Source: Azolla caroliniana
Lineage: Eukaryota > Plantae > Polypodiophyta
Reading direction: 5' to 3'
Assembly (NCBI GenBank): GCA_043228905.1
Contig: JBHGNT010000008.1
Coordinates: 18,476,001 to 18,540,000, forward strand
DNA: 64,000 nt
Under the pieces are notes generated by a model. That model saw only the letters and a program-made list of their open reading frames with translations, was not told the origin of the DNA and searched no databases. Shown in pieces: positions 1-64,000 of the stretch (position 1 is the stretch's first letter; each line of letters begins with the position of its first letter). The position numbers were made by a program, and so were the translations under genes.

Positions 1-2
1 TC

Positions 3-499
3 AACCGACTCATCAAGCTCTTCTCAAACCCAGATGATTGGGTTTTGGATTTGTTCTCTGGCACATGTATATGTAATTATATAATTTTAGTCTCGTTAAT
101 TTGATTAAGTTATAGACTTTCATTATTATTTTGACTTCTGCAATTCTATTTTACGATCAGGTACTACTACAACTTGTGCATTAAAAATGTTCAGAAACTA
201 TGTAGCGACAAGTTAACAACATCAAAATGAGGATCCAAGGAATCTGGGATTGTCCGGATCAAGATCAAGAAGTCGGAGCCAAGCACATCAATGAAATAGA
301 AAGTTTTAAGATAACTTCGAGAGAGCTAATGGAACCTATAGATGAAGAAACAGAGGACCTTGTGGACCTAGAAGATGTAACAGAATCTGAACATATGCAC
401 GGTTCAGCAGAGTAGAGAATCGATGCTATAGAGGACAATTTAGAAGAGTCCATTCATTCAGAGGAACCCACGTTGCTTGACTTGCTTATACTAGATTGA
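3..499 (+). pseudogene. 3' part of a spliced N4-cytosine/N6-adenine (N6_N4_Mtase, beta-class-like) DNA methyltransferase; degenerate and 5'-truncated by the window edge
   Basis: 3-66 translates NRLIKLFSNPDDWVLDLFSGT. GT..AG intron 67-160. From 161 it continues (C/G)TTTTCALKMFRNYVA, then after a frameshift QVNNIKMRIQGIWDCPDQDQEVG plus an acidic tail (ORF 227-415; in-frame TAG 413-415; TGA 497-499). This fits the motif X/I pattern LIxxxSxxxDxVLDxFxGxGTTxxxAxxxxRxxI of N6_N4_Mtase enzymes. Confidence 0.8.
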
Positions 500-525
500 T
501 TTCTATGGCTGTGTATTATTTGAAC

Positions 526-784
526 AATAGTACGTAAAATTCGTGTTCGTCTAGCATAACATTCGTTTTCCTACGTTGGAAAACAAATGCGAATGTTATT
601 CAAACATTCTTGTGTTTTTTTTTGTTTTTTTCCCATTTTTTAGGCTTATTTACTTCATAATAAATAGTTAATCCAAAAGTATGGTGTTTAATATTTATCA
701 TTCTTTGAGGGTGTTTTTCTTACGCGAATGATTGAAACATTCACAAATGCGAATGCACGTATGGTGCGTATGGTTCATATTATG
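526..784. mobile_element. 259-bp non-autonomous hAT element (MITE), family A
   Basis: Perfect 8-bp TSD ATTTGAAC (518-525 / 785-792). Ends resemble CATAGTACG..CATAYTATG. Homologous, in opposite orientation, to 3389-3647. Confidence 0.85.
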
Positions 785-938
785 ATTTGAACGATACTAA
801 ATGTTAGACAGTGACTTGTGACTATTGTTTCATTTGAACACAATTAAAACTTAAAGTTTGAGTTTATTTAACCTTATGCATTTCCTGACTTATTGATTTA
901 TATGGCAAAGTGTATAATTTAAATGGTATTAATGTTTT

Positions 939-1026
939 ACATGTTCTTCAACCTTTCTTTGGAAATTTTGAAAGGGTGTTTATAGATGATTTTGCCATCA
1001 ATAGTGCAAGGATGGGTCATCTAGAA
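939..1026 (+). pseudogene. Isolated ~90-bp Ty3/gypsy reverse-transcriptase fragment
   Basis: Translates HVLQPFFGNFERVFIDDFAINSARMGHLE, the catalytic (Y/F)xDD region of gypsy RT. Confidence 0.6.
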
Positions 1027-1469
1027 ACGATGTGTGTGGATAATCTTTAATGTTTGAATTATGTATAATTTGAAGGGTATTAAATGTTTATCTTGACTTC
1101 TAACTTCTAGAGTTAGACCACTATTAATTTTTAAAGTTTGACATTATTTCACTATTACATTTCTTCACTTGTTGACCATTATGTTTTTCTATAATAATCT
1201 AGTTTGGGGTAGACACATGATTTTCTTTGTAATTGGATAATTAAATGTGTAATCCGGATTCTATACACATGGAAGATGTCAAGTACCATTAGCTGCAATA
1301 ATGTTGGTAATGCATAATTACTATGTTCATATGTAACTTCGAGATGTATTGTGTGTGATTATATTTTAAAATTAGCATCAGTGACATTCTTGGAGTGGGG
1401 TGCTATTTTTATCTTCACCACAATTATGGTTCAAAATTTTAAAGTTGCATGTAATTCCATTCCGTTAAT

Positions 1470-4400
1470 TTAGAATTTACATGTTTCAAATGTCCTGGTG
1501 TTTACAGTAATGTTGAATGCAAATATGATCAATATTCGGAATGCAATTGCTTGTTTTGTGCCATGGAAACCGGGCTTTGATCTAGTTGAAATGTTGAATT
1601 CGGGGCATCATCTAACCTCAATTTCCGAGGTTTTCCCGTGAATCCCTAAGGAATACATCGTTGTACTTCCATCAATCGCAACAAGAATTGGCACGATTCT
1701 TCCACCTTGCGAGGAGGCATTAGAAACAAAGCTAACAGGATACCCATTAATTCGAATATTAGTTTCCTCAATGGAAAATTTACCTACTCATGTACTTTTA
1801 CCTTCACTCACTAGGATTTCGATGTTCATGCAAAAATTGGAGTATGTAGGTATGCCTGGACAATGTTTTTATTGTAAACAGAAAGGCCACATGCTAAAAG
1901 ATTGTCCAAAAAAAGAAGGGATTTAGACCCCAGAATGGTACAAGTAATGTGCATACAGATTGTAACCATGTTAACCCGGATAAGAGTCAACAATAACATC
2001 TAGTTGAGGGAACTGAGAAAGGGGAAAAGTATTCAACCATCCAAGGATGAGATGTGGAGACCAATTGAAAAGAGACACTCAATACCCAATAAGTGCATAG
2101 AATCTAAGGATGCTTAACTAAGTATAGGTCACTATGATGCCATACAGGAATTAGATAACTCTTTGTCTCAAAATGATGTTAAGATATGCCAAATTAGTAA
2201 TATTTCTAAACAATTTACTCCTAGTGGAGAAGAGACTGAATCAATCCATAATCTTGTTATGGCCACTCAGAGTAAAACAACAACAATATCAAGTAAACAA
2301 CATTTGAACTTGAGTAATACATCACCGCCCCTTCACAGATCTATAAAACAATCATCGAGCTTGAGAGGGTTAAATGTGAACTTCATTCGCACAATCCCAA
2401 TAAACTCTCAAGTAGAAAATACTTGTGTTTTTGTAGTCACTCGATGGAATGCCACATATGGGTTTGATTTTTTTGAATTTTTGGGAGACATGGTTGATAA
2501 TGGCAATGCATCAATACGTGTTCATGTTCTTTTCAAGACTATGCATTCTCTTGTAGGATTTTCTTTTCCTTTTTGTGGATATGATAAATAAACACGGGTG
2601 GCAACGGATGTTCAATTGGCTTTTAGACAACAAACATTACACTTCGCAAAATATGTTAATTGTGACAATTTTGGGGAAGTAATATTAAGGGGACTTGAGG
2701 CAACAAATATACAACTTTTGCCAGTATCTGATGTGATGCGGCGAAGGCAAGTGGTTGTTTCCTTAGCTTCTGAGATCCTTCCAAATTGTGGATATACCTA
2801 TATTCATGAGGATGGGTTATCGAAAGTCGAGTATTAGCTAAAGCTCATCATCATTATAGAATGGTACATGATGCGATACCTTTATCATGTTCGATAAGTA
2901 GTGAGCAAGATGGCAATGAGGCCAATCTAGAGCCATTAGCGAAAAACATGAAAATGACGTCACAACAACCTAAGTTTCCTTAAATGCGAGTGATGTCATG
3001 GAATGTTCAAGGGTTAGGGGGGCCCTTATATAGACGATACAAACATTGTCTCCATCAAGAGATTAACAAATGCGTAGTGGGTGGATCCCTAGATTTTCTT
3101 TTAATACAAGAACATCATTTAAATACTTTTAGAATTTCTCGTTATGGTTCTATTTTATCTGGAATCTAGGACATGTTTTTGTCCCCCACAGTAGGCAACA
3201 CGGAAGTTCGTGGTGGGGTTTGTATTTTTGAGAGCTAGATTCCATCCATTATCCAAAAACAAGTGGTTATTCCTAGAAGGGCTCAATATGTTATTATGCA
3301 AGAGGAAGAGATTATATAGGGACTCTTGAATATATATATGCTCCCAATATTGTCTCTGCTCGGCAACAAATTTGGAAAGAATTATTAACATAGTATGAAC
3401 CATACGTACTTCACATGCATTCGGATTCGAGAATGTTTCAATCATTCGAGTATAGTAAATGCCCTCGAAGTATGGTAAATACCATACTTTTGTATTTATT
3501 ATTTATTATAAGGTTTATTTTTTTAAAGTTTAGAAAGTTAAGGTAAAGTGTAAAAAAAACATAGAATGTTTTGATAACATACGCATTTGTTTTCATTTGT
3601 ATGAAAAAGACTGTTTGCCAATGCATTCGAGTATATTACGTACTATGTTGTTAACTATTCTGCCTCCCCTTGATCATTGGTGCATCACTAGTGATTTCAA
3701 CATGCTTGAGGACCCCGTTGATAGAATGGGAGGTAGCTCAACCACGATACATGGCCATGAATTAGCGATGTGGGAACAATTGGGCTTTTCCTTACAAATG
3801 TTTGATGCATGGCACGGTCCTTCGATAGTTCATACAAACACCTCACTTTTGTTTTCAAGATCAGATAGGCATGTAAATGGTACTAATTTTTCTCGTTTGG
3901 ATAGATTCTACGTATCTAGCAAATTTATTTCAGCAACTGGTACAATACATATAATGCAAGGAACTACCTTCTCTAATCATGCTCCAGTTATTCTTTCAAT
4001 CTCGACTCAAACCCTTAAAGAATTTTCCAATCTGAAGATTCCTGAATATCTGTTGTTAGACAATAGCATTTTCTTAAAAGTGGCTGAATTATGGTCTCAA
4101 AAAGATGTTGTACAGGAATCAATGGCTATGCATGTAGCTAATGGCTTACGATGTATTTCAAAAAATTTCAGTTGTAAATCCATAGAGAGGTTTTCTATGA
4201 TACAAGAAAAGGAGAAACGGTCTCGTACTTCATTTGTTTCTCTACAATGATTACAAGAACCTTATCCACATTGTAGTTGGATTGCTAAGAAACTTGGGTT
4301 AGCAAAACAAGAACTTGTTGTATTATTAGAAAAGCATGCAGAATTTCAATATCATCATAGGGCAGCTAATTGGACCCAAATGGGTGATAAATGCACAACT

Positions 4401-6650
4401 GAATTTTTTCATGGAATGAGACCCAATCATAATGCGGTTTCACTCAAACAACTACAACATGAGAATGGAACCATCTCATGTGACCCTCAAGTGATGAGAG
4501 AAATAGCCACACGATACTATTCCAACCTATTATCAGTTGTTTCCTTCTCGGATGAGGATGTAATAAGTCGGTCTTGTGTATGGAATACTTGAGTTCAAGA
4601 ATAACACAATATATGAATATTAGTCTTGAAGACGTTCTTACTTATGAGGAATTGAGTGAGGCATTCAAGGCTTTGCTTAAAAATTGTTGTCCAGGTATGG
4701 ATGGTTTAACCCCAACATTCTTCATTAAATATTGGGACTTGTTCAAAGCATATTTATGTACAACATTCCAACAAATTCTTGGAGAGGGTAATATGCCTTC
4801 ACATTTTATAGAAGGACTAATTTACCTTATCCCTAAATAAGAAGGTCCTTCATTGGACATCAAGAAATGTCACCCGATTAAATGATTGAATACGGTGTAT
4901 AAAATCCTAGCTAAAGCAATTAGTATACGACTTAGTACTATAATGCCTATAGTTATACATCTGACTCAAACATGATTCATTCGGGAAAGGAGCATTTTGG
5001 ATCATGTTTATACGTTTTGGGAATCTGCTGACTTGGCAGCCAAATCTAATCAAAAGTTGGCCATTGTTATGCTTGATTTTGAGAAAGCTTGTGACCGTGT
5101 TGACTGGGAATTTTTACAAGGTGTATTGGCTCGTTTTGGTTTCTCAACAGAATGGATAAAAGGTATTTCTTCCTTATATAATTCTGCACAAAGCTGAGTC
5201 TTACTAGCTGGGAATTATGGACCTTTGTTTTCTATTCTCGATCAGTTCGTCAGGTTGTCCTTTGGCTCCTTTCCTATTTCTGTTTTTTGCTGAGGCAATG
5301 ATTTCTTTTTTGAATGCTGGTGATATTGGTATACAGGGAGTACGCATCCCACTCTCACGTATAGAAGTAAGGGATGCTAAATTTGCAGATGACACTGCCC
5401 TATACTTAAAAAGTGATATGGAAAATCTGCAAAAAACAGAATTGGCCATATCCTGTAAGGCTTCAGGTGCACTTGTCAATTGGAACAAGTCCTTTGCATT
5501 TTGGGTGGGGGATGTAGAGCCTCCTTTATGGAATCCACACCTGCAATTTCGATGGATACCATCAGGTTGCCGACTTCGATAGCTATGGTGTATGATAGGT
5601 ATTGATCTCTCAATGGAAAATCAAGTGGCACAACTCCTATTGTCATTGTAGAAAAAGTTATTCTTATGGAGTTTAGCCAAGCTGTCTTTTGCTAGTTGGA
5701 TTGTAGTTGCTAATTAGGTTTTATTGGCTTCAACATGGTATGTTCTATCATGTTGGATATTCTCCAAGTCATGTATTCTGAAAATACGTAGACTGATTCG
5801 TAATTTCTTGTGGTCTAGTAAAACGAAAGGCAATGCTTGGTCTAAAGTGAAATGGGATGTTATTACCTTACCTCGTTTTAAAGGAGGATTAGGTATTATT
5901 GATCCAGTAGACCAATAAAGAGCATTGTTAAGTAAGTTGCTCGTTAAAGGCTTTACGTTGGGGCAAGAGATATGGAAACTATTATTTCTTGATCGTTGTT
6001 CAGATTGCTCTCCTCGCTTAGGTGCCCCCTGGTCCAAGGATGTCAATTGGATATTTAGGGAAAATTTCTGAGTACCTTTAGCCAATAGATGGGAAGACAA
6101 ATTTATCAGGACATTATTTTCAGCATGGAAACAAGTATTACCTAGTTTGCTTCACAATAAACCTAACCTCAAACATTATGTTGAGTATCTTAGATAAAAG
6201 ATAGTCTAGAACCCGTTTTACACTAAATATGGAAGTGTTCATACATTGCCACTGTTGTCATTACAGTTTTCAGGATTAAAGAAGGAAGTCCAGCCAATAT
6301 GGGAGATACTTAGTACCATTGTATATCACATTTGGAAGGCTCAGTGCTCTTTCATTTTCCATCAACTTAAAACACCACCAGTTGAAGTGGTTTCAAATAT
6401 TTGGTTTGACATAGTTGACATACTTCGAAGGGTCAATGGGATGGTATAGTTGGAGATTCTAAGGCTAAAATTGCTCAACAACATGAGTTTCTTATTATCT
6501 GGATAACTACTCCATTCATGACATCCAATTACGACACTCCTTATTGGCATTTTCAACCTCCGAAATGGTTGTTTCCCCTGCTGATCACATAGAGGTTTAA
6601 AATCTTGTAAAACGTCTTTATAGTAATAACAGGATATCCTCTTTTTAAAA
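1470..6650 (+). mobile_element. Degenerate L1-clade LINE, copy 1 (ORF1 with CCHC knuckle; ORF2 APE endonuclease and RT)
   Basis: ORF1 knuckle GQCFYCKQKGHMLKDCP (~1858-1908). ORF2 starts MRVMSWNVQG at 2984 and contains QEHH, IYAPN, DFN, SRLDRFY, SNHAPV, PGMDG, LDFEKACDRVDW and FADD (~5382). Many stops and frameshifts. Confidence 0.93.
3389..3647. mobile_element. 259-bp hAT MITE (family A) inserted in the LINE endonuclease domain
   Basis: Interrupts ...QQIWKELL|TILPPLDHW. TIR CATAGTATG/CGTACTATG. Degenerate TSD TTATTAA(C)/TTGTTAAC. Same length as, and homologous to, 526-784. Confidence 0.8.
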
Positions 6651-6689
6651 AAATACTACATATCATGTAATCCTACAAGAGATTACATA

Positions 6690-8080
6690 GACTTGAAAAG
6701 AACATGAACACGTATTGATGCATTGCCATTATCAACCATGTCCCCCAAAAATTTCAAAAATTCAAACCCATATGTGGCATTCCATCTAGTGTTTGCAAAA
6801 TCACAAGTATTTTCTACTTGTGATTTTTTCGGGATTGTGCAATGAAGTTCGCATTTATCCTTCTCAAGCTAGACGATCATTTTATAGATTTGTGAAATGG
6901 ATGAGATACATTAAGCAAGTTCAAATGTTGTTTAGCTGACACCGTTGTTGTTTTACTCTCAGTGGGCATAGCAAGGGTATTGATTGAGTCGGTCTCTTCT
7001 CCACTAGGAATAGATTGTTCAGAAACGTTACTAATTTGGCATTTCTGAACATCATTTTGAGGCAAAGAGTTATTGAATTCCTATAAGGCATCATAACGAC
7101 TTATACTTACAAGAGCACCCTTAGGTTCTATGCACTTATTAGGTATTGAGTGTCACTTTTTAATTGGTCTCCACATCTCATCCTTCGCAGGTTGAATACT
7201 TTTCCCCTTATCATCCTCAGAGGGCTCGAACATTTTCCCCTTTCTCAGTTCCCTCAATTAGATGTGATTGTTGACTCTTATCCAAGTTAACATGGTTACC
7301 ATCTATATGCGCATTACTTGTACCATTCTGGGTTCTAAATCCCATGTTATTTTTTGAGCAATTTTCTAGTATGTGGCCTTTCTGTTTACGATAAAAATTG
7401 TGTCCAGGCATACCTACATACTTTAATTTTTGCATGAACATCGAATTCCTAGTGAGTGATGGTAAAAGCACCTGAGTAGGTAAATTTTCCATGGAGGGAA
7501 CTAATATTCGAATTGATGGGTATCTTGTTAGCTTCGTTTCTAATACCTCCTCACGAGGAGGAAGAACCATGTTGATTCTTGCTACGATTGATGGGAGTAC
7601 ACCCATGTATTCCATAGGGATTCACGGGAAAACTACAGAAATCGAGGTCAGACGATGCCCCAAATTCAACATTTTGACGGGATCAAAGCCCAGTTTCCAC
7701 AGAACAAAACAAGAAATTGCATTCTGAATATTAATCATATTAGCATTCAACATTACTGTTGTGAATTCTAAATGATAAAAAGCATGCCCAAGGAATTGAA
7801 CATCAACTATTTTCCCGATCTAATGTTGAAAAGTTGTTTGAAGGAGATCTCTCAAATCTCCTCTATTCAACCTTAAGCCTATAACCGTACACTCTATTGA
7901 GTAGGAATGTAGACGACTTACCTCTCTTTTCAGTATAGCTTCTTCTTCCGGCGTAAAGACGACAGTGAAAGCTAACTATGGTGGAGTTGTCATGGGCGTT
8001 GCGTTAGAGTTCCCCTGGTGTACCGTGACAACCATCTTCCTCCTTGTCTCCCACAACGTTCTCTTCAATGTTCGTTGTCT
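6690..8080 (-). mobile_element. Inverted ORF1 segment of LINE copy 2 (same family as copy 1)
   Basis: The reverse complement of 6690-7780 aligns with ~1470-2540 (ORF 7217-7615 ...YVGMPGHNFYRKQKGHILENC). 7780-8080 adds a DUF4283-like N-terminus (…NRGDLRDLL…VDVQFLGHAFYHLEF). Confidence 0.88.
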
Positions 8081-8100
8081 AAGTAGTATGTAATTTATTT

Positions 8101-11100
8101 ATCCATTAGGTTGCCCAGTTCGGTACCTAGGATGTACGATACGTATTGATCTTTCAATGGAAAATCAAGTGGCACCCCTCCTATCGTCATTGCGGAAAAA
8201 ATTGTTAATATGGAGTTTAGCCAAGTTGTATTTTGTTGGTCGGATTGTAGTTACCAATAAGGTTTTATTGGCTTCAACATGGTATGTTCTATCATGTTGG
8301 ATATTTGCCAAGTCATGTATTTTAAAAATACAGAAACTGATTCGTAATTTCTTGTGGTCCCATAAAACGGAAGGCAATGCTCGATCTAAAGTGAAATAGG
8401 ATGTTATTACTTTACCTCATTCTAAAGGAGGATTAGGTATTATTGATCCAGTACACCAATCAAGAGCATTGTTAAGTAAGTTTCTCATTAGAGGATTTAC
8501 GCCGAGGCAAGAGATATGGAAAGTAATATTACGTGAAAATCCACCACTATGTGCAGATCGTGAGGCTGAACCGCCGGGGTTATGGAGATGGATTTAGGGC
8601 TCATACGCATAACACAAGCAAGATTTACAAATAAGAAACATAGGTGAAACAAAACATTAGTTTATTGCAAAATAATAGATTCTTTTATAATATAAGAATC
8701 AAGTTACAACAGGTTGGATGTGAATATGAAGGATTGTTTATAAAGGAATGGGGGAAGAGAGGTGGCGAAAAGAAGAGAGTGGAATATAGAAGGAGTTTCT
8801 TTGTTGATGATGCCTCTTGATGTTGTTGATCATTCTTCTTCCGCTTTCCAATTGAGTAGAGCTTCCATGTTCTTTCTCCCTCCCCCCTTCTTCTTAAAAT
8901 GAGCTCTTATTATAGGTTTAGGATTTCTTGCTTCCTTTCTTTTTTTTTCTTCCTAAAAGTTTGTCTATATGAGTTGAGTTTCTTTTTATCACTATTTCTG
9001 TTCCGTAACGTTGTCGTGAAGATCCGTCACTATGTCTGGATCGTGAGGTGGAACCGTCGAGGTTCTGAACCGGAAGGATTCGAAGTTTGCACTAGTTTTA
9101 GCGAGAAAGTATTTAAGATAGATTAAAAGAGAGAGATTGAGTTAAGATAGAACGCTTGACTTTAGATTGAGAGAGATTGAAATGGAGAGAGAGATTAAGA
9201 TTGAACCCTTGACTTTAGATTTGAGGAATAAGATATATCATCAATTGGATAATGAATTTTCTTCTTCTTCTTCTTCTTCTTTTAAAAATTTCTTGATTAA
9301 TACATCGCCCCTTTTTTATCTTTTTCATCCACTCTTTTATAGATGCCCCCATGCATATGATGCATGTGAGGGTACAAGACATGCATACAATGCATGGAAT
9401 GCATGTGATGCATGTTTGCCATTTGGCGCTCATGCATTACATGTAATGCATGTTAACCGTGTCACTCATTCAAGCTCTAATATGAGAATTTACATGTGAA
9501 AGTATAATGATACAAAAAACATTTCTAGAGAAATGGCTTAGTGGTAAGTTTACTGCCTCCTATCTTGGAGGTGCAAGGTTCAAGCCTTGCTTGCATCTCT
9601 TTGTATACAAATTTTTACTAGGTTTTTTAGTCTAGATGATTTCATTTGTTTCACACCGAAATCGTTGAGATCAACCTTTCCGATCAATCCATCTATCCGG
9701 TCTATTCGGTCCGCATCCGACCCGGTGGACATGGTTAACATGTAATGCATGTTAACCATGTCACTCATTCAAGCTCTAATATGAGAGTTTTAATTCATGT
9801 GAAAGTTTTAATGTTACAAAAAACATTTCTAGAGAAATGACTTGGCTCAGTGGTAAGTTTATTGCCTCCTATCTTGGAGGTGCAAGGTTCAAGCCTTGCT
9901 TGCATCTCTTTGTATACAAATTTTTACTAGGTTTTTTAGTCTAGATGATTTCGTTCGTTTCACACCAAAATCGTCGAGATCAACCTATCCGATCAATCCA
10001 TCTATCCAGTCCATTCGGTCTGAATCCTTCGGGTTTCGTCACCGAACGGTTCCATCGCCATCCGTCCGGTCCTCCAAAACCATTACGAGTAGTTAAGCCA
10101 CAATTTAGCCCAAGAACATTTTGTGCTCCACACATAGACAAAGGGTAATAAGTTATGGCTCTTCTTATATATTGTGGGATCCTGATTTGTCCTATCTATG
10201 TGGGATATCTCATTGTTTTGTTTTTATCGTCTTCTTCTCAAACTTCACATTCACATAACTTGACATTTAGTTGTCTGCTTCAAATGTAATAAAGTACATT
10301 CGGAAGCTCTTGAAGACATCCATCTTTTCGTACCAAGATATTAAACTAATCTGAAATAGTATCTCTACTATTATTGTTTCATATCGTGTGTGAAGAACCA
10401 CACTCGATTTTGTATGTTCCTCGCAATTTTCACATCATTGCCGAAAATCTTCACGACAACATCAAATCTGACATCCAAGCTATTCTTAGAAAGCTCTTTC
10501 TAGTAGCTTTCTTATGTATATTTCCTTTTGTAATTTGGAAATTAGATGATGAAATTACGAGCTTTTTACTCGACCTTGCTCCTCATATCCACGCCTAGCT
10601 TTTCTTTTTCATCTTTTTTTTCTTTTTCATCTTTTTCTCTACTTTTGTCTACTTTTGAAAATCACTTCTAACTTTTTATCCTTTCATTTATTACTATAGT
10701 TGATTTAACAACATTAGTTTATTTGAACCACTATTTTATTCTCTTTTGAGGGTGGTTTCGCACTATGTGTCGAAAACATCACGACACCGTTGTTCAGATT
10801 GCTCTCCTCACTTACGGCCCCCCTGGTCGAATGATGTAAACTAGATATTTAGGGAAAATTCCCGAGTTGCTTCAGGCAATAAATGGTCCACAAAAAATTT
10901 ATTAGGACATTATTTTCAGCATGGAAACAAGTATTACTTGGTTTGCTTCCCAATAAACCCAACCCCAAACATTATATTGAGTATCTTAGACAAAGGATAG
11001 TTTGGAACCCATTGTTTACAACAGTAGATAGTTTAGTGTTGAGTTCTAGACAATGGTTATCGTGGGGAAAAATGACAGAAGGTTCCGCGAAAACAGTTTG

Positions 11101-11130
11101 GACCTGGCAAGGGTTTTTATCGTGTTCGAA
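8101..11130 (+). mobile_element. ORF2 3' segment of LINE copy 2 (8101-8530 and 10787-~11130), split by an LTR-type insertion
   Basis: Highly similar to 5557-6220 (LASTWYVLSCW, KGGLGIIDP). Homology resumes at 10787 (CGTTGTTCAGATTGCTCTCC). Confidence 0.88.
8531..10786. mobile_element. LTR-derived insertion (TGTCGTG..CACGACA family); probably a partial LTR followed by a second LTR starting at 9012
   Basis: Related starts at ~8531 (CGTGAAAATCCACCACTATGT) and 9012 (TGTCGTGAAGATCCGTCACTATGT). Ends CATCACGACA at 10786. Non-coding, with an internal ~305-bp tandem duplication (~9440-9720 vs ~9745-10030). Confidence 0.65.
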
Positions 11131-14100
11131 CCTGGCAAAGAGTGCTCTAAACAAAGACGAGCTCCCCTCCTCCTCAAGTGCTAGGTATGTCTCGTCAATA
11201 AGGGTGTAGGGTAGTAGTAGGGTACACATGGATAGAGGAACATGTGGGTGAAGGAAAGTAGATGATATGTCGAAAGAAGCAAGGCAACACATTATTGGCG
11301 GAGATAGGAGGACATGCAAGGAATCTGTCATTCTGACAAATAAGGTGGGTTGGATGGAAGAGGAGGATAGGGCTCCTCTCAGCAGCAAGGCGGCGACTGT
11401 ATATACAATCGACTGTACAGAGGATTCGAGGGTGCGAGGAGTGTTAGAGGTTTGGAATAAAGAGGTTGGGAAGCAAACAACTATGGGGAGATCATTCCAG
11501 CCATGCATTATGGCATGTGATGAGTGAGGGGAGGTAGCGGGGTTGCAAGCCGGGTCATCACAGGTGTTGGACTATGCTGCGGAGTTAGAAACCACAGAGG
11601 ACATGTTTCAAGTAGAAAATATTTTGCAGGAATGTGGTTAGGCGCATAATGTATGCCGGGGAAGGGGTCATGATAAAGAAATGGACATAAAGGACAGATT
11701 TGAGATATATTTTTTCCGAGGAAGCGAGCAAACTTTTGAATGCGGATATTGAAAGATTAAAGAAATGCTCGTTCATTTGTAAGCTACCTGGTAATAGGCC
11801 CACTAGAGGTATGGTTTGTAACATGATGCAAGTACTTAGCTCTTATGGATAGGGTCCCATAGATACTAAATGTTCATAATATGGGACAAAATTTCTTCCA
11901 TGTTGAAGTTGCTGAGGGGGGTGATGTATTGCAAATTATTGATATGAAATTTGTAGAGCTCAACTACGAAAGAGCTCTTATGTTGGAGTGGCATGCAAAC
12001 TTCAACATTTCTATGGTTTTTCCAAATATTCCTTGATAGTTACACCCCTTGATGCCAAAGATTGGGAATAAGATTGCCATAGTCTGTCCTTCAAAGGCAA
12101 CAATGGTTGATAAAATCCGGGATTTCCCTAAGATCAGAGTGCTTGTGCAAAGTTCATCCAAAATCCCCGCCTATAATCAGGGTTCATGATGTGGAAGCGG
12201 GACTAATAGATGTGGCAGTGGAATATGAGGGCTTACCTGGCCAATGTTTTTACTGTAAAGGAAGGGCCATATTGCTAAGGAATGTCCAAGAAGATCGACA
12301 GTAAGGTGAGGTTGGGACAACACAGAGGGTAGGTTGCTAGGCAAGAGAATATAGGGGTGGAAGGTCAGAGCACCCACAATGGGGCTGAGAAGGAGAAGTC
12401 TAAAGCAGCCGCCTAGACTCGAGTTTTCGGATGTAAAACTCGATTGCAACAAGAAGGAACCACAACTATGCCTCATGTAATGTTGAGAAATAGCTTTGTG
12501 GCATTGGAGGAAGATGAGGATTTGCTACAGGTCAAAGGACTATTAATGTTCAAAAGATGGTAGTGTGCACACATGATGCCATGTTAAACAATACAAAATT
12601 CAATGGGGAAAATGTCATGAGCACCCCCTCCCCCCTGGTAAAAGTGGAAGTATCAGACTAAGAGCGGTAAAAGAATGGTTACACAATGGGAGTTGTCAAG
12701 AAAGCTCACCCATCAACTCCGAAATCCAGAAGTTTCAAGAGACAAGACAACTATGAGGGTATATGTTCGAGTCCTGGTCAAATTTTTTCAGCTCAAAAGA
12801 TCAGTAAGGGATAGGTTTAGCAAGTAGACCCTCAAGATATTGACTGACTTGTGTCAGGAGGAAACCCCGGGGTTGAGGGTTTACATGGTTGCCATTGAAT
12901 GCAACAAGTTATTGAAAGTATGTTTATCTTTCGATTTGATATCGGTCAACAACATGGAATGGATCTCAAGCTCCATAGCAAGCAAGGTGATGAGGTGTTG
13001 CACTTCCACGAGGAGGAATTGGAAGATGTTATGAGGCATGATGTGTTGGGATGGGAGGCTAGGCGTGGACTCAGGGGGAGGGTCTATGTCCTTCATGGGA
13101 GACTTCACTCGTTTTTTCATGAAATTACTCACGTGGAACATACAAGGTCTAAGCGGTAGCAAATGTTTGTTGGAAAGGAAGAACCCTTGTCAGGAGTTCA
13201 AATCATCGAGTTTCAAGGGGGTCCCAGACATTTTGTTGTTGCAAGAGCACCATCTAACTGCAAATAGGATCTTGAATATTGGCAATCCTCTTGCGGGGGA
13301 TTGTCATACGTTTTGGTCCCCAACTTAGAGTGAGCACAGTAGGAAAGGAGGTGTGTATACATCTATCAGGAATTCTTCAGATGTTGTGGTGGGGTAGGAC
13401 ACCATAATGGAGGGACAACCATCTATGTGACTATCACATGGTATCAATGCATAATCGAGATAATAAACGTGTATGCGCCCAATTCGTCAACGAATCAAGC
13501 CCTTTTTTGGAGACAATTGGTCGATGGGCTACCGATTGCAGATGTGTGGATCCTCGCAGAGGATTTTAACATGTCTTTGTAAAAAGAGGACAATGTGGGG
13601 GGCATGCCAATGGTGGTGTAGGGGTCTAAGCTAGTTGCATGGGATTTGCAGATGGGTCGAATGGGAGTGAAAGATACCCGACATATAATAAAAAAGCCTC
13701 AAAGTTCGCTAAGCTTTTCGAGAGTAGGTAGCAATGTGAATGGCTTTTCCATGTCACACATAGATAGAATATACATTAGGTTGGAATTGGAAAAATATGA
13801 AACCAATGTTGAATCATTGCAAGTTCAGGTTACTATGATCATATGTTGGTTAAGATAACTCTAGTAACATAGAGGATTCCAACAAGGGATTGCAATCCAA
13901 GGTTCAACAAAAAACTTTTTGAGAGGATGAGTAGGACAATAAGGAGCATATGGGGAAGTAATTCGACTGGGTGTGTCTTTATTGATAAACTTCGAGGGAA
14001 GTTTATTGAAACCTCAATGTATCTGCACACATAGACTAAAAGTAGAATTGTGAGGTCTAAGGAGGAAGAAATGCGATTAAGGATATCAATAGTAATTGTT

Positions 14101-14601
14101 GAAAGATTGAACTTACAAAAAGATCCCAAGTGTCATTGGTCCAGGGCAGGCCTTGAGACTGCTACAGAAATGTTGTAGCGCTTGATTGCATGATTCTAGG
14201 AATACAATGCTTTTCAGGAGTTTTGCGACGTGATGGAGCAAAACTGGGGATAACATAAATAAACATTTTTCCATGCATAAAAAGCCTAGAACGAACTGTA
14301 TCTACAATCCAAAGCTAGTTAGGGAAGATGGTTCAATGTCAAAGGATGTTTCAGAGATCTTGGAGGCGATCACATCACACTATCATCAGTTGCTATCAGA
14401 TAGCTATAGTATCCCCGAATAGTCGACTCGAATAGAATTTGTGTTGGAGGGAATGCAACAAAGAATTTCAAATGTGGCACAAGATAATCTTTCGAGGCCT
14501 CTCTTGGAAGAGGAGGTAGTAGATGTGTTGGCAGGTATTTGCAAAATGTCCTCTCCAGGCTCCCATGGATTATCAAGAGACTTTTTCGAAAACTTTTGGG
14601 A

Positions 14602-15768
14602 TGTCACGGAAATCCGCGCATGCGTGTCGAAAATGACGGGACCATAGTAGTCTTGGACTAGGAAGGGGTTAGGAGAAAGAAGAAGAGATTAACACGGAAA
14701 GAGAAGTAGATCGAGACAAGATACATCAACAAATTACATTAAGAAACCACCATATGATTTACAACCATGGCCATATAGGCCATATGCAAACACCACTAGA
14801 TTGAGCTCTAATCGGATAGGTAAAGAAGAAGAAGAATGAAATCCTAATGGTCTACACAAACCTGCAAAATGACGACCCAAAGAAACCCAAAAGTTGAAGC
14901 CCTTTATAAAATAGGGTTTGGTTACAATGTGGCGACTTCTAATTAACCACAAGCTTAACAAAACACAAATAGTGAATGCCCTTCGGGACAAGAGTAAATC
15001 CGAACACCGAGCACAAAAACGAAGAAGACGAGCACATCACACCACAAAAATGCCGACCCCAACGAACCACAACCACCCGAACGGTGAGCACACGAGCTCA
15101 CAACGATGAATGGGGGTGAAGCAATGCCGAACCAACAAGGCTCAGACTCACGAGCACCGTAAACGACCCGAGCACTTCGAGTGCCAACACAAAGAAGACG
15201 AGCACGTGCTGATGAGGGGATGAAGGGGTATGAGATGAAGAAAAATGGTGAAGATGATGATGAAGCGCTCCGAAAGAAAAATGACGATAGTCTCCTCCTC
15301 CCAAAAAGTCCTCCCAAATGAGCCCCCCTTGACCTCCTTTTATAGGAAAAAAGGGAAGGGGGGGTCGTCACATTCGTTTTCAATGCAAACGGAACAAAAT
15401 TTCTTAAATCACTCTACATTCTCAGACAAGATTTAAACCGTGCACCTTTAGCTAAGAGTCAATATGTCTATCCACTAGCCCATTAACTCCCTATTATTCA
15501 TAGTATATCTTATTAATTTACAAATCCACAATCTATCTCTTTGCTACCTTTCATCTCCCCTCCCTCTTACTTTTCACCTCTCCTCCCTCTTACCTTTCAT
15601 ATCTCCTCTCTCTTTTACACGAGTTTCTACACCTCTTTTGCACCCTTCCTTTTTCCTTTTCTTTTCCATGTGCACAATTAATTGACTTTGTGTGCACACA
15701 CGTTGCACATGCACATTTCGACCCCCTATCACCGGATTTTTCCCACTCGAGCATGCCACATCACGACA
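14602..15768. mobile_element. Solo LTR (TGTCACG..CACGACA family) inserted in LINE copy 3
   Basis: TG..CA termini. Interrupts FFENFW-D|MIKS of ORF2. Shares the GCCACATCAYGACA end and CCTAATGGTCTAC motifs with 16369-24338. TSD not clean. Confidence 0.75.
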
Positions 15769-15886
15769 ACATGATCAAGTCTAATTTGGTTGATGGGCTA
15801 AAAGAATCATCGGATGTTGGGTGCTTACCTACTCAATTTCAAGAGAGGTTGATATGTCTAATTCCTAAGGTACAAGGTGTAATAAC

Positions 15887-16334
15887 TGTTGAGCGGACAA
15901 GCTGAACCGGATCCGGATCAGCTAAATAAGCCGGACAGGATCAGTATTCGGAACGGAGAATCGGTTAGGTATCCAGAATCAAGAGCCGGATTGGAGAGAC
16001 GAATCGGATTGTAACCGGTACGTTGTTAGAGGCCTACAGATCTAGCCTAGTATGTAGGCATATTCCTTGGAGTTAGTGTCAGTCGCTCATATGAGCATTG
16101 AAGTACATGTCAATACTTCTGTCAGACCTTTAAGGACTTGTATAAAAAGTGTTTTGTAGTACATTTGTATGTAAAGAATGTTAGTTTTTAATTTAGCTTA
16201 TGATGTTCTACTCTCTCTCTGTCTCTCCCCCTCTCTGCCTATGTGTGATTCAAGCTTCCATTAAACCTGTGTGTATTTTCTGTTGCTATCTAGGTAAACC
16301 GTTTTATCAAAGCATCTGCATATTAACTTTGACA
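15887..16334 (+). mobile_element. 448-bp solo LTR
   Basis: TGTTGAG..TTTGACA termini with perfect 5-bp TSD ATAAC (15882-15886 / 16335-16339). The same LTR family recurs on the minus strand at ~45738-46185. Confidence 0.88.
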
Positions 16335-18090
16335 ATAACTTAAGCAAGGCAATGGAGACCGATCACGTTGTTGCAAATATTTCGCACCTATGTGTCAAAT
16401 TGGGCGTGACCACTAGGGTCACGGAATAGGGAGTCGGAGGGCAAAGGTCTTGTGCTTTACGGATTCGACCCGTCGGCTTTCAGCCCACGTTGGCTTTTGG
16501 TTCAGTGGCTTCCGACCACGTCGGCCTCCCACGATGTTAGGGTTCAGCGTGATTAATGCGATGACTCGAGTGAAGATTCATATGCGATTAAGAAGATTTT
16601 ACACTAGATTAGGGCAAAACATAAACGTGTTAACATTCAAAATTAGGGGTTTTACAATAAATCGGCTTAGCACCATGACTTCGGTGGTTTTTATAAGAAG
16701 TGTTCACATGATCAAACAAACGGCAATGACTACAACCATTAAAAAAAGGGAGGCTAAAAGAACCAGTGAAGGCGAGTCTAGTGGGCTCCGAGCACAACTA
16801 TTTCCAACAGCCACATTGTCTCGAACTGGTGTAGCTCTCGTGCCACAATGACCTCTCTTCCACGACCGGCCACCAAGTTAGTTCATCCTTGACCCGAAAC
16901 CACCATCACACCAAGCACTCTCCATCGTGCGAGGACGACCAAACCATCCAGCATACGATTGCCGAAATGCCGAAAGGAGTCACCATTGAATAAACCCAAA
17001 CAAATTTACCTCTCGTGCAAGAAGAGAGACGAAACCAAAACACACACCCTAAACTCCCACAAAGAAGGCACTTTTAAGGATCTATGTATCGATGGAGTAA
17101 GCTCCTCGATGTCGTGGCGGGATTCGGACCGGCGTATACCCTCTTGATGGCGAATCGAGCGGAGATAGTTGTCAGATACCTCCGAGCCTCACACTCACTT
17201 AACGATTAGTAAATGATTGAGCACGATATCTCTCTCACTCTCTCAAGCTCTCTCTCATAGACAATAGGTTAATACGTATAGACAATAAGAAGGAAGAGTA
17301 TGTTTATTAACCCTCTTTGCTAAGAGGTCTAGCACCAACAAGGAGAGAGATTAGTGTTCTCTAACTAAACTCCTCACTAATCTCTCTTAAGCTCAAAGGT
17401 TACAAGAAGGAGGAGAGGAAGATCTAGCTCTAATCAATAGGAGATCTTTACAAATGGGAGAACCCTTACAAAGCCACCACCATGTGGTTTATATAGTATT
17501 TACATTTAGGGTATGGACCTTTCACACTCCGATGTCCTTTAGCCCTCTTTCCTCTTGTCATTCCCTCTTCGTAGGTCCCTTAGCCATATTGTGTCCTTGT
17601 TGATGCGCTCTTCTTAACGACTGGTCGTGGTGCTATCCAAGGGCTTAACATCCCCCCCAACCTAATGAGTGCACACTCCCGGGTGCATTGTGGGAGGGTA
17701 GCTTCGGGTGGTAGTTCTATGGGGCATTTAGGCTCTTAGTTGCCAAGTCCGTTCGGGGCCTATGGGCTTAACCTAGGAGGGGTATTTGGTCGATGTGCGC
17801 AGTTGTCGGGTGTCCCGTGCAGTCGTGGTATAGTCGTTGGTGGGAAGCCGGCTTCGTTTCGGAACCCAGAAGCTAGTGGCACCTTTGTGCCAACCTTGGG
17901 CATTTGTGAGTGCTTTTATGACTCGCCAAATAGCATGTTCTCTGCGGCGTGGTCCTTCGGTGAAAGTTGCATGGACGTTCACCCATTTGCGTGGCGGATC
18001 TTTGTTCCAATGTTAGCATTTCTCTGGTCGTGGGTGGCTGGTGGTTGTGCACGTTCTTTTTGGTTGGGTGGGTTCGCGCTCTCGAGTTCA

Positions 18091-18783
18091 TCAACATCGG
18101 TGGGGCGTGATTCGAGAGTTGTTGTAACAAGTTTCTCGGAAGGAGACATTTGCAGTTTGGAAGGAGACGATGTTCTTGCTTGGCGATAGGAGACATTCGC
18201 TTATGTGACACCAATCCAAACCGTGGAGGCATGGGGTGTACAACACTTTTGGTGGGAGGACCCAAATGTAAATTGAGTGCTCACTATATTTTTTCTTGAT
18301 GTTACACACGAAGGTTCCGAGGCAGGGCGATGTAGAACCATTGAAGCCAAGGGATTTGTCGTTGCATACTTCGAGGTTTGGGGAACCTAGATCTTCCCAC
18401 GTTTCGAAGGAGAAAAGGGATAGTGATGCTCCAGTGTCGATCACTACTATTAGAGGTACATTGTCGGCGAAGCATGGTAAGTGTGTCGTCATGTCAATAG
18501 AGGTGCGTTGTGGTCTCTTACAAGCCACCGCCCTACTCCCTTGTTCATAGAGTTTGAATTGTTCCGGGAAGTCCACCTCTGTCGAGGTTTGCCCAGTGGT
18601 CGCATCCTCTTCCTGGCGCGTGATTCGTTGCCCTAGGCCTGCGTCTCTTACGTCTGTCTGTTTTCGTCGAGTTACGAGAGTGGTGACATTAAAACACGAG
18701 ATCGTGTCTCCATCCTCATCGTGACACTTTGTACCAATAGGGTACATTGCATCGGTCGTGGCGAGGGCGTGCACCCAATTCAT
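18091..18783 (-). CDS. Retropepsin-like aspartic protease domain 2
   Basis: VPLIVVIDTGASLSLFS (DTG at 18438-18430), followed by ...PCLHGLDWC. Confidence 0.82.
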   Translation of the reverse strand: MNWVHALATTDAMYPIGTKCHDEDGDTISCFNVTTLVTRRKQTDVRDAGLGQRITRQEEDATTGQTSTEVDFPEQFKLYEQGSRAVACKRPQRTSIDMTTHLPCFADNVPLIVVIDTGASLSLFSFETWEDLGSPNLEVCNDKSLGFNGSTSPCLGTFVCNIKKKYSEHSIYIWVLPPKVLYTPCLHGLDWCHISECLLSPSKNIVSFQTANVSFRETCYNNSRITPHRC

Positions 18784-18942
18784 CTCTGACGCATCAGAGG
18801 CTACGGATTGGTCTTCTCTTTCTCCAGCGTTCTCAGCCTTAGGATTAGTGAATTTTTTAGGAAACAGCTAACCGCTAGCGAAGATTTGGACTGTCTTTGT
18901 AGGGTTACAATTCTGGAGGTTAGTCTCGAACTCGGTGGTTTT

Positions 18943-19360
18943 TTACCAGTCCTCCACGAGAGGGTTACCTTCTTGTTCGTGCACCTTTTGTGTGTATGCT
19001 TTGATGCGGAAGGTTTTGTTGTTTTTGCGCATGTAGATTGTATCATTCCCAAAATCCATGACGAGGCGGCTTACATGTAGGAATGGTCTCCCTAGTAAAC
19101 ACTCGTAAGCCACATGATTGGATGATCTTGTGACGACAAAGGTGAGATTGAACTCGACCCCGTGGATAGTGAAGTGGTGTGGAGGGATCATGCCTTCTGG
19201 CCGTTGGATAGACCCATCTTCCATTCGGAGTTTGACGTCCGAAGGAAACATTTTTGGGCTCCCCCACTTACACCAACCTTCATAGCTGACTATGCTTACC
19301 TCCACTCCAGTGTCGATGATCGCGTCATACGTCGTGCCGTTGACGCAGACGGGAAGAGTG
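18943..19360 (-). CDS. Retropepsin-like aspartic protease domain 1
   Basis: Frame upstream of ORF 18943-19305 reads LPVCVNGTTYDAIIDTGVEVSIVS (DTG at 19314-19306), followed by ...ECLLGRPFL. Confidence 0.85.
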
Positions 19361-20444
19361 AAACTAGTGTCGTCGCTCTTGAAGTGAGCTTCACATATAT
19401 CGACCGGCGTTCCTTAGGGTCGTTTGGAGACTGTGGTCGTATGAGGGAGGAGTGTGTGTATCTTTTCTCCATAACCCGCTGACAGGCCTCCTTTGAGGCG
19501 CCGAAGGACGCCGTGCCATGGTTGGATGTCGAGTTGGAGCAACTCTTCAAGTGTGAACTCTATTTCCTTGGCGAGTATAGGTTGTAGTTGGGGGTTGTCA
19601 GTCACAAAGGTGCCGGTGTAGCTCTGTACTTCGCGTAATGTGAGTCATAATTTCAAATTTAATATTTGTTGGAGCAAGACTGTGTTGACTTCTTTGATTG
19701 GGGTAGATTGGGAGATGGGAGTGTCGGTTGGTGTTACGATGTGGGGGGGTGTACTCGTGTGTTGGGGTGGAGAATTTACCCATTCTTCGAGCTGGTTTAA
19801 GTTTAGGCTCGGAAGACTAAGCGATCTTTCGCACTGTTCGTGTCGGATGAGTTTGATGTACTCTTCAACCTTTTGTTTTTTAGCTACTGGGTTTGGGCAT
19901 GCTGCTAGGTGTGCCGGCAGCTCTTGGTTAGGGTTGACGGGTATTGTTTCTACGTCTCCCTTCGGTTCTTGTTCTTGCTTTGAGGCCTGCGTGGATGCAT
20001 TTTTTTTAGATTTTTGTCTCTTATGCGTAGTCGTGGGGGGGCCTTGGTCGTGACACTTTAAGTTATGAGTTATTCTTTGAGCTCGTGTGATGACGTTGGT
20101 GCCAACCGTTGATGGTACGATAGATAATAGGTTTGCGCCAATCCTTTTCTTTTTTTCTGGGCAATCGGGTACTAAGTGATCTTTACAACACCCTAGGCAT
20201 GATGCTTCTCTTTGGAACCACTCGATAACGTCCTGTGACTGTTGAGTGAGACTTTGCACCGGTGGTTGTGGGGTTGTTTCGAGTGAGGGTTGTCGTGGTC
20301 ATTGTGCCATCGGGTTGTAGTATTCATGTTTGGTTGGGCACTCGCTAACCATGTGTGGGCCTTGGTAATTGAAACATTTCAATTCCGGCCTCCTTAGACC
20401 ACTATTGTTGCGATATCCCGTCGACGGCCCCTGTTGTTCTCCTC

Positions 20445-21623
20445 TCAAGACGTAGACTGGTATTTGGTCGCCTTCGAAGTCGACAAAGTGGGAAAGCACC
20501 TCTTCTTCAACACCATACCCCCGGTATGCTTCATATTCGGGGGTGCCCCCCCAACTTGAGTTTGGTTATTGGTGGTATATTCTAGTTCAGTGAGGCGAGT
20601 GCCAATACGCGGTAGTGGGGGTTGTTGGGGAAGTATTGCTGGTAGTTGTGGGCTGCTAAACGGTGGAGGTGAGTGTGGGTGCTCTACCATTGGTGTTTGG
20701 TTATACCTTCTGTTTGGGGCTTGCCAACAATTCTCTTGAGAATGCATCACGAAAGCTTTGCACCACTTACAGTATTGCGGTCGTCGCTGGTGGAGGAGGG
20801 GGCACTCATGCCCCGTGTGATGGCCATGGCATACTGTACACCTTACATTTTCTCTTTGGGCATATGCTTGGTGTCTTTCTATACGGGGTGGTCTCGGTGG
20901 CATGGGTAGAGTGGGGTCTGAGGGCTTCTCACGGTTGTTCGTAGGTGCTTGAGTGGGTATCCATAACCCGCTCATTAAATCCTCGAAGGTCATCACTACC
21001 GTGCAAGCTTCAGCGAACGACCGACACATCCTCACAATCAGGAAGTTTTGGAGCGTCGGATCGAACAACCCATTGATGAAGCGGCTCATCAATTTGTCAT
21101 CTGACATCTTGTCGCTCGGGCTACAATGATGGTGCAAGCTTTTCGTGCGGCGTATGTAGTCCCTGACCGTCTCGTTCGCTTCTTGCTTGAGGGTGAAAAG
21201 TTGGCCGATCGGGTTCCATTTATTCCCTTGACGAGCGAAGTTTATCAAGAAATCTTCAATGACGCACCCGAAGTCCGCGACGATGTCTTCATTCAAGGTT
21301 CTAAACCAAATTCCGGCTTGTTCATCAAGTGTAAGCCCAAATGCGGCTACTTTGGTGGTCTCTGTGAGGGGTTCATAAGCCGGACATATCTGTTTGAACC
21401 TCTCGATGTGATCATAGGCGTCACCGAAACCGAGGAAACGGGGTACTAGTTTAGAAATGGAAGCACTCTTCCCACTGTCATTTGTAGGGTTTCTCGAATG
21501 GTCCGTAGGTGCTCGCTCTTTTTCCATCAATGCCACGAGGGTTTGGATGGATTGTAACGCTAGTGCGAGTTCGGCGATTGGGGATGTCGAGGCAGTTTGC
21601 TCGAGTGTAGGGGTCGTGTCCAT
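20445..21623 (-). CDS. Gag (retrotransposon capsid plus Cys/His knuckles) of the nested LTR element; part of a longer interrupted polyprotein
   Basis: 392-aa ORF with PRFLGFGDAYDHIERF, AGIWFRTL, LKQEANETVRDYIRR, RFINGL, and the knuckles CTVCHGHHTGHEC and CKWCKAFVMHSQENC. Further knuckles follow (CFNYQGPHMVSEC, CLGCCKDHLVPDC). Confidence 0.85.
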   Translation of the reverse strand: MDTTPTLEQTASTSPIAELALALQSIQTLVALMEKERAPTDHSRNPTNDSGKSASISKLVPRFLGFGDAYDHIERFKQICPAYEPLTETTKVAAFGLTLDEQAGIWFRTLNEDIVADFGCVIEDFLINFARQGNKWNPIGQLFTLKQEANETVRDYIRRTKSLHHHCSPSDKMSDDKLMSRFINGLFDPTLQNFLIVRMCRSFAEACTVVMTFEDLMSGLWIPTQAPTNNREKPSDPTLPMPPRPPRIERHQAYAQRENVRCTVCHGHHTGHECPLLHQRRPQYCKWCKAFVMHSQENCWQAPNRRYNQTPMVEHPHSPPPFSSPQLPAILPQQPPLPRIGTRLTELEYTTNNQTQVGGAPPNMKHTGGMVLKKRCFPTLSTSKATKYQSTS

Positions 21624-22149
21624 CTATGGTGGTGTTGGGTGTCGTTGCGTGTGGGCTTCGTTTGGACTGTCGCCCATTGTGCTCGAATGCGGCGCGGGGC
21701 TGCGCTCACGGCCTCGACGGTGCATACGCGACGATACTTCTAGGAGGTGAAGTTTCTGTTGCACTCGTGCGAATCTATCTTTCCTTTCTGCCAAAGCGGC
21801 TTCGATATCTTTTGCGAGTTGTACTGCCCATATATTGATTTCTTGTTCTATCACCCGTAACTCCTGTGCGGCATCCCGTATGTGTCACTCTACGCTGAGT
21901 GGGTCTGCCATTGGGCTCTCCTGTAGTGGGGGCGTGGTGAGAGGTGCATTAGTTCCTGGGTTCGATGGTAGGTTCATGTTTGGTAGCGTCCCTGGAGTTA
22001 GCCACCCTCTATGGTACCGAGTCGGGTTAGGTGGGTCAGCATCGTGTGTTTGGTTGGTTTGGGTGGACTCCTCCTAGCATGTGGGTCAGGTTTTGAACAT
22101 CTCTGTCCATGAGGATCTGCCATGTTTTCTTGTCAAGCTTTTACAGGTT

Positions 22150-22505
22150 CGTCGAACCTCAATCTTCGTCGGGAGACGTGGGTTCGTAGAACTTTGATCT
22201 TTTGCCAAAGGATGTGGGTTCGTCGAACTTTGCTCTTTTGTCAAATGATGAACTTTCGCCGAATGATGAATGAGCCTTCGTCGAATGATGAACCTTCGCC
22301 GAATGATGAATGAGCCTTCGTCGAATGATGAACCTTTGTCGAATGATTGATGAGCCTTCATCGAATTAAGAACCTTCACCGAATGATGAACCTTCGTCAA
22401 ATGATGAATATTCGTCGAATGATGAACCTTCGTCGAATGATGAATCTTCGTCGAATGAAGAACCTTCGTCGAATGATGAGGTCATCGAAGGATGAACCTT
22501 CGTCA
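22150..22505. repeat. Tandem ~18-22-bp repeat (GAATGATGAACCTTCGTC) in the 5' leader of the LTR element
   Basis: More than a dozen degenerate consecutive units are visible. Confidence 0.9.
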
Positions 22506-22719
22506 AACTTTGCGTGGGAAATTCAAACTTTTGGCGCCAACGGTCGTTTCGTGTCCCGTGGGATGATCGTAAGCCGCGAGACTCGTGGTGGTTATGCTTG
22601 CCCTGTAACGGCTCAATCTCCACAATGTTTAGTGTTAACCGAACGAATAGCGTGTTGATGTCCAGGCGATTTAAGGGGGGTAGTTCAAAACTTCTTTTTA
22701 AAAAAAACAAAAAAAATAC

Positions 22720-23125
22720 AACTTAATTAAACTATGAAATAGTGAGAGAAAAACAAAAAATTCAACTTAATTAAACTATGAAATAGTGAGAGAAAAACAA
22801 AAAATTCAACTTAATTAAACTATGAATTAGTGAGGAAAAACAGAAAATCAACTTAATTAAACTATGAAATAGTGAAAAAAACCAGAAAATCAACTTAATT
22901 AAACTATGAATTAGTGAGGAAAAACAGAAAATCAACTTAATTAAACTATGAATTAGTGAGGAAAAATAGAAATTCAACTTAATTAAACAATGAAATAGTG
23001 AAAAAAAAACAAAAAATCAACTTAATTAAACTATGAAATAGTGAAAAAAAACAGAAAATCAACTTTATTAAACTATGAATTAGTGAGGAAAAACAGAAAT
23101 TCAACTTAATTAAACTATGAATTTG
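22720..23125. repeat. Tandem 42-44-bp repeat (~10 units; core AACTTAATTAAACTATGAAWTAGTGA) in the 5' leader of the LTR element
   Basis: Core starts at ~22720, 22764, 22808, 22850, 22892, 22934, 22976, 23019, 23061 and 23103. Confidence 0.92.
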
Positions 23126-26100
23126 TGAACAAAATAGAAAATAGTGGTTCTCTTTCGATTTCTTCCTTCATTAAGTGGATTGCCTCCGAGTTTTTGACTA
23201 CTCGAAATAGGCTTCAAGCATCGGTCGTATCCCCGGCAAAGGCGACAAATAGATGTTAAGGATCTATGTATCGATGGAGTAAGCTCCTCGATGTTGTGGC
23301 GAGATTCGGACCGGCGTATACCCTCTTGATGGCGAATCGAGCGAAGATGGTTGTCGGATACCTCCAAGCCTCACACTCACTTAATGATTAGTAAATGATT
23401 GAGCACGATATATCTCTCACTCTCTCAAGCTCTCTCTCATAGACAATAAGTTAATAGATATAGACAATAAGAAGGAAGAGTATGTTTATTAACCCTCTTT
23501 GCTAAGAGGTCTAGCACCAACAAGGAGAGAGATTAGTGTTCTCTAACTAAACTCCTCACTAATCTCTCTTAAGCTCAAAGGTTACAAGAAGGAGGAGAGG
23601 AAGATCTAGCTCTAATCAATAGGAGATCTTTACAAATGGGAGAACCCTTACAAAGCCACCACCATGTGGTTTATATAGTATTTACATTTAGGGTATGGAC
23701 CTTTCACACTCCAGTGTCCTTTAGCCCTCTTTCCTCTTGTCATTCCCTCTTCGTAGGTCCTTTAGCCATATTGTGTCCTTGTTGATGCGCTCTTCTTCAC
23801 GACTGGTCGTGGTGCTATCCAAGGGCTTAATAGGCACCTCGAAAACTCTCAAGAAAGAACCCTAAAACCTCAACTCACATGAAGAAGAACCCAAACCCAC
23901 AAGAAGAGGAAGAAGAAGACTTAAAACCAAAACCCTAATGGTGCCCTCCAACATAAGATGAGGAACCATAAACCCTAGAAAAGAAAGAAGAAAAAGAAGA
24001 GAAACAAACCCTAATGGTCTACCTCAAATCAACAAAATGACAACCCCAAAATAAGCCCTCTTCTCCCTTTTTCTATAGAGGAAAATGAGGCGCCTATATT
24101 CAGAATTTAATATTCCCTTGGCCCAAAAGGAAAGGGAGTAAAATTATAATCTTGAACCGCACCGACAAGTACTTGAACTTTGTACCTCTCTATTACCACT
24201 CTATGGCTCTAACCACTATCTTAGCCACTACCTCTTATTTATTATTTTATTTCTTTTCATATTTACATCACGTTGTGAAATGTGTGCTCAACTGCTTTTT
24301 CTTACTTTTTCTCACCATTGTCGCGCCACATCATGACAATGCTGCTCAACACAATATATAAGATATTTGCCAATATACTAGCCAAGAGGGTAAAACCCTA
24401 CCTCCGTGAACTAATCCATGTTGGAAAAATAGGGTTCATGGAAAACAGATGCATAATTGATAATGTGTTGACATTTTGGGAGGTGATTGCCTTGGCAAAA
24501 AAAACTAATCAACACATTGCATGTCTCATGCTGGACTTTGAGAAGGCGTATGATAGAGTTCAATGACCTTTTTTAGAAAAAATCATGGAGGGGTTGGGAT
24601 TACCTTTAAATGGAGATCAACTACAATGGCCCTTTACAAAGGAAGCTCGAGTAGGGTGTTGGTGATAGGGCAGCAAAGCCCATTGATTGTATTACAAGCA
24701 AGGGTGTCTGTTGGCCGTGTACCTTTTTTTATTTATTACAAAGGCATTCTCTTTCTTTTTTAACAAACTAGGTGCAGGAATAAGGGGTTTAGTTGTTCCA
24801 CATGCAAACAAAGATTTGTTGGACTTTGAGTATGCAGATGACACTATGCTTTACCTAGAAGGTAATGACGTTAATTTACAGAAGGCTAAAGGGCAAATTG
24901 AGCTATTTTGCAAAGCGTCAAGGGATAAAATTAATTGGAACAAAAGTAGAGGATTTTGGGTAAGTCCAAACCCACGACCTCTTTGGTTTCCTAATGTTGA
25001 TTTTCATTGAGTCCCCAATGGAATGGCTATTAAGTATTTGCGCTTTTTGGTGGGAGTTGAGACACCTAAAAATCAGTAGTTCGAGCAGGTGAAGGAAAAA
25101 ATTAGAAAAAAGCTTCGTCTATGGGCGCCAGTAAAGCTTTATCTTGCAAGTACGGTGGACCTGGTGAACCATATTTTGTTGGCTACAATGTGGCACTCGG
25201 TGGCATGTTAGATGTTACACAAAGTTTGCATCAAAAATATTAAGGCAATGGTGAGAGGGTTCCTTTGGTTTGGCAGAGACAATGAGATAGCAGCAACTAA
25301 AGTGGCGTGGGGTTATTTAATTAAGGCGAAGAACTAGGGAGGACTTGGGCTGGTGGATCCAGTTCACCAAAGTAAGGCTCTCCTTGGTAAGCTTCTGGTG
25401 CGAAGTCTATGGCCCAGATCAGAATTGTGGAAGGTGCTCCTTAGGAACAGAGCTGACCTTTGGTGCCCAAGGAATGGTGGTCCTGGACAAGCAAATACCT
25501 AGCGGTTGTTCAGTCCAGGTCTAACGTTGAAAGAACTGGCTAGCATAGAGGATAGCGTGGTCTGCGCCATAATGAAGGCCTGGTCAAGTTTAAGAGAAGG
25601 GTTGATCTTAATGAAACCGAAAACATTGGATGAATGGCTACGACAATCAATGTTTGGGAACCCTAGGATTAGAAGTGAAGACAGTATGATGCTTGGATAG
25701 AAAAGCCCTAGGGGAGGATTCTAGGGTACAAGATTAGGTCACTAAGAGATTGAGAGGTTTTCAGCATGCAAAGGGGGAAGGGTCAGGCTGTTAGTAGTAG
25801 GTTTACTGGAAGACTAGCAAAGGTGACTCAATTGATAGATAAGGCCATTGATAGCTTTATTGGAAGACTAGCGAAGGTGACTCAATTGATAGATAAGGCC
25901 ATTGATGGATTAGGTAAGTTGAACGTGGAAGAGACAATTTGGTCGGGTTGGTTTATAGGTGAGGGTGGTGCACAACTTATCCATGGGGGGTGCTCAACTA
26001 ACGAGGAGTGTTTGTGGGATAACCTAAGTGCATTGATGGATGATGGCAGGTGGTTGGTTGTGTGGGTGGCAGTGTTAAAGGGTAAGAGGTAACACGGATC

Positions 26101-27497
26101 CTAAGATACTTGATCATGATTGTAAAATATGGCTTTTCAACAACAATGCATTATATGATTTGGAGTGGGATCCATTCCAGGAGGTATGGCGGTAGACAAC
26201 AGGAACAAACAAATTGAAAAAGTTTTTTGAGTATAAAACTAAGCTAGGAAGACGAATCATTGGCTCCAACTCGGTAGGTGTTATAAAGATTCACAATAGC
26301 TAGAAGGATAAAGGCATATCAGATGACAACCTGAAGTAGTTTTGGAGGAGACTATAGGCATTGGATACGCCTGAAAAAATAAAGGCTTGGTTATGGCTTC
26401 ATAGCCACAATGCAATACCTGTAGGGGAGTGGTTGAGTTCCCTCGGTGGTGAGGCTGGCTATAAGTTATGTGAACTTGCTTTGGAATCAATCTCTCACTA
26501 TTTCTAGAATTGTATAGAGGCGATTAGCATCTCGAGTAGAAGCCTCAAAATTGTGGCAGCTTGCGGTGTGAATGGGAACATTGTGTGGGGTTCTATATAG
26601 GGATTGACCCTAAAAGGGGAAGTCTGGGCGGAATAGTTAAACCCACATGGACATGGATTTATAGTGCAAGGTGGTTGCATGTCCCAATGTGATGGGATGA
26701 GACTTGGCACAAATTCTTAATTTTTTGAGGAGATTTGGCTTATGGTGGCATGCTTATCGGTCTACACATTTGGACCAAACTTTGTAAGTTTGTTTTTCAG
26801 TGGCAAAAGCTCTCATGCGGTGAGGTAATGTTAAATATTTTGTTTGAGTTAGTGGCCTGGTTGTGCAGACAATATGACTCTATTAAAGGGGATTCGGATG
26901 AAGCTGAAAGGACAATATCAAAGTTCTTGCTGAAATGGGGTGGTTCTCCCATGATTGTCAAATCTTTGACGAGGCCGATGTGGAACTACTTGGCGCCTAG
27001 GTGTTTGTTTCTGTCAACAGCTCCCAATATTGTACATGGGATGTAAATATGTATGTATACCTAGAACACAAGTGGGTTAGCATAATCGTGTTACCCGGAT
27101 ATCTTTGTTATAAAAGAGTTCGTTGGGATAAGTAGAGACGAGGAAAATAGGGCTTATTTCAGTTTTGTTGGAGATAGGGGCCACATGAGTTGTTGTTTTC
27201 TTACTAGTTTTGGAGTGGTTCCTCTAGGTTGTATATTCTAATCCCACTATGGAATTGGGTTGAACTCTATTGTATTTTGTTTACTAACTAATGCGAAGGC
27301 AAGTTTATTTATTCAATTTCTTCTCTTCATCTTCTTCTCCATCTCTAGGTTATTTTGTTAGGGTTTCCCTTGCTCAAAAGACGAATGGAGGAGACACTCA
27401 AAGAGGAAGAGCTCCCAGACAAGGGAGTGGAAAACCAAGATGACAAACGGACGAGGTAGCCATAATTTTATTAGTTAAACTTCTTGGTCGAAGCGAG

Positions 27498-27699
27498 GTG
27501 CTTCATTTACATTAAATGCACACCTACCTCATTCTGCATGAAAAATGCAAAAAACACTAGGAAAGAAGTTGATGTGGCATGCCCAAATGTAGAAAATAAC
27601 AAAAAGGGTTATGTACAAAGGGTTAAATAGTTTTGTTGGTGTCTTTTGCATTTTTTATGCAAAAGAAGGTAGATATGCGTTTAATGTAAATGAGGCCAC
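27498..27699. repeat. ~200-bp fold-back element with ~60-bp imperfect inverted arms (MITE-like)
   Basis: GTGCTTCATTTACATTAAATGCAC..GCAAAAAACAC pairs with GTGTCTTTTGC..GCGTTTAATGTAAATGAGGCCAC. Confidence 0.75.
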
Positions 27700-29567
27700 T
27701 CTCTCTATATAAAAAGAGGGAATGAGGGCTCATTTAGGGGTTCTTTTCTTTTGGCATTTGGGAGCCCGACCTTTTGGGAGTTTTGGGTTTTAAGGCATAT
27801 TTCTTCTTGTTATTCACTTCTTCTTCTCCACCTCCTTTTCTACTTCATAGGTTTGCCTGGTCTTCATGATCATTGAGCTCACCACGCATTCATGACTTCA
27901 AAAAATGGTTCAATTAGTTTGCGCATCATTCATTGAAGGGAGCACAAAGTGGCTCCGTTCACTTGACTCACCTTCCCCAGTGACAAAAAACATGGCCATG
28001 CTTGATTATCTTAGATAAATGATTATGTGGACATCCTATCACGAATACATCTCATGTAAGCATGAAAATAAGGAAATAGATAAGGAAATAGATAAGAAAA
28101 TAAAGAGATAGGGAGAAAAGGAAGGGTGTTTATCCCCCCCAACCAACCTAAAGCAACAGATCAAGATAAAGCAACAGATCAAGATGAAGCTAACCACAAA
28201 ATGATGTCCCATACCACCATTATGGGTTAGGAATCATACCTAGTATTGGTACATGCTTGCCACAAGAGTGTGTTCATAATAAGATCACACAATCGATATA
28301 GTGGAAAGATCTACAAGAAGATTAGCTAGTTGGCCCTTAAATGTTTTCTTTACACTCTTATCCTAGTGTGTAGAAAACTATGCTAAAAATTATTGCCCGT
28401 AACACATCTAATTGATTTGATGGGAAGAATATCTCACACTAGTTGAAGGATTATAAAGCCAAGATGCCCATGAGTGACATACAAGAGGTGAGGTGATTTA
28501 GTAGTTTCATGAAGGTTGTAATGTCAAGCCTCCACGTGGAAATCCTTGAAATGCAAGCACAAGTCACAATTGGGAGATGTTCCAAAGAAGACACTCTAGG
28601 AATACAATTTTGATGACTCCTCAAAAATGAAAAATATGGACTTAATAGACTAGTTCAAGTCACCTAATAAAGTGATGAGCACCATGAAAACGCTTCAAGC
28701 GTTCAAGAGAATGTAAAGAAAGGACTAGTTTTAATCCTAGGGATTGAGACAACCCTTAATGACTAAGTGTGAACTTTCCTAGGAGCCTTGGGGGGTTTGG
28801 CTAGAAACATGATGCCTAGTAACTATCTTCAATAGACATTCAACACGTTGACTCTGTGATATTGTGGTGAAATGAGTCTTCTGGCAAGTGCACGCAATTA
28901 CCAAGTGCCACTCAAAGCCATAATGGTGGTATGGGTTGTCGTTCAAGGCTCAAGTTAGTTGTCACAAAGTTTCGCATACGTGTTACCCGGACAGAAACAT
29001 GGGGGTCTTTGACTAGGGAGTAAAAAAAGGGACAAGAAGACCAAAGGTCTGTCCGTTGAAGGGTGCTCCTTGCCGAACAAGGTTTCGTCCAGCTCTTCAT
29101 TGACCATAGGCTCGTCGAGCGTTGGGCTCGTCAAACTTTCGATTCGTCGAGCTTTCAGTTCGTCATCGACCTTAGCTCCCGAATGGACCCTTAGCGAGTT
29201 AAGGTCTCGAGCGAAAGTTCATGCGGGCACAAGGCGAGGATTAACGCTCGGCAAAAATTAGACACAAAGTTAAGACAAACAAATCATTATGGGACTGAGT
29301 GAAGGTTTGTCAAAAACAAATGTTTATAGGGCTAAAGAGCCACAACAAAGGATTACAATGATGACTGCTTAGAACAAAACTCGAGCTCAAGCACGAGTGA
29401 AGGGAATCAAAATTGGAAGAGTTTATGGAATTGAAAGAAGATGGTGCCATGGTTGTTGCAAGTAAAATGCATAATAATCGACCTTGTGAAGAGCTACCTA
29501 ACTTCATTGCAACATAGATCCAAAGAAGTACAATCTTCTAGGAGAAAAAGAAAGGGTAAAACCATCA

Positions 29568-29578
29568 CTCTGATACCA
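29568..29578 (-). mobile_element. tRNA-Met primer-binding site of a truncated minus-strand LTR retrotransposon; LTR begins ~29580, remnants lie across ~27090-29720
   Basis: CTCTGATACCA (reverse complement TGGTATCAGAG) immediately followed by A-TGTTG. TGTTACCCGGA LTR-like starts at 27089 and 28981. Confidence 0.6.
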
Positions 29579-30096
29579 ATGTTGTTTTGTTGCTCGTAAG
29601 ATCTGAAGAGCCAAAGGAGGGAGGACAAAGGATGAAAGAAAAAAGCAAATGTAAACATGCATTCACATTTCATTCTGTGTCTTTACACAAACACACACAT
29701 AATAGCCATATGCACACACATATGTATAAACGTAAACATATACATGAAGTGCCATTCCTTGTTGGTGATGTTCATGTTTTTGCATTGACATCGTGGTTTA
29801 TGATGAAATAACTTGTTGTTGGCCAACCCCATACAAATCATCGACATGTTACTCGACCATAGAAAATCGATGCTTATTTTCAAAGGTTGAAAACATCTGA
29901 TTCATGAGACGGACATCGAGATGAGTTCGTCATCATTCCGTAAATTCTATCAACTAACACATAATTCAATGAACAACGATCGAAACCCCAAATGTGTTTC
30001 GCATATGGTTGGAGGTAAATTAAGATATACAAGGTCCATTCATTATTAGAATTTAGAACCAATAATGAAGCACATAGCATAAATATAGTGTAAATT

Positions 30097-30381
30097 TTAA
30101 CAACCGCCACCATAACTAGCATAACCACCACCACCACTAGCAGCAGAAGAAGTGATATTGGTACTTACAGTGTCACTGCCACTGGCACCTTTCCTAGGAT
30201 ACCGGCTATGGCTATGGCTATTACTAACACCAGCACTTGGAACCTTGGCCGCATGATGGTGGCTGCTGCTATCCTCACCATCGCCACACAAGGCCAGAAT
30301 GAATGAGAGGATGAAAATTGAAGCTACAATGCCCATAAACGCAAGCCCTGCATTCGAACCCATATCCATCTTGTTTTGCAT
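30097..30381 (-). CDS. Small (~90-aa) single-pass membrane protein with a Ser/Gly-rich tail ending GGGC
   Basis: Intact ORF in a TE-free island. Hydrophobic helix AGLAFMGIVASIFILSFILALC followed by a hydrophilic tail and a terminal Cys. No TE motifs. Confidence 0.55.
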   Translation of the reverse strand: MQNKMDMGSNAGLAFMGIVASIFILSFILALCGDGEDSSSHHHAAKVPSAGVSNSHSHSRYPRKGASGSDTVSTNITSSAASGGGGYASYGGGC

Positions 30382-32308
30382 ACATAAATGGCATGGACTG
30401 GATCCAACTAAAAATATAGATATGTATGTATGTATGTATGTATGTATAGTGTTTGTCTAAGGGAAGGGGGGAGGGGGGTTCCATACCATGTGGGTTTTTT
30501 TGTGACTTTCACCTTTGTGGTTTTCTCTTCCGTGCACAGTTAGTATTTGCTCGAGTCACGTAACTCTCTTTTTTCTCTGATCTCTCGGCCATGTATATGT
30601 GTAACATGTATATGGCCTCACAATTCGCGGTACTGAGAAGGCACATGACAAGAGGATTTGCTCTCTTCTTTAACACGAATTTTAAAGTCCTACATTCAGG
30701 GCCCGCGGAGTTTGTCTTTTCCAATAGGAAAAGAATACCAAGGGAAATATGGAATCTGATTGTCAACCAAGTTTGTGGGCTTTTGTGAAATTTGTAACGA
30801 ATAGTAAATCTAGACATATAGTACAATGCATTGCAATGAGATACTATACTACATATTGCACATGATCGTGCATTACCAATATAATTATTCTAGTAACCAT
30901 CATGAAGCTAGTTACAAGGTAGCATTAGAAGCATGTGTCATTATGAGAAGAACTATGAGGTCACAAAAGGACTTTCTAAGAAAAGAGACAAAAGTTTATT
31001 AAACAATAAACTTGCAAACCCTTAAGGGGCCAAGAATCACAAAGAACATATAAAAATAGGTATATATGGAATGTTACATCACCTTTTGGACTAAATGTAA
31101 CCCCAAAAGTTTTTCTTTTCTAAAATCATAAATTTTATCACATTTTTTTATTTTTCCGTAACTTCTCGAAGTATAAGTATTCCTCAAGGCAATGGATGCT
31201 AAAGATATGAGAGACCTAGATCTCCTTTAAAATAAGGAAGGGCTCATTTTACATTGGCCTAAAGCTAAGAAAGTTTATAGAAACTTCAACAAGCAATAGC
31301 ATTGGGATAACGAGAGCTTGTCGGGCACTTCGTGCGGTGCGAAGTGGAACACTTCTCAGACATATTGTGTCAAAAGAAGGGATCGCCATCGGCCCCGGCA
31401 AGGTAAAAGCGATCATCGAGGCACTTGCCCCAACTAATGCTATAGAATTAATGTGATTCCTTGTGCAAATTCGGTGGCACAATCACATTCTTCAATTTTT
31501 TATGGACTTAGTAATCCCATTGCACGTGGAAGTACATAAAACACTGTTCAATCAGATAGATACTCAAAACCTTGCATATCGCCAACTAAAGCTCATTTTG
31601 GGCAAAGCTCTGGTGGTGCAGCCACCAGACTGAACCAAACCATTCCACATTTTCATAGATGCATCTAACATTGCAATTGGAAGCATCCTCATGCAGGAAT
31701 ACGAGCCTAAGTGGTTCCGGCCACTTTATTACACAAGTCGATGACTGTCAAAAACCATGCGCAACTATAGCACTATAGAGCGAGAGGCATTGGGTATGAT
31801 TTATTTGATCCAAAAGTTCTTGCATTATTTGCAAGGAAACAAGTTTACATTTCATGTTGATCATTCTACCTTGGTGTATCTCATAAAGAAACAATAGTCA
31901 CGGGAAAACTAGCTTGTTGGATGCTTCCTCTCCAAGATTTCGATTTTGACATTATGCACACCCCAAGACCTCAACATGTAGTCCCAAACTATCTAAGTCG
32001 AATAGAAACAAGAGAAGCACCAACAGGAATCGCGGATGACTTTCCAGACACCTTCAAAATTCAGGTTGATAATCAAAATTATGCCAACAATCCAAATGAC
32101 TGGATGGATGACATGATGTTTTTTTGCACCAACGGTGACTTCTGGAAGGAAATTAGCAAAGATCTGCACAAATGGCTAGCCATTCAGTCCCCCAACTTTA
32201 GGATGATTGCGGATGATTTATACTGATTGTCGGGCTATGGAATCTTTCGACGATGCATACGTCTCTTTGACCAACAACAATGCTTTATGGATACACACCA
32301 ACGTTTTT

Positions 32309-35300
32309 TGTTGGTTGGATATGGTTAGATTGTGGAAGAATGTGTATGAGGACCTTCAAGATGATATACAGCAAACAACACAGATATACAACAAGAAGAG
32401 AGACAGAAGATGGACACAGTTCCAGAGCTTCAATGGAAGTTCTAATTCTCTCACTTTGTAACTCTTACGCTCCAAGACTACTTTACAATGTCAGGGTTGT
32501 GCTTATATACTCAAGCCCTAACTCAAAGACCTATTCACACTTAAGATACAAAGTGGAAGGAGTAGGCCTTTAATGCCAACAAACTCCCCAGTAAAAAGGC
32601 TACTCTTTCCTATGTATACAACTGATTTTGGGGTTATCTCCCTTGTAAACCTAGATTACAAGTCTAATCTTAAGTTACAAGTATACGTACAAGTCTGTCG
32701 GCGTATGGCCAAATTGGTAGAGGTAAAGTCGAGATCTAGCCTAATTCGACAAGTTATCTGGACCGTATATCGTTCGGTTCTAACTTTCGACCTCTAGTCG
32801 ATCGTATGTAGTTCGGTTCTGACTTTCGACCTCTAGTCGATCGTCTGCTTTCTACTCGTGCTCGGTCATGTGCTCCTCACGAGATCCTCGATCTATCTTC
32901 AGGTTCATTCACCCTTCGATCGGTTCCTCTCTAGTCGGTATCCTCACTCGGTGTTGAATCTTCGGCCTCTTGACATTCTAATTCTTTTGACTTTGCCTTT
33001 TCGGCTCATCCGATCAGGTCAGTCTTTCACTTACCTTCTCCTCCTCATTTGACTCTCTTCTGCTCGGTCTCTTGTCATAGTCCCATCACTGTCCTTAGTG
33101 GTTTGAAACGTTGTTTTAGGAGTGGCTTCGTCAGGCAATCGACGATATTCACCTCGGTGTCGATCTTCCGTACAAGCTCCCGGATATGATGAAACTGCAC
33201 TTGAATGTGTTTCGTCTTTGCATGACAGATTTGATTTCGAATGAGGTGTATTGCGCTCTAAGAGTTGCAAAAGATGGTTGGCGTTGGATGGTTGATTTGT
33301 CTTGTCGCCAAGAAGTTGGGTGACAATCGTGCAGCCAGATGGCTTCCTTCGTTGCCTCCGATGTTGCTATGTGTGGAGAAATCGATGCGGAATAGATCAC
33401 AATAATCGAACTACGCGCTGAAATACGAATCACATCACAATGCGAGAAAGACAAGATAAATGACTATACACATAGATTTATGTGGAAACCCTAAAACGGG
33501 AAAAAAACCACAGGTGAACAAATTCTTCACTATACAAATAGTGGATACACAATGCAGAGAAGATTACAACACTCTGTCGAGTGTATCAGCCACACAGGGC
33601 TCTTCGCATTTGCTATTACACACACAGCTATGGTGCGGCTCTCACTTCTCTCTCACTCTCTACACTACTTCCGTTTTCTGCACAGTGTTAATGTTTGCCC
33701 TAGTTGCATATATACTTACACAACTTTTTGGTTATTTACATACGGGGCCCTCATGGGGCGCACACTTAGACTATTTACAAATATAGTCTCCTGAGTTGGC
33801 TATTTTCACAATTCTGGTTTTGGCCGAGGCCGATACATCAACTCAGCTCCTGTCTTCTGACTCTTTGACTGTCGGCTTTCCGAACAGTCGGATCATCCTC
33901 CCACTAGAGGGACATATTCCCAACACTATGTACTCAGCCTCTGTGGTAGAAAGGGACGTGCACTCTTGAAGCTTGGACCTCCATTATGGCGCCACCACCA
34001 TAGGTGAAAAGATAACCAGATGTCGACTTCCGATTGTCCGCATTTCCCACATAGTCTGAGTCGGTATAGCCTTCGACTTCGGTTGGATTTGCCGATCTGA
34101 AAGTCAATTGTACATCTGCGGTTCCTCTTAGATACTTGAAGATCTGCTTGACGGCCTCCCAATGCTTCCATCCTGGGTTTGACATGTACTGGTTGATGAT
34201 CCCTATGGCGTATGCAAGGTCGGGTCAGGTCGCCACCATAGCGTACATGATACTTCCTACCGCCGATGTGTAGGGTATCTTTCCAATGAGCTTTCTCTCC
34301 TCATTTGTCGAAGGAAAGTCTTTGACCGATAATTGAATTGACGTCGAAAGTGGATTCGATGTTGCGCATTCTCCATATTGAAGCGCCTCAGCACCTTTCG
34401 AATGTAATCGGATTGGGAGAGTCGGAGAGTCTTTGTCATCTGATTTCACTCGATCCTCATGCCTAGTATGTGTCGGACTTGTTCGAGTTCCTTCATCGCA
34501 AATTTATCATGAAGGCTCCACTTTAGTTTTCCGATCTTGCTCGATTGCTCCCTACAATGAGCATGTCATCGACATATAGAATCATGTAGATACGAGACTC
34601 CTCGGCCAATTTTCGAATATACATACATGGGTCGGAGTCAGATTTGTGGTAACCAAGCTTCATGATGTAGGAGTTGAAATTCTGGTACCACATCCTCAGC
34701 GCTTGTTATAAGCCGTAAAGGCTTTCCTTTAGTCGATATACAAGGTGACTTTCCTCCCCCGTCGTCGTGATGCCTACTAGTTGAGACATATAAATGTCTT
34801 CTTCCAAGTCTCCATGTAGGAATGTCGTCTTGACATCTAGCTACTCGAGCTCTAGGTTTTCAGTCACCACAACCCCCAAGTAGGAGTCGAAGGGTGGTCA
34901 TCTTGACTACTGGTGAGAATATCTCGTCGTAGTCGACCCCATGTTCTTGTTTGAATCCCTTGGCGACAAGTTGAGCTTTGTATTTGGGCTTCTCTGAGTC
35001 AGATACATGTTTGTATGTGAAGATCCATATGCAAGGTAGTGGCTTCCTTCCAGCTGGTAATTCGACCAGCTCCCATGTTTGATTCTAATGAATCGAGTCC
35101 ATCTCAAATTTCATGGCTTGTAGCCATGTCTCAGCATCCGACATGGTTGTAGCTTACTCATAAGAGCTTGGTTCTCTTGCGTCCGTGTAATTGATGTAGT
35201 CAAGGCCCGGTTGATAGAACTTTGTCGACCTTCAAACCTTGCCCAGATCTCCTGGGTGTCGATGTGTTCAGTTCGGATTCTTCGATCATCGTTGTTGGTT

Positions 35301-37380
35301 TATCTGTATTTCTTGAGTCATCTTCAGGAATTCCTTTTTGATGATTCGCCCCTGCAATAGGATTTCATCAATGTCAAATCATCCTCCCTTTTTCAAGATT
35401 GATTGACGGATTGGTTGGTGCCTTGGTCGGTTCTGTGCGACCTTTCGGTACCTTGGCTTGATTGGGGGATTTGGTCATTTCGACTTTGTCTCTTTCACCT
35501 CTTTTCAATCTCTTAGTCGAATCTATTTCGATTGGTGGACCTCTTGCCGATTCTGATTTGCTAGCGGGACCGTTGGCTTGGTTTTCTTTGACTATTTGTC
35601 GAATTTCCGATTCAGCCCGGTGGGTCGGTCCTTCTATGACATCTTTGTCGATTTCGAAGGAAACATTTTTGCCAACTATTTTCTACTGGTTCCGTCTAGA
35701 GAGAATATAATCTTCATTGAAGACTACGTCACTACTCTGGATCAATTTCCGGTTCTCTAGGTCCCACAACCTATAGCCGAATTCCCCATCGGTTCCATAA
35801 CGGAGAAATATACACTTCAGTGCATGGGGTGCCAACTTGATCCTTTCGTCCCTAGGGATGAATGCATAGGCTTCGCATCCGAATATACGAAGTCTGTCAT
35901 AGGTTAGTTGTTTGCCTGACCTAGTGCCTGTGGCACTTCGAGCCGCATTGCCCTCAACGGTGATAGATTTTTCAAATAGACGGTCGTCTGTAGTGCCTCG
36001 GCCTAGAATTCCAGCTTTAGTCTAGAGTGTTGGAGCATTGTCGCCACCCTCTCCTGGATCGTTCGGTTGAGCCGTTCTGCCACTCCATTCGGCATGGGTG
36101 TGTAAGGGACAGTTTTTGGTGTCGGATCCCTTTGTTGGAGGTACTGTTTGAAGGCTCGGGAGCTGTATTCACCTCGATTTTCGGATCAGAGTGTCTTCAC
36201 TCAGTATCCCAATCGGTTCTCCACTTCAGCTATCCATTGAGTGAAGACCTCGAGCACTTCGTCTTTCGTCCTAATTGACTAGGCCTAGACCTTCCATGCA
36301 CAGTCATCTATGAATGTGATGAAGTAACGGGAACCTCCTAGTGATATTTCGGGCATCGGCCCACATATATCTGTGTGAACCAGTTCTAGGGGTTGATGTA
36401 CCATCTCTTAGTGGGGGAGTGTGGACTTCGGGTCTGTTTCCCGTAACAACAATGCTCGTAGAAGTTCACCTTTGTCTGGAGCTCCGGGATGTAGTTGATC
36501 GCCATCAACCAATCAAATCCGGCTTGAGACATATGGCCGAGTTGGCCATGCCATAAGTTTGTCCCATGATTCAGTTATGTTCACAACCCCTTCTCGACTG
36601 ATTGCCATTAATGGATACAAGTTATTGTACTTGCATCCATTTCCTATCTTCATATTTCCTCGACTGATCATCCATGATGACTCATTGAGAGTCGTTTTGT
36701 ACCTGGCTTCGGCTAGCATGCCGATGGAGACCAGACTCCTCTTCAGCGCGGGTACATGCTGGACTTGGTGCAGGGTGATAGTATTGCCATTTGGCAATTG
36801 GATGGGGACCTCTCTGATCCCTGCGATTGCGCACTCTTGCGTGTTGCCTAGTTGGACTGTGTCGTTGGCTCTAGCCGAACAGTTTGAAAACCATTCGATA
36901 TTTGGGGTCACATGAAAGGTTGCGCCAGAGTCCAATAGCCACGTTTATGCGTCTTGTGCACTTTATAGGACTTCTCCAATAATCGAGTCCTCTAGAGAGA
37001 GAATTTCTCCTAATCGAGAGTCGGCAACATTGATTTGGTTGTCATCTGGAGAATGGTTCGAGTCGGATCGTCCTGAGTTCCACTCAAATCGTCGACGTTT
37101 CTCCTTTCTCTTGATTGACCAGCAATCAGAAACATTGTGACCAGGTTTTCTGCAGTGGGTGCAGAAATCACATGATCAACTATTCCTCAACTTCGACTAT
37201 TGTCGGTCTCCCCTCTTTCTTGGTCAACTAGTGTTCCGACCGATTCTTTCGACTTGTTCTCTCGATCGACTTCGTTGAGTGGTGGGGTTCTGTCGACCCA
37301 TCAACGGTAAGTCCCATCGATTTTCGCCAAATGTCCTCGATGAGGACTTCTCCGATCATCTCATCTAGATTTAGATTCGG
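32309..37380 (-). mobile_element. 5'-truncated degenerate Ty1/copia retrotransposon
   Basis: Domain order knuckle (CTHCRKPGHNVSDC ~37120-37170), protease (WLLDSGATFH ~36935), integrase (RYFITFIDD, LxSENRGEY, GVAER), RT (DVKTTFLHGDL, LYVDDML, YTSAVGSIMYAM), RNase H (YTDSDY..RKSTSGY, EAEYIA). 3' LTR TGTTGG..CCAACA at 32309-32581 with adjacent PPT. Confidence 0.92.
33372..33925. mobile_element. 554-bp solo LTR inserted in the copia RNase H
   Basis: TG..CA ends with perfect 5-bp TSD CTATG (33367-33371 / 33926-33930). Splits EAEYI|ATSEATKEAIW. Confidence 0.9.
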
Positions 37381-40076
37381 ACAACTATTGGCAAAGATCG
37401 TGCAAAAGAAACTCATAGTATATTACCCTCATGCAAATGGCTTGGCGGAATCCACCAACAAAACACTACAAAGAATTCCCAAAAAGATCGTGAATGACCA
37501 TCAAACGGACTGCACCTAGGATTGCAATCTGTACTTTGGGCAGCCCGAACAGCTCACCATTTCAACTATGTATGGGTTGGAAACCATTGTCCCACTGGAA
37601 GTTGTCGTTCCTAGTTTGCGCATTGTAGTGCGCGAACGGTTGGATGAAAATGCAAGTAGACAAGCCAATATGGGAGGCCTACTCAAATTGGATGAGCAAT
37701 GGCAAGAGAGTGAGATCATCTGAGAGGTCCAACAAGCAAAATGAGTTGGTTGGGTTTAACTGACATCGTGAAAAATGCGAAAAGGAATTAAAACCAGGTG
37801 TTGTTGTGTTAGTATTCCAATCTCCTTCAGGATTAATGCTCAGAAAAATAAATTTGTATTGGATGGGCCCGTTTTGGATTGAAAGCATGTGCAGATGGTA
37901 CTTTTCGATTAGGAACTTTGCAAGGGAAATATATGTCAAAGTTGGTCAATGGATTTCGTTTACGAGCTTATCATAGTGAATTGCCTACCATCCCATTTTT
38001 AGTGGCAGTTGATTATCACCGAACACCTAGTTCCTTTTACATGCATGTTACACGCCTTCCCTTGAGTTCCCACGTGATTAGCAAGCTGACAACAAGAATT
38101 TAGACATAATTATAATTGAGGAACGTGAGAAAAAGAATTGTTGGTAGTTACACCAACTAGCTTACGGTTATCTATCCCTTCTTTCCTATTGGGAAAATAT
38201 TAAAAGAGGCACTATAAGGCATTCCAGACTCGATCAATGTAAACAGAGACTGAGAAGAACGTATTACAAGGCTTCTTTGTCTTGCTATTACTTTTTATCA
38301 CCTCGGTAATCCATGGTACCACAACATCAACCATAGCTTATCCTAATTCTTCAAAGCCCTCAAATATCAGTGTTATTGTCACTTCCAAAGCTCCATATCT
38401 GTTAGGCTTCAAGTCTCTAGATAATTACACAATGGTAATGATAGTTTTGTGTGCACTTGCACTTTCAACATGACGGGACGAAGCTGCATCATCCCATGTT
38501 GCAAGTGGGGACAAGCGACCAACCGACATTTTTTATAATTTTATCACGAGGTTGAAAAAGGCCAAGACGACGGAATCAATGGCGACAACGTCAATCACAT
38601 CGTAAATAGCAATGTCACTTGACCATTCACCATTATCGTTAGCAAAAAGAATGCATCATCTCATGTTCCAATATCTTTATTGCAAACTCAAGGTGGACTA
38701 CAAGATGTTGCAAGAACGTTTCAACGAAATGGATATTCACGTGCTAGAAAGTTTTGTAGGTTTTTCAGCTTCGCGTGAGACAAGACACAGATTGGAAAAA
38801 GGATCTTACGTCACAACTTTTAGAATGTAAAACAAAGTTGACAGAATTATAGAATCGACAATAACTCCATTAAAAAAGTATGATGGAAGAGCAACTACAA
38901 CTTGTGCCTCTATATGATTGAAGTTTTTTTGTCATAATCTCTGGTTTATGATTCCGAGGCATGGGAGTTTTCTGAGACAACAATCCGAGTTTCTTCTTTG
39001 TAAATTAATACCCAAATTCACAAACTTTGCCCCGAGCTTGGAATTCTAGGCCAAAACGTCTAGCACATTCCTCATTCGGTAGTAAATCATTTGAACAAAG
39101 GATTTACAAGAAACATTTGAGTATAGATATAATTTAAATTTACCAATAACATGAAATTCATGAATGAGTAGGTAGAATGAGTAAAGACTCGACTTTGTTA
39201 CATGGAGTGGCTTGAAATGTGAATAGATAAAAAAGATAGAGAATTCATATAGGGGGGTAGAACTTTAAGGGGATATCCTCGAGTTTTGGTTCAAAGGACC
39301 AATGACAGCTACCTAGAATGAGACAATTTGGATCATGGAGTCCAAAATGCTTGAGCATTGTTCTACAAGATATCACCAATATCTTTCCAATCAAGGTCAC
39401 CCAAAGGTTTCTACATATATTGTCGCCACATCATACTAACCATTGATGGCCATTATAATAGTGTAGGTAGCAATTGCACCAAAAGAGGATTCAAATGACA
39501 ACCTTATATCAAATTCAGCAAGAAAATTGCATTGCCTTATAACTCCTTCATTTAGCATAACACATCAGAATGAAGGATATAACCCCCACGAACAAGTATA
39601 TAATGTCCAGCGCCCCATATCTATCATCACCCCAAACAAAAAACACTCACTTTAGTGGAGATATAGCCAAATGAATTCTAAATCCAGTTATATATAGTCA
39701 TAGGCTTAATTTAGTTGGCCTCCTTTTTAAAAAGAACAAGCATTTGTGGGTCCCTTCCCATCATGAACTTTTGTTAGTGAAGAGATGAGAAAGGACCCCA
39801 CCCTCATTCATCCTCTTGAAAATCTACCTTCAAAACTTTCAAGTATTTGCAAAGGGATGTCATCACATTACCAAATTTAAAATTCTATACACACGAAAAA
39901 AAAAAACCAATAGACTATAAAAAGAGTCACAAATTTTAAACATAAACGTTAATACATACTTTTGACAAAAGAAACAATTAATACATACATTCTTGTCTTC
40001 ACCCATGTTAAGACAAATGAAATCCAGGCACCATAATATAGTGGTTTTTATGTTGTTTTTGATGAATTAAATGCCT

Positions 40077-41567
40077 TTATGTGCATATAGGACACTGAAT
40101 CAATCCATTCTCATTACATTCTGAGCACCTCAAGACACGATGATTGCCTTCGATTCGCACTTTACGACTTCCATTGCATTCTAAACAAGGCACGAAACGG
40201 ACACCACCACATCCATCACACACATCCCCCTTGTTCACATCTTTAGGAAGGCCTTCCAAAAGCTCACTCAGTTTGCCATCTTCATGAAGTTTCCCGACCT
40301 CATCTATACCTCCAATGTATCGGCCCTTGATAAAGATCCTCGGCACCGAAACAACCTTTCCCATGAGCTCTCGTAGCTCATTCAGAAACTCAAGATGCAT
40401 CGACACATCACGCTCATCCATGATCACATCAAAGTTCCGGAGAATGCCCCTCGCAACATTGCAGTCCTCGAACGTCTTGCGAATCCCACGAAGTGTTGTG
40501 GTGTAGATGACAACCTTGTTGTGACCACTAGGGGGACACTTTGCTTCGAAACTCTCCAATGGATCGTAGATTCTTCTGTCCAGCCCTCTAATGGGGCTCT
40601 TGTGCCGCAAATCCCAATCTCTTCCCGAGAGATATTGTAGATCTTCTTCATAAGATGCAACGAGGTCGGGATCAAACAAGGGGCTATTTGGTTCAGTTGA
40701 AACTAGATTGCTCGAAGATAATCCCGATGGGTTCATTTTTGCCGAAGGCGGTGTATATGGGATTGAATACTTTTTCATCATCACATGTGGTTTGGATGGA
40801 CACAACTCCTTCATGGGCACAATGGCATGATCAATCGAGCGAAGAAGAAACCGATTGCTTGCGATGCTTTCCTTTCTTAGAAGAAGAGGGCTTCTTGTCG
40901 GCATTAATGCTGTATTCGCAATGTTTGGGATTGAATTCTCTTTACCCAATTCTTCTTCAACATTGTTATCCATCTCATTCGATTCGAGCCCGCCCACATT
41001 CTTAACTATTCTTAGCTTTTTCTTATCAGGCCTCTGATTGTTGATTTGTCTCCGCTTCGGCTTCATTGAGGTAGAGAAGGTTGTTTGAGAAGCCAATTCA
41101 TGGATAGATTCTTCATGAATTTGTGATGATAATGATGATGATGATGATGCAGCTTCTTCAAGACCCATCATCATGTCTCCCACATTAATGCTCTCTGAAA
41201 TTGCATACTCTGGTGAACCCAAATTCATCCTAACATTTGATTTATAGGCTGCATCCATCTGTGTCTTCTTTTGAATAGCTTCTTCATCCATTCCTAAATT
41301 ACTCAGTTTACCATACATCTCTGTCAATGTCCCTGTTTCCACCCCTTTCTCATTCATCTTCTTCTGTGAAATGATGCTGCTCTTGATTGGTGAATCGACT
41401 TTCATGAAACCATACGAAGTTGAGGTGAGAGAAACGCAATGGCGATGGTAGTACTGAACAGAAGAATTGGTAGAATTCATCTTTGGTGAAATTTGAACTG
41501 GACAAATACACAATCCATCATCCACTGATGCCTGTTCCCTGAGTAATTTGGAGGATATACAGCCCAT
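40077..41567 (-). CDS. Glutaredoxin-like protein with C-terminal four-CxxC zinc-finger (plant GRX-like class, At5g39865/At3g28850-type); single exon, 496 aa
   Basis: VVIYTTTLRGIRKTFEDC, ERDVSMH, VPRIFIKGRYIGG, CDGCGGVRFVPCLECNGS..RCSECNENGLIQCPIC. The MGC N-terminus fits a myristoylation/S-acylation pattern. Confidence 0.95.
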   Translation of the reverse strand: MGCISSKLLREQASVDDGLCICPVQISPKMNSTNSSVQYYHRHCVSLTSTSYGFMKVDSPIKSSIISQKKMNEKGVETGTLTEMYGKLSNLGMDEEAIQKKTQMDAAYKSNVRMNLGSPEYAISESINVGDMMMGLEEAASSSSSLSSQIHEESIHELASQTTFSTSMKPKRRQINNQRPDKKKLRIVKNVGGLESNEMDNNVEEELGKENSIPNIANTALMPTRSPLLLRKESIASNRFLLRSIDHAIVPMKELCPSKPHVMMKKYSIPYTPPSAKMNPSGLSSSNLVSTEPNSPLFDPDLVASYEEDLQYLSGRDWDLRHKSPIRGLDRRIYDPLESFEAKCPPSGHNKVVIYTTTLRGIRKTFEDCNVARGILRNFDVIMDERDVSMHLEFLNELRELMGKVVSVPRIFIKGRYIGGIDEVGKLHEDGKLSELLEGLPKDVNKGDVCDGCGGVRFVPCLECNGSRKVRIEGNHRVLRCSECNENGLIQCPICT

Positions 41568-42074
41568 ACTTGAACCAAACTAAAGATGGTTCCCGTGATC
41601 TACAGCCCAAGAATTCACTGTTATTGGAAATACAAACGGATCTCGAATGAATAACATATGCATAGATGCACACGAGAAACGTATAAAATAGCCGACTTAA
41701 AACAAATCTTGAGCTATGTAAGATTTACCTCGATGAAAATTCTCCAGATTTGAGCTATGTCAGAGCGAAACGATTTCCACGATTCATTCGGTATATATTT
41801 ATAAACACTTAATACAGGGGAGTTGAAAACAAGTAGATTTTTGGCTGTTTTGTTTTGGGCAGAATCAGTGATTTGCAAGGGGCTTAGATGCAGAAATAGC
41901 AGATGGGCAGTTGTTGGCAGAATTCATAGCAGATGGCCTTAATCTTCATGAGTAGGAGGGGGACTATGTGCTCTGTTTCTATAGTACTTTCTATTCTATG
42001 CACACTCTGCAGAGCTTCTTCTCCCATATCTCTGCCATGCGAACAAAACCCTAATATTCAGAAATGCTACAAAG

Positions 42075-42116
42075 AAGAAGAAGAAGAAGAAGAAGAAGAA
42101 GAAGAAGAAGAAGAAG
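42075..42116. repeat. (GAA)n microsatellite
   Basis: About 14 consecutive GAA units. Confidence 0.95.
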
Positions 42117-42317
42117 CCCAATCAGAAGTATGATCAAAATGAATGGGATGTTTGTTTGTGAGGGAAAAAATGAATGAAGTTTTGAAAAAGAGCGAGAAAA
42201 ACAAGAAAAAAAAACAAAAAGGCTGCAAAAAAAATTAAAAAACAGGTAAAAACCATTCATTATTATTATTATGAATGAAAATCACAACGGCCCTTTTTGA
42301 GAATCGAGTGTATGTGA

Positions 42318-42800
<483 letters not shown>

Positions 42801-43146
42801 TATATCTATACATATCTATATCTGAATCTATATCTTGTATGTGTATGTGTATATCATATACATATGTATGTGTTTTCTTTGTGTCAAAAGGAACCCCTTC
42901 ACAACAATCATGTTTATATGATATGCCTATAGAGTGCATGCATGCATATATGTATGTCTCTCAAAGTAATTTTTGTCCAACCGTCCAAAATATGCGTTTG
43001 GTTGAAAGGGCTCAGGTCTAGATCTTTCCCAATATCTTGTCATCTCATAATATGAACTTTCAATGTGAACCGGCTTATCCGTATTACCAATTGCACGAGA
43101 AGTTGTTTATAAAATCACTTTCAATATCATTGTCGTTGTGTTATTG

Positions 43147-43163
43147 GATATAAATGAGTTTTC

Positions 43164-43207
<44 letters not shown>
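43147..43207. repeat. (TA)n microsatellite
   Basis: About 30 TA units. Confidence 0.95.
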
Positions 43208-43210
<3 letters not shown>

Positions 43211-43353
43211 TAGTGTGCACATGATACGGCTAGTCTTAATAAGAGTTATCCTCGTGTAGATACATATTTGCCAGATTTCTTCAATTTGCACATCAATTTC
43301 ATCATACAACTTGAGTTTAGAGTACAACCAAACATACGGTTCTTTGTTGATAC

Positions 43354-43861
43354 TAACAATCGGCAACGGTCCAGTTCGGTTTGAGCCCTCTCAAACCGAA
43401 CTGGTTTGGAACCGAACCGTTTAAATTTTTTGAAACTTGAACCAAACCACGAAATTGTTAAACATTTTTCAAACCGTTAAACCATTAAACCTTAAAAACC
43501 GTGGTTTTGTGATTCGGTTTCGGTTTTCAACTTACGTCTATTTTATTTTATTTTTTAATTTTTTAATTTTTTAATTTTTTAATTTTTTAATATTTCATTG
43601 TTTTAAATTTTTTAAATTTTAAAGACGTTCCTAAAATGTGAGAATAAGGTCTAAAAATGAAAAGATTGTTTAAAAACAATTTTTTTAATTTTTTTTAAAA
43701 AAATAATTGAAATAAGAAATAAAAAACCGTTTAAACCGCGGTTTCTGACTATTGAAACCAAACCAAACATTTTTTAAAAACCGAACCATTGAAACCATTA
43801 AGCCATTAAGTCGTAGTTTTGTGGTTCGGTTCAGTTCAACTCAAACCGTTGCCGATTGTTA
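43354..43861. mobile_element. 508-bp hAT MITE, family B (AACCG-rich subterminal repeats)
   Basis: Perfect 17-bp TIR TAACAATCGGCAACGGT and perfect 8-bp TSD GTTGATAC (43346-43353 / 43862-43869). Confidence 0.93.
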
Positions 43862-45023
43862 GTTGATACAGATAAGTGCAAATGTTTGTGGACTTTGAGT
43901 TTTTCACGTTTTTAAGTTGGTTAAAATACAACTCACGCGCATTTTTGAGAGAGTAGAAGGAGATGGAATCAATCAACCCAAAACAAAACATGACTTGGAG
44001 TTCAATCAACGAGTTGGTCCTTCCATCATGTGGGCATTCGCTCACAAACATGGTCACTTGCACACAAAGTTGTTGTCAAATCAAACAATACTAAATGTAT
44101 AACAATACTAAAGACATAACTTCTAACTAGTGAAGTATTGAAAACTAGGATATAAAAAAAATGTCATTTGTGAGAAATTCGCTAAATTTGGCAACTTGAA
44201 AAACACCTTGGTTATCTTTGTAATTTCAATCGAGTGGTAAATGAATAGAAGTGTTGAACTACTCCAATGATATAATCTACATTGTCCATATGAGTATGAT
44301 ACATCTAATCAAACAAACAAGAGACCGCTTAACAAAAACATGCCAATTAAGTGAGGTGCTTTATTGATTGTTATTCTAATGATATACATTGATAAAGATA
44401 GAGAGAATGGAACTTAATGTATTATTTACTCATGTTGCCATGAATAAAGGGCAAGTGAAAGTTGAGAATATGTTTGGAGAAAGATAGAATTATAAATCAT
44501 GTAGCAATATATCATGGGCAATGACAAGAAGGGCTCTAATCGTGAGGGAGATGTGCATTGCCCATTTGTCCATAGGGTTAAGGTTTGTTATTCATTGGAA
44601 CTTGATCAATGACTGAGACACATATTGTGTGCAACATCTACAAAGGAAATGTAATGTTTGCATCACGAATAACCACACTCAACTTGTTGGGTAGTTAGTC
44701 CTAATAGCTGGACAATGGCATTAAACTGGAAACATCAGAAGGATGTCCTTAGTAGATGGTAAGATTTGTATTCAAGGCACAATAGTATATGTTATTCTTA
44801 TGGTAGTAACGGTGGGCTAAATAAAGTATTGTTAATCCTAGTATGATAATTAGGAATAAAAAATAACATAGTATTTTGTAGACATGTGTAGTTACACATT
44901 TAGGGAAATATCAACGAATTTAAAAGACGATTATGAGGGTCTAACTAATAAATTGATTGACATTTAGTAATTTTACAAACTACTTCTATTTTTTTCCCAA
45001 TTATATAGTTTGAAGGTGCTCAT

Positions 45024-45070
<47 letters not shown>

Positions 45071-45075
<5 letters not shown>

Positions 45076-47960
45076 TAGAATTAGAATTAGAATTTTTATT
45101 GTCCATAAAGAGGCCAAATTTGACCTATGGGACCAGAGTATACATGTGTTCTTGATATGTGTCTCTTTCCTAAAAAGGGGTATTCATACATTGAAGCACA
45201 AAGTCTCTATGTGTGAATAAAGCATACACATATGAGCTCAACCTTCTCGGTGGTGTCTTAAGTATGACACTTAAGTTATCACTCCCTCTTAGTATGACAA
45301 CATATCTTGAACGAATTGCACTATATGTCGAGCATGTGAAGACCAAGTGGCATTCATCCTCTACCATGCCTTCATTGCATACTTTGCATGTCTTCAAGTT
45401 AGTTACATTTTGATACCATGATGCAACTTCAATACCTAACTTGTGAGATCGAATGCAAAGTAGTGTAAGGGCTCTATGAGCATTACTACTCATATTGGTA
45501 ATGAGATAAGGTTGGATACGATCAATAGGCATTCTTGCTTTATATTGAGACCAATATTCAAGGTTGACATTTGCAACGTAGTATTCTAGCTTTGTCCTCT
45601 TAGCATCTTCCCACTTTATCCTTAATGATTCCACCAACCTTTCCTCAATCATTACATATTGCATAGCATTGCCCGAAAGCTCTAAAAGATCATCCACACC
45701 CCATCTTCTAAACCATTTCCTTATGTCAACAACCCAATCAGATGAGAGAATTGAAAAGAATAGCGTGTGGAACCTTGTAGACAAACCGGCTCAGCCGGAT
45801 TACAACAATAAAAAGAGAATGAAGGTTTAATGGAAGCTTAAGAACAAAGAATACACAAGAGAGACAGAGAGAGAGAAAAGCATAAACTCGATTCAAAATA
45901 ATAACACTGTGTACATACAATGTGCTCAGTGAGGACTTTTAATACAAGCCCATAAAGGACTGACAAGTACTTCACTGCTCATACAAGCGACTGACACTAA
46001 CTCCCAAAAGATACGCCTATTGTACTAGGCTAGATCCATAGGCCTCTAACGACCTACCGGTTACAATATGATCCGGCTCTTGGTTTCAGATACCATCTAG
46101 ACACTGATCTGGTTCTCTGTTTTGGACGTTGATTCGGCTCTGGTTTATTCAGCCGATCCGGATCCGGTTTAGCTTGTCCCCTCAAGCTCAACTTGAGATC
46201 GGATCATGGTGTCAGTATTTATGGTAGTCGGTCCTCTCCTCTGGCTCTCCTTGGCGTCCTCCTGCCTGGCTCATGCTCCTTGACCCGTCCAATTTTGCGC
46301 ACCTCGACCTTCTCGGTCGCCTTGTCTACTCATGAGGCCCATCTCAGCTCCTTTGTTGTCGCGACTTCGACGCTTCTTGACCCATCAGTTCCTCCGTCAC
46401 AGTGTTGACTTCCGCTACCACCTTGTTCGTTTGGCCTTCAGTTGATCCGGCTCCTCCGAATCAAACACCTCTTCCGAATCGGGTGCCTCTGATTCATTCC
46501 AACTCTTATCCGAATTGGCTATCTCCAATTCGTCATCAGTCTTCAGGCCCTTTATCATATCAGACCACGTCCGGGTCTTGGCCTTCTTCTTCCGGTCGGC
46601 TCTATCCTTCTTGACTCTGTTGCCGTCGCCGCTTGTTTCGACTTTCTTGGATGTGTCAACTTCTTCAATCGACTCGATTTCCTTTTTCTTCTAGTATGAG
46701 ACGATGTATAAAAGACAAGGACTTTAGTTTTCACTAGATTCACTACCAATCCTCGTTGTGTGCAAAATTCATATAGGGCATCAAGGTGCTTTTGTAAGTC
46801 GTGTTCAGACTCCAAGAGCAAAACTACGTCATCTGCATAGAGTAAGAGACTAACTTGTGTACCCCCAATGACTACTCTGTTGCCTCCCTTATGAGCAATA
46901 AATCAGTGATCTCATCAATGTAGATTCCAAAAAGAGTCGGTGATAGGGGGAAACCTTGTTTTACACCAATAGTGCGGGTGAAACAATTGGATAGGCCACC
47001 TGGGCATCTTACGCACCCAGAGACTTGCTCATATAGAGCATAGATGGCCCATATAATGTCATTTGGTATCCCCATGCTTTAAAACCTATCAAACAACCGC
47101 TCCCTAGGAACTGTGTCAAAGGCTTTGCGAAAGTCTACAAAGCAACAATATAGTTTCTTCTTGCGAGCTTTCGTCTGGTCAATTAAGCATCTAAGTGTGA
47201 AGATATGGTCAATAGTGGAGAAGGCTCAGCTAAAGGCAACCTGCTCAGGTGCTCGAAGACTTATTAAGGTTTTCATATAATCGCTGAGCTTTGCCTTCAT
47301 TACCGCACCCTATATTTTAGTGAGCGTATGACCTATCATAATGGTCCTATATGTATTTGGGTCCATTGGCTCCCCTCCTTTATGTATAGGGGCCACTGTG
47401 TTCATGGTCCATTATGGTGGAAAACCCTCAGCGAGGGCGCGGTTGAAGATTAGTGTGAGAAAAGGAGCTAGGCACTCTCGAGCATATATGATGTGTTCGG
47501 CTCGCAATCCTGTGTGGTCCATGGACTTCCTATGTTGACCCTAGAGGTCGTTAAAAGTGTCCCCATGGTAGGTCGAGGTGTGGAAGGCATGGGAATGGGT
47601 GGTTGATTCGAGACGTGGTAGAGTCTCTCTATATATGTGTGCCAAGTGTTGGGATCCTCGATGGGTGTTTGTGGTCTCAATTCCCGTAGTCTCTTCCATG
47701 CAAGCACACAATCCCTACACATGAGCATGCGATAGAGTTCCCAATATTGAGATGCTTCCCAAGCTCGTCTTTTACGACATGTCATCTTGCGCATCTCTTT
47801 GCGAGCCTGTACTAAGGAAGTAGTACCGCTAAGTCGCGATACTTTAAGTTGTCTATACAAGTCTCTACAATCCTCATCATACCACCTATTCCGTGGCATA
47901 GACCATATTCTAGTTTGATTGGAGTGTTTCGTGTATGGGAAGCTACTAATTGTTGCTAAG
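45071..47960 (-). mobile_element. 5'-truncated non-L1 LINE (RTEX/L2-like), with a short tandem-repeat 3' tail next to a (GA)n microsatellite
   Basis: WYDEDC, YRTIMIG, CCFVDFRKAFDTV, GVKQGFPLSPTLFGIYID, LLYADD (46839-46828), VNLVKTKV. C-terminus SHKLGIE..CKVC..EDECHLVFTC. 3' AATAAAA plus (ATTCTA)n tail at ~45075-45100. Confidence 0.85.
45738..46672 (-). mobile_element. LTR-retrotransposon 3' fragment (LTR plus adjacent internal region) inserted in the LINE
   Basis: The reverse complement of ~46185-46140 matches the start of solo LTR 15887 (GGACAAGCTRAACCGGATCCGGATC). It replaces part of LINE ORF2. Confidence 0.7.
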
Positions 47961-48597
47961 TGAAGGATGTGTGTGTTCAGCAGTGAGGTTCTCTAAAGGC
48001 AAGGAAGAATCAAGAGAGAAAGAAAGAAAGATATATTAACATCTTCTAAGACCAAAATGAGAGAGAGAGAGAGAGCAAAGGAGAGGATAACAATCTTGAA
48101 GAAATGTATGGTGAGGTGTCAAATGTCTTCCTTCATATGACAAAATAACACATCATGGCAACAACCACCCATGCGATTTGATTCTGTTGGTCGATCATTG
48201 TCCCCAACCTCTCCCATTGGGAGATTGTCCTCGGGGAGATCGTTGTGGGCTTTGTCCTACCCAGACTCTTATGAGTTTCGAAGGCCACAATGGGCTGACA
48301 CCTGGAAAATAGAAGATCAACACGAACGAACGTTTTGTCACAAACATGTATGGTAGTGACACACAAAGATGATGAACTTATGAAATTTCTGATTCCTGTT
48401 AGTAGTAGTAGTAATAATAATAATAATAACTAATCATTCTATTATTCCTTAAACCTTAGAACTTTAGATATAATAATATTAATACTAATAGTAATAATGA
48501 TAAATGAATAATTCTATTATTCCTTAGACCCGAGAACCCCAGATACAATAGTAATGAATAATTATATTAACAATAACAATAGAACCCTTAAACCCCA

Positions 48598-48654
48598 TAT
48601 AACAATAACAATAACAATAACAATAACAATAACAATAACAACAACAACAACAAC

Positions 48655-48700
<46 letters not shown>
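48598..48700. repeat. (ATAACA)n/(AAC)n/(AAT)n microsatellite immediately upstream of the HTH-RRM gene
   Basis: Directly visible. Confidence 0.9.
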
Positions 48701-48704
<4 letters not shown>

Positions 48705-48709
48705 TCCTT

Positions 48710-48717
48710 AAACCCTA
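48710..48717 (+). promoter_or_regulatory. Telo-box (AAACCCTA) about 65 bp upstream of the ATG
   Basis: Exact AAACCCTA at a typical proximal position, with degenerate copies at ~48450-48600. Function is inferred only. Confidence 0.4.
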
Positions 48718-48781
48718 GAAACTCAGACAGAAGCAGGAGGAGAAGCTGCAGAAAGTAGAAGAAAGGAGGCGGAAGGCGAAG

Positions 48782-51700
48782 ATGCAATCTCTACGCCATT
48801 CTTCTCGGCGCGTTCTTCATTTATCAGGTATGCTCTCTGTACCCATCTTTGCTTTGCCTTGCGCATTTGTTGGTTTTCTTTTACTTCGTTTAAGATTATA
48901 TCCAAGTTTTTGCTTCGCTGTACAATTTATGTCTTCATCACTGTTGGACATAAGTAGAAGGAAAAGCTTAGATTTTTGCTACTTGCATTATTTCCTAGTG
49001 TACGTTTTGATAGCACTATCTGTTATACGAGTTAACATTGATACAATGCCGTTTGATATATACTGATGTATATACTTGGTGCTTCAGATTCATTTCTTCA
49101 ACCTTTTGATGTGTATTGTGATAATCAGTATGAACCTAATAATCTACTGTAATATTTGTTGTGTTTCAGCGTTTCAATTCTTGTGCATAGAAAAATGAGT
49201 ACCCATATTCATTGTTCTCTTGATTTGTTGTTTTGATTCTATGTATGTTGTTCTCTTGATTTGGTGTTTTGATTCTATGTATGAAAAATACTACTCTTTA
49301 ATATAGCATTTCAATTCTTGTGAATTAAGAAAGAGTGTCGAATTCGGCATTTTCAGTAGCTTGTGTTGGAAAATGACTTTCAACTTAGCATTCTGTTTCT
49401 TATGCGTGGAAAATGAACATTCTGATTGGGATTTTGGTTTGTAATTTCTTATCTGGTGTCTTGATTCTTGTGCGTGAATAAAACAATTCTTTGATTCATT
49501 ATTTCAGATCTTATGATTGGAAAAAAGAGAGCATATGCATTCACAATTGCATTTCATCAATATTCATGGTCTGAATTCCTAATCAATTATTCTATTTAGT
49601 GTTGAACATGCTTCAGATAGAGATAAATAATCAAGTTTTCACTAGAAGTCCACAGAATCTCACATAATGCGTTGACATTTCTATTCATGTGCAGAAAATT
49701 AAAATGCAAGCGTTTTATGTTCTAACTTTCTATACAGTTCTTTCATGTAATGTTGTGCTTGCTCCAGGAGACATAAGATTTCACAGGATATAGTAATTTC
49801 TCATTTGATTCCTTGCCCAATTGTTTACTTAAATCTATGCATAGGTCCTAGCAGAAGTTCCTTAAGAGGTTTAAGCACACAAACATCAAGTTCCAAGACC
49901 AGGAGGTCTAAAGACGAAAAATATGGCCTCACATTGAAGTTTGTTGAAAGGTATGAAACTTATGCATTAGAATTGATTTGATATCATTACTTGGTAGATT
50001 TTAGTACTAGGAATGCATTTAGGAAACTACAAAACTCTGCTATTAATGGTGTCTTTCTTTTACTGCATTGCACAGTACATATGCATATTTGTGATATTAT
50101 TGTTGGTACCCATTTCATGGTTACGTTTTTGTTGGTTTAGATTTAAGGCTTCAAATGATGGAAAGCTGCCCGGGATAACTGCAGTGAGAAAAGAGATTGG
50201 TGGTAGCTATGATGACCTTAAAAAGATTATGGAATCTATTCAAAAAGATGATCCTTCATATACTGTGGCATCAGATACTAGAAAGGCCAAAAACAAGGAA
50301 GAAGTACCTAGTTTAGCCATAAAAACGCCAACTGAAAAGAATCCGAGTGTGAATGTAGCAAAGGAAAAGGATACACCTCAGGAGAAAGTATTGAACTCAA
50401 ATAAAGCGAAAGAAAAGAATCCACAAGATGGATCAAATTTAATTTCAGGACATTCACAAGTACATCAGAATAGAGGATTAAAAGATGTTGGAAATATGGG
50501 AAAATTGTCTTCCTCAATCAGGAAGAAGTCGATTCCAAATGCATCAGAGAAAAAAGCTATGAACCAGCATAAGAAATCTGTAAATCTTCCAATAGGTGGA
50601 GTAGTTCAATCAGTTTCATTTGCCAAAGCCACCTCACGGCATGCTGTGGTATGACCATCTTCTTTCTGTTGAATTAATATGAGAAAATTACATCATCTTT
50701 CTGTAGCACTAAACAGTGACAAACTGAGTTATGTAGGAAACTAGTGGTATACATCTGCCAACCAAAAATCAACATCAAACATTAATTCATTGCTTTTAAA
50801 TGTATCTTTCTGTGCAGATTGATAGTGACAAAGAAGATGATGATTCAGATGTTGCTGCACCTGAGTACAGCCACAAAGGGAACCTATCAGAGCAGGTCAT
50901 ACTTTGGCAACAAAATCATCCAAGTAGTTTAATTCTGTGGAATTTCTTGCTAGACTTGATTAAAAAGCTATCGTAGTATTCATTAATCATTATTTTTGTC
51001 ATTAGGAATTGAATCTATTTAGTTTGATGATTAAAATGGTTAATTAAAGGTTTACTGTCTTCGTTGAGTAATGACTGCTTATTTCCTTTCCTGATTTGTA
51101 GCAATAGAACATGAGACAATTTCAATTAGAAGAATGTATTGAATCATTAGATCTATTGAATCCTGTTAGTTTGCTGATGTGCATTTTTTAATAGGTTATA
51201 AACTGTCAAAGTGTGATGAAATCAAAAAGTGTCAAATCTGAACCTGCCAAAACGAAGAAAATTGAAGCTGTGGATGTAAATACGAAATCTCAAGTCACTA
51301 AAGTGAAGAGTCATGAAGCAGTGAATGGCAATTTGTCTGGCTCGAATGCTGTGATTGGTGCATCTGGCTCAAAGGTATATTGTGCACAAGGCCCACAATC
51401 CATCAAATGATTTCTGTATGATGTTGTAAGCAATACAGAATGCAAGTCAAATTATGCAATTTATAAATATTCTTTTGTTATGTAGCTTGGATTGGGAGAT
51501 GTAACAGATTCAAACAGGCTTGCAACTGTCTTCCGTATTTCAAATTTACCCTTGCAAGCTTCAGAAGAAAGTGTTAGGGCGCTTTGTGAAACTATTGCAA
51601 GCGTTCATGACTTGGAGGTTCGGAAAAAGGGCACAGTGGATGTTCAATTCAACATCAGAAATGACTCAGAAGCAAGAGCTGTACTGGACAGGTATTCATT

Positions 51701-52377
51701 CACTCATTTGCAATTCTTCAAGGGTCTCTGCAGTTTCGTTGTTGCACTGTTTAACTTGAATGTTGCATGTGGTTCGGTAAGGAAAATGCACTGGAACTTG
51801 GTGCATATGTAAATGTATTCTTCACATGCTGATGAAGAGTAAATGTGTGCTATGGATTCCTTAATAATGTCTATGGTCTTTCGGTGCTTGTCCCAAGTTC
51901 TTCGGATGCTGTGCTGAAGGATGGATTTCTGAATATGCTACTTGCAAGTAGAATTGATTGTTAGAAGTCGGGAGACTTTATAATGCAAACATGTTTGTCT
52001 ACTCTTGGAAATTCAAGGATATGTTTTTATGTTATTGAGAAAGCATCAGTCTATATAAACAGTTAAGCTACAAATTCTAAAGCTCTTCCTAGGACAACCA
52101 TTTCACTCTTGTTCTGCATGCTATAGGACTGAGATTAAATTTCTTGATGTTTTTCAGGCTTAGGAGTGCCACGCTCGAGAAGCGGAATTTAAAAGCATTT
52201 ATTGCACCTAGATTCTATTGTGGGAAAAGTGCCGATAAGCAGCTAAAACCTCATGATGCCAATAAGTTGAAGTACATTAGAGATACTGCCCTCAACAATT
52301 TTGAGCAATGCTTTAGACAGCTTTATGCTCGAGTACAAGATTATCGTGAGCTCATGGCCATGAAACGAGACATTTGA
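48782..52377 (+). CDS. 7-exon, ~447-aa putative organelle-targeted nucleic-acid-binding protein (At3g52170-like HTH, low-complexity linker, RRM-like domain)
   Basis: Exons 48782-48827, 49845-49950, 50141-50648, 50818-50895, 51195-51374, 51486-51691 and 52158-52377; all GT-AG and frame-consistent (1344 nt). Motifs RRSKDEK..FVERFKASNDGKLPGITAVRKEIGGSY and VFRISNLP..SEESVRALC..VDVQF. Confidence 0.85.
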
Positions 52378-53706
52378 AGAATCTGGCATTGTTGAAAATT
52401 AGCCCCAAAATTTCTCTCTTTTTTATCAAGTTTCTTTAACTGGGAAGGAATGGATGGTTTTGAGTATATTGCCAATTCAATCCTGCATTTTGTCTTTTAG
52501 CAAAGATCACAAAAACATCATGATGTTGTGTTCATGCTTTAAGGTGTTTGAGAATTAAGGTCTTCTTATATAGCAGGGTTTAGAGTTTTCGGATCATATC
52601 TTTATCTGACATGCCAAAAAAATGGATTTGTATGTATCAAATTCTAGTTCCTCATCAAATAAAATTGAATTGATGGCTGTTTAGGATATGGTATCATAAA
52701 AGTTTTTTTAATGGAAACAAAATGTGGATGAATTTGGCTATGGCCATTGATTATGGGCTCTAGGATGACAATATTCTACCAATATTTCCTTCCAAGCTTT
52801 TGTAAAACTCTTCTAGCTCTCTCTCAACTTTGTGTACACTAAGAGAATAAAAATAGTGATATTAATCTCTCTGCCTCTTTGCCTATTAGCTTGTTGGTTT
52901 ATATTGTAGTGTTAAAATCATAAATTTGACATAACCAAGTTGGATCTCGTGAATCGTCTCCTAGATCAATCTAGTCTCTCATGAATGGTAACATTGTTGT
53001 CATCTTTTGGCCTATGGACATTTGTGCTTGAGTGTAGCCATTTTCTTATTATTGTTTTGTATGCCTATATAAGGAATGCACCATGTGAAAACCACATGAG
53101 ATGCATTGCATTGATATGTGGAATATACAAATCAATAAATCAAGCCCTAGAAACTAGCTCCATAAAGAGAAAATTGTGAAAATGACCACTAATTAGAATT
53201 AAAAACATGAAATATTAATTAAACTAGCTACCTACTCTTAAAGGTTTTTAAACTAGGCTTTCTCTTTACATGAGGCAATTAGAGATCCTCACTAATTAGA
53301 TCTAATAATTTAACATTGAGGGTTCCATGGAAAAGCTCCTTGGTTCTAGATACGTAAAGAAATATGGTGGTAATGCCTATACATCTCCACTTTGAGGTTG
53401 CGGGCTTAAGGCTCAATTTTTAGATCATTACACAAAATGATGACAAAAATAGAGAAGCTTGGATTGACAATACCATATATAATCCTCATATTCCTAGTTT
53501 GTGAGCATGCAGGCTAAAAATTTGCTCTAAAATATGGCTTTACAAATTACTTTACACTATGCATGTCCTAAACACAAAACAAAAGGTGGTTGCCTTTAGG
53601 TAACTAAATGCACATTGTGTAGGCAAGGAGATTCTTTTGATTGACAATCCCCAAAGTTTATGGAACTTCCATTGAGGTTAAGACAAGAAGTTGTCAAACC
53701 CAGCCA

Positions 53707-54125
53707 TTCGAGATCCCTGAATGCCATGCATGCTCTAGTGTCATAGTTTTTCATTCTGGGTCTACAAGTCGAAATGTTCGAGCATTTTCAGGCTCTACAA
53801 AGGTCTACTATTATAGAGTTACAGAAAAAGCTGTTCGAGATCCCTGAATGCCATCATGCTCTAATGTCATAGGTTTTCATTCTGGGTCTACAAGTCGAAA
53901 TGTTCGAGCATTTTCAGGCTCTACAAAGGTCTACTATTATAGAGTCGGAGAAAAAGCTTCTTCTCTGGCAAAACTTAGTAGTACTTTCTGGGTCTACAAG
54001 TCGAAATGTTCGAGCATTTTCCGGCTCTACAAAGGTCTACTATTAAGAGTTGAGATAAAAAAGCTTGTTCTCTGGCAGAACTTAGTAGTAGTGTGAGCCA
54101 TTTTCCGGGAAAACTTAATAGTAGT
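53707..54125. repeat. Three related ~105-127-bp tandem units just upstream of the DnaJ-like gene
   Basis: Core TTCTGGGTCTACAAGTCGAAATGTTCGAGCATTTTC..GCTCTACAAAGGTCTACTATTA at ~53754, ~53880 and ~53986. Confidence 0.9.
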
Positions 54126-54271
54126 GTGAGTTTTGTGTTTGGTCTAAGGCCCCACAAAAATGGTGGGTTTTGGAAGGCTATGGATATGTTGTTGTGGGCG
54201 ATTTGTATGTTGGGCGATTGTGAAGAGAGAGAGAGAGAAATAGAAAGGATTATGGAGGGATTCTGTGAAGA

Positions 54272-56669
54272 ATGTTAGGCTCCTGTTCCCCCGCGTTTCC
54301 CTTCATCGCCTCCACTGCATCATCATCATCATCATCATCATCTCCTCCCTCTGCACTTCATGATGGTGCTGAGCATGACCACCACATGCTGCCTTGCTCC
54401 CATCCATCCCTAATCTTCATCACACCTTCCCATCGCAGGAGGAGGAATACCCGATGTAATAATGCCTCTGGTCCAGATGTTCAAACCCTAATCCTTGGCG
54501 CAAGTGTCATCTCTGCCACCGTTGCTTCTCTCTATTTCGGTCTCAAGGTTAGTGTATATGTGATCATGTTTTGTGCTCTTCCTTTGGTCTCAAGGTTTGT
54601 GTGTGTGTAGTATCTATGTATATACATATGTGTACACACATGTATATATGTATGTATGTATGTAATATGATCATGTTTGTGTGCGTGTTGCTTCTCTCTA
54701 TTTATTTATATGTATGTATGTATGTATGTAATATGATCATGTTTGTGTGTGTGTTGCTTCTCTCTATTTATGTATATGTATGTATGTATGTGTATATGTA
54801 TGCATGTATGTATGTAATATGATCATGTTTGTGTGCATGTTGCTTATTTGTATGTATGCATGTATGTAATATGATCATGTTTGTGTGTGTTGCTTCTCTC
54901 TATTTATGTATATGTATGTATGTATATGTATATGTATGCAATATGATCATGTTTGTGTGCATGTTGCTTCTCTCTATGTATGTATGTATGTATGTATGTA
55001 TGTATGTATGTATATGTATATGTATGCATGTATGTATGTAATATGATCATGCTTGTGTGCGTGTTGCTTCTCTCTTCTTCTTCTTCTTTTCATCTCAAGG
55101 GTAGTATGTGCTGATTATGTTTTGTTTGTTTCTTCTCTTTCTTTTCTTTGGTCTCAAGGTTAGTATATGTAATATGATCATGTTCTGTGTGTGTTTCTGT
55201 CGATTTTCTCTATTTAGTGATCTCAAGCTTAGTTTATGTAATAAGATTGTTTTTGTTTGTTTGTTTGTGTGTGTTTTTGGGTCCTTTTCTAGTTTTTGAC
55301 ATCTATACATCTCATGTATGGATGCATTTTTTTGTAGGGTGATCCGGTCCCATGTGGAAAATGTGGTGGAAATGGTATGAATTCTGCCCGATTTCTTCCT
55401 TGAGTTTTAAATTTCCTTAATTGTTTGATGCACCATGTTTTTTGAGGTTCTCCCATTCTGCAGAACTATGGTCGGTGATTTATTTCAGAGGCTATAAGGG
55501 TCTAGTTACTTAAATTCATAAAGTTTCAACTGATGAAGGCTAGGCTATGAATTGGTTAGATGATACTGAGTTTCATTTAATAGGATTTCCAGTGATTGAG
55601 ACTACTGTGATTTGATAGTGTAAAGTTTTGTTTGAGGATTTTGAGCATTCCTTCATAAAGTTTTGATGGATGGAGGCTAATCTTGTTGGATCATGTTGAG
55701 TATGACTTCATAACGCCTCAACGGATTGAATATTTTCTGGTTGATATAATCTCAACTGGATTGTGGCTAGTTTGGTTGGATGGTATTCAGTAACCCCAAC
55801 TTAATATTATTTGTTAAAAGTGATTGAAATTCTCTCTTTTAGTTTAAGTTCTATTTTTACTTTATTTTATTTTAGTTCTGATGATTGGATAAATACCAAA
55901 TTTGTTGTAAACCAACTGTCTCATGGGCCAATTTTGGCCTTAAGAAGACGTTAATATATCTTTCTTTCTTTCTTTCTTTCTCTCTCATGCATGATTACTG
56001 AATTCTGCTTTACTGATGGCATCTCTTCCTGAAACACCTGACTCATTATCTACGAATGCTTAAACATTGAATCTATAGACTGTTTATTGAACAAGCTCCT
56101 GGTTAATGGCATCATTCTTAAGATTATGAAACCCAAAACCCTCATCTTTGGGCTGTTTCATCTGAATGTAAAAGCATGGCAACAATAATGCTTAAACATT
56201 GAATCTATAGACTGTTTATTGAACAAGCTCCTGGTTAATGGCATCATTCTTAAGATTATGAAACCCAAAACCCTCATCTTTGGGCTGTTTCATCTGAATG
56301 TAAAAGCATGGCAACAATAGTCAAAAGCATCTAGTAGGTGTATTGACTCTGCATCTAATTCAATTTTTTTTTTTTAATCTCTACTTTGTGATATACTACA
56401 ATCAATGAACAATCGCATGGGATCAGGAGGCACAAAGTGTGTTTTTTGCACTGATGGAAAGATGAAGGGAGAGTCAGGTCTGACTGATTGCTATGTTTGC
56501 AGAGGAGCAGGTAGGATTAACTAAAGTTTTCAAATTGGGTTTTTCCAGTTGATTGGTGTAAAGTCAAATCCTTAAAAACTTTCAACACTTTTTTATTTTT
56601 CTCATGATTTTTTCAGGTTTGATTCTCTGTAGAAAATGTAGTGGCTCAGGATATTCAAGGCGTCTTTAA
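54272..56669 (+). CDS. 4-exon, ~149-aa DnaJ-type cysteine-rich zinc-finger protein without a J domain (probably At1g22630-like); probable plastid transit peptide and TM helix
   Basis: Exons 54272-54547, 55338-55374, 56427-56510 and 56617-56669 (450 nt). Spliced C-terminus [60 protein letters not shown]. Confidence 0.92.
56055..56318. repeat. Near-perfect ~131-bp tandem duplication in intron 2
   Basis: AATGCTTAAACATTGAATC..GGCAACAAT occurs twice (starts 56055 and ~56187). Confidence 0.92.
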
Positions 56670-56944
56670 TAAGGGGAGATCTGGATTTTTATATTTAACC
56701 AGGTGCATTTTCGTTGAATTGAATCGCAACATACAAATGTAATTATAGAAGTTCTGAAGATGATTCATTTATTGATGATGCATTATTAAGCCTTGAGCAT
56801 CCGGAATTCTAATGTCATCTTTCCATTTAAAGAATTGATTGAGATGCACAGCCCCACCCCCTGAAGAATGTAATAATTTATTCATTGTTATGTAACATTC
56901 AAAAGGCAAGTGAAATATCAATCAAAAGATAATTTCATATATAC

Positions 56945-57352
56945 TAGATCGAACCACGAAACCGGTAAATCGAACTGTTTTTTTTTTTCTTCAAACCATT
57001 AAACTGTTAAAACTGTGGTTTCGTGGTTAGGTTTCGGTTTTCAACTTAGGTCAAATTTTAAATTTTAAATTTTAAAATTTGTAAAATTTAAAATATTTAA
57101 TTTTTTAAAAATTAAATTTTTTTAATGATGTTCCGTTAATCTGAGAATAAAGTCTAAAACTGAAAAGATTGTTTAAAAACAAATTTAAAATTTTTTAAAA
57201 ATTCTTTTAAAAATTTCAAAAAATAAATAAAAACAAAAAACTGTTAAAACCGTGGTTTTTGATTGTAGAAACCAAACCAAATCGAATCGAACCGTTTAAA
57301 TTATTAAGCCCTGGTTTCACGGTTAACCAAACCGAACCGTTGCCAATTGTTA
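56945..57352. mobile_element. hAT MITE family B, left end truncated
   Basis: Right TIR ACCGTTGCCAATTGTTA. Internal similarity to 43354-43861. Confidence 0.8.
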
Positions 57353-58134
57353 ATTGTAGAGGAACAGGGATGCATTTAGTAAATATTCTCAATGAAAATG
57401 TCAACATTGCACGATTTGGCTAGTGTTGAACAAGCATGGTAACTCTTGTCTCTCAAGAACAAATTGAGAGGAGTCTCAACATATTATGTGAGGAAACATT
57501 AGGAGTTGCTTTTTAGAACAATCACCAGTCTTGAGTTAAAACCGGATTGACCAACTCCTTTGCCTCATAATTCGTCACCTGATAACCAAATGTCTCTACA
57601 TCCTCTGTCGCTCTTATCATCCTCTTATCACCTTTGTCAAACTGAATGCAATCTGTAATCTAATGATTAATTTCCTAGCTATACTCTTTCCTTTGGTTCA
57701 TTCAATTGTGTTATGTCTATTTTTTTCAATCTTTTTGGCTCCTTTAGTCTCTTAAATAAACCATGTGCTCTCTTTCTAGTGCCATTCTTTTTTGCATTTC
57801 CAAATCGTTACAAGAGTTTGATTTTGTACAAGGTTATCATGATCCAAGCCTAATAATATATGTACCTTCTTGATTAAAAATTAATTGATTTGATCCTTTT
57901 ATCATATGATTTGCCAATTCCCATGAACTTATAATGTTCATTCATATGCTGTCTTCTTGCTTTTTGATATCTCTCGAGTCTTCTTCACACATCTATGGAT
58001 TCTCCACTTAAAATATTCATTCATATGTTGTCTTTATGCTTTTTGATGTCTCCTGAGTCTTCTTCACACATCTATGGATTGTCTCCATCTACATTGATTG
58101 GTGTGCTTACGAATTTTAAACGTATAATACTAAC

Positions 58135-59419
58135 TAAAAATTGGTAACGGTTTGGTTTGAGAGTGTCCAAACCAAGGTTGTTAGGTACGTTAGATACGGT
58201 ACGGATACCATACGTATATAATGTATTAATACGCGTATAGTACCTCCCAATTTAAAAATATGTTAAATGTATGTTAATACTTTTAAATTTTGAAAATTAT
58301 TTACCTTTTTAAACAATATTTGTAATATTGGGAAAAGCATCTATGTTTACACAATTTTGTGATGTACATTATATAGTTCTACATCCTAAAATGCATATAA
58401 GACATTTGGACATTTTACATCTTAAAATACTTATAATATGGATATCGACATTCACATATTCGATAAATTAATGTAAGTGTGTATCACGATGTTTTACTTC
58501 AAATTGTAATTATTTACGATTATGCCTTCATAGATTGAGGAATTGTCTATGATTATCACACTCAGGATAGGTTTCTATTTTCTTCTCTCTCTTCTTCATT
58601 TTCTTCTTCTTCTATCTTCTATGATTATCACACTTAGAGTCAGGAGAGGTTTTTGTTTTATTTTCTCTCTTTTTCTTCTTCTTTGTCGTTATCTTTTATG
58701 TTCTTCTTTCTTCCTTCTTTTTCACTAAAATCTTTCTTTCTTTTTTGCTTTTTGTTTTTTATAAATACGTATTATACCTGTTTTTCAAATGTAGGTTAAA
58801 TACCATATTAGACAAATGTACATGATAATTGACTGAACAACACTGAGGTATAGTACGTACTATACAAATTATGAGGTACTATAAGTATTTAAACGTTAAA
58901 TATGGGTACGTAAATAACCATGGTCTAAACTGACCCGTTTATAAATTTTGAAACCTGAATCGAATTGAACCACGAAATTGTTAGGTAATAATCCCAAATG
59001 TTAAACCATTAAACTACTAAAACCACGGCTTTGTGGTTCGATTTTGGTTTTTTCAACATAGGTCCAAATTCAAATTTAAAAATTTAAAAATTTTCATTAT
59101 TTTAAATTTTAAATTTTAAAAATTTTAAAGATGTTTCCTAAAATGTGAGAATTAGGATTCAAAATGAAAAGGTTGTTTAAATTTTTTTTAAATTTTTTTA
59201 AAGAAAAGTAAATTTTTTTAAAAACTATCAAATCGTTAAACTGTTTAAATCGCGGTTTCAAACCATTAAAATTGAACCAAATTGAACCGTTCACTCCCTA
59301 AACTGAACCTAATCGAAATTATTGTTTAAAAAAACTTGAACTTGAACGGAACCGCTTGAAGTGTTATGCCGTGGTTTCACGGGTCGGTTCGGTTTAAACC
59401 GAATTGTTGTCGATTGTTA
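58135..59419. mobile_element. hAT MITE family B carrying a nested hAT element
   Basis: Degenerate TIRs TAAAAATTGGTAACGG / TTGTTGTCGATTGTTA and perfect 8-bp TSD ATACTAAC (58127-58134 / 59420-59427). Confidence 0.88.
58173..58922. mobile_element. 750-bp non-autonomous hAT element (family C) nested in the family B copy
   Basis: TIR CAAGGTTGTT / AATAACCATG, TSD GTCCAAAC / GTCTAAAC, and TACGTA-rich subterminal repeats. Confidence 0.82.
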
Positions 59420-61359
59420 ATACTAACCATAATTGGGACTAGATCAATGTGTTGTCTATGTCTATTTTACTATAGAAATTATCAGCAATCTATTGATTGT
59501 GATTTTGAATGGGATTTAAAACAATAATGACATACTACTGTAAATACCGTAATGCAAATCTTGAAGTGCCATTGTCTTAAGGCAATTTTATAGAAAAGTA
59601 TTTAAACAATCGCATTATTCTCTCCTATAGAATTGGGTTGAGTGATTTATTGTAGCAACAATGATTGATCTTTGCAATAGTTTTTAAGAAGCTTTCAACT
59701 ATTATGGTTGGAATCGCCACAGTGTTATTATTTATGACAAAAGTAATTTGGTTTGGTATTCATTGTGCCCAAATCTCATAATGTTATGGTGCCTACATCT
59801 ACTAAAAGCTATCAAATTGTTGAAAATCCAGTTTATTTAATGTGACATTAGTGTTGTCTAAGATATAGTTTTTAGCATTTGGATCATGGCAAATGAATCT
59901 AGAAAGCTAATTTTTCAAGAAGTATGAATTTATAAAAGTTTTAGGTCAAAACAAAATTCTGTGAAGTACCATTTTACAAGGAACTACCGTTAGAACCAGT
60001 GCTTTATGTTGTAACATGATCTCAATTAAGGCAATAAAGACCCTAACCTTACCAGTGTGTTACATATACCCATTTTGTAAATATGTTTAATTTGTAATGG
60101 TTGTATGTATACACAGTCAACTCTTTCTTATACGATGCAATTGTTAGTTGCTAGCCTTAGAAAGCATGGTAATTGATGCCATTTTGACACAAATATTTCT
60201 TTTGTCCCATCGGTATTGTATTTGTTGGTGGTTTGGCAATAGTAATGTCATGTTAGTGTTGGTGTTATATTTTTTGGTTGGTGCAGCAATAGTCGTGCCA
60301 TGTTAGTATTGGTAATCATTGTAACTTGCATCCAAATATTTTCTTTTGTTAGGTGGTATGTTATTTAATTTTTGTTGGTGCTTCGATATGTCTTGATCTA
60401 ATTTAAGAGAATGATAAGATGGTTACTTTTGTCTACTCATAAATATTGGCATAATAATGCTCCAAAAAGCCTAAGGCACTTAACTAAGTGGTTTCAAAAT
60501 CTCAACCAAACATGTTCCTATAAATGGAATTTAATGTGTGATGATTTGGTACAAGGTGTCATACCACTTTGTATGATATGATTACTTGGGATGTAATGTG
60601 TTAAAGTTTCTTATGAATGATAGAAGTGTTTATTTCTCGACGAATATTATCATGCTCTGCTTTGATTAATCAATTTGTTTACATGAATTTGATCCATTAG
60701 CAAAATTTCGTTGGCATAACGGAATTTTTTTCTCATCAAACTATTTTGTGCTTTCCACCTGTTTGATTAGGTATAATAGTGAAATTTGGCTGACTGACAG
60801 ATGTTGGCTAACCATGTCCACCCCCAACATATAATTCATATATTGCCAATGTTAATGTACAATATGCCATCATACACTTATTGGTTGGAAACAATTTTGA
60901 AGGGGAGAAAACCCTATAGAAGTATTTGACTTTTCTTTTCCTCTCATCCAACTATTGTATGATTTAAATTTTAAAATTTTATCAATCCATGTGTTTGAAT
61001 AGGAATATTACTGAAATTTGGTTAGGTGAAAGACATTGGCTAACCATATCCATCCCATCATATAATTCATGAAGAAAGATTGCAAACAAGGCTAGACTAG
61101 TTAAAGAAACACATTGTAATTGTCAATTGGAGGTGAAGGTTATGTAGCTCAAACAATGAAATGAAGTATATGGGATCTACATGTATTGGGCATGATGCTA
61201 CAGGTAAATCTTTTTTTGCGATGGAAAAAATGTTATGAAATGCACACATACTTATGTAACAACTGCATTGGATATGGATCAGTGTGTCTCACAATGTTAT
61301 GAACCCCACTCATTTAGTGTGTCAATGGGTAAACAATTGAAACTTTGGGACATTATTAC

Positions 61360-62022
61360 TAACTATGGGTTTGGTTTGGTTTCTTTGCCTTTAAACCAAA
61401 CCAAGTCATTTATAGAAAACATAAACCAAACCTTAATGTACTCTCAAGCCACTTAAATGAAACCTTTTGAAGAAAAGGTAACCAAACCGTTTAGGGAAAA
61501 GATGAAATTAAAGCGGACCATTTAATCACAAATTAAAACCTAGCCATTTAAGTCAAATTAATTAAAATTTTAAATAAATAAAAATATAAGCATTTGAGTT
61601 AATTTAGTTAATAAATTTAACAAATAAAAATATAAGCATTTGAGTTAATTTAGTTAATAAATTTAACAAATAAAAATATAAGCATTTGAGTTAATTTAGT
61701 TAATAAATTTAACAAATAAAAATATATTAAATTAGATAAGCATTTAAGTTAAATTAATTAAATCAATAAAAAACATTAACCAAACCATTGAATTAATAAA
61801 CCATTAAGGAAATAAAAAAATTAACCAATAAAAAATTAAACCATGAATCTGAACCTCTTAAACCCATAAACAAATAAAGCTGAGTTTTAGAACCAAACCA
61901 CACTAAAACCAAATTGTTTAATAATAATTGAACCAAACCAAACAGTTTAATTATTTTGGTATTGATAAACCGTTAAACCATGGCTTAACAGTTCGGTTGA
62001 GCTAAAACTAGGCCCATAGGTA
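61360..62022. mobile_element. hAT-like MITE (family D) with an internal ~46-bp tandem repeat (~61577-61725)
   Basis: TIR TAACTATGGG / CCCATAGGTA, degenerate TSD ATTATTAC / GTTACTAC, and AAACC-rich subtermini. Confidence 0.7.
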
Positions 62023-63619
62023 GTTACTACCATCCTAGGTGGGGAAGAATCAACAATAAATCCATGCATATTTCGAACAACCACATCCAATAATAAAGAG
62101 AAATTCTCCCTTCGTTTTCATGGAAAATTCCGTCAATTGGGTATCTATTTCAAATTCGTCCTAATATGTATGACCCATGACATAGTAACAAAGCTAAATG
62201 TGTGCTTGTATTATTGTGAGAATAAAGTCCAAATTGGTCTTTAATTTAACATATTTCATTCTAATGGGGAGAGAGCGAGATAGAGATGGGGCAATGAAAC
62301 TATCAAATATGTTTGACTATTGGGAAATACGATATCACAACAAAAAATCCAATTGAAAGAATCAAACTTCATGGAATAATACAGATCATTATGACTAAAT
62401 ATATAAGGCATAAATAAGTCATAACCTTCACAAAACGTCTTTTTTATTTTATTAAAATAAGTCTATAGTTGTGGGCCAAAAGCAAAGTATTTCCTAAAGT
62501 TTCTTGGGTGAAGTTTTTTGAAACATTCTTGAAAAGCAATTGCTCAGCATGCTTTCGAACCTCTATTTAAGTGGAGTTGCTTGATCTCATGTTTTAGCTT
62601 GATGGTGGATGTTTTAGGATGGAGATCTAGTTCGATGTGCCAAATCAATGAGAAGTTGTGATGTGTTTCAAGATATATTTACCAATAACTAAACTAACGG
62701 TGTGGTGGATTCAACATTTTTGTAAGAATGGCAAACTCACTTGCATATGATAGGATTTGTGTTTTCATTTATAATCATATTATTTCATGGATAAAAAAAA
62801 AAACTACAATTGATATCTTAAGTTCATATTGGGACTATGTATGAATGTACATATTCACACACATTCTTATGCATGTGTTAATTATAAAGAATATTTCTAC
62901 TAAAGATGCATAAACTGGTCTAGTTAAATAATAGTTAAGGAATACAAGCGTAACATCTTGAATGCTTGTATGGTGCTTCCCACACACGATAGCTTCTTGT
63001 GTAATTTCATGTATGAAAACGGATTTGATTAGAAACAAGAAATCTCCCAAACACTTAGTATTGTGTATGTGCAACCATAGTATTGCAAATAACATTGGCA
63101 ACTTGCTAACATGCTTGTATGGCCCATCTAGTATATTCAATAATTTGTTGTTTCAAACATGAAAAGGAATCTTGGGCGATCAATAAAAAGCCAAATGATG
63201 TGCATATGCTATTCAAGGAATGACTAAACAAATATAACTCCACCCCCCACTCCCCCTCCCACCCCCCAAACAACACATAGACACGAAAAAAAAAAAAACA
63301 AACATTGTGTCAAAAAGCTATTACAAGTGCAACCCATGGCTTTGGCACAAATAGCATACACGTGTGCCTCTTCGCAACCCTCCTCTCTTTCTACGTAGTG
63401 CGAAAGCATTATAAATAATGCTCTCGTTTATTCTAATATGATCAATAATATATACATATAAACTTATGATATTAATGCAAAATAGCAAGGGGGGTTATGT
63501 ATTATATTAACCCATAGCCAACAAGAGATGTGTGCTAGTACTAAAAAAGAAGAAGAAGAAGAGGAAATGCTCGATGGAGAGAGAATGAGAGATGGGGTCA
63601 CATATAGTAGTTTAGTATT

Positions 63620-64000
63620 TAACAATCGGCAATGGTTCGGGAGTGTCAAACTCAAACCATTTAAAAAAATTGAAACTTAAACCGAATCGAAGCGAACCAT
63701 GAAACCGTTTTAAAAATTTGAAACTTAAACTGAATTGAAGCGAACCATGAAACCGTTTAAATCTAACCATTACAAAAAGTTCAAGCTCAAACCAAACAGT
63801 TTTAGAGACTTTGAAACCTTTAAACCATTAAATCGTTAAAACCGCGGTTTTGCGGTTTGGTTTTGGTTTTGTTTTTCAAGTTAGGTCAAAATTCAAAATT
63901 TCACATTTTAATTTTAAAAATTTAAAGTTTTTCAATATTTCAAAATTAAAAATTTTTAAACCGTTTGAACCATGGTTTCAAACCATTTAAATTGAGAACC
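63620..64000. mobile_element. hAT MITE family B running off the window end
   Basis: Left TIR TAACAATCGGCAATGG followed by AACCG-rich sequence similar to 43354-43861. Confidence 0.85.

Follow-up and report, generated by a model that had tools for sequence, protein, structure and literature searches.

Why should a fern genome carry a fragment of a prokaryotic-type DNA methyltransferase gene interrupted by an intron? The question is posed by the first 499 bases of a 64,000-nucleotide stretch of Azolla caroliniana DNA (hereafter, the window), and the answer is that they form the final 1.5 exons of an accessory gene that belongs to a transposon and not to the host. That the sequence represents the dead 3' end of a ParB-methyltransferase gene carried by a transposon is virtually certain; the anatomy of the element, its gene model, the order and conservation of its motifs and the lesions of the window copy are all directly observed. 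The features concerned, in window coordinates, are:

1..66, plus strand: closing part of exon 4 of the ParB-methyltransferase gene, covering the motif X region and the beginning of motif I, from the PF01555 match; last base G>T relative to the family
67..160, plus strand: phase-1 GT-AG intron of 94 bp in the second Gly codon of FxGxG, from the sequence and relatives
161..499, plus strand: last exon, with the rest of motif I, motif II and an acidic tail, native stop at 497-499, from the sequence and family contigs
500..1478, plus strand: 3' non-coding part of the transposon, 80-85% identical to loci L008, L015 and L016
526..784, no strand assigned: unrelated, very high-copy miniature element inserted in the window copy (summed depth 7,500-85,000 in three DNA runs)
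1477..1502, no strand assigned: final 26 bp of the 37-bp right terminal inverted repeat, matching the family terminus
1503..6650, plus strand: decayed LINE-like retrotransposon, flanking DNA outside the element that begins right after the terminus, from RT-like fragments, with the end point set by reading

The only Pfam match of bases 3-65 (21 aa) is PF01555, at E 1.2e-4 and 22.5 bits, under the gathering score of 26.7. The full exon 4 of a complete relative, locus L013, matches the same profile at E 2.2e-9 (38.1 bits), and the window exon shares 95% amino acid identity with it; the motif X/I signature of PF01555 enzymes claimed in the first-pass annotation is thereby upheld. So is the 94-bp intron, which is plain in the sequence (78% A+T) and lies at the same site in relatives. 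Two alternative donors, GC at 61 and GT at 73, would likewise leave the join open; the donor at 67 is the choice of the family, G|GT..AG being found in 27 of 42 junctions (41 loci and the window) and a GT donor in 39 of them, with a family intron length of 77-109. Intron identity to the window is 56-61% in three distant copies, against 60-84% for the adjoining exon pieces. All 21 candidates retrieved with the tail frame are close relatives; 15 were inspected, of which 13 begin with intron-derived residues and have the same exon entry point, while two begin further in.

Scanning of metagenome contigs yielded 56 loci of the family. Window positions 1-1478 track the family sequence apart from the insertion at 526-784 and some indels, with identity over 1-395 of 74% to L013 and 84% to L008, L015 and L016. 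The same terminus is seen in 23 of the 56 loci, with 22 different flanks, which bears out the suspicion in the annotation that the gene is multi-copy and transposon-borne; a recognisable terminus is missing from 11 of the 27 loci that have at least 1100 bases past the gene. Contigs near-identical to the window locus have a depth of 8-16 and the summed exon depth is about 3,000-8,700 (three runs), suggesting hundreds of copies, though summed depth is no true copy count. The window begins at about position 6505 of L013, and the rest of this copy is expected to occupy some 6.3 kb upstream; neither transposase nor palindrome was found within the 64 kb of the window.

An 8-bp direct repeat flanks the inserted miniature element at 518-525 and 785-792, which would fit a hAT-type MITE. 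That 526-784 might be part of the transposon was considered and rejected: family contigs skip it. A second copy, 72% identical and in opposite orientation, lies at 3389-3646; the miniature element is about 258 bp long, with inverted repeats.

The annotation had asked whether an element with terminal inverted repeats and a transposase encloses the gene. Both are present in L013, and of the right repeat 26 bp survive in the window. L013 is a whole element, 7,594 bp between 37-bp terminal inverted repeats that are 97% identical (180-216 and 7737-7773). Its minus strand carries an 897-aa ORF with a DUF7869 domain (E 1.7e-52; Atlas score 0.95) and three Asp-bearing motifs, which may mark a DDD transposase of the Sola1 clade. 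Head-to-head with this transposase gene, on the plus strand, is a gene of five exons whose frame is open over 935 aa; among the splice combinations tested two give open frames, of 935 and 937 aa. The element is likely to be a Sola1-type DNA transposon, an assignment that draws on the Ectocarpus parallel discussed below and on the motifs of that clade. The transposase is whole in L013 and L053, both collapsed contigs, and fragmentary in L046, all in one set of assemblies. L013, a collapsed contig of coverage 111, is the sole locus with both ends and thus with target-site flanks, and no duplication shows in them. In the passage cited, PMC10741241 defines the Sola superfamily by a 4-bp target-site duplication. 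We note also that L046 (5199-8471) is an internally deleted derivative retaining the left end, the transposase fragment, a 12-copy palindrome array and the last exon.

How badly is the window copy damaged? At base 66 it has T; in two DNA runs the family reads G there in 1638 of 1708 and in 1753 of 1869 depth units (about 95%), and so do 34 of 41 loci; splicing at 67-160 places a Cys codon at the position of the second Gly of motif I. Seventeen bases after 207, present in family contigs, where they keep the frame and the acidic residue of motif II (followed by Lys in 45 of 50 loci), are deleted, and the resulting frameshift runs into a stop at 214-216. Codon 413-415, Gln in the family, is a stop; a contig of depth 16 matches window 250-548 with one difference, which suggests that this stop is genuine and not an assembly error. 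All three changes differ from the state of most of the family and count as lesions, just as had been proposed from the sequence of this copy. SAM motifs I and II, intact in the family, are broken here: judged on its sequence, the window copy can no longer yield the enzyme, because motif I lacks its second Gly and the frameshift removes motif II. The insertion at 526-784 and an incomplete end add to the damage: some subterminal DNA, about 180 bp, has gone from ahead of the right terminal repeat. The window copy itself is a fossil.

In the L013 gene model motif IV, DIPY, lies at residue 655 and motif I, FSGTG, at 816. The order IV-TRD-I is that given for the beta class in PMC7544214, so the inference of beta-class order made from the window alone was correct. 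The accompanying expectation of an SPPY or DPPY motif upstream was not: relatives carry DIPY instead. Among 162 aligned stretches, 133 cover motif IV, of which 52 have DIPY and 75 D-x-P-Y, and none of the 133 has DPPY, SPPY or NPPY; eroded forms include DIPD (11/133), DIPH (8/133) and DLPR (6/133). The first Pro of the consensus (D/N/S)PP(Y/F/W) is thus replaced in all relatives. The residues of motif IV named as functional in the relevant part of PMC7544214 are Asp, the second Pro and Tyr, and DIMT1 is described as active with NLPY (PMC8463865), so loss of the first Pro need not abolish catalysis. No stop interrupts the domain in 13 loci, several of which are near-duplicates, and all of these keep DIPY, YQKP, FSGTG and EK. 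Median dN/dS among open-frame copies is 0.053 for exon 3, with 18 pairs usable out of 55, and 0.045 for exon 4, with 38 out of 78, in rows that were selected for open frames and with most pairs saturated; exon 1 provided only 2 usable pairs of 28.

A contiguous Ginkgo relative helps to place the enzyme. It matches PF01555 at E 7.6e-18 (profile 50-219), and among solved structures it comes closest to the 6mA enzymes M.RsrI, M.MboIIA and CcrM (E 2e-6 to 5e-6), as against E 0.35-0.9 for 4mC enzymes; on these sequence comparisons the product is more likely to be 6mA than 4mC. The family shares with the three 6mA enzymes the IV-TRD-I order, FxGxG and an acidic motif II, and differs from them in having DIPY rather than DPPY, a fused ParB domain, introns and a transposon as carrier. 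The catalytic exon (exon 3) alone matched neither PF01555 nor a methyltransferase structure. Searches of PDB sequences with exon 1, exon 3 and the transposase gave nothing useful, and those with exon 4 reached beta-class enzymes at E about 0.1 only. None of 574 candidates from a word-index search with the catalytic exon was a longer protein of the kind sought, and observed/expected counts of motifs gave no sign of a target site.

What is fused to the methyltransferase? The annotation had recommended looking for a chromatin-reader domain; the fused domain is instead a predicted ParB fold. A model built from exon 1 had low quality (pLDDT 42, with 4.8 as the highest ParB Z), and folding was repeated on the domain alone, residues 212-460, with a deeper alignment of 16 rows (pLDDT 80). 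The top eight rows of the VIA comparison with this model are all ParB/Srx folds (PadC, Z 9.8, rmsd 3.3 with 100 residues aligned; KorB, 8.4; pNOB8 ParB, 8.1), and Foldseek places Noc and ParB first, at E 2e-4 to 1e-3. The N-terminal domain is accordingly predicted, from the model, to adopt a ParB/Srx fold; the helical part that follows it gives weak HTH-like matches (Z about 3.5). The ParB motif includes an Arg, part of the arginine patch for CTP; the corresponding motif in the family is GGSHS or GGGH(T/C/Y), without Arg. The ParB-like region of L013 (4516-5313) also resembles fungal DUF3723 clusters (Atlas score 0.96), which may point to a broader group of mobile ParB-like proteins in eukaryotes.

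Between the two divergent genes of L013 lies a palindrome with a 23-bp core and a free central base. Palindromes are present in 10 of the 56 loci, always upstream of exons of the methyltransferase gene, and in L046 there are 12 copies, many about 150 bp apart. In the subfamily palindromes L001:7, L002:1-75 and L035:45 both arms have changed together with symmetry kept, as would be expected, on sequence grounds, of a symmetric binding site or a hairpin. Each arm has a CG, kept in most copies. The variants of L001, L002 and L035 could be paired with differences between the subfamily proteins.

The gene is not confined to Azolla. A profile of the catalytic exon gathered 151 representatives, and the 30 that were looked up include relatives, matched by the sequence of that exon, from Chara braunii (5), Adiantum nelumboides (5), Riccia sorocarpa (4), Ginkgo (2), Ceratopteris (1) and Diphasiastrum (1). 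The 13 open-frame loci group with the Ceratopteris protein (100/99) in a tree that is unrooted, lacks a prokaryotic or algal outgroup, excludes the window copy and is silent on donor or direction of transfer. Pattern-seeded searches, which bar close relatives only, found none among 237 stretches from viral contigs and 299 from prokaryote genomes; phage methylases match at best at E 1e-6, with 23% identity over most of the domain. With close viral and prokaryotic relatives lacking and phage matches weak, a prokaryotic origin is old; the conserved spliceosomal introns together with this lack support the earlier view of an integrated, spliced gene. Among the relatives P0061, P0120, P0134 and P0151, one Chara gene model consists of two tandem ParB-methylase units, and three form a clade with DLPR in motif IV which, to go by that sequence, is probably inactive.

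Is such an element new, as the annotation supposed in writing of an undescribed system? The same layout and the same self-marking hypothesis have in fact been published for Sola1-1_Ec32 of Ectocarpus, and similar genes for red-algal Plavaka elements. As described in PMC12477816, Sola1-1_Ec32 has a gene for a ParB-like and N4C/N6A methyltransferase protein opposite the transposase, for which the authors propose self-modification, citing similar proteins in green and red algae. It has in common with the fern element this opposite-strand gene and termini that start AAC; it differs in its host, a brown alga, and in size (21.5 kb, 282-bp repeats and 1104 aa, against 7.6 kb, 37-bp repeats and 935 aa), and the likeness is one of described layout and domains. 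The Plavaka (EnSpm) elements PAG2 and PAG3 are reported to encode a PF01555 methylase and a ParB-like protein and to carry inverted-repeat arrays, with self-binding proposed (bioRxiv 10.1101/2025.02.11.637652); unlike the fern element they have separate genes (methylase with SET, ParB with 2OG oxygenase) and a different transposase. DIRS and LTR retrotransposons carrying DAM domains have a prokaryotic-type adenine methyltransferase proposed to favour their own activity; these are retrotransposons, and neither ParB nor Sola is mentioned in that account (bioRxiv 10.64898/2026.05.21.726589). ParB-HTH-fused Dam enzymes of chlorophytes and chytrids, and few 6mA enzymes of land plants, are reported in the relevant part of PMC4738411.

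Marchantia DN4MT1 and bdelloid N4CMT are, in the accounts consulted, likewise eukaryotic spliced or nuclear genes of prokaryotic beta-class type, but they are host genes that write 4mC, DN4MT1 with TSPPY and no extra domain, N4CMT with a chromodomain. With DIPY in motif IV and no SPPY, DPPY or NPPY the family is unlike DN4MT1 or a standard 4mC writer; its ParB fusion and its location inside terminal repeats set it apart as well. Searches of the open full-text literature turned up no description of such an element from a land plant. The fern element is thus of a kind predicted in algae, where self-marking is a hypothesis, and the window holds a dead copy of its conserved accessory gene.

How might such a protein work? 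On the reading that we consider most likely, it would be a cis-acting accessory factor that helps the element stay active or times its movement. By analogy with the recognition of parS by ParB, a dimer would recognise the symmetric 23-bp palindromes between the divergent genes; binding would bring the enzyme to its own element, whose DNA it would mark with 6mA; and the mark, more tentatively, might keep both genes open against host 5mC silencing, or gate transposition. For this mechanism as a whole, a Sola1-type element whose ParB-fold/beta-class fusion binds its own palindromes and likely writes N6-methyladenine on element DNA, we put the chances at about even. A broader version is more doubtful: that a streptophyte-wide transposon lineage, from Chara to ferns and Ginkgo, may have borrowed a ParB-fold clamp from prokaryotes, set it on a parS-like palindrome array and used the attached enzyme to write 6mA and defeat host silencing. 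Were it true, land plants would gain a real, localised source of DNA 6mA. A conserved and abundant ParB-methylase transposon in ferns, with relatives across streptophytes and in the model fern Ceratopteris among them, offers a candidate enzyme together with a candidate site, and shows where the mark might be sought.

The main competing explanation, though an unlikely one, is that the methyltransferase domain is non-catalytic and acts as a DNA-binding or scaffolding module, for example in shielding the palindromes or helping to pair the ends. The constant replacement of the first Pro of motif IV and the eroded motifs among relatives would fit this, as would reports that eukaryotic TE DAMs produced no 6mA in E. 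coli (bioRxiv 10.64898/2026.05.21.726589) and that DIRS1 methyltransferases were judged likely inactive (PMC4738411); yet Asp, the second Pro, Tyr and the SAM motifs are invariant in the 13 open-frame loci, D-x-P-Y extends from Chara to ferns, and the DIMT1 precedent (PMC8463865) speaks for activity. The enzyme might on the other hand write N4-methylcytosine, like DN4MT1 and N4CMT, perhaps on the palindrome CpG so as to block 5mC. PF01555 spans both marks and the CG of each arm is mostly kept, but motif IV begins with Asp, as opposed to TSPPY in DN4MT1, and 4mC enzymes score far below 6mA enzymes against the Ginkgo relative, so that we regard this as very unlikely.

Dam controls the transposition of IS10 and Tn5, a precedent for an active enzyme with some other target: DNA of the element that has been excised or freshly replicated, or its RNA, in timing transposition, or host DNA at large. 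The beta class does include RNA and non-specific methylases, according to the part of PMC7544214 cited; the ParB-fold fusion, and a palindrome array that persists even in the non-autonomous L046, argue rather for targeting of DNA in cis, and we hold these other targets to be distinctly unlikely. That the gene might be a host gene, a TRM11/THUMP-type RNA methyltransferase or bacterial contamination is hardly credible any longer, being largely refuted. Weak UPF0020 matches in two relatives are what it has in its favour. In TRM11/THUMP enzymes motif I comes ahead of motif IV and a THUMP domain is present; the exons of L013 gave no THUMP match, and their beta order, IV then I, is the opposite. Terminal repeats with 22 different flanks, conserved spliceosomal introns, the absence of relatives from the 237 viral and 299 prokaryotic stretches and phage matches of 23% identity also weigh against this reading.

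The rest of the window contains repeats and probable host sequence. In the LINE-like flank a zinc knuckle (PF00098) lies at 1642-1923; the stretches 1504-2000 and 7261-7759, inverted with respect to each other and 87% identical, are both copies of the ORF1 region with the zinc knuckle, and a further decayed LINE-like piece is seen at 8094-8520. LTR-retrotransposon remnants occupy 18094-21623 and 33929-36944, both on the minus strand; Pfam identifies Retrotrans_gag (PF03732) at 20448-21623, and Copia-like pieces beyond it were read from the ORF list. A long low-complexity TA/TG-rich simple repeat at 42275-42929 yields spurious ORFs. Exon-like frames of a probable host gene lie at 49998-54607 (plus strand), with a weak RRM match (E 0.05) at 51486-51809. 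On the minus strand at 40080-41579 is a 500-codon frame with Glutaredoxin and GRXCR1/2 C-terminal domains. It points to a fern as the likely host, its best named matches being in Ceratopteris (77%) and Adiantum (74-75%), then Ginkgo (69%) and Diphasiastrum (63%).
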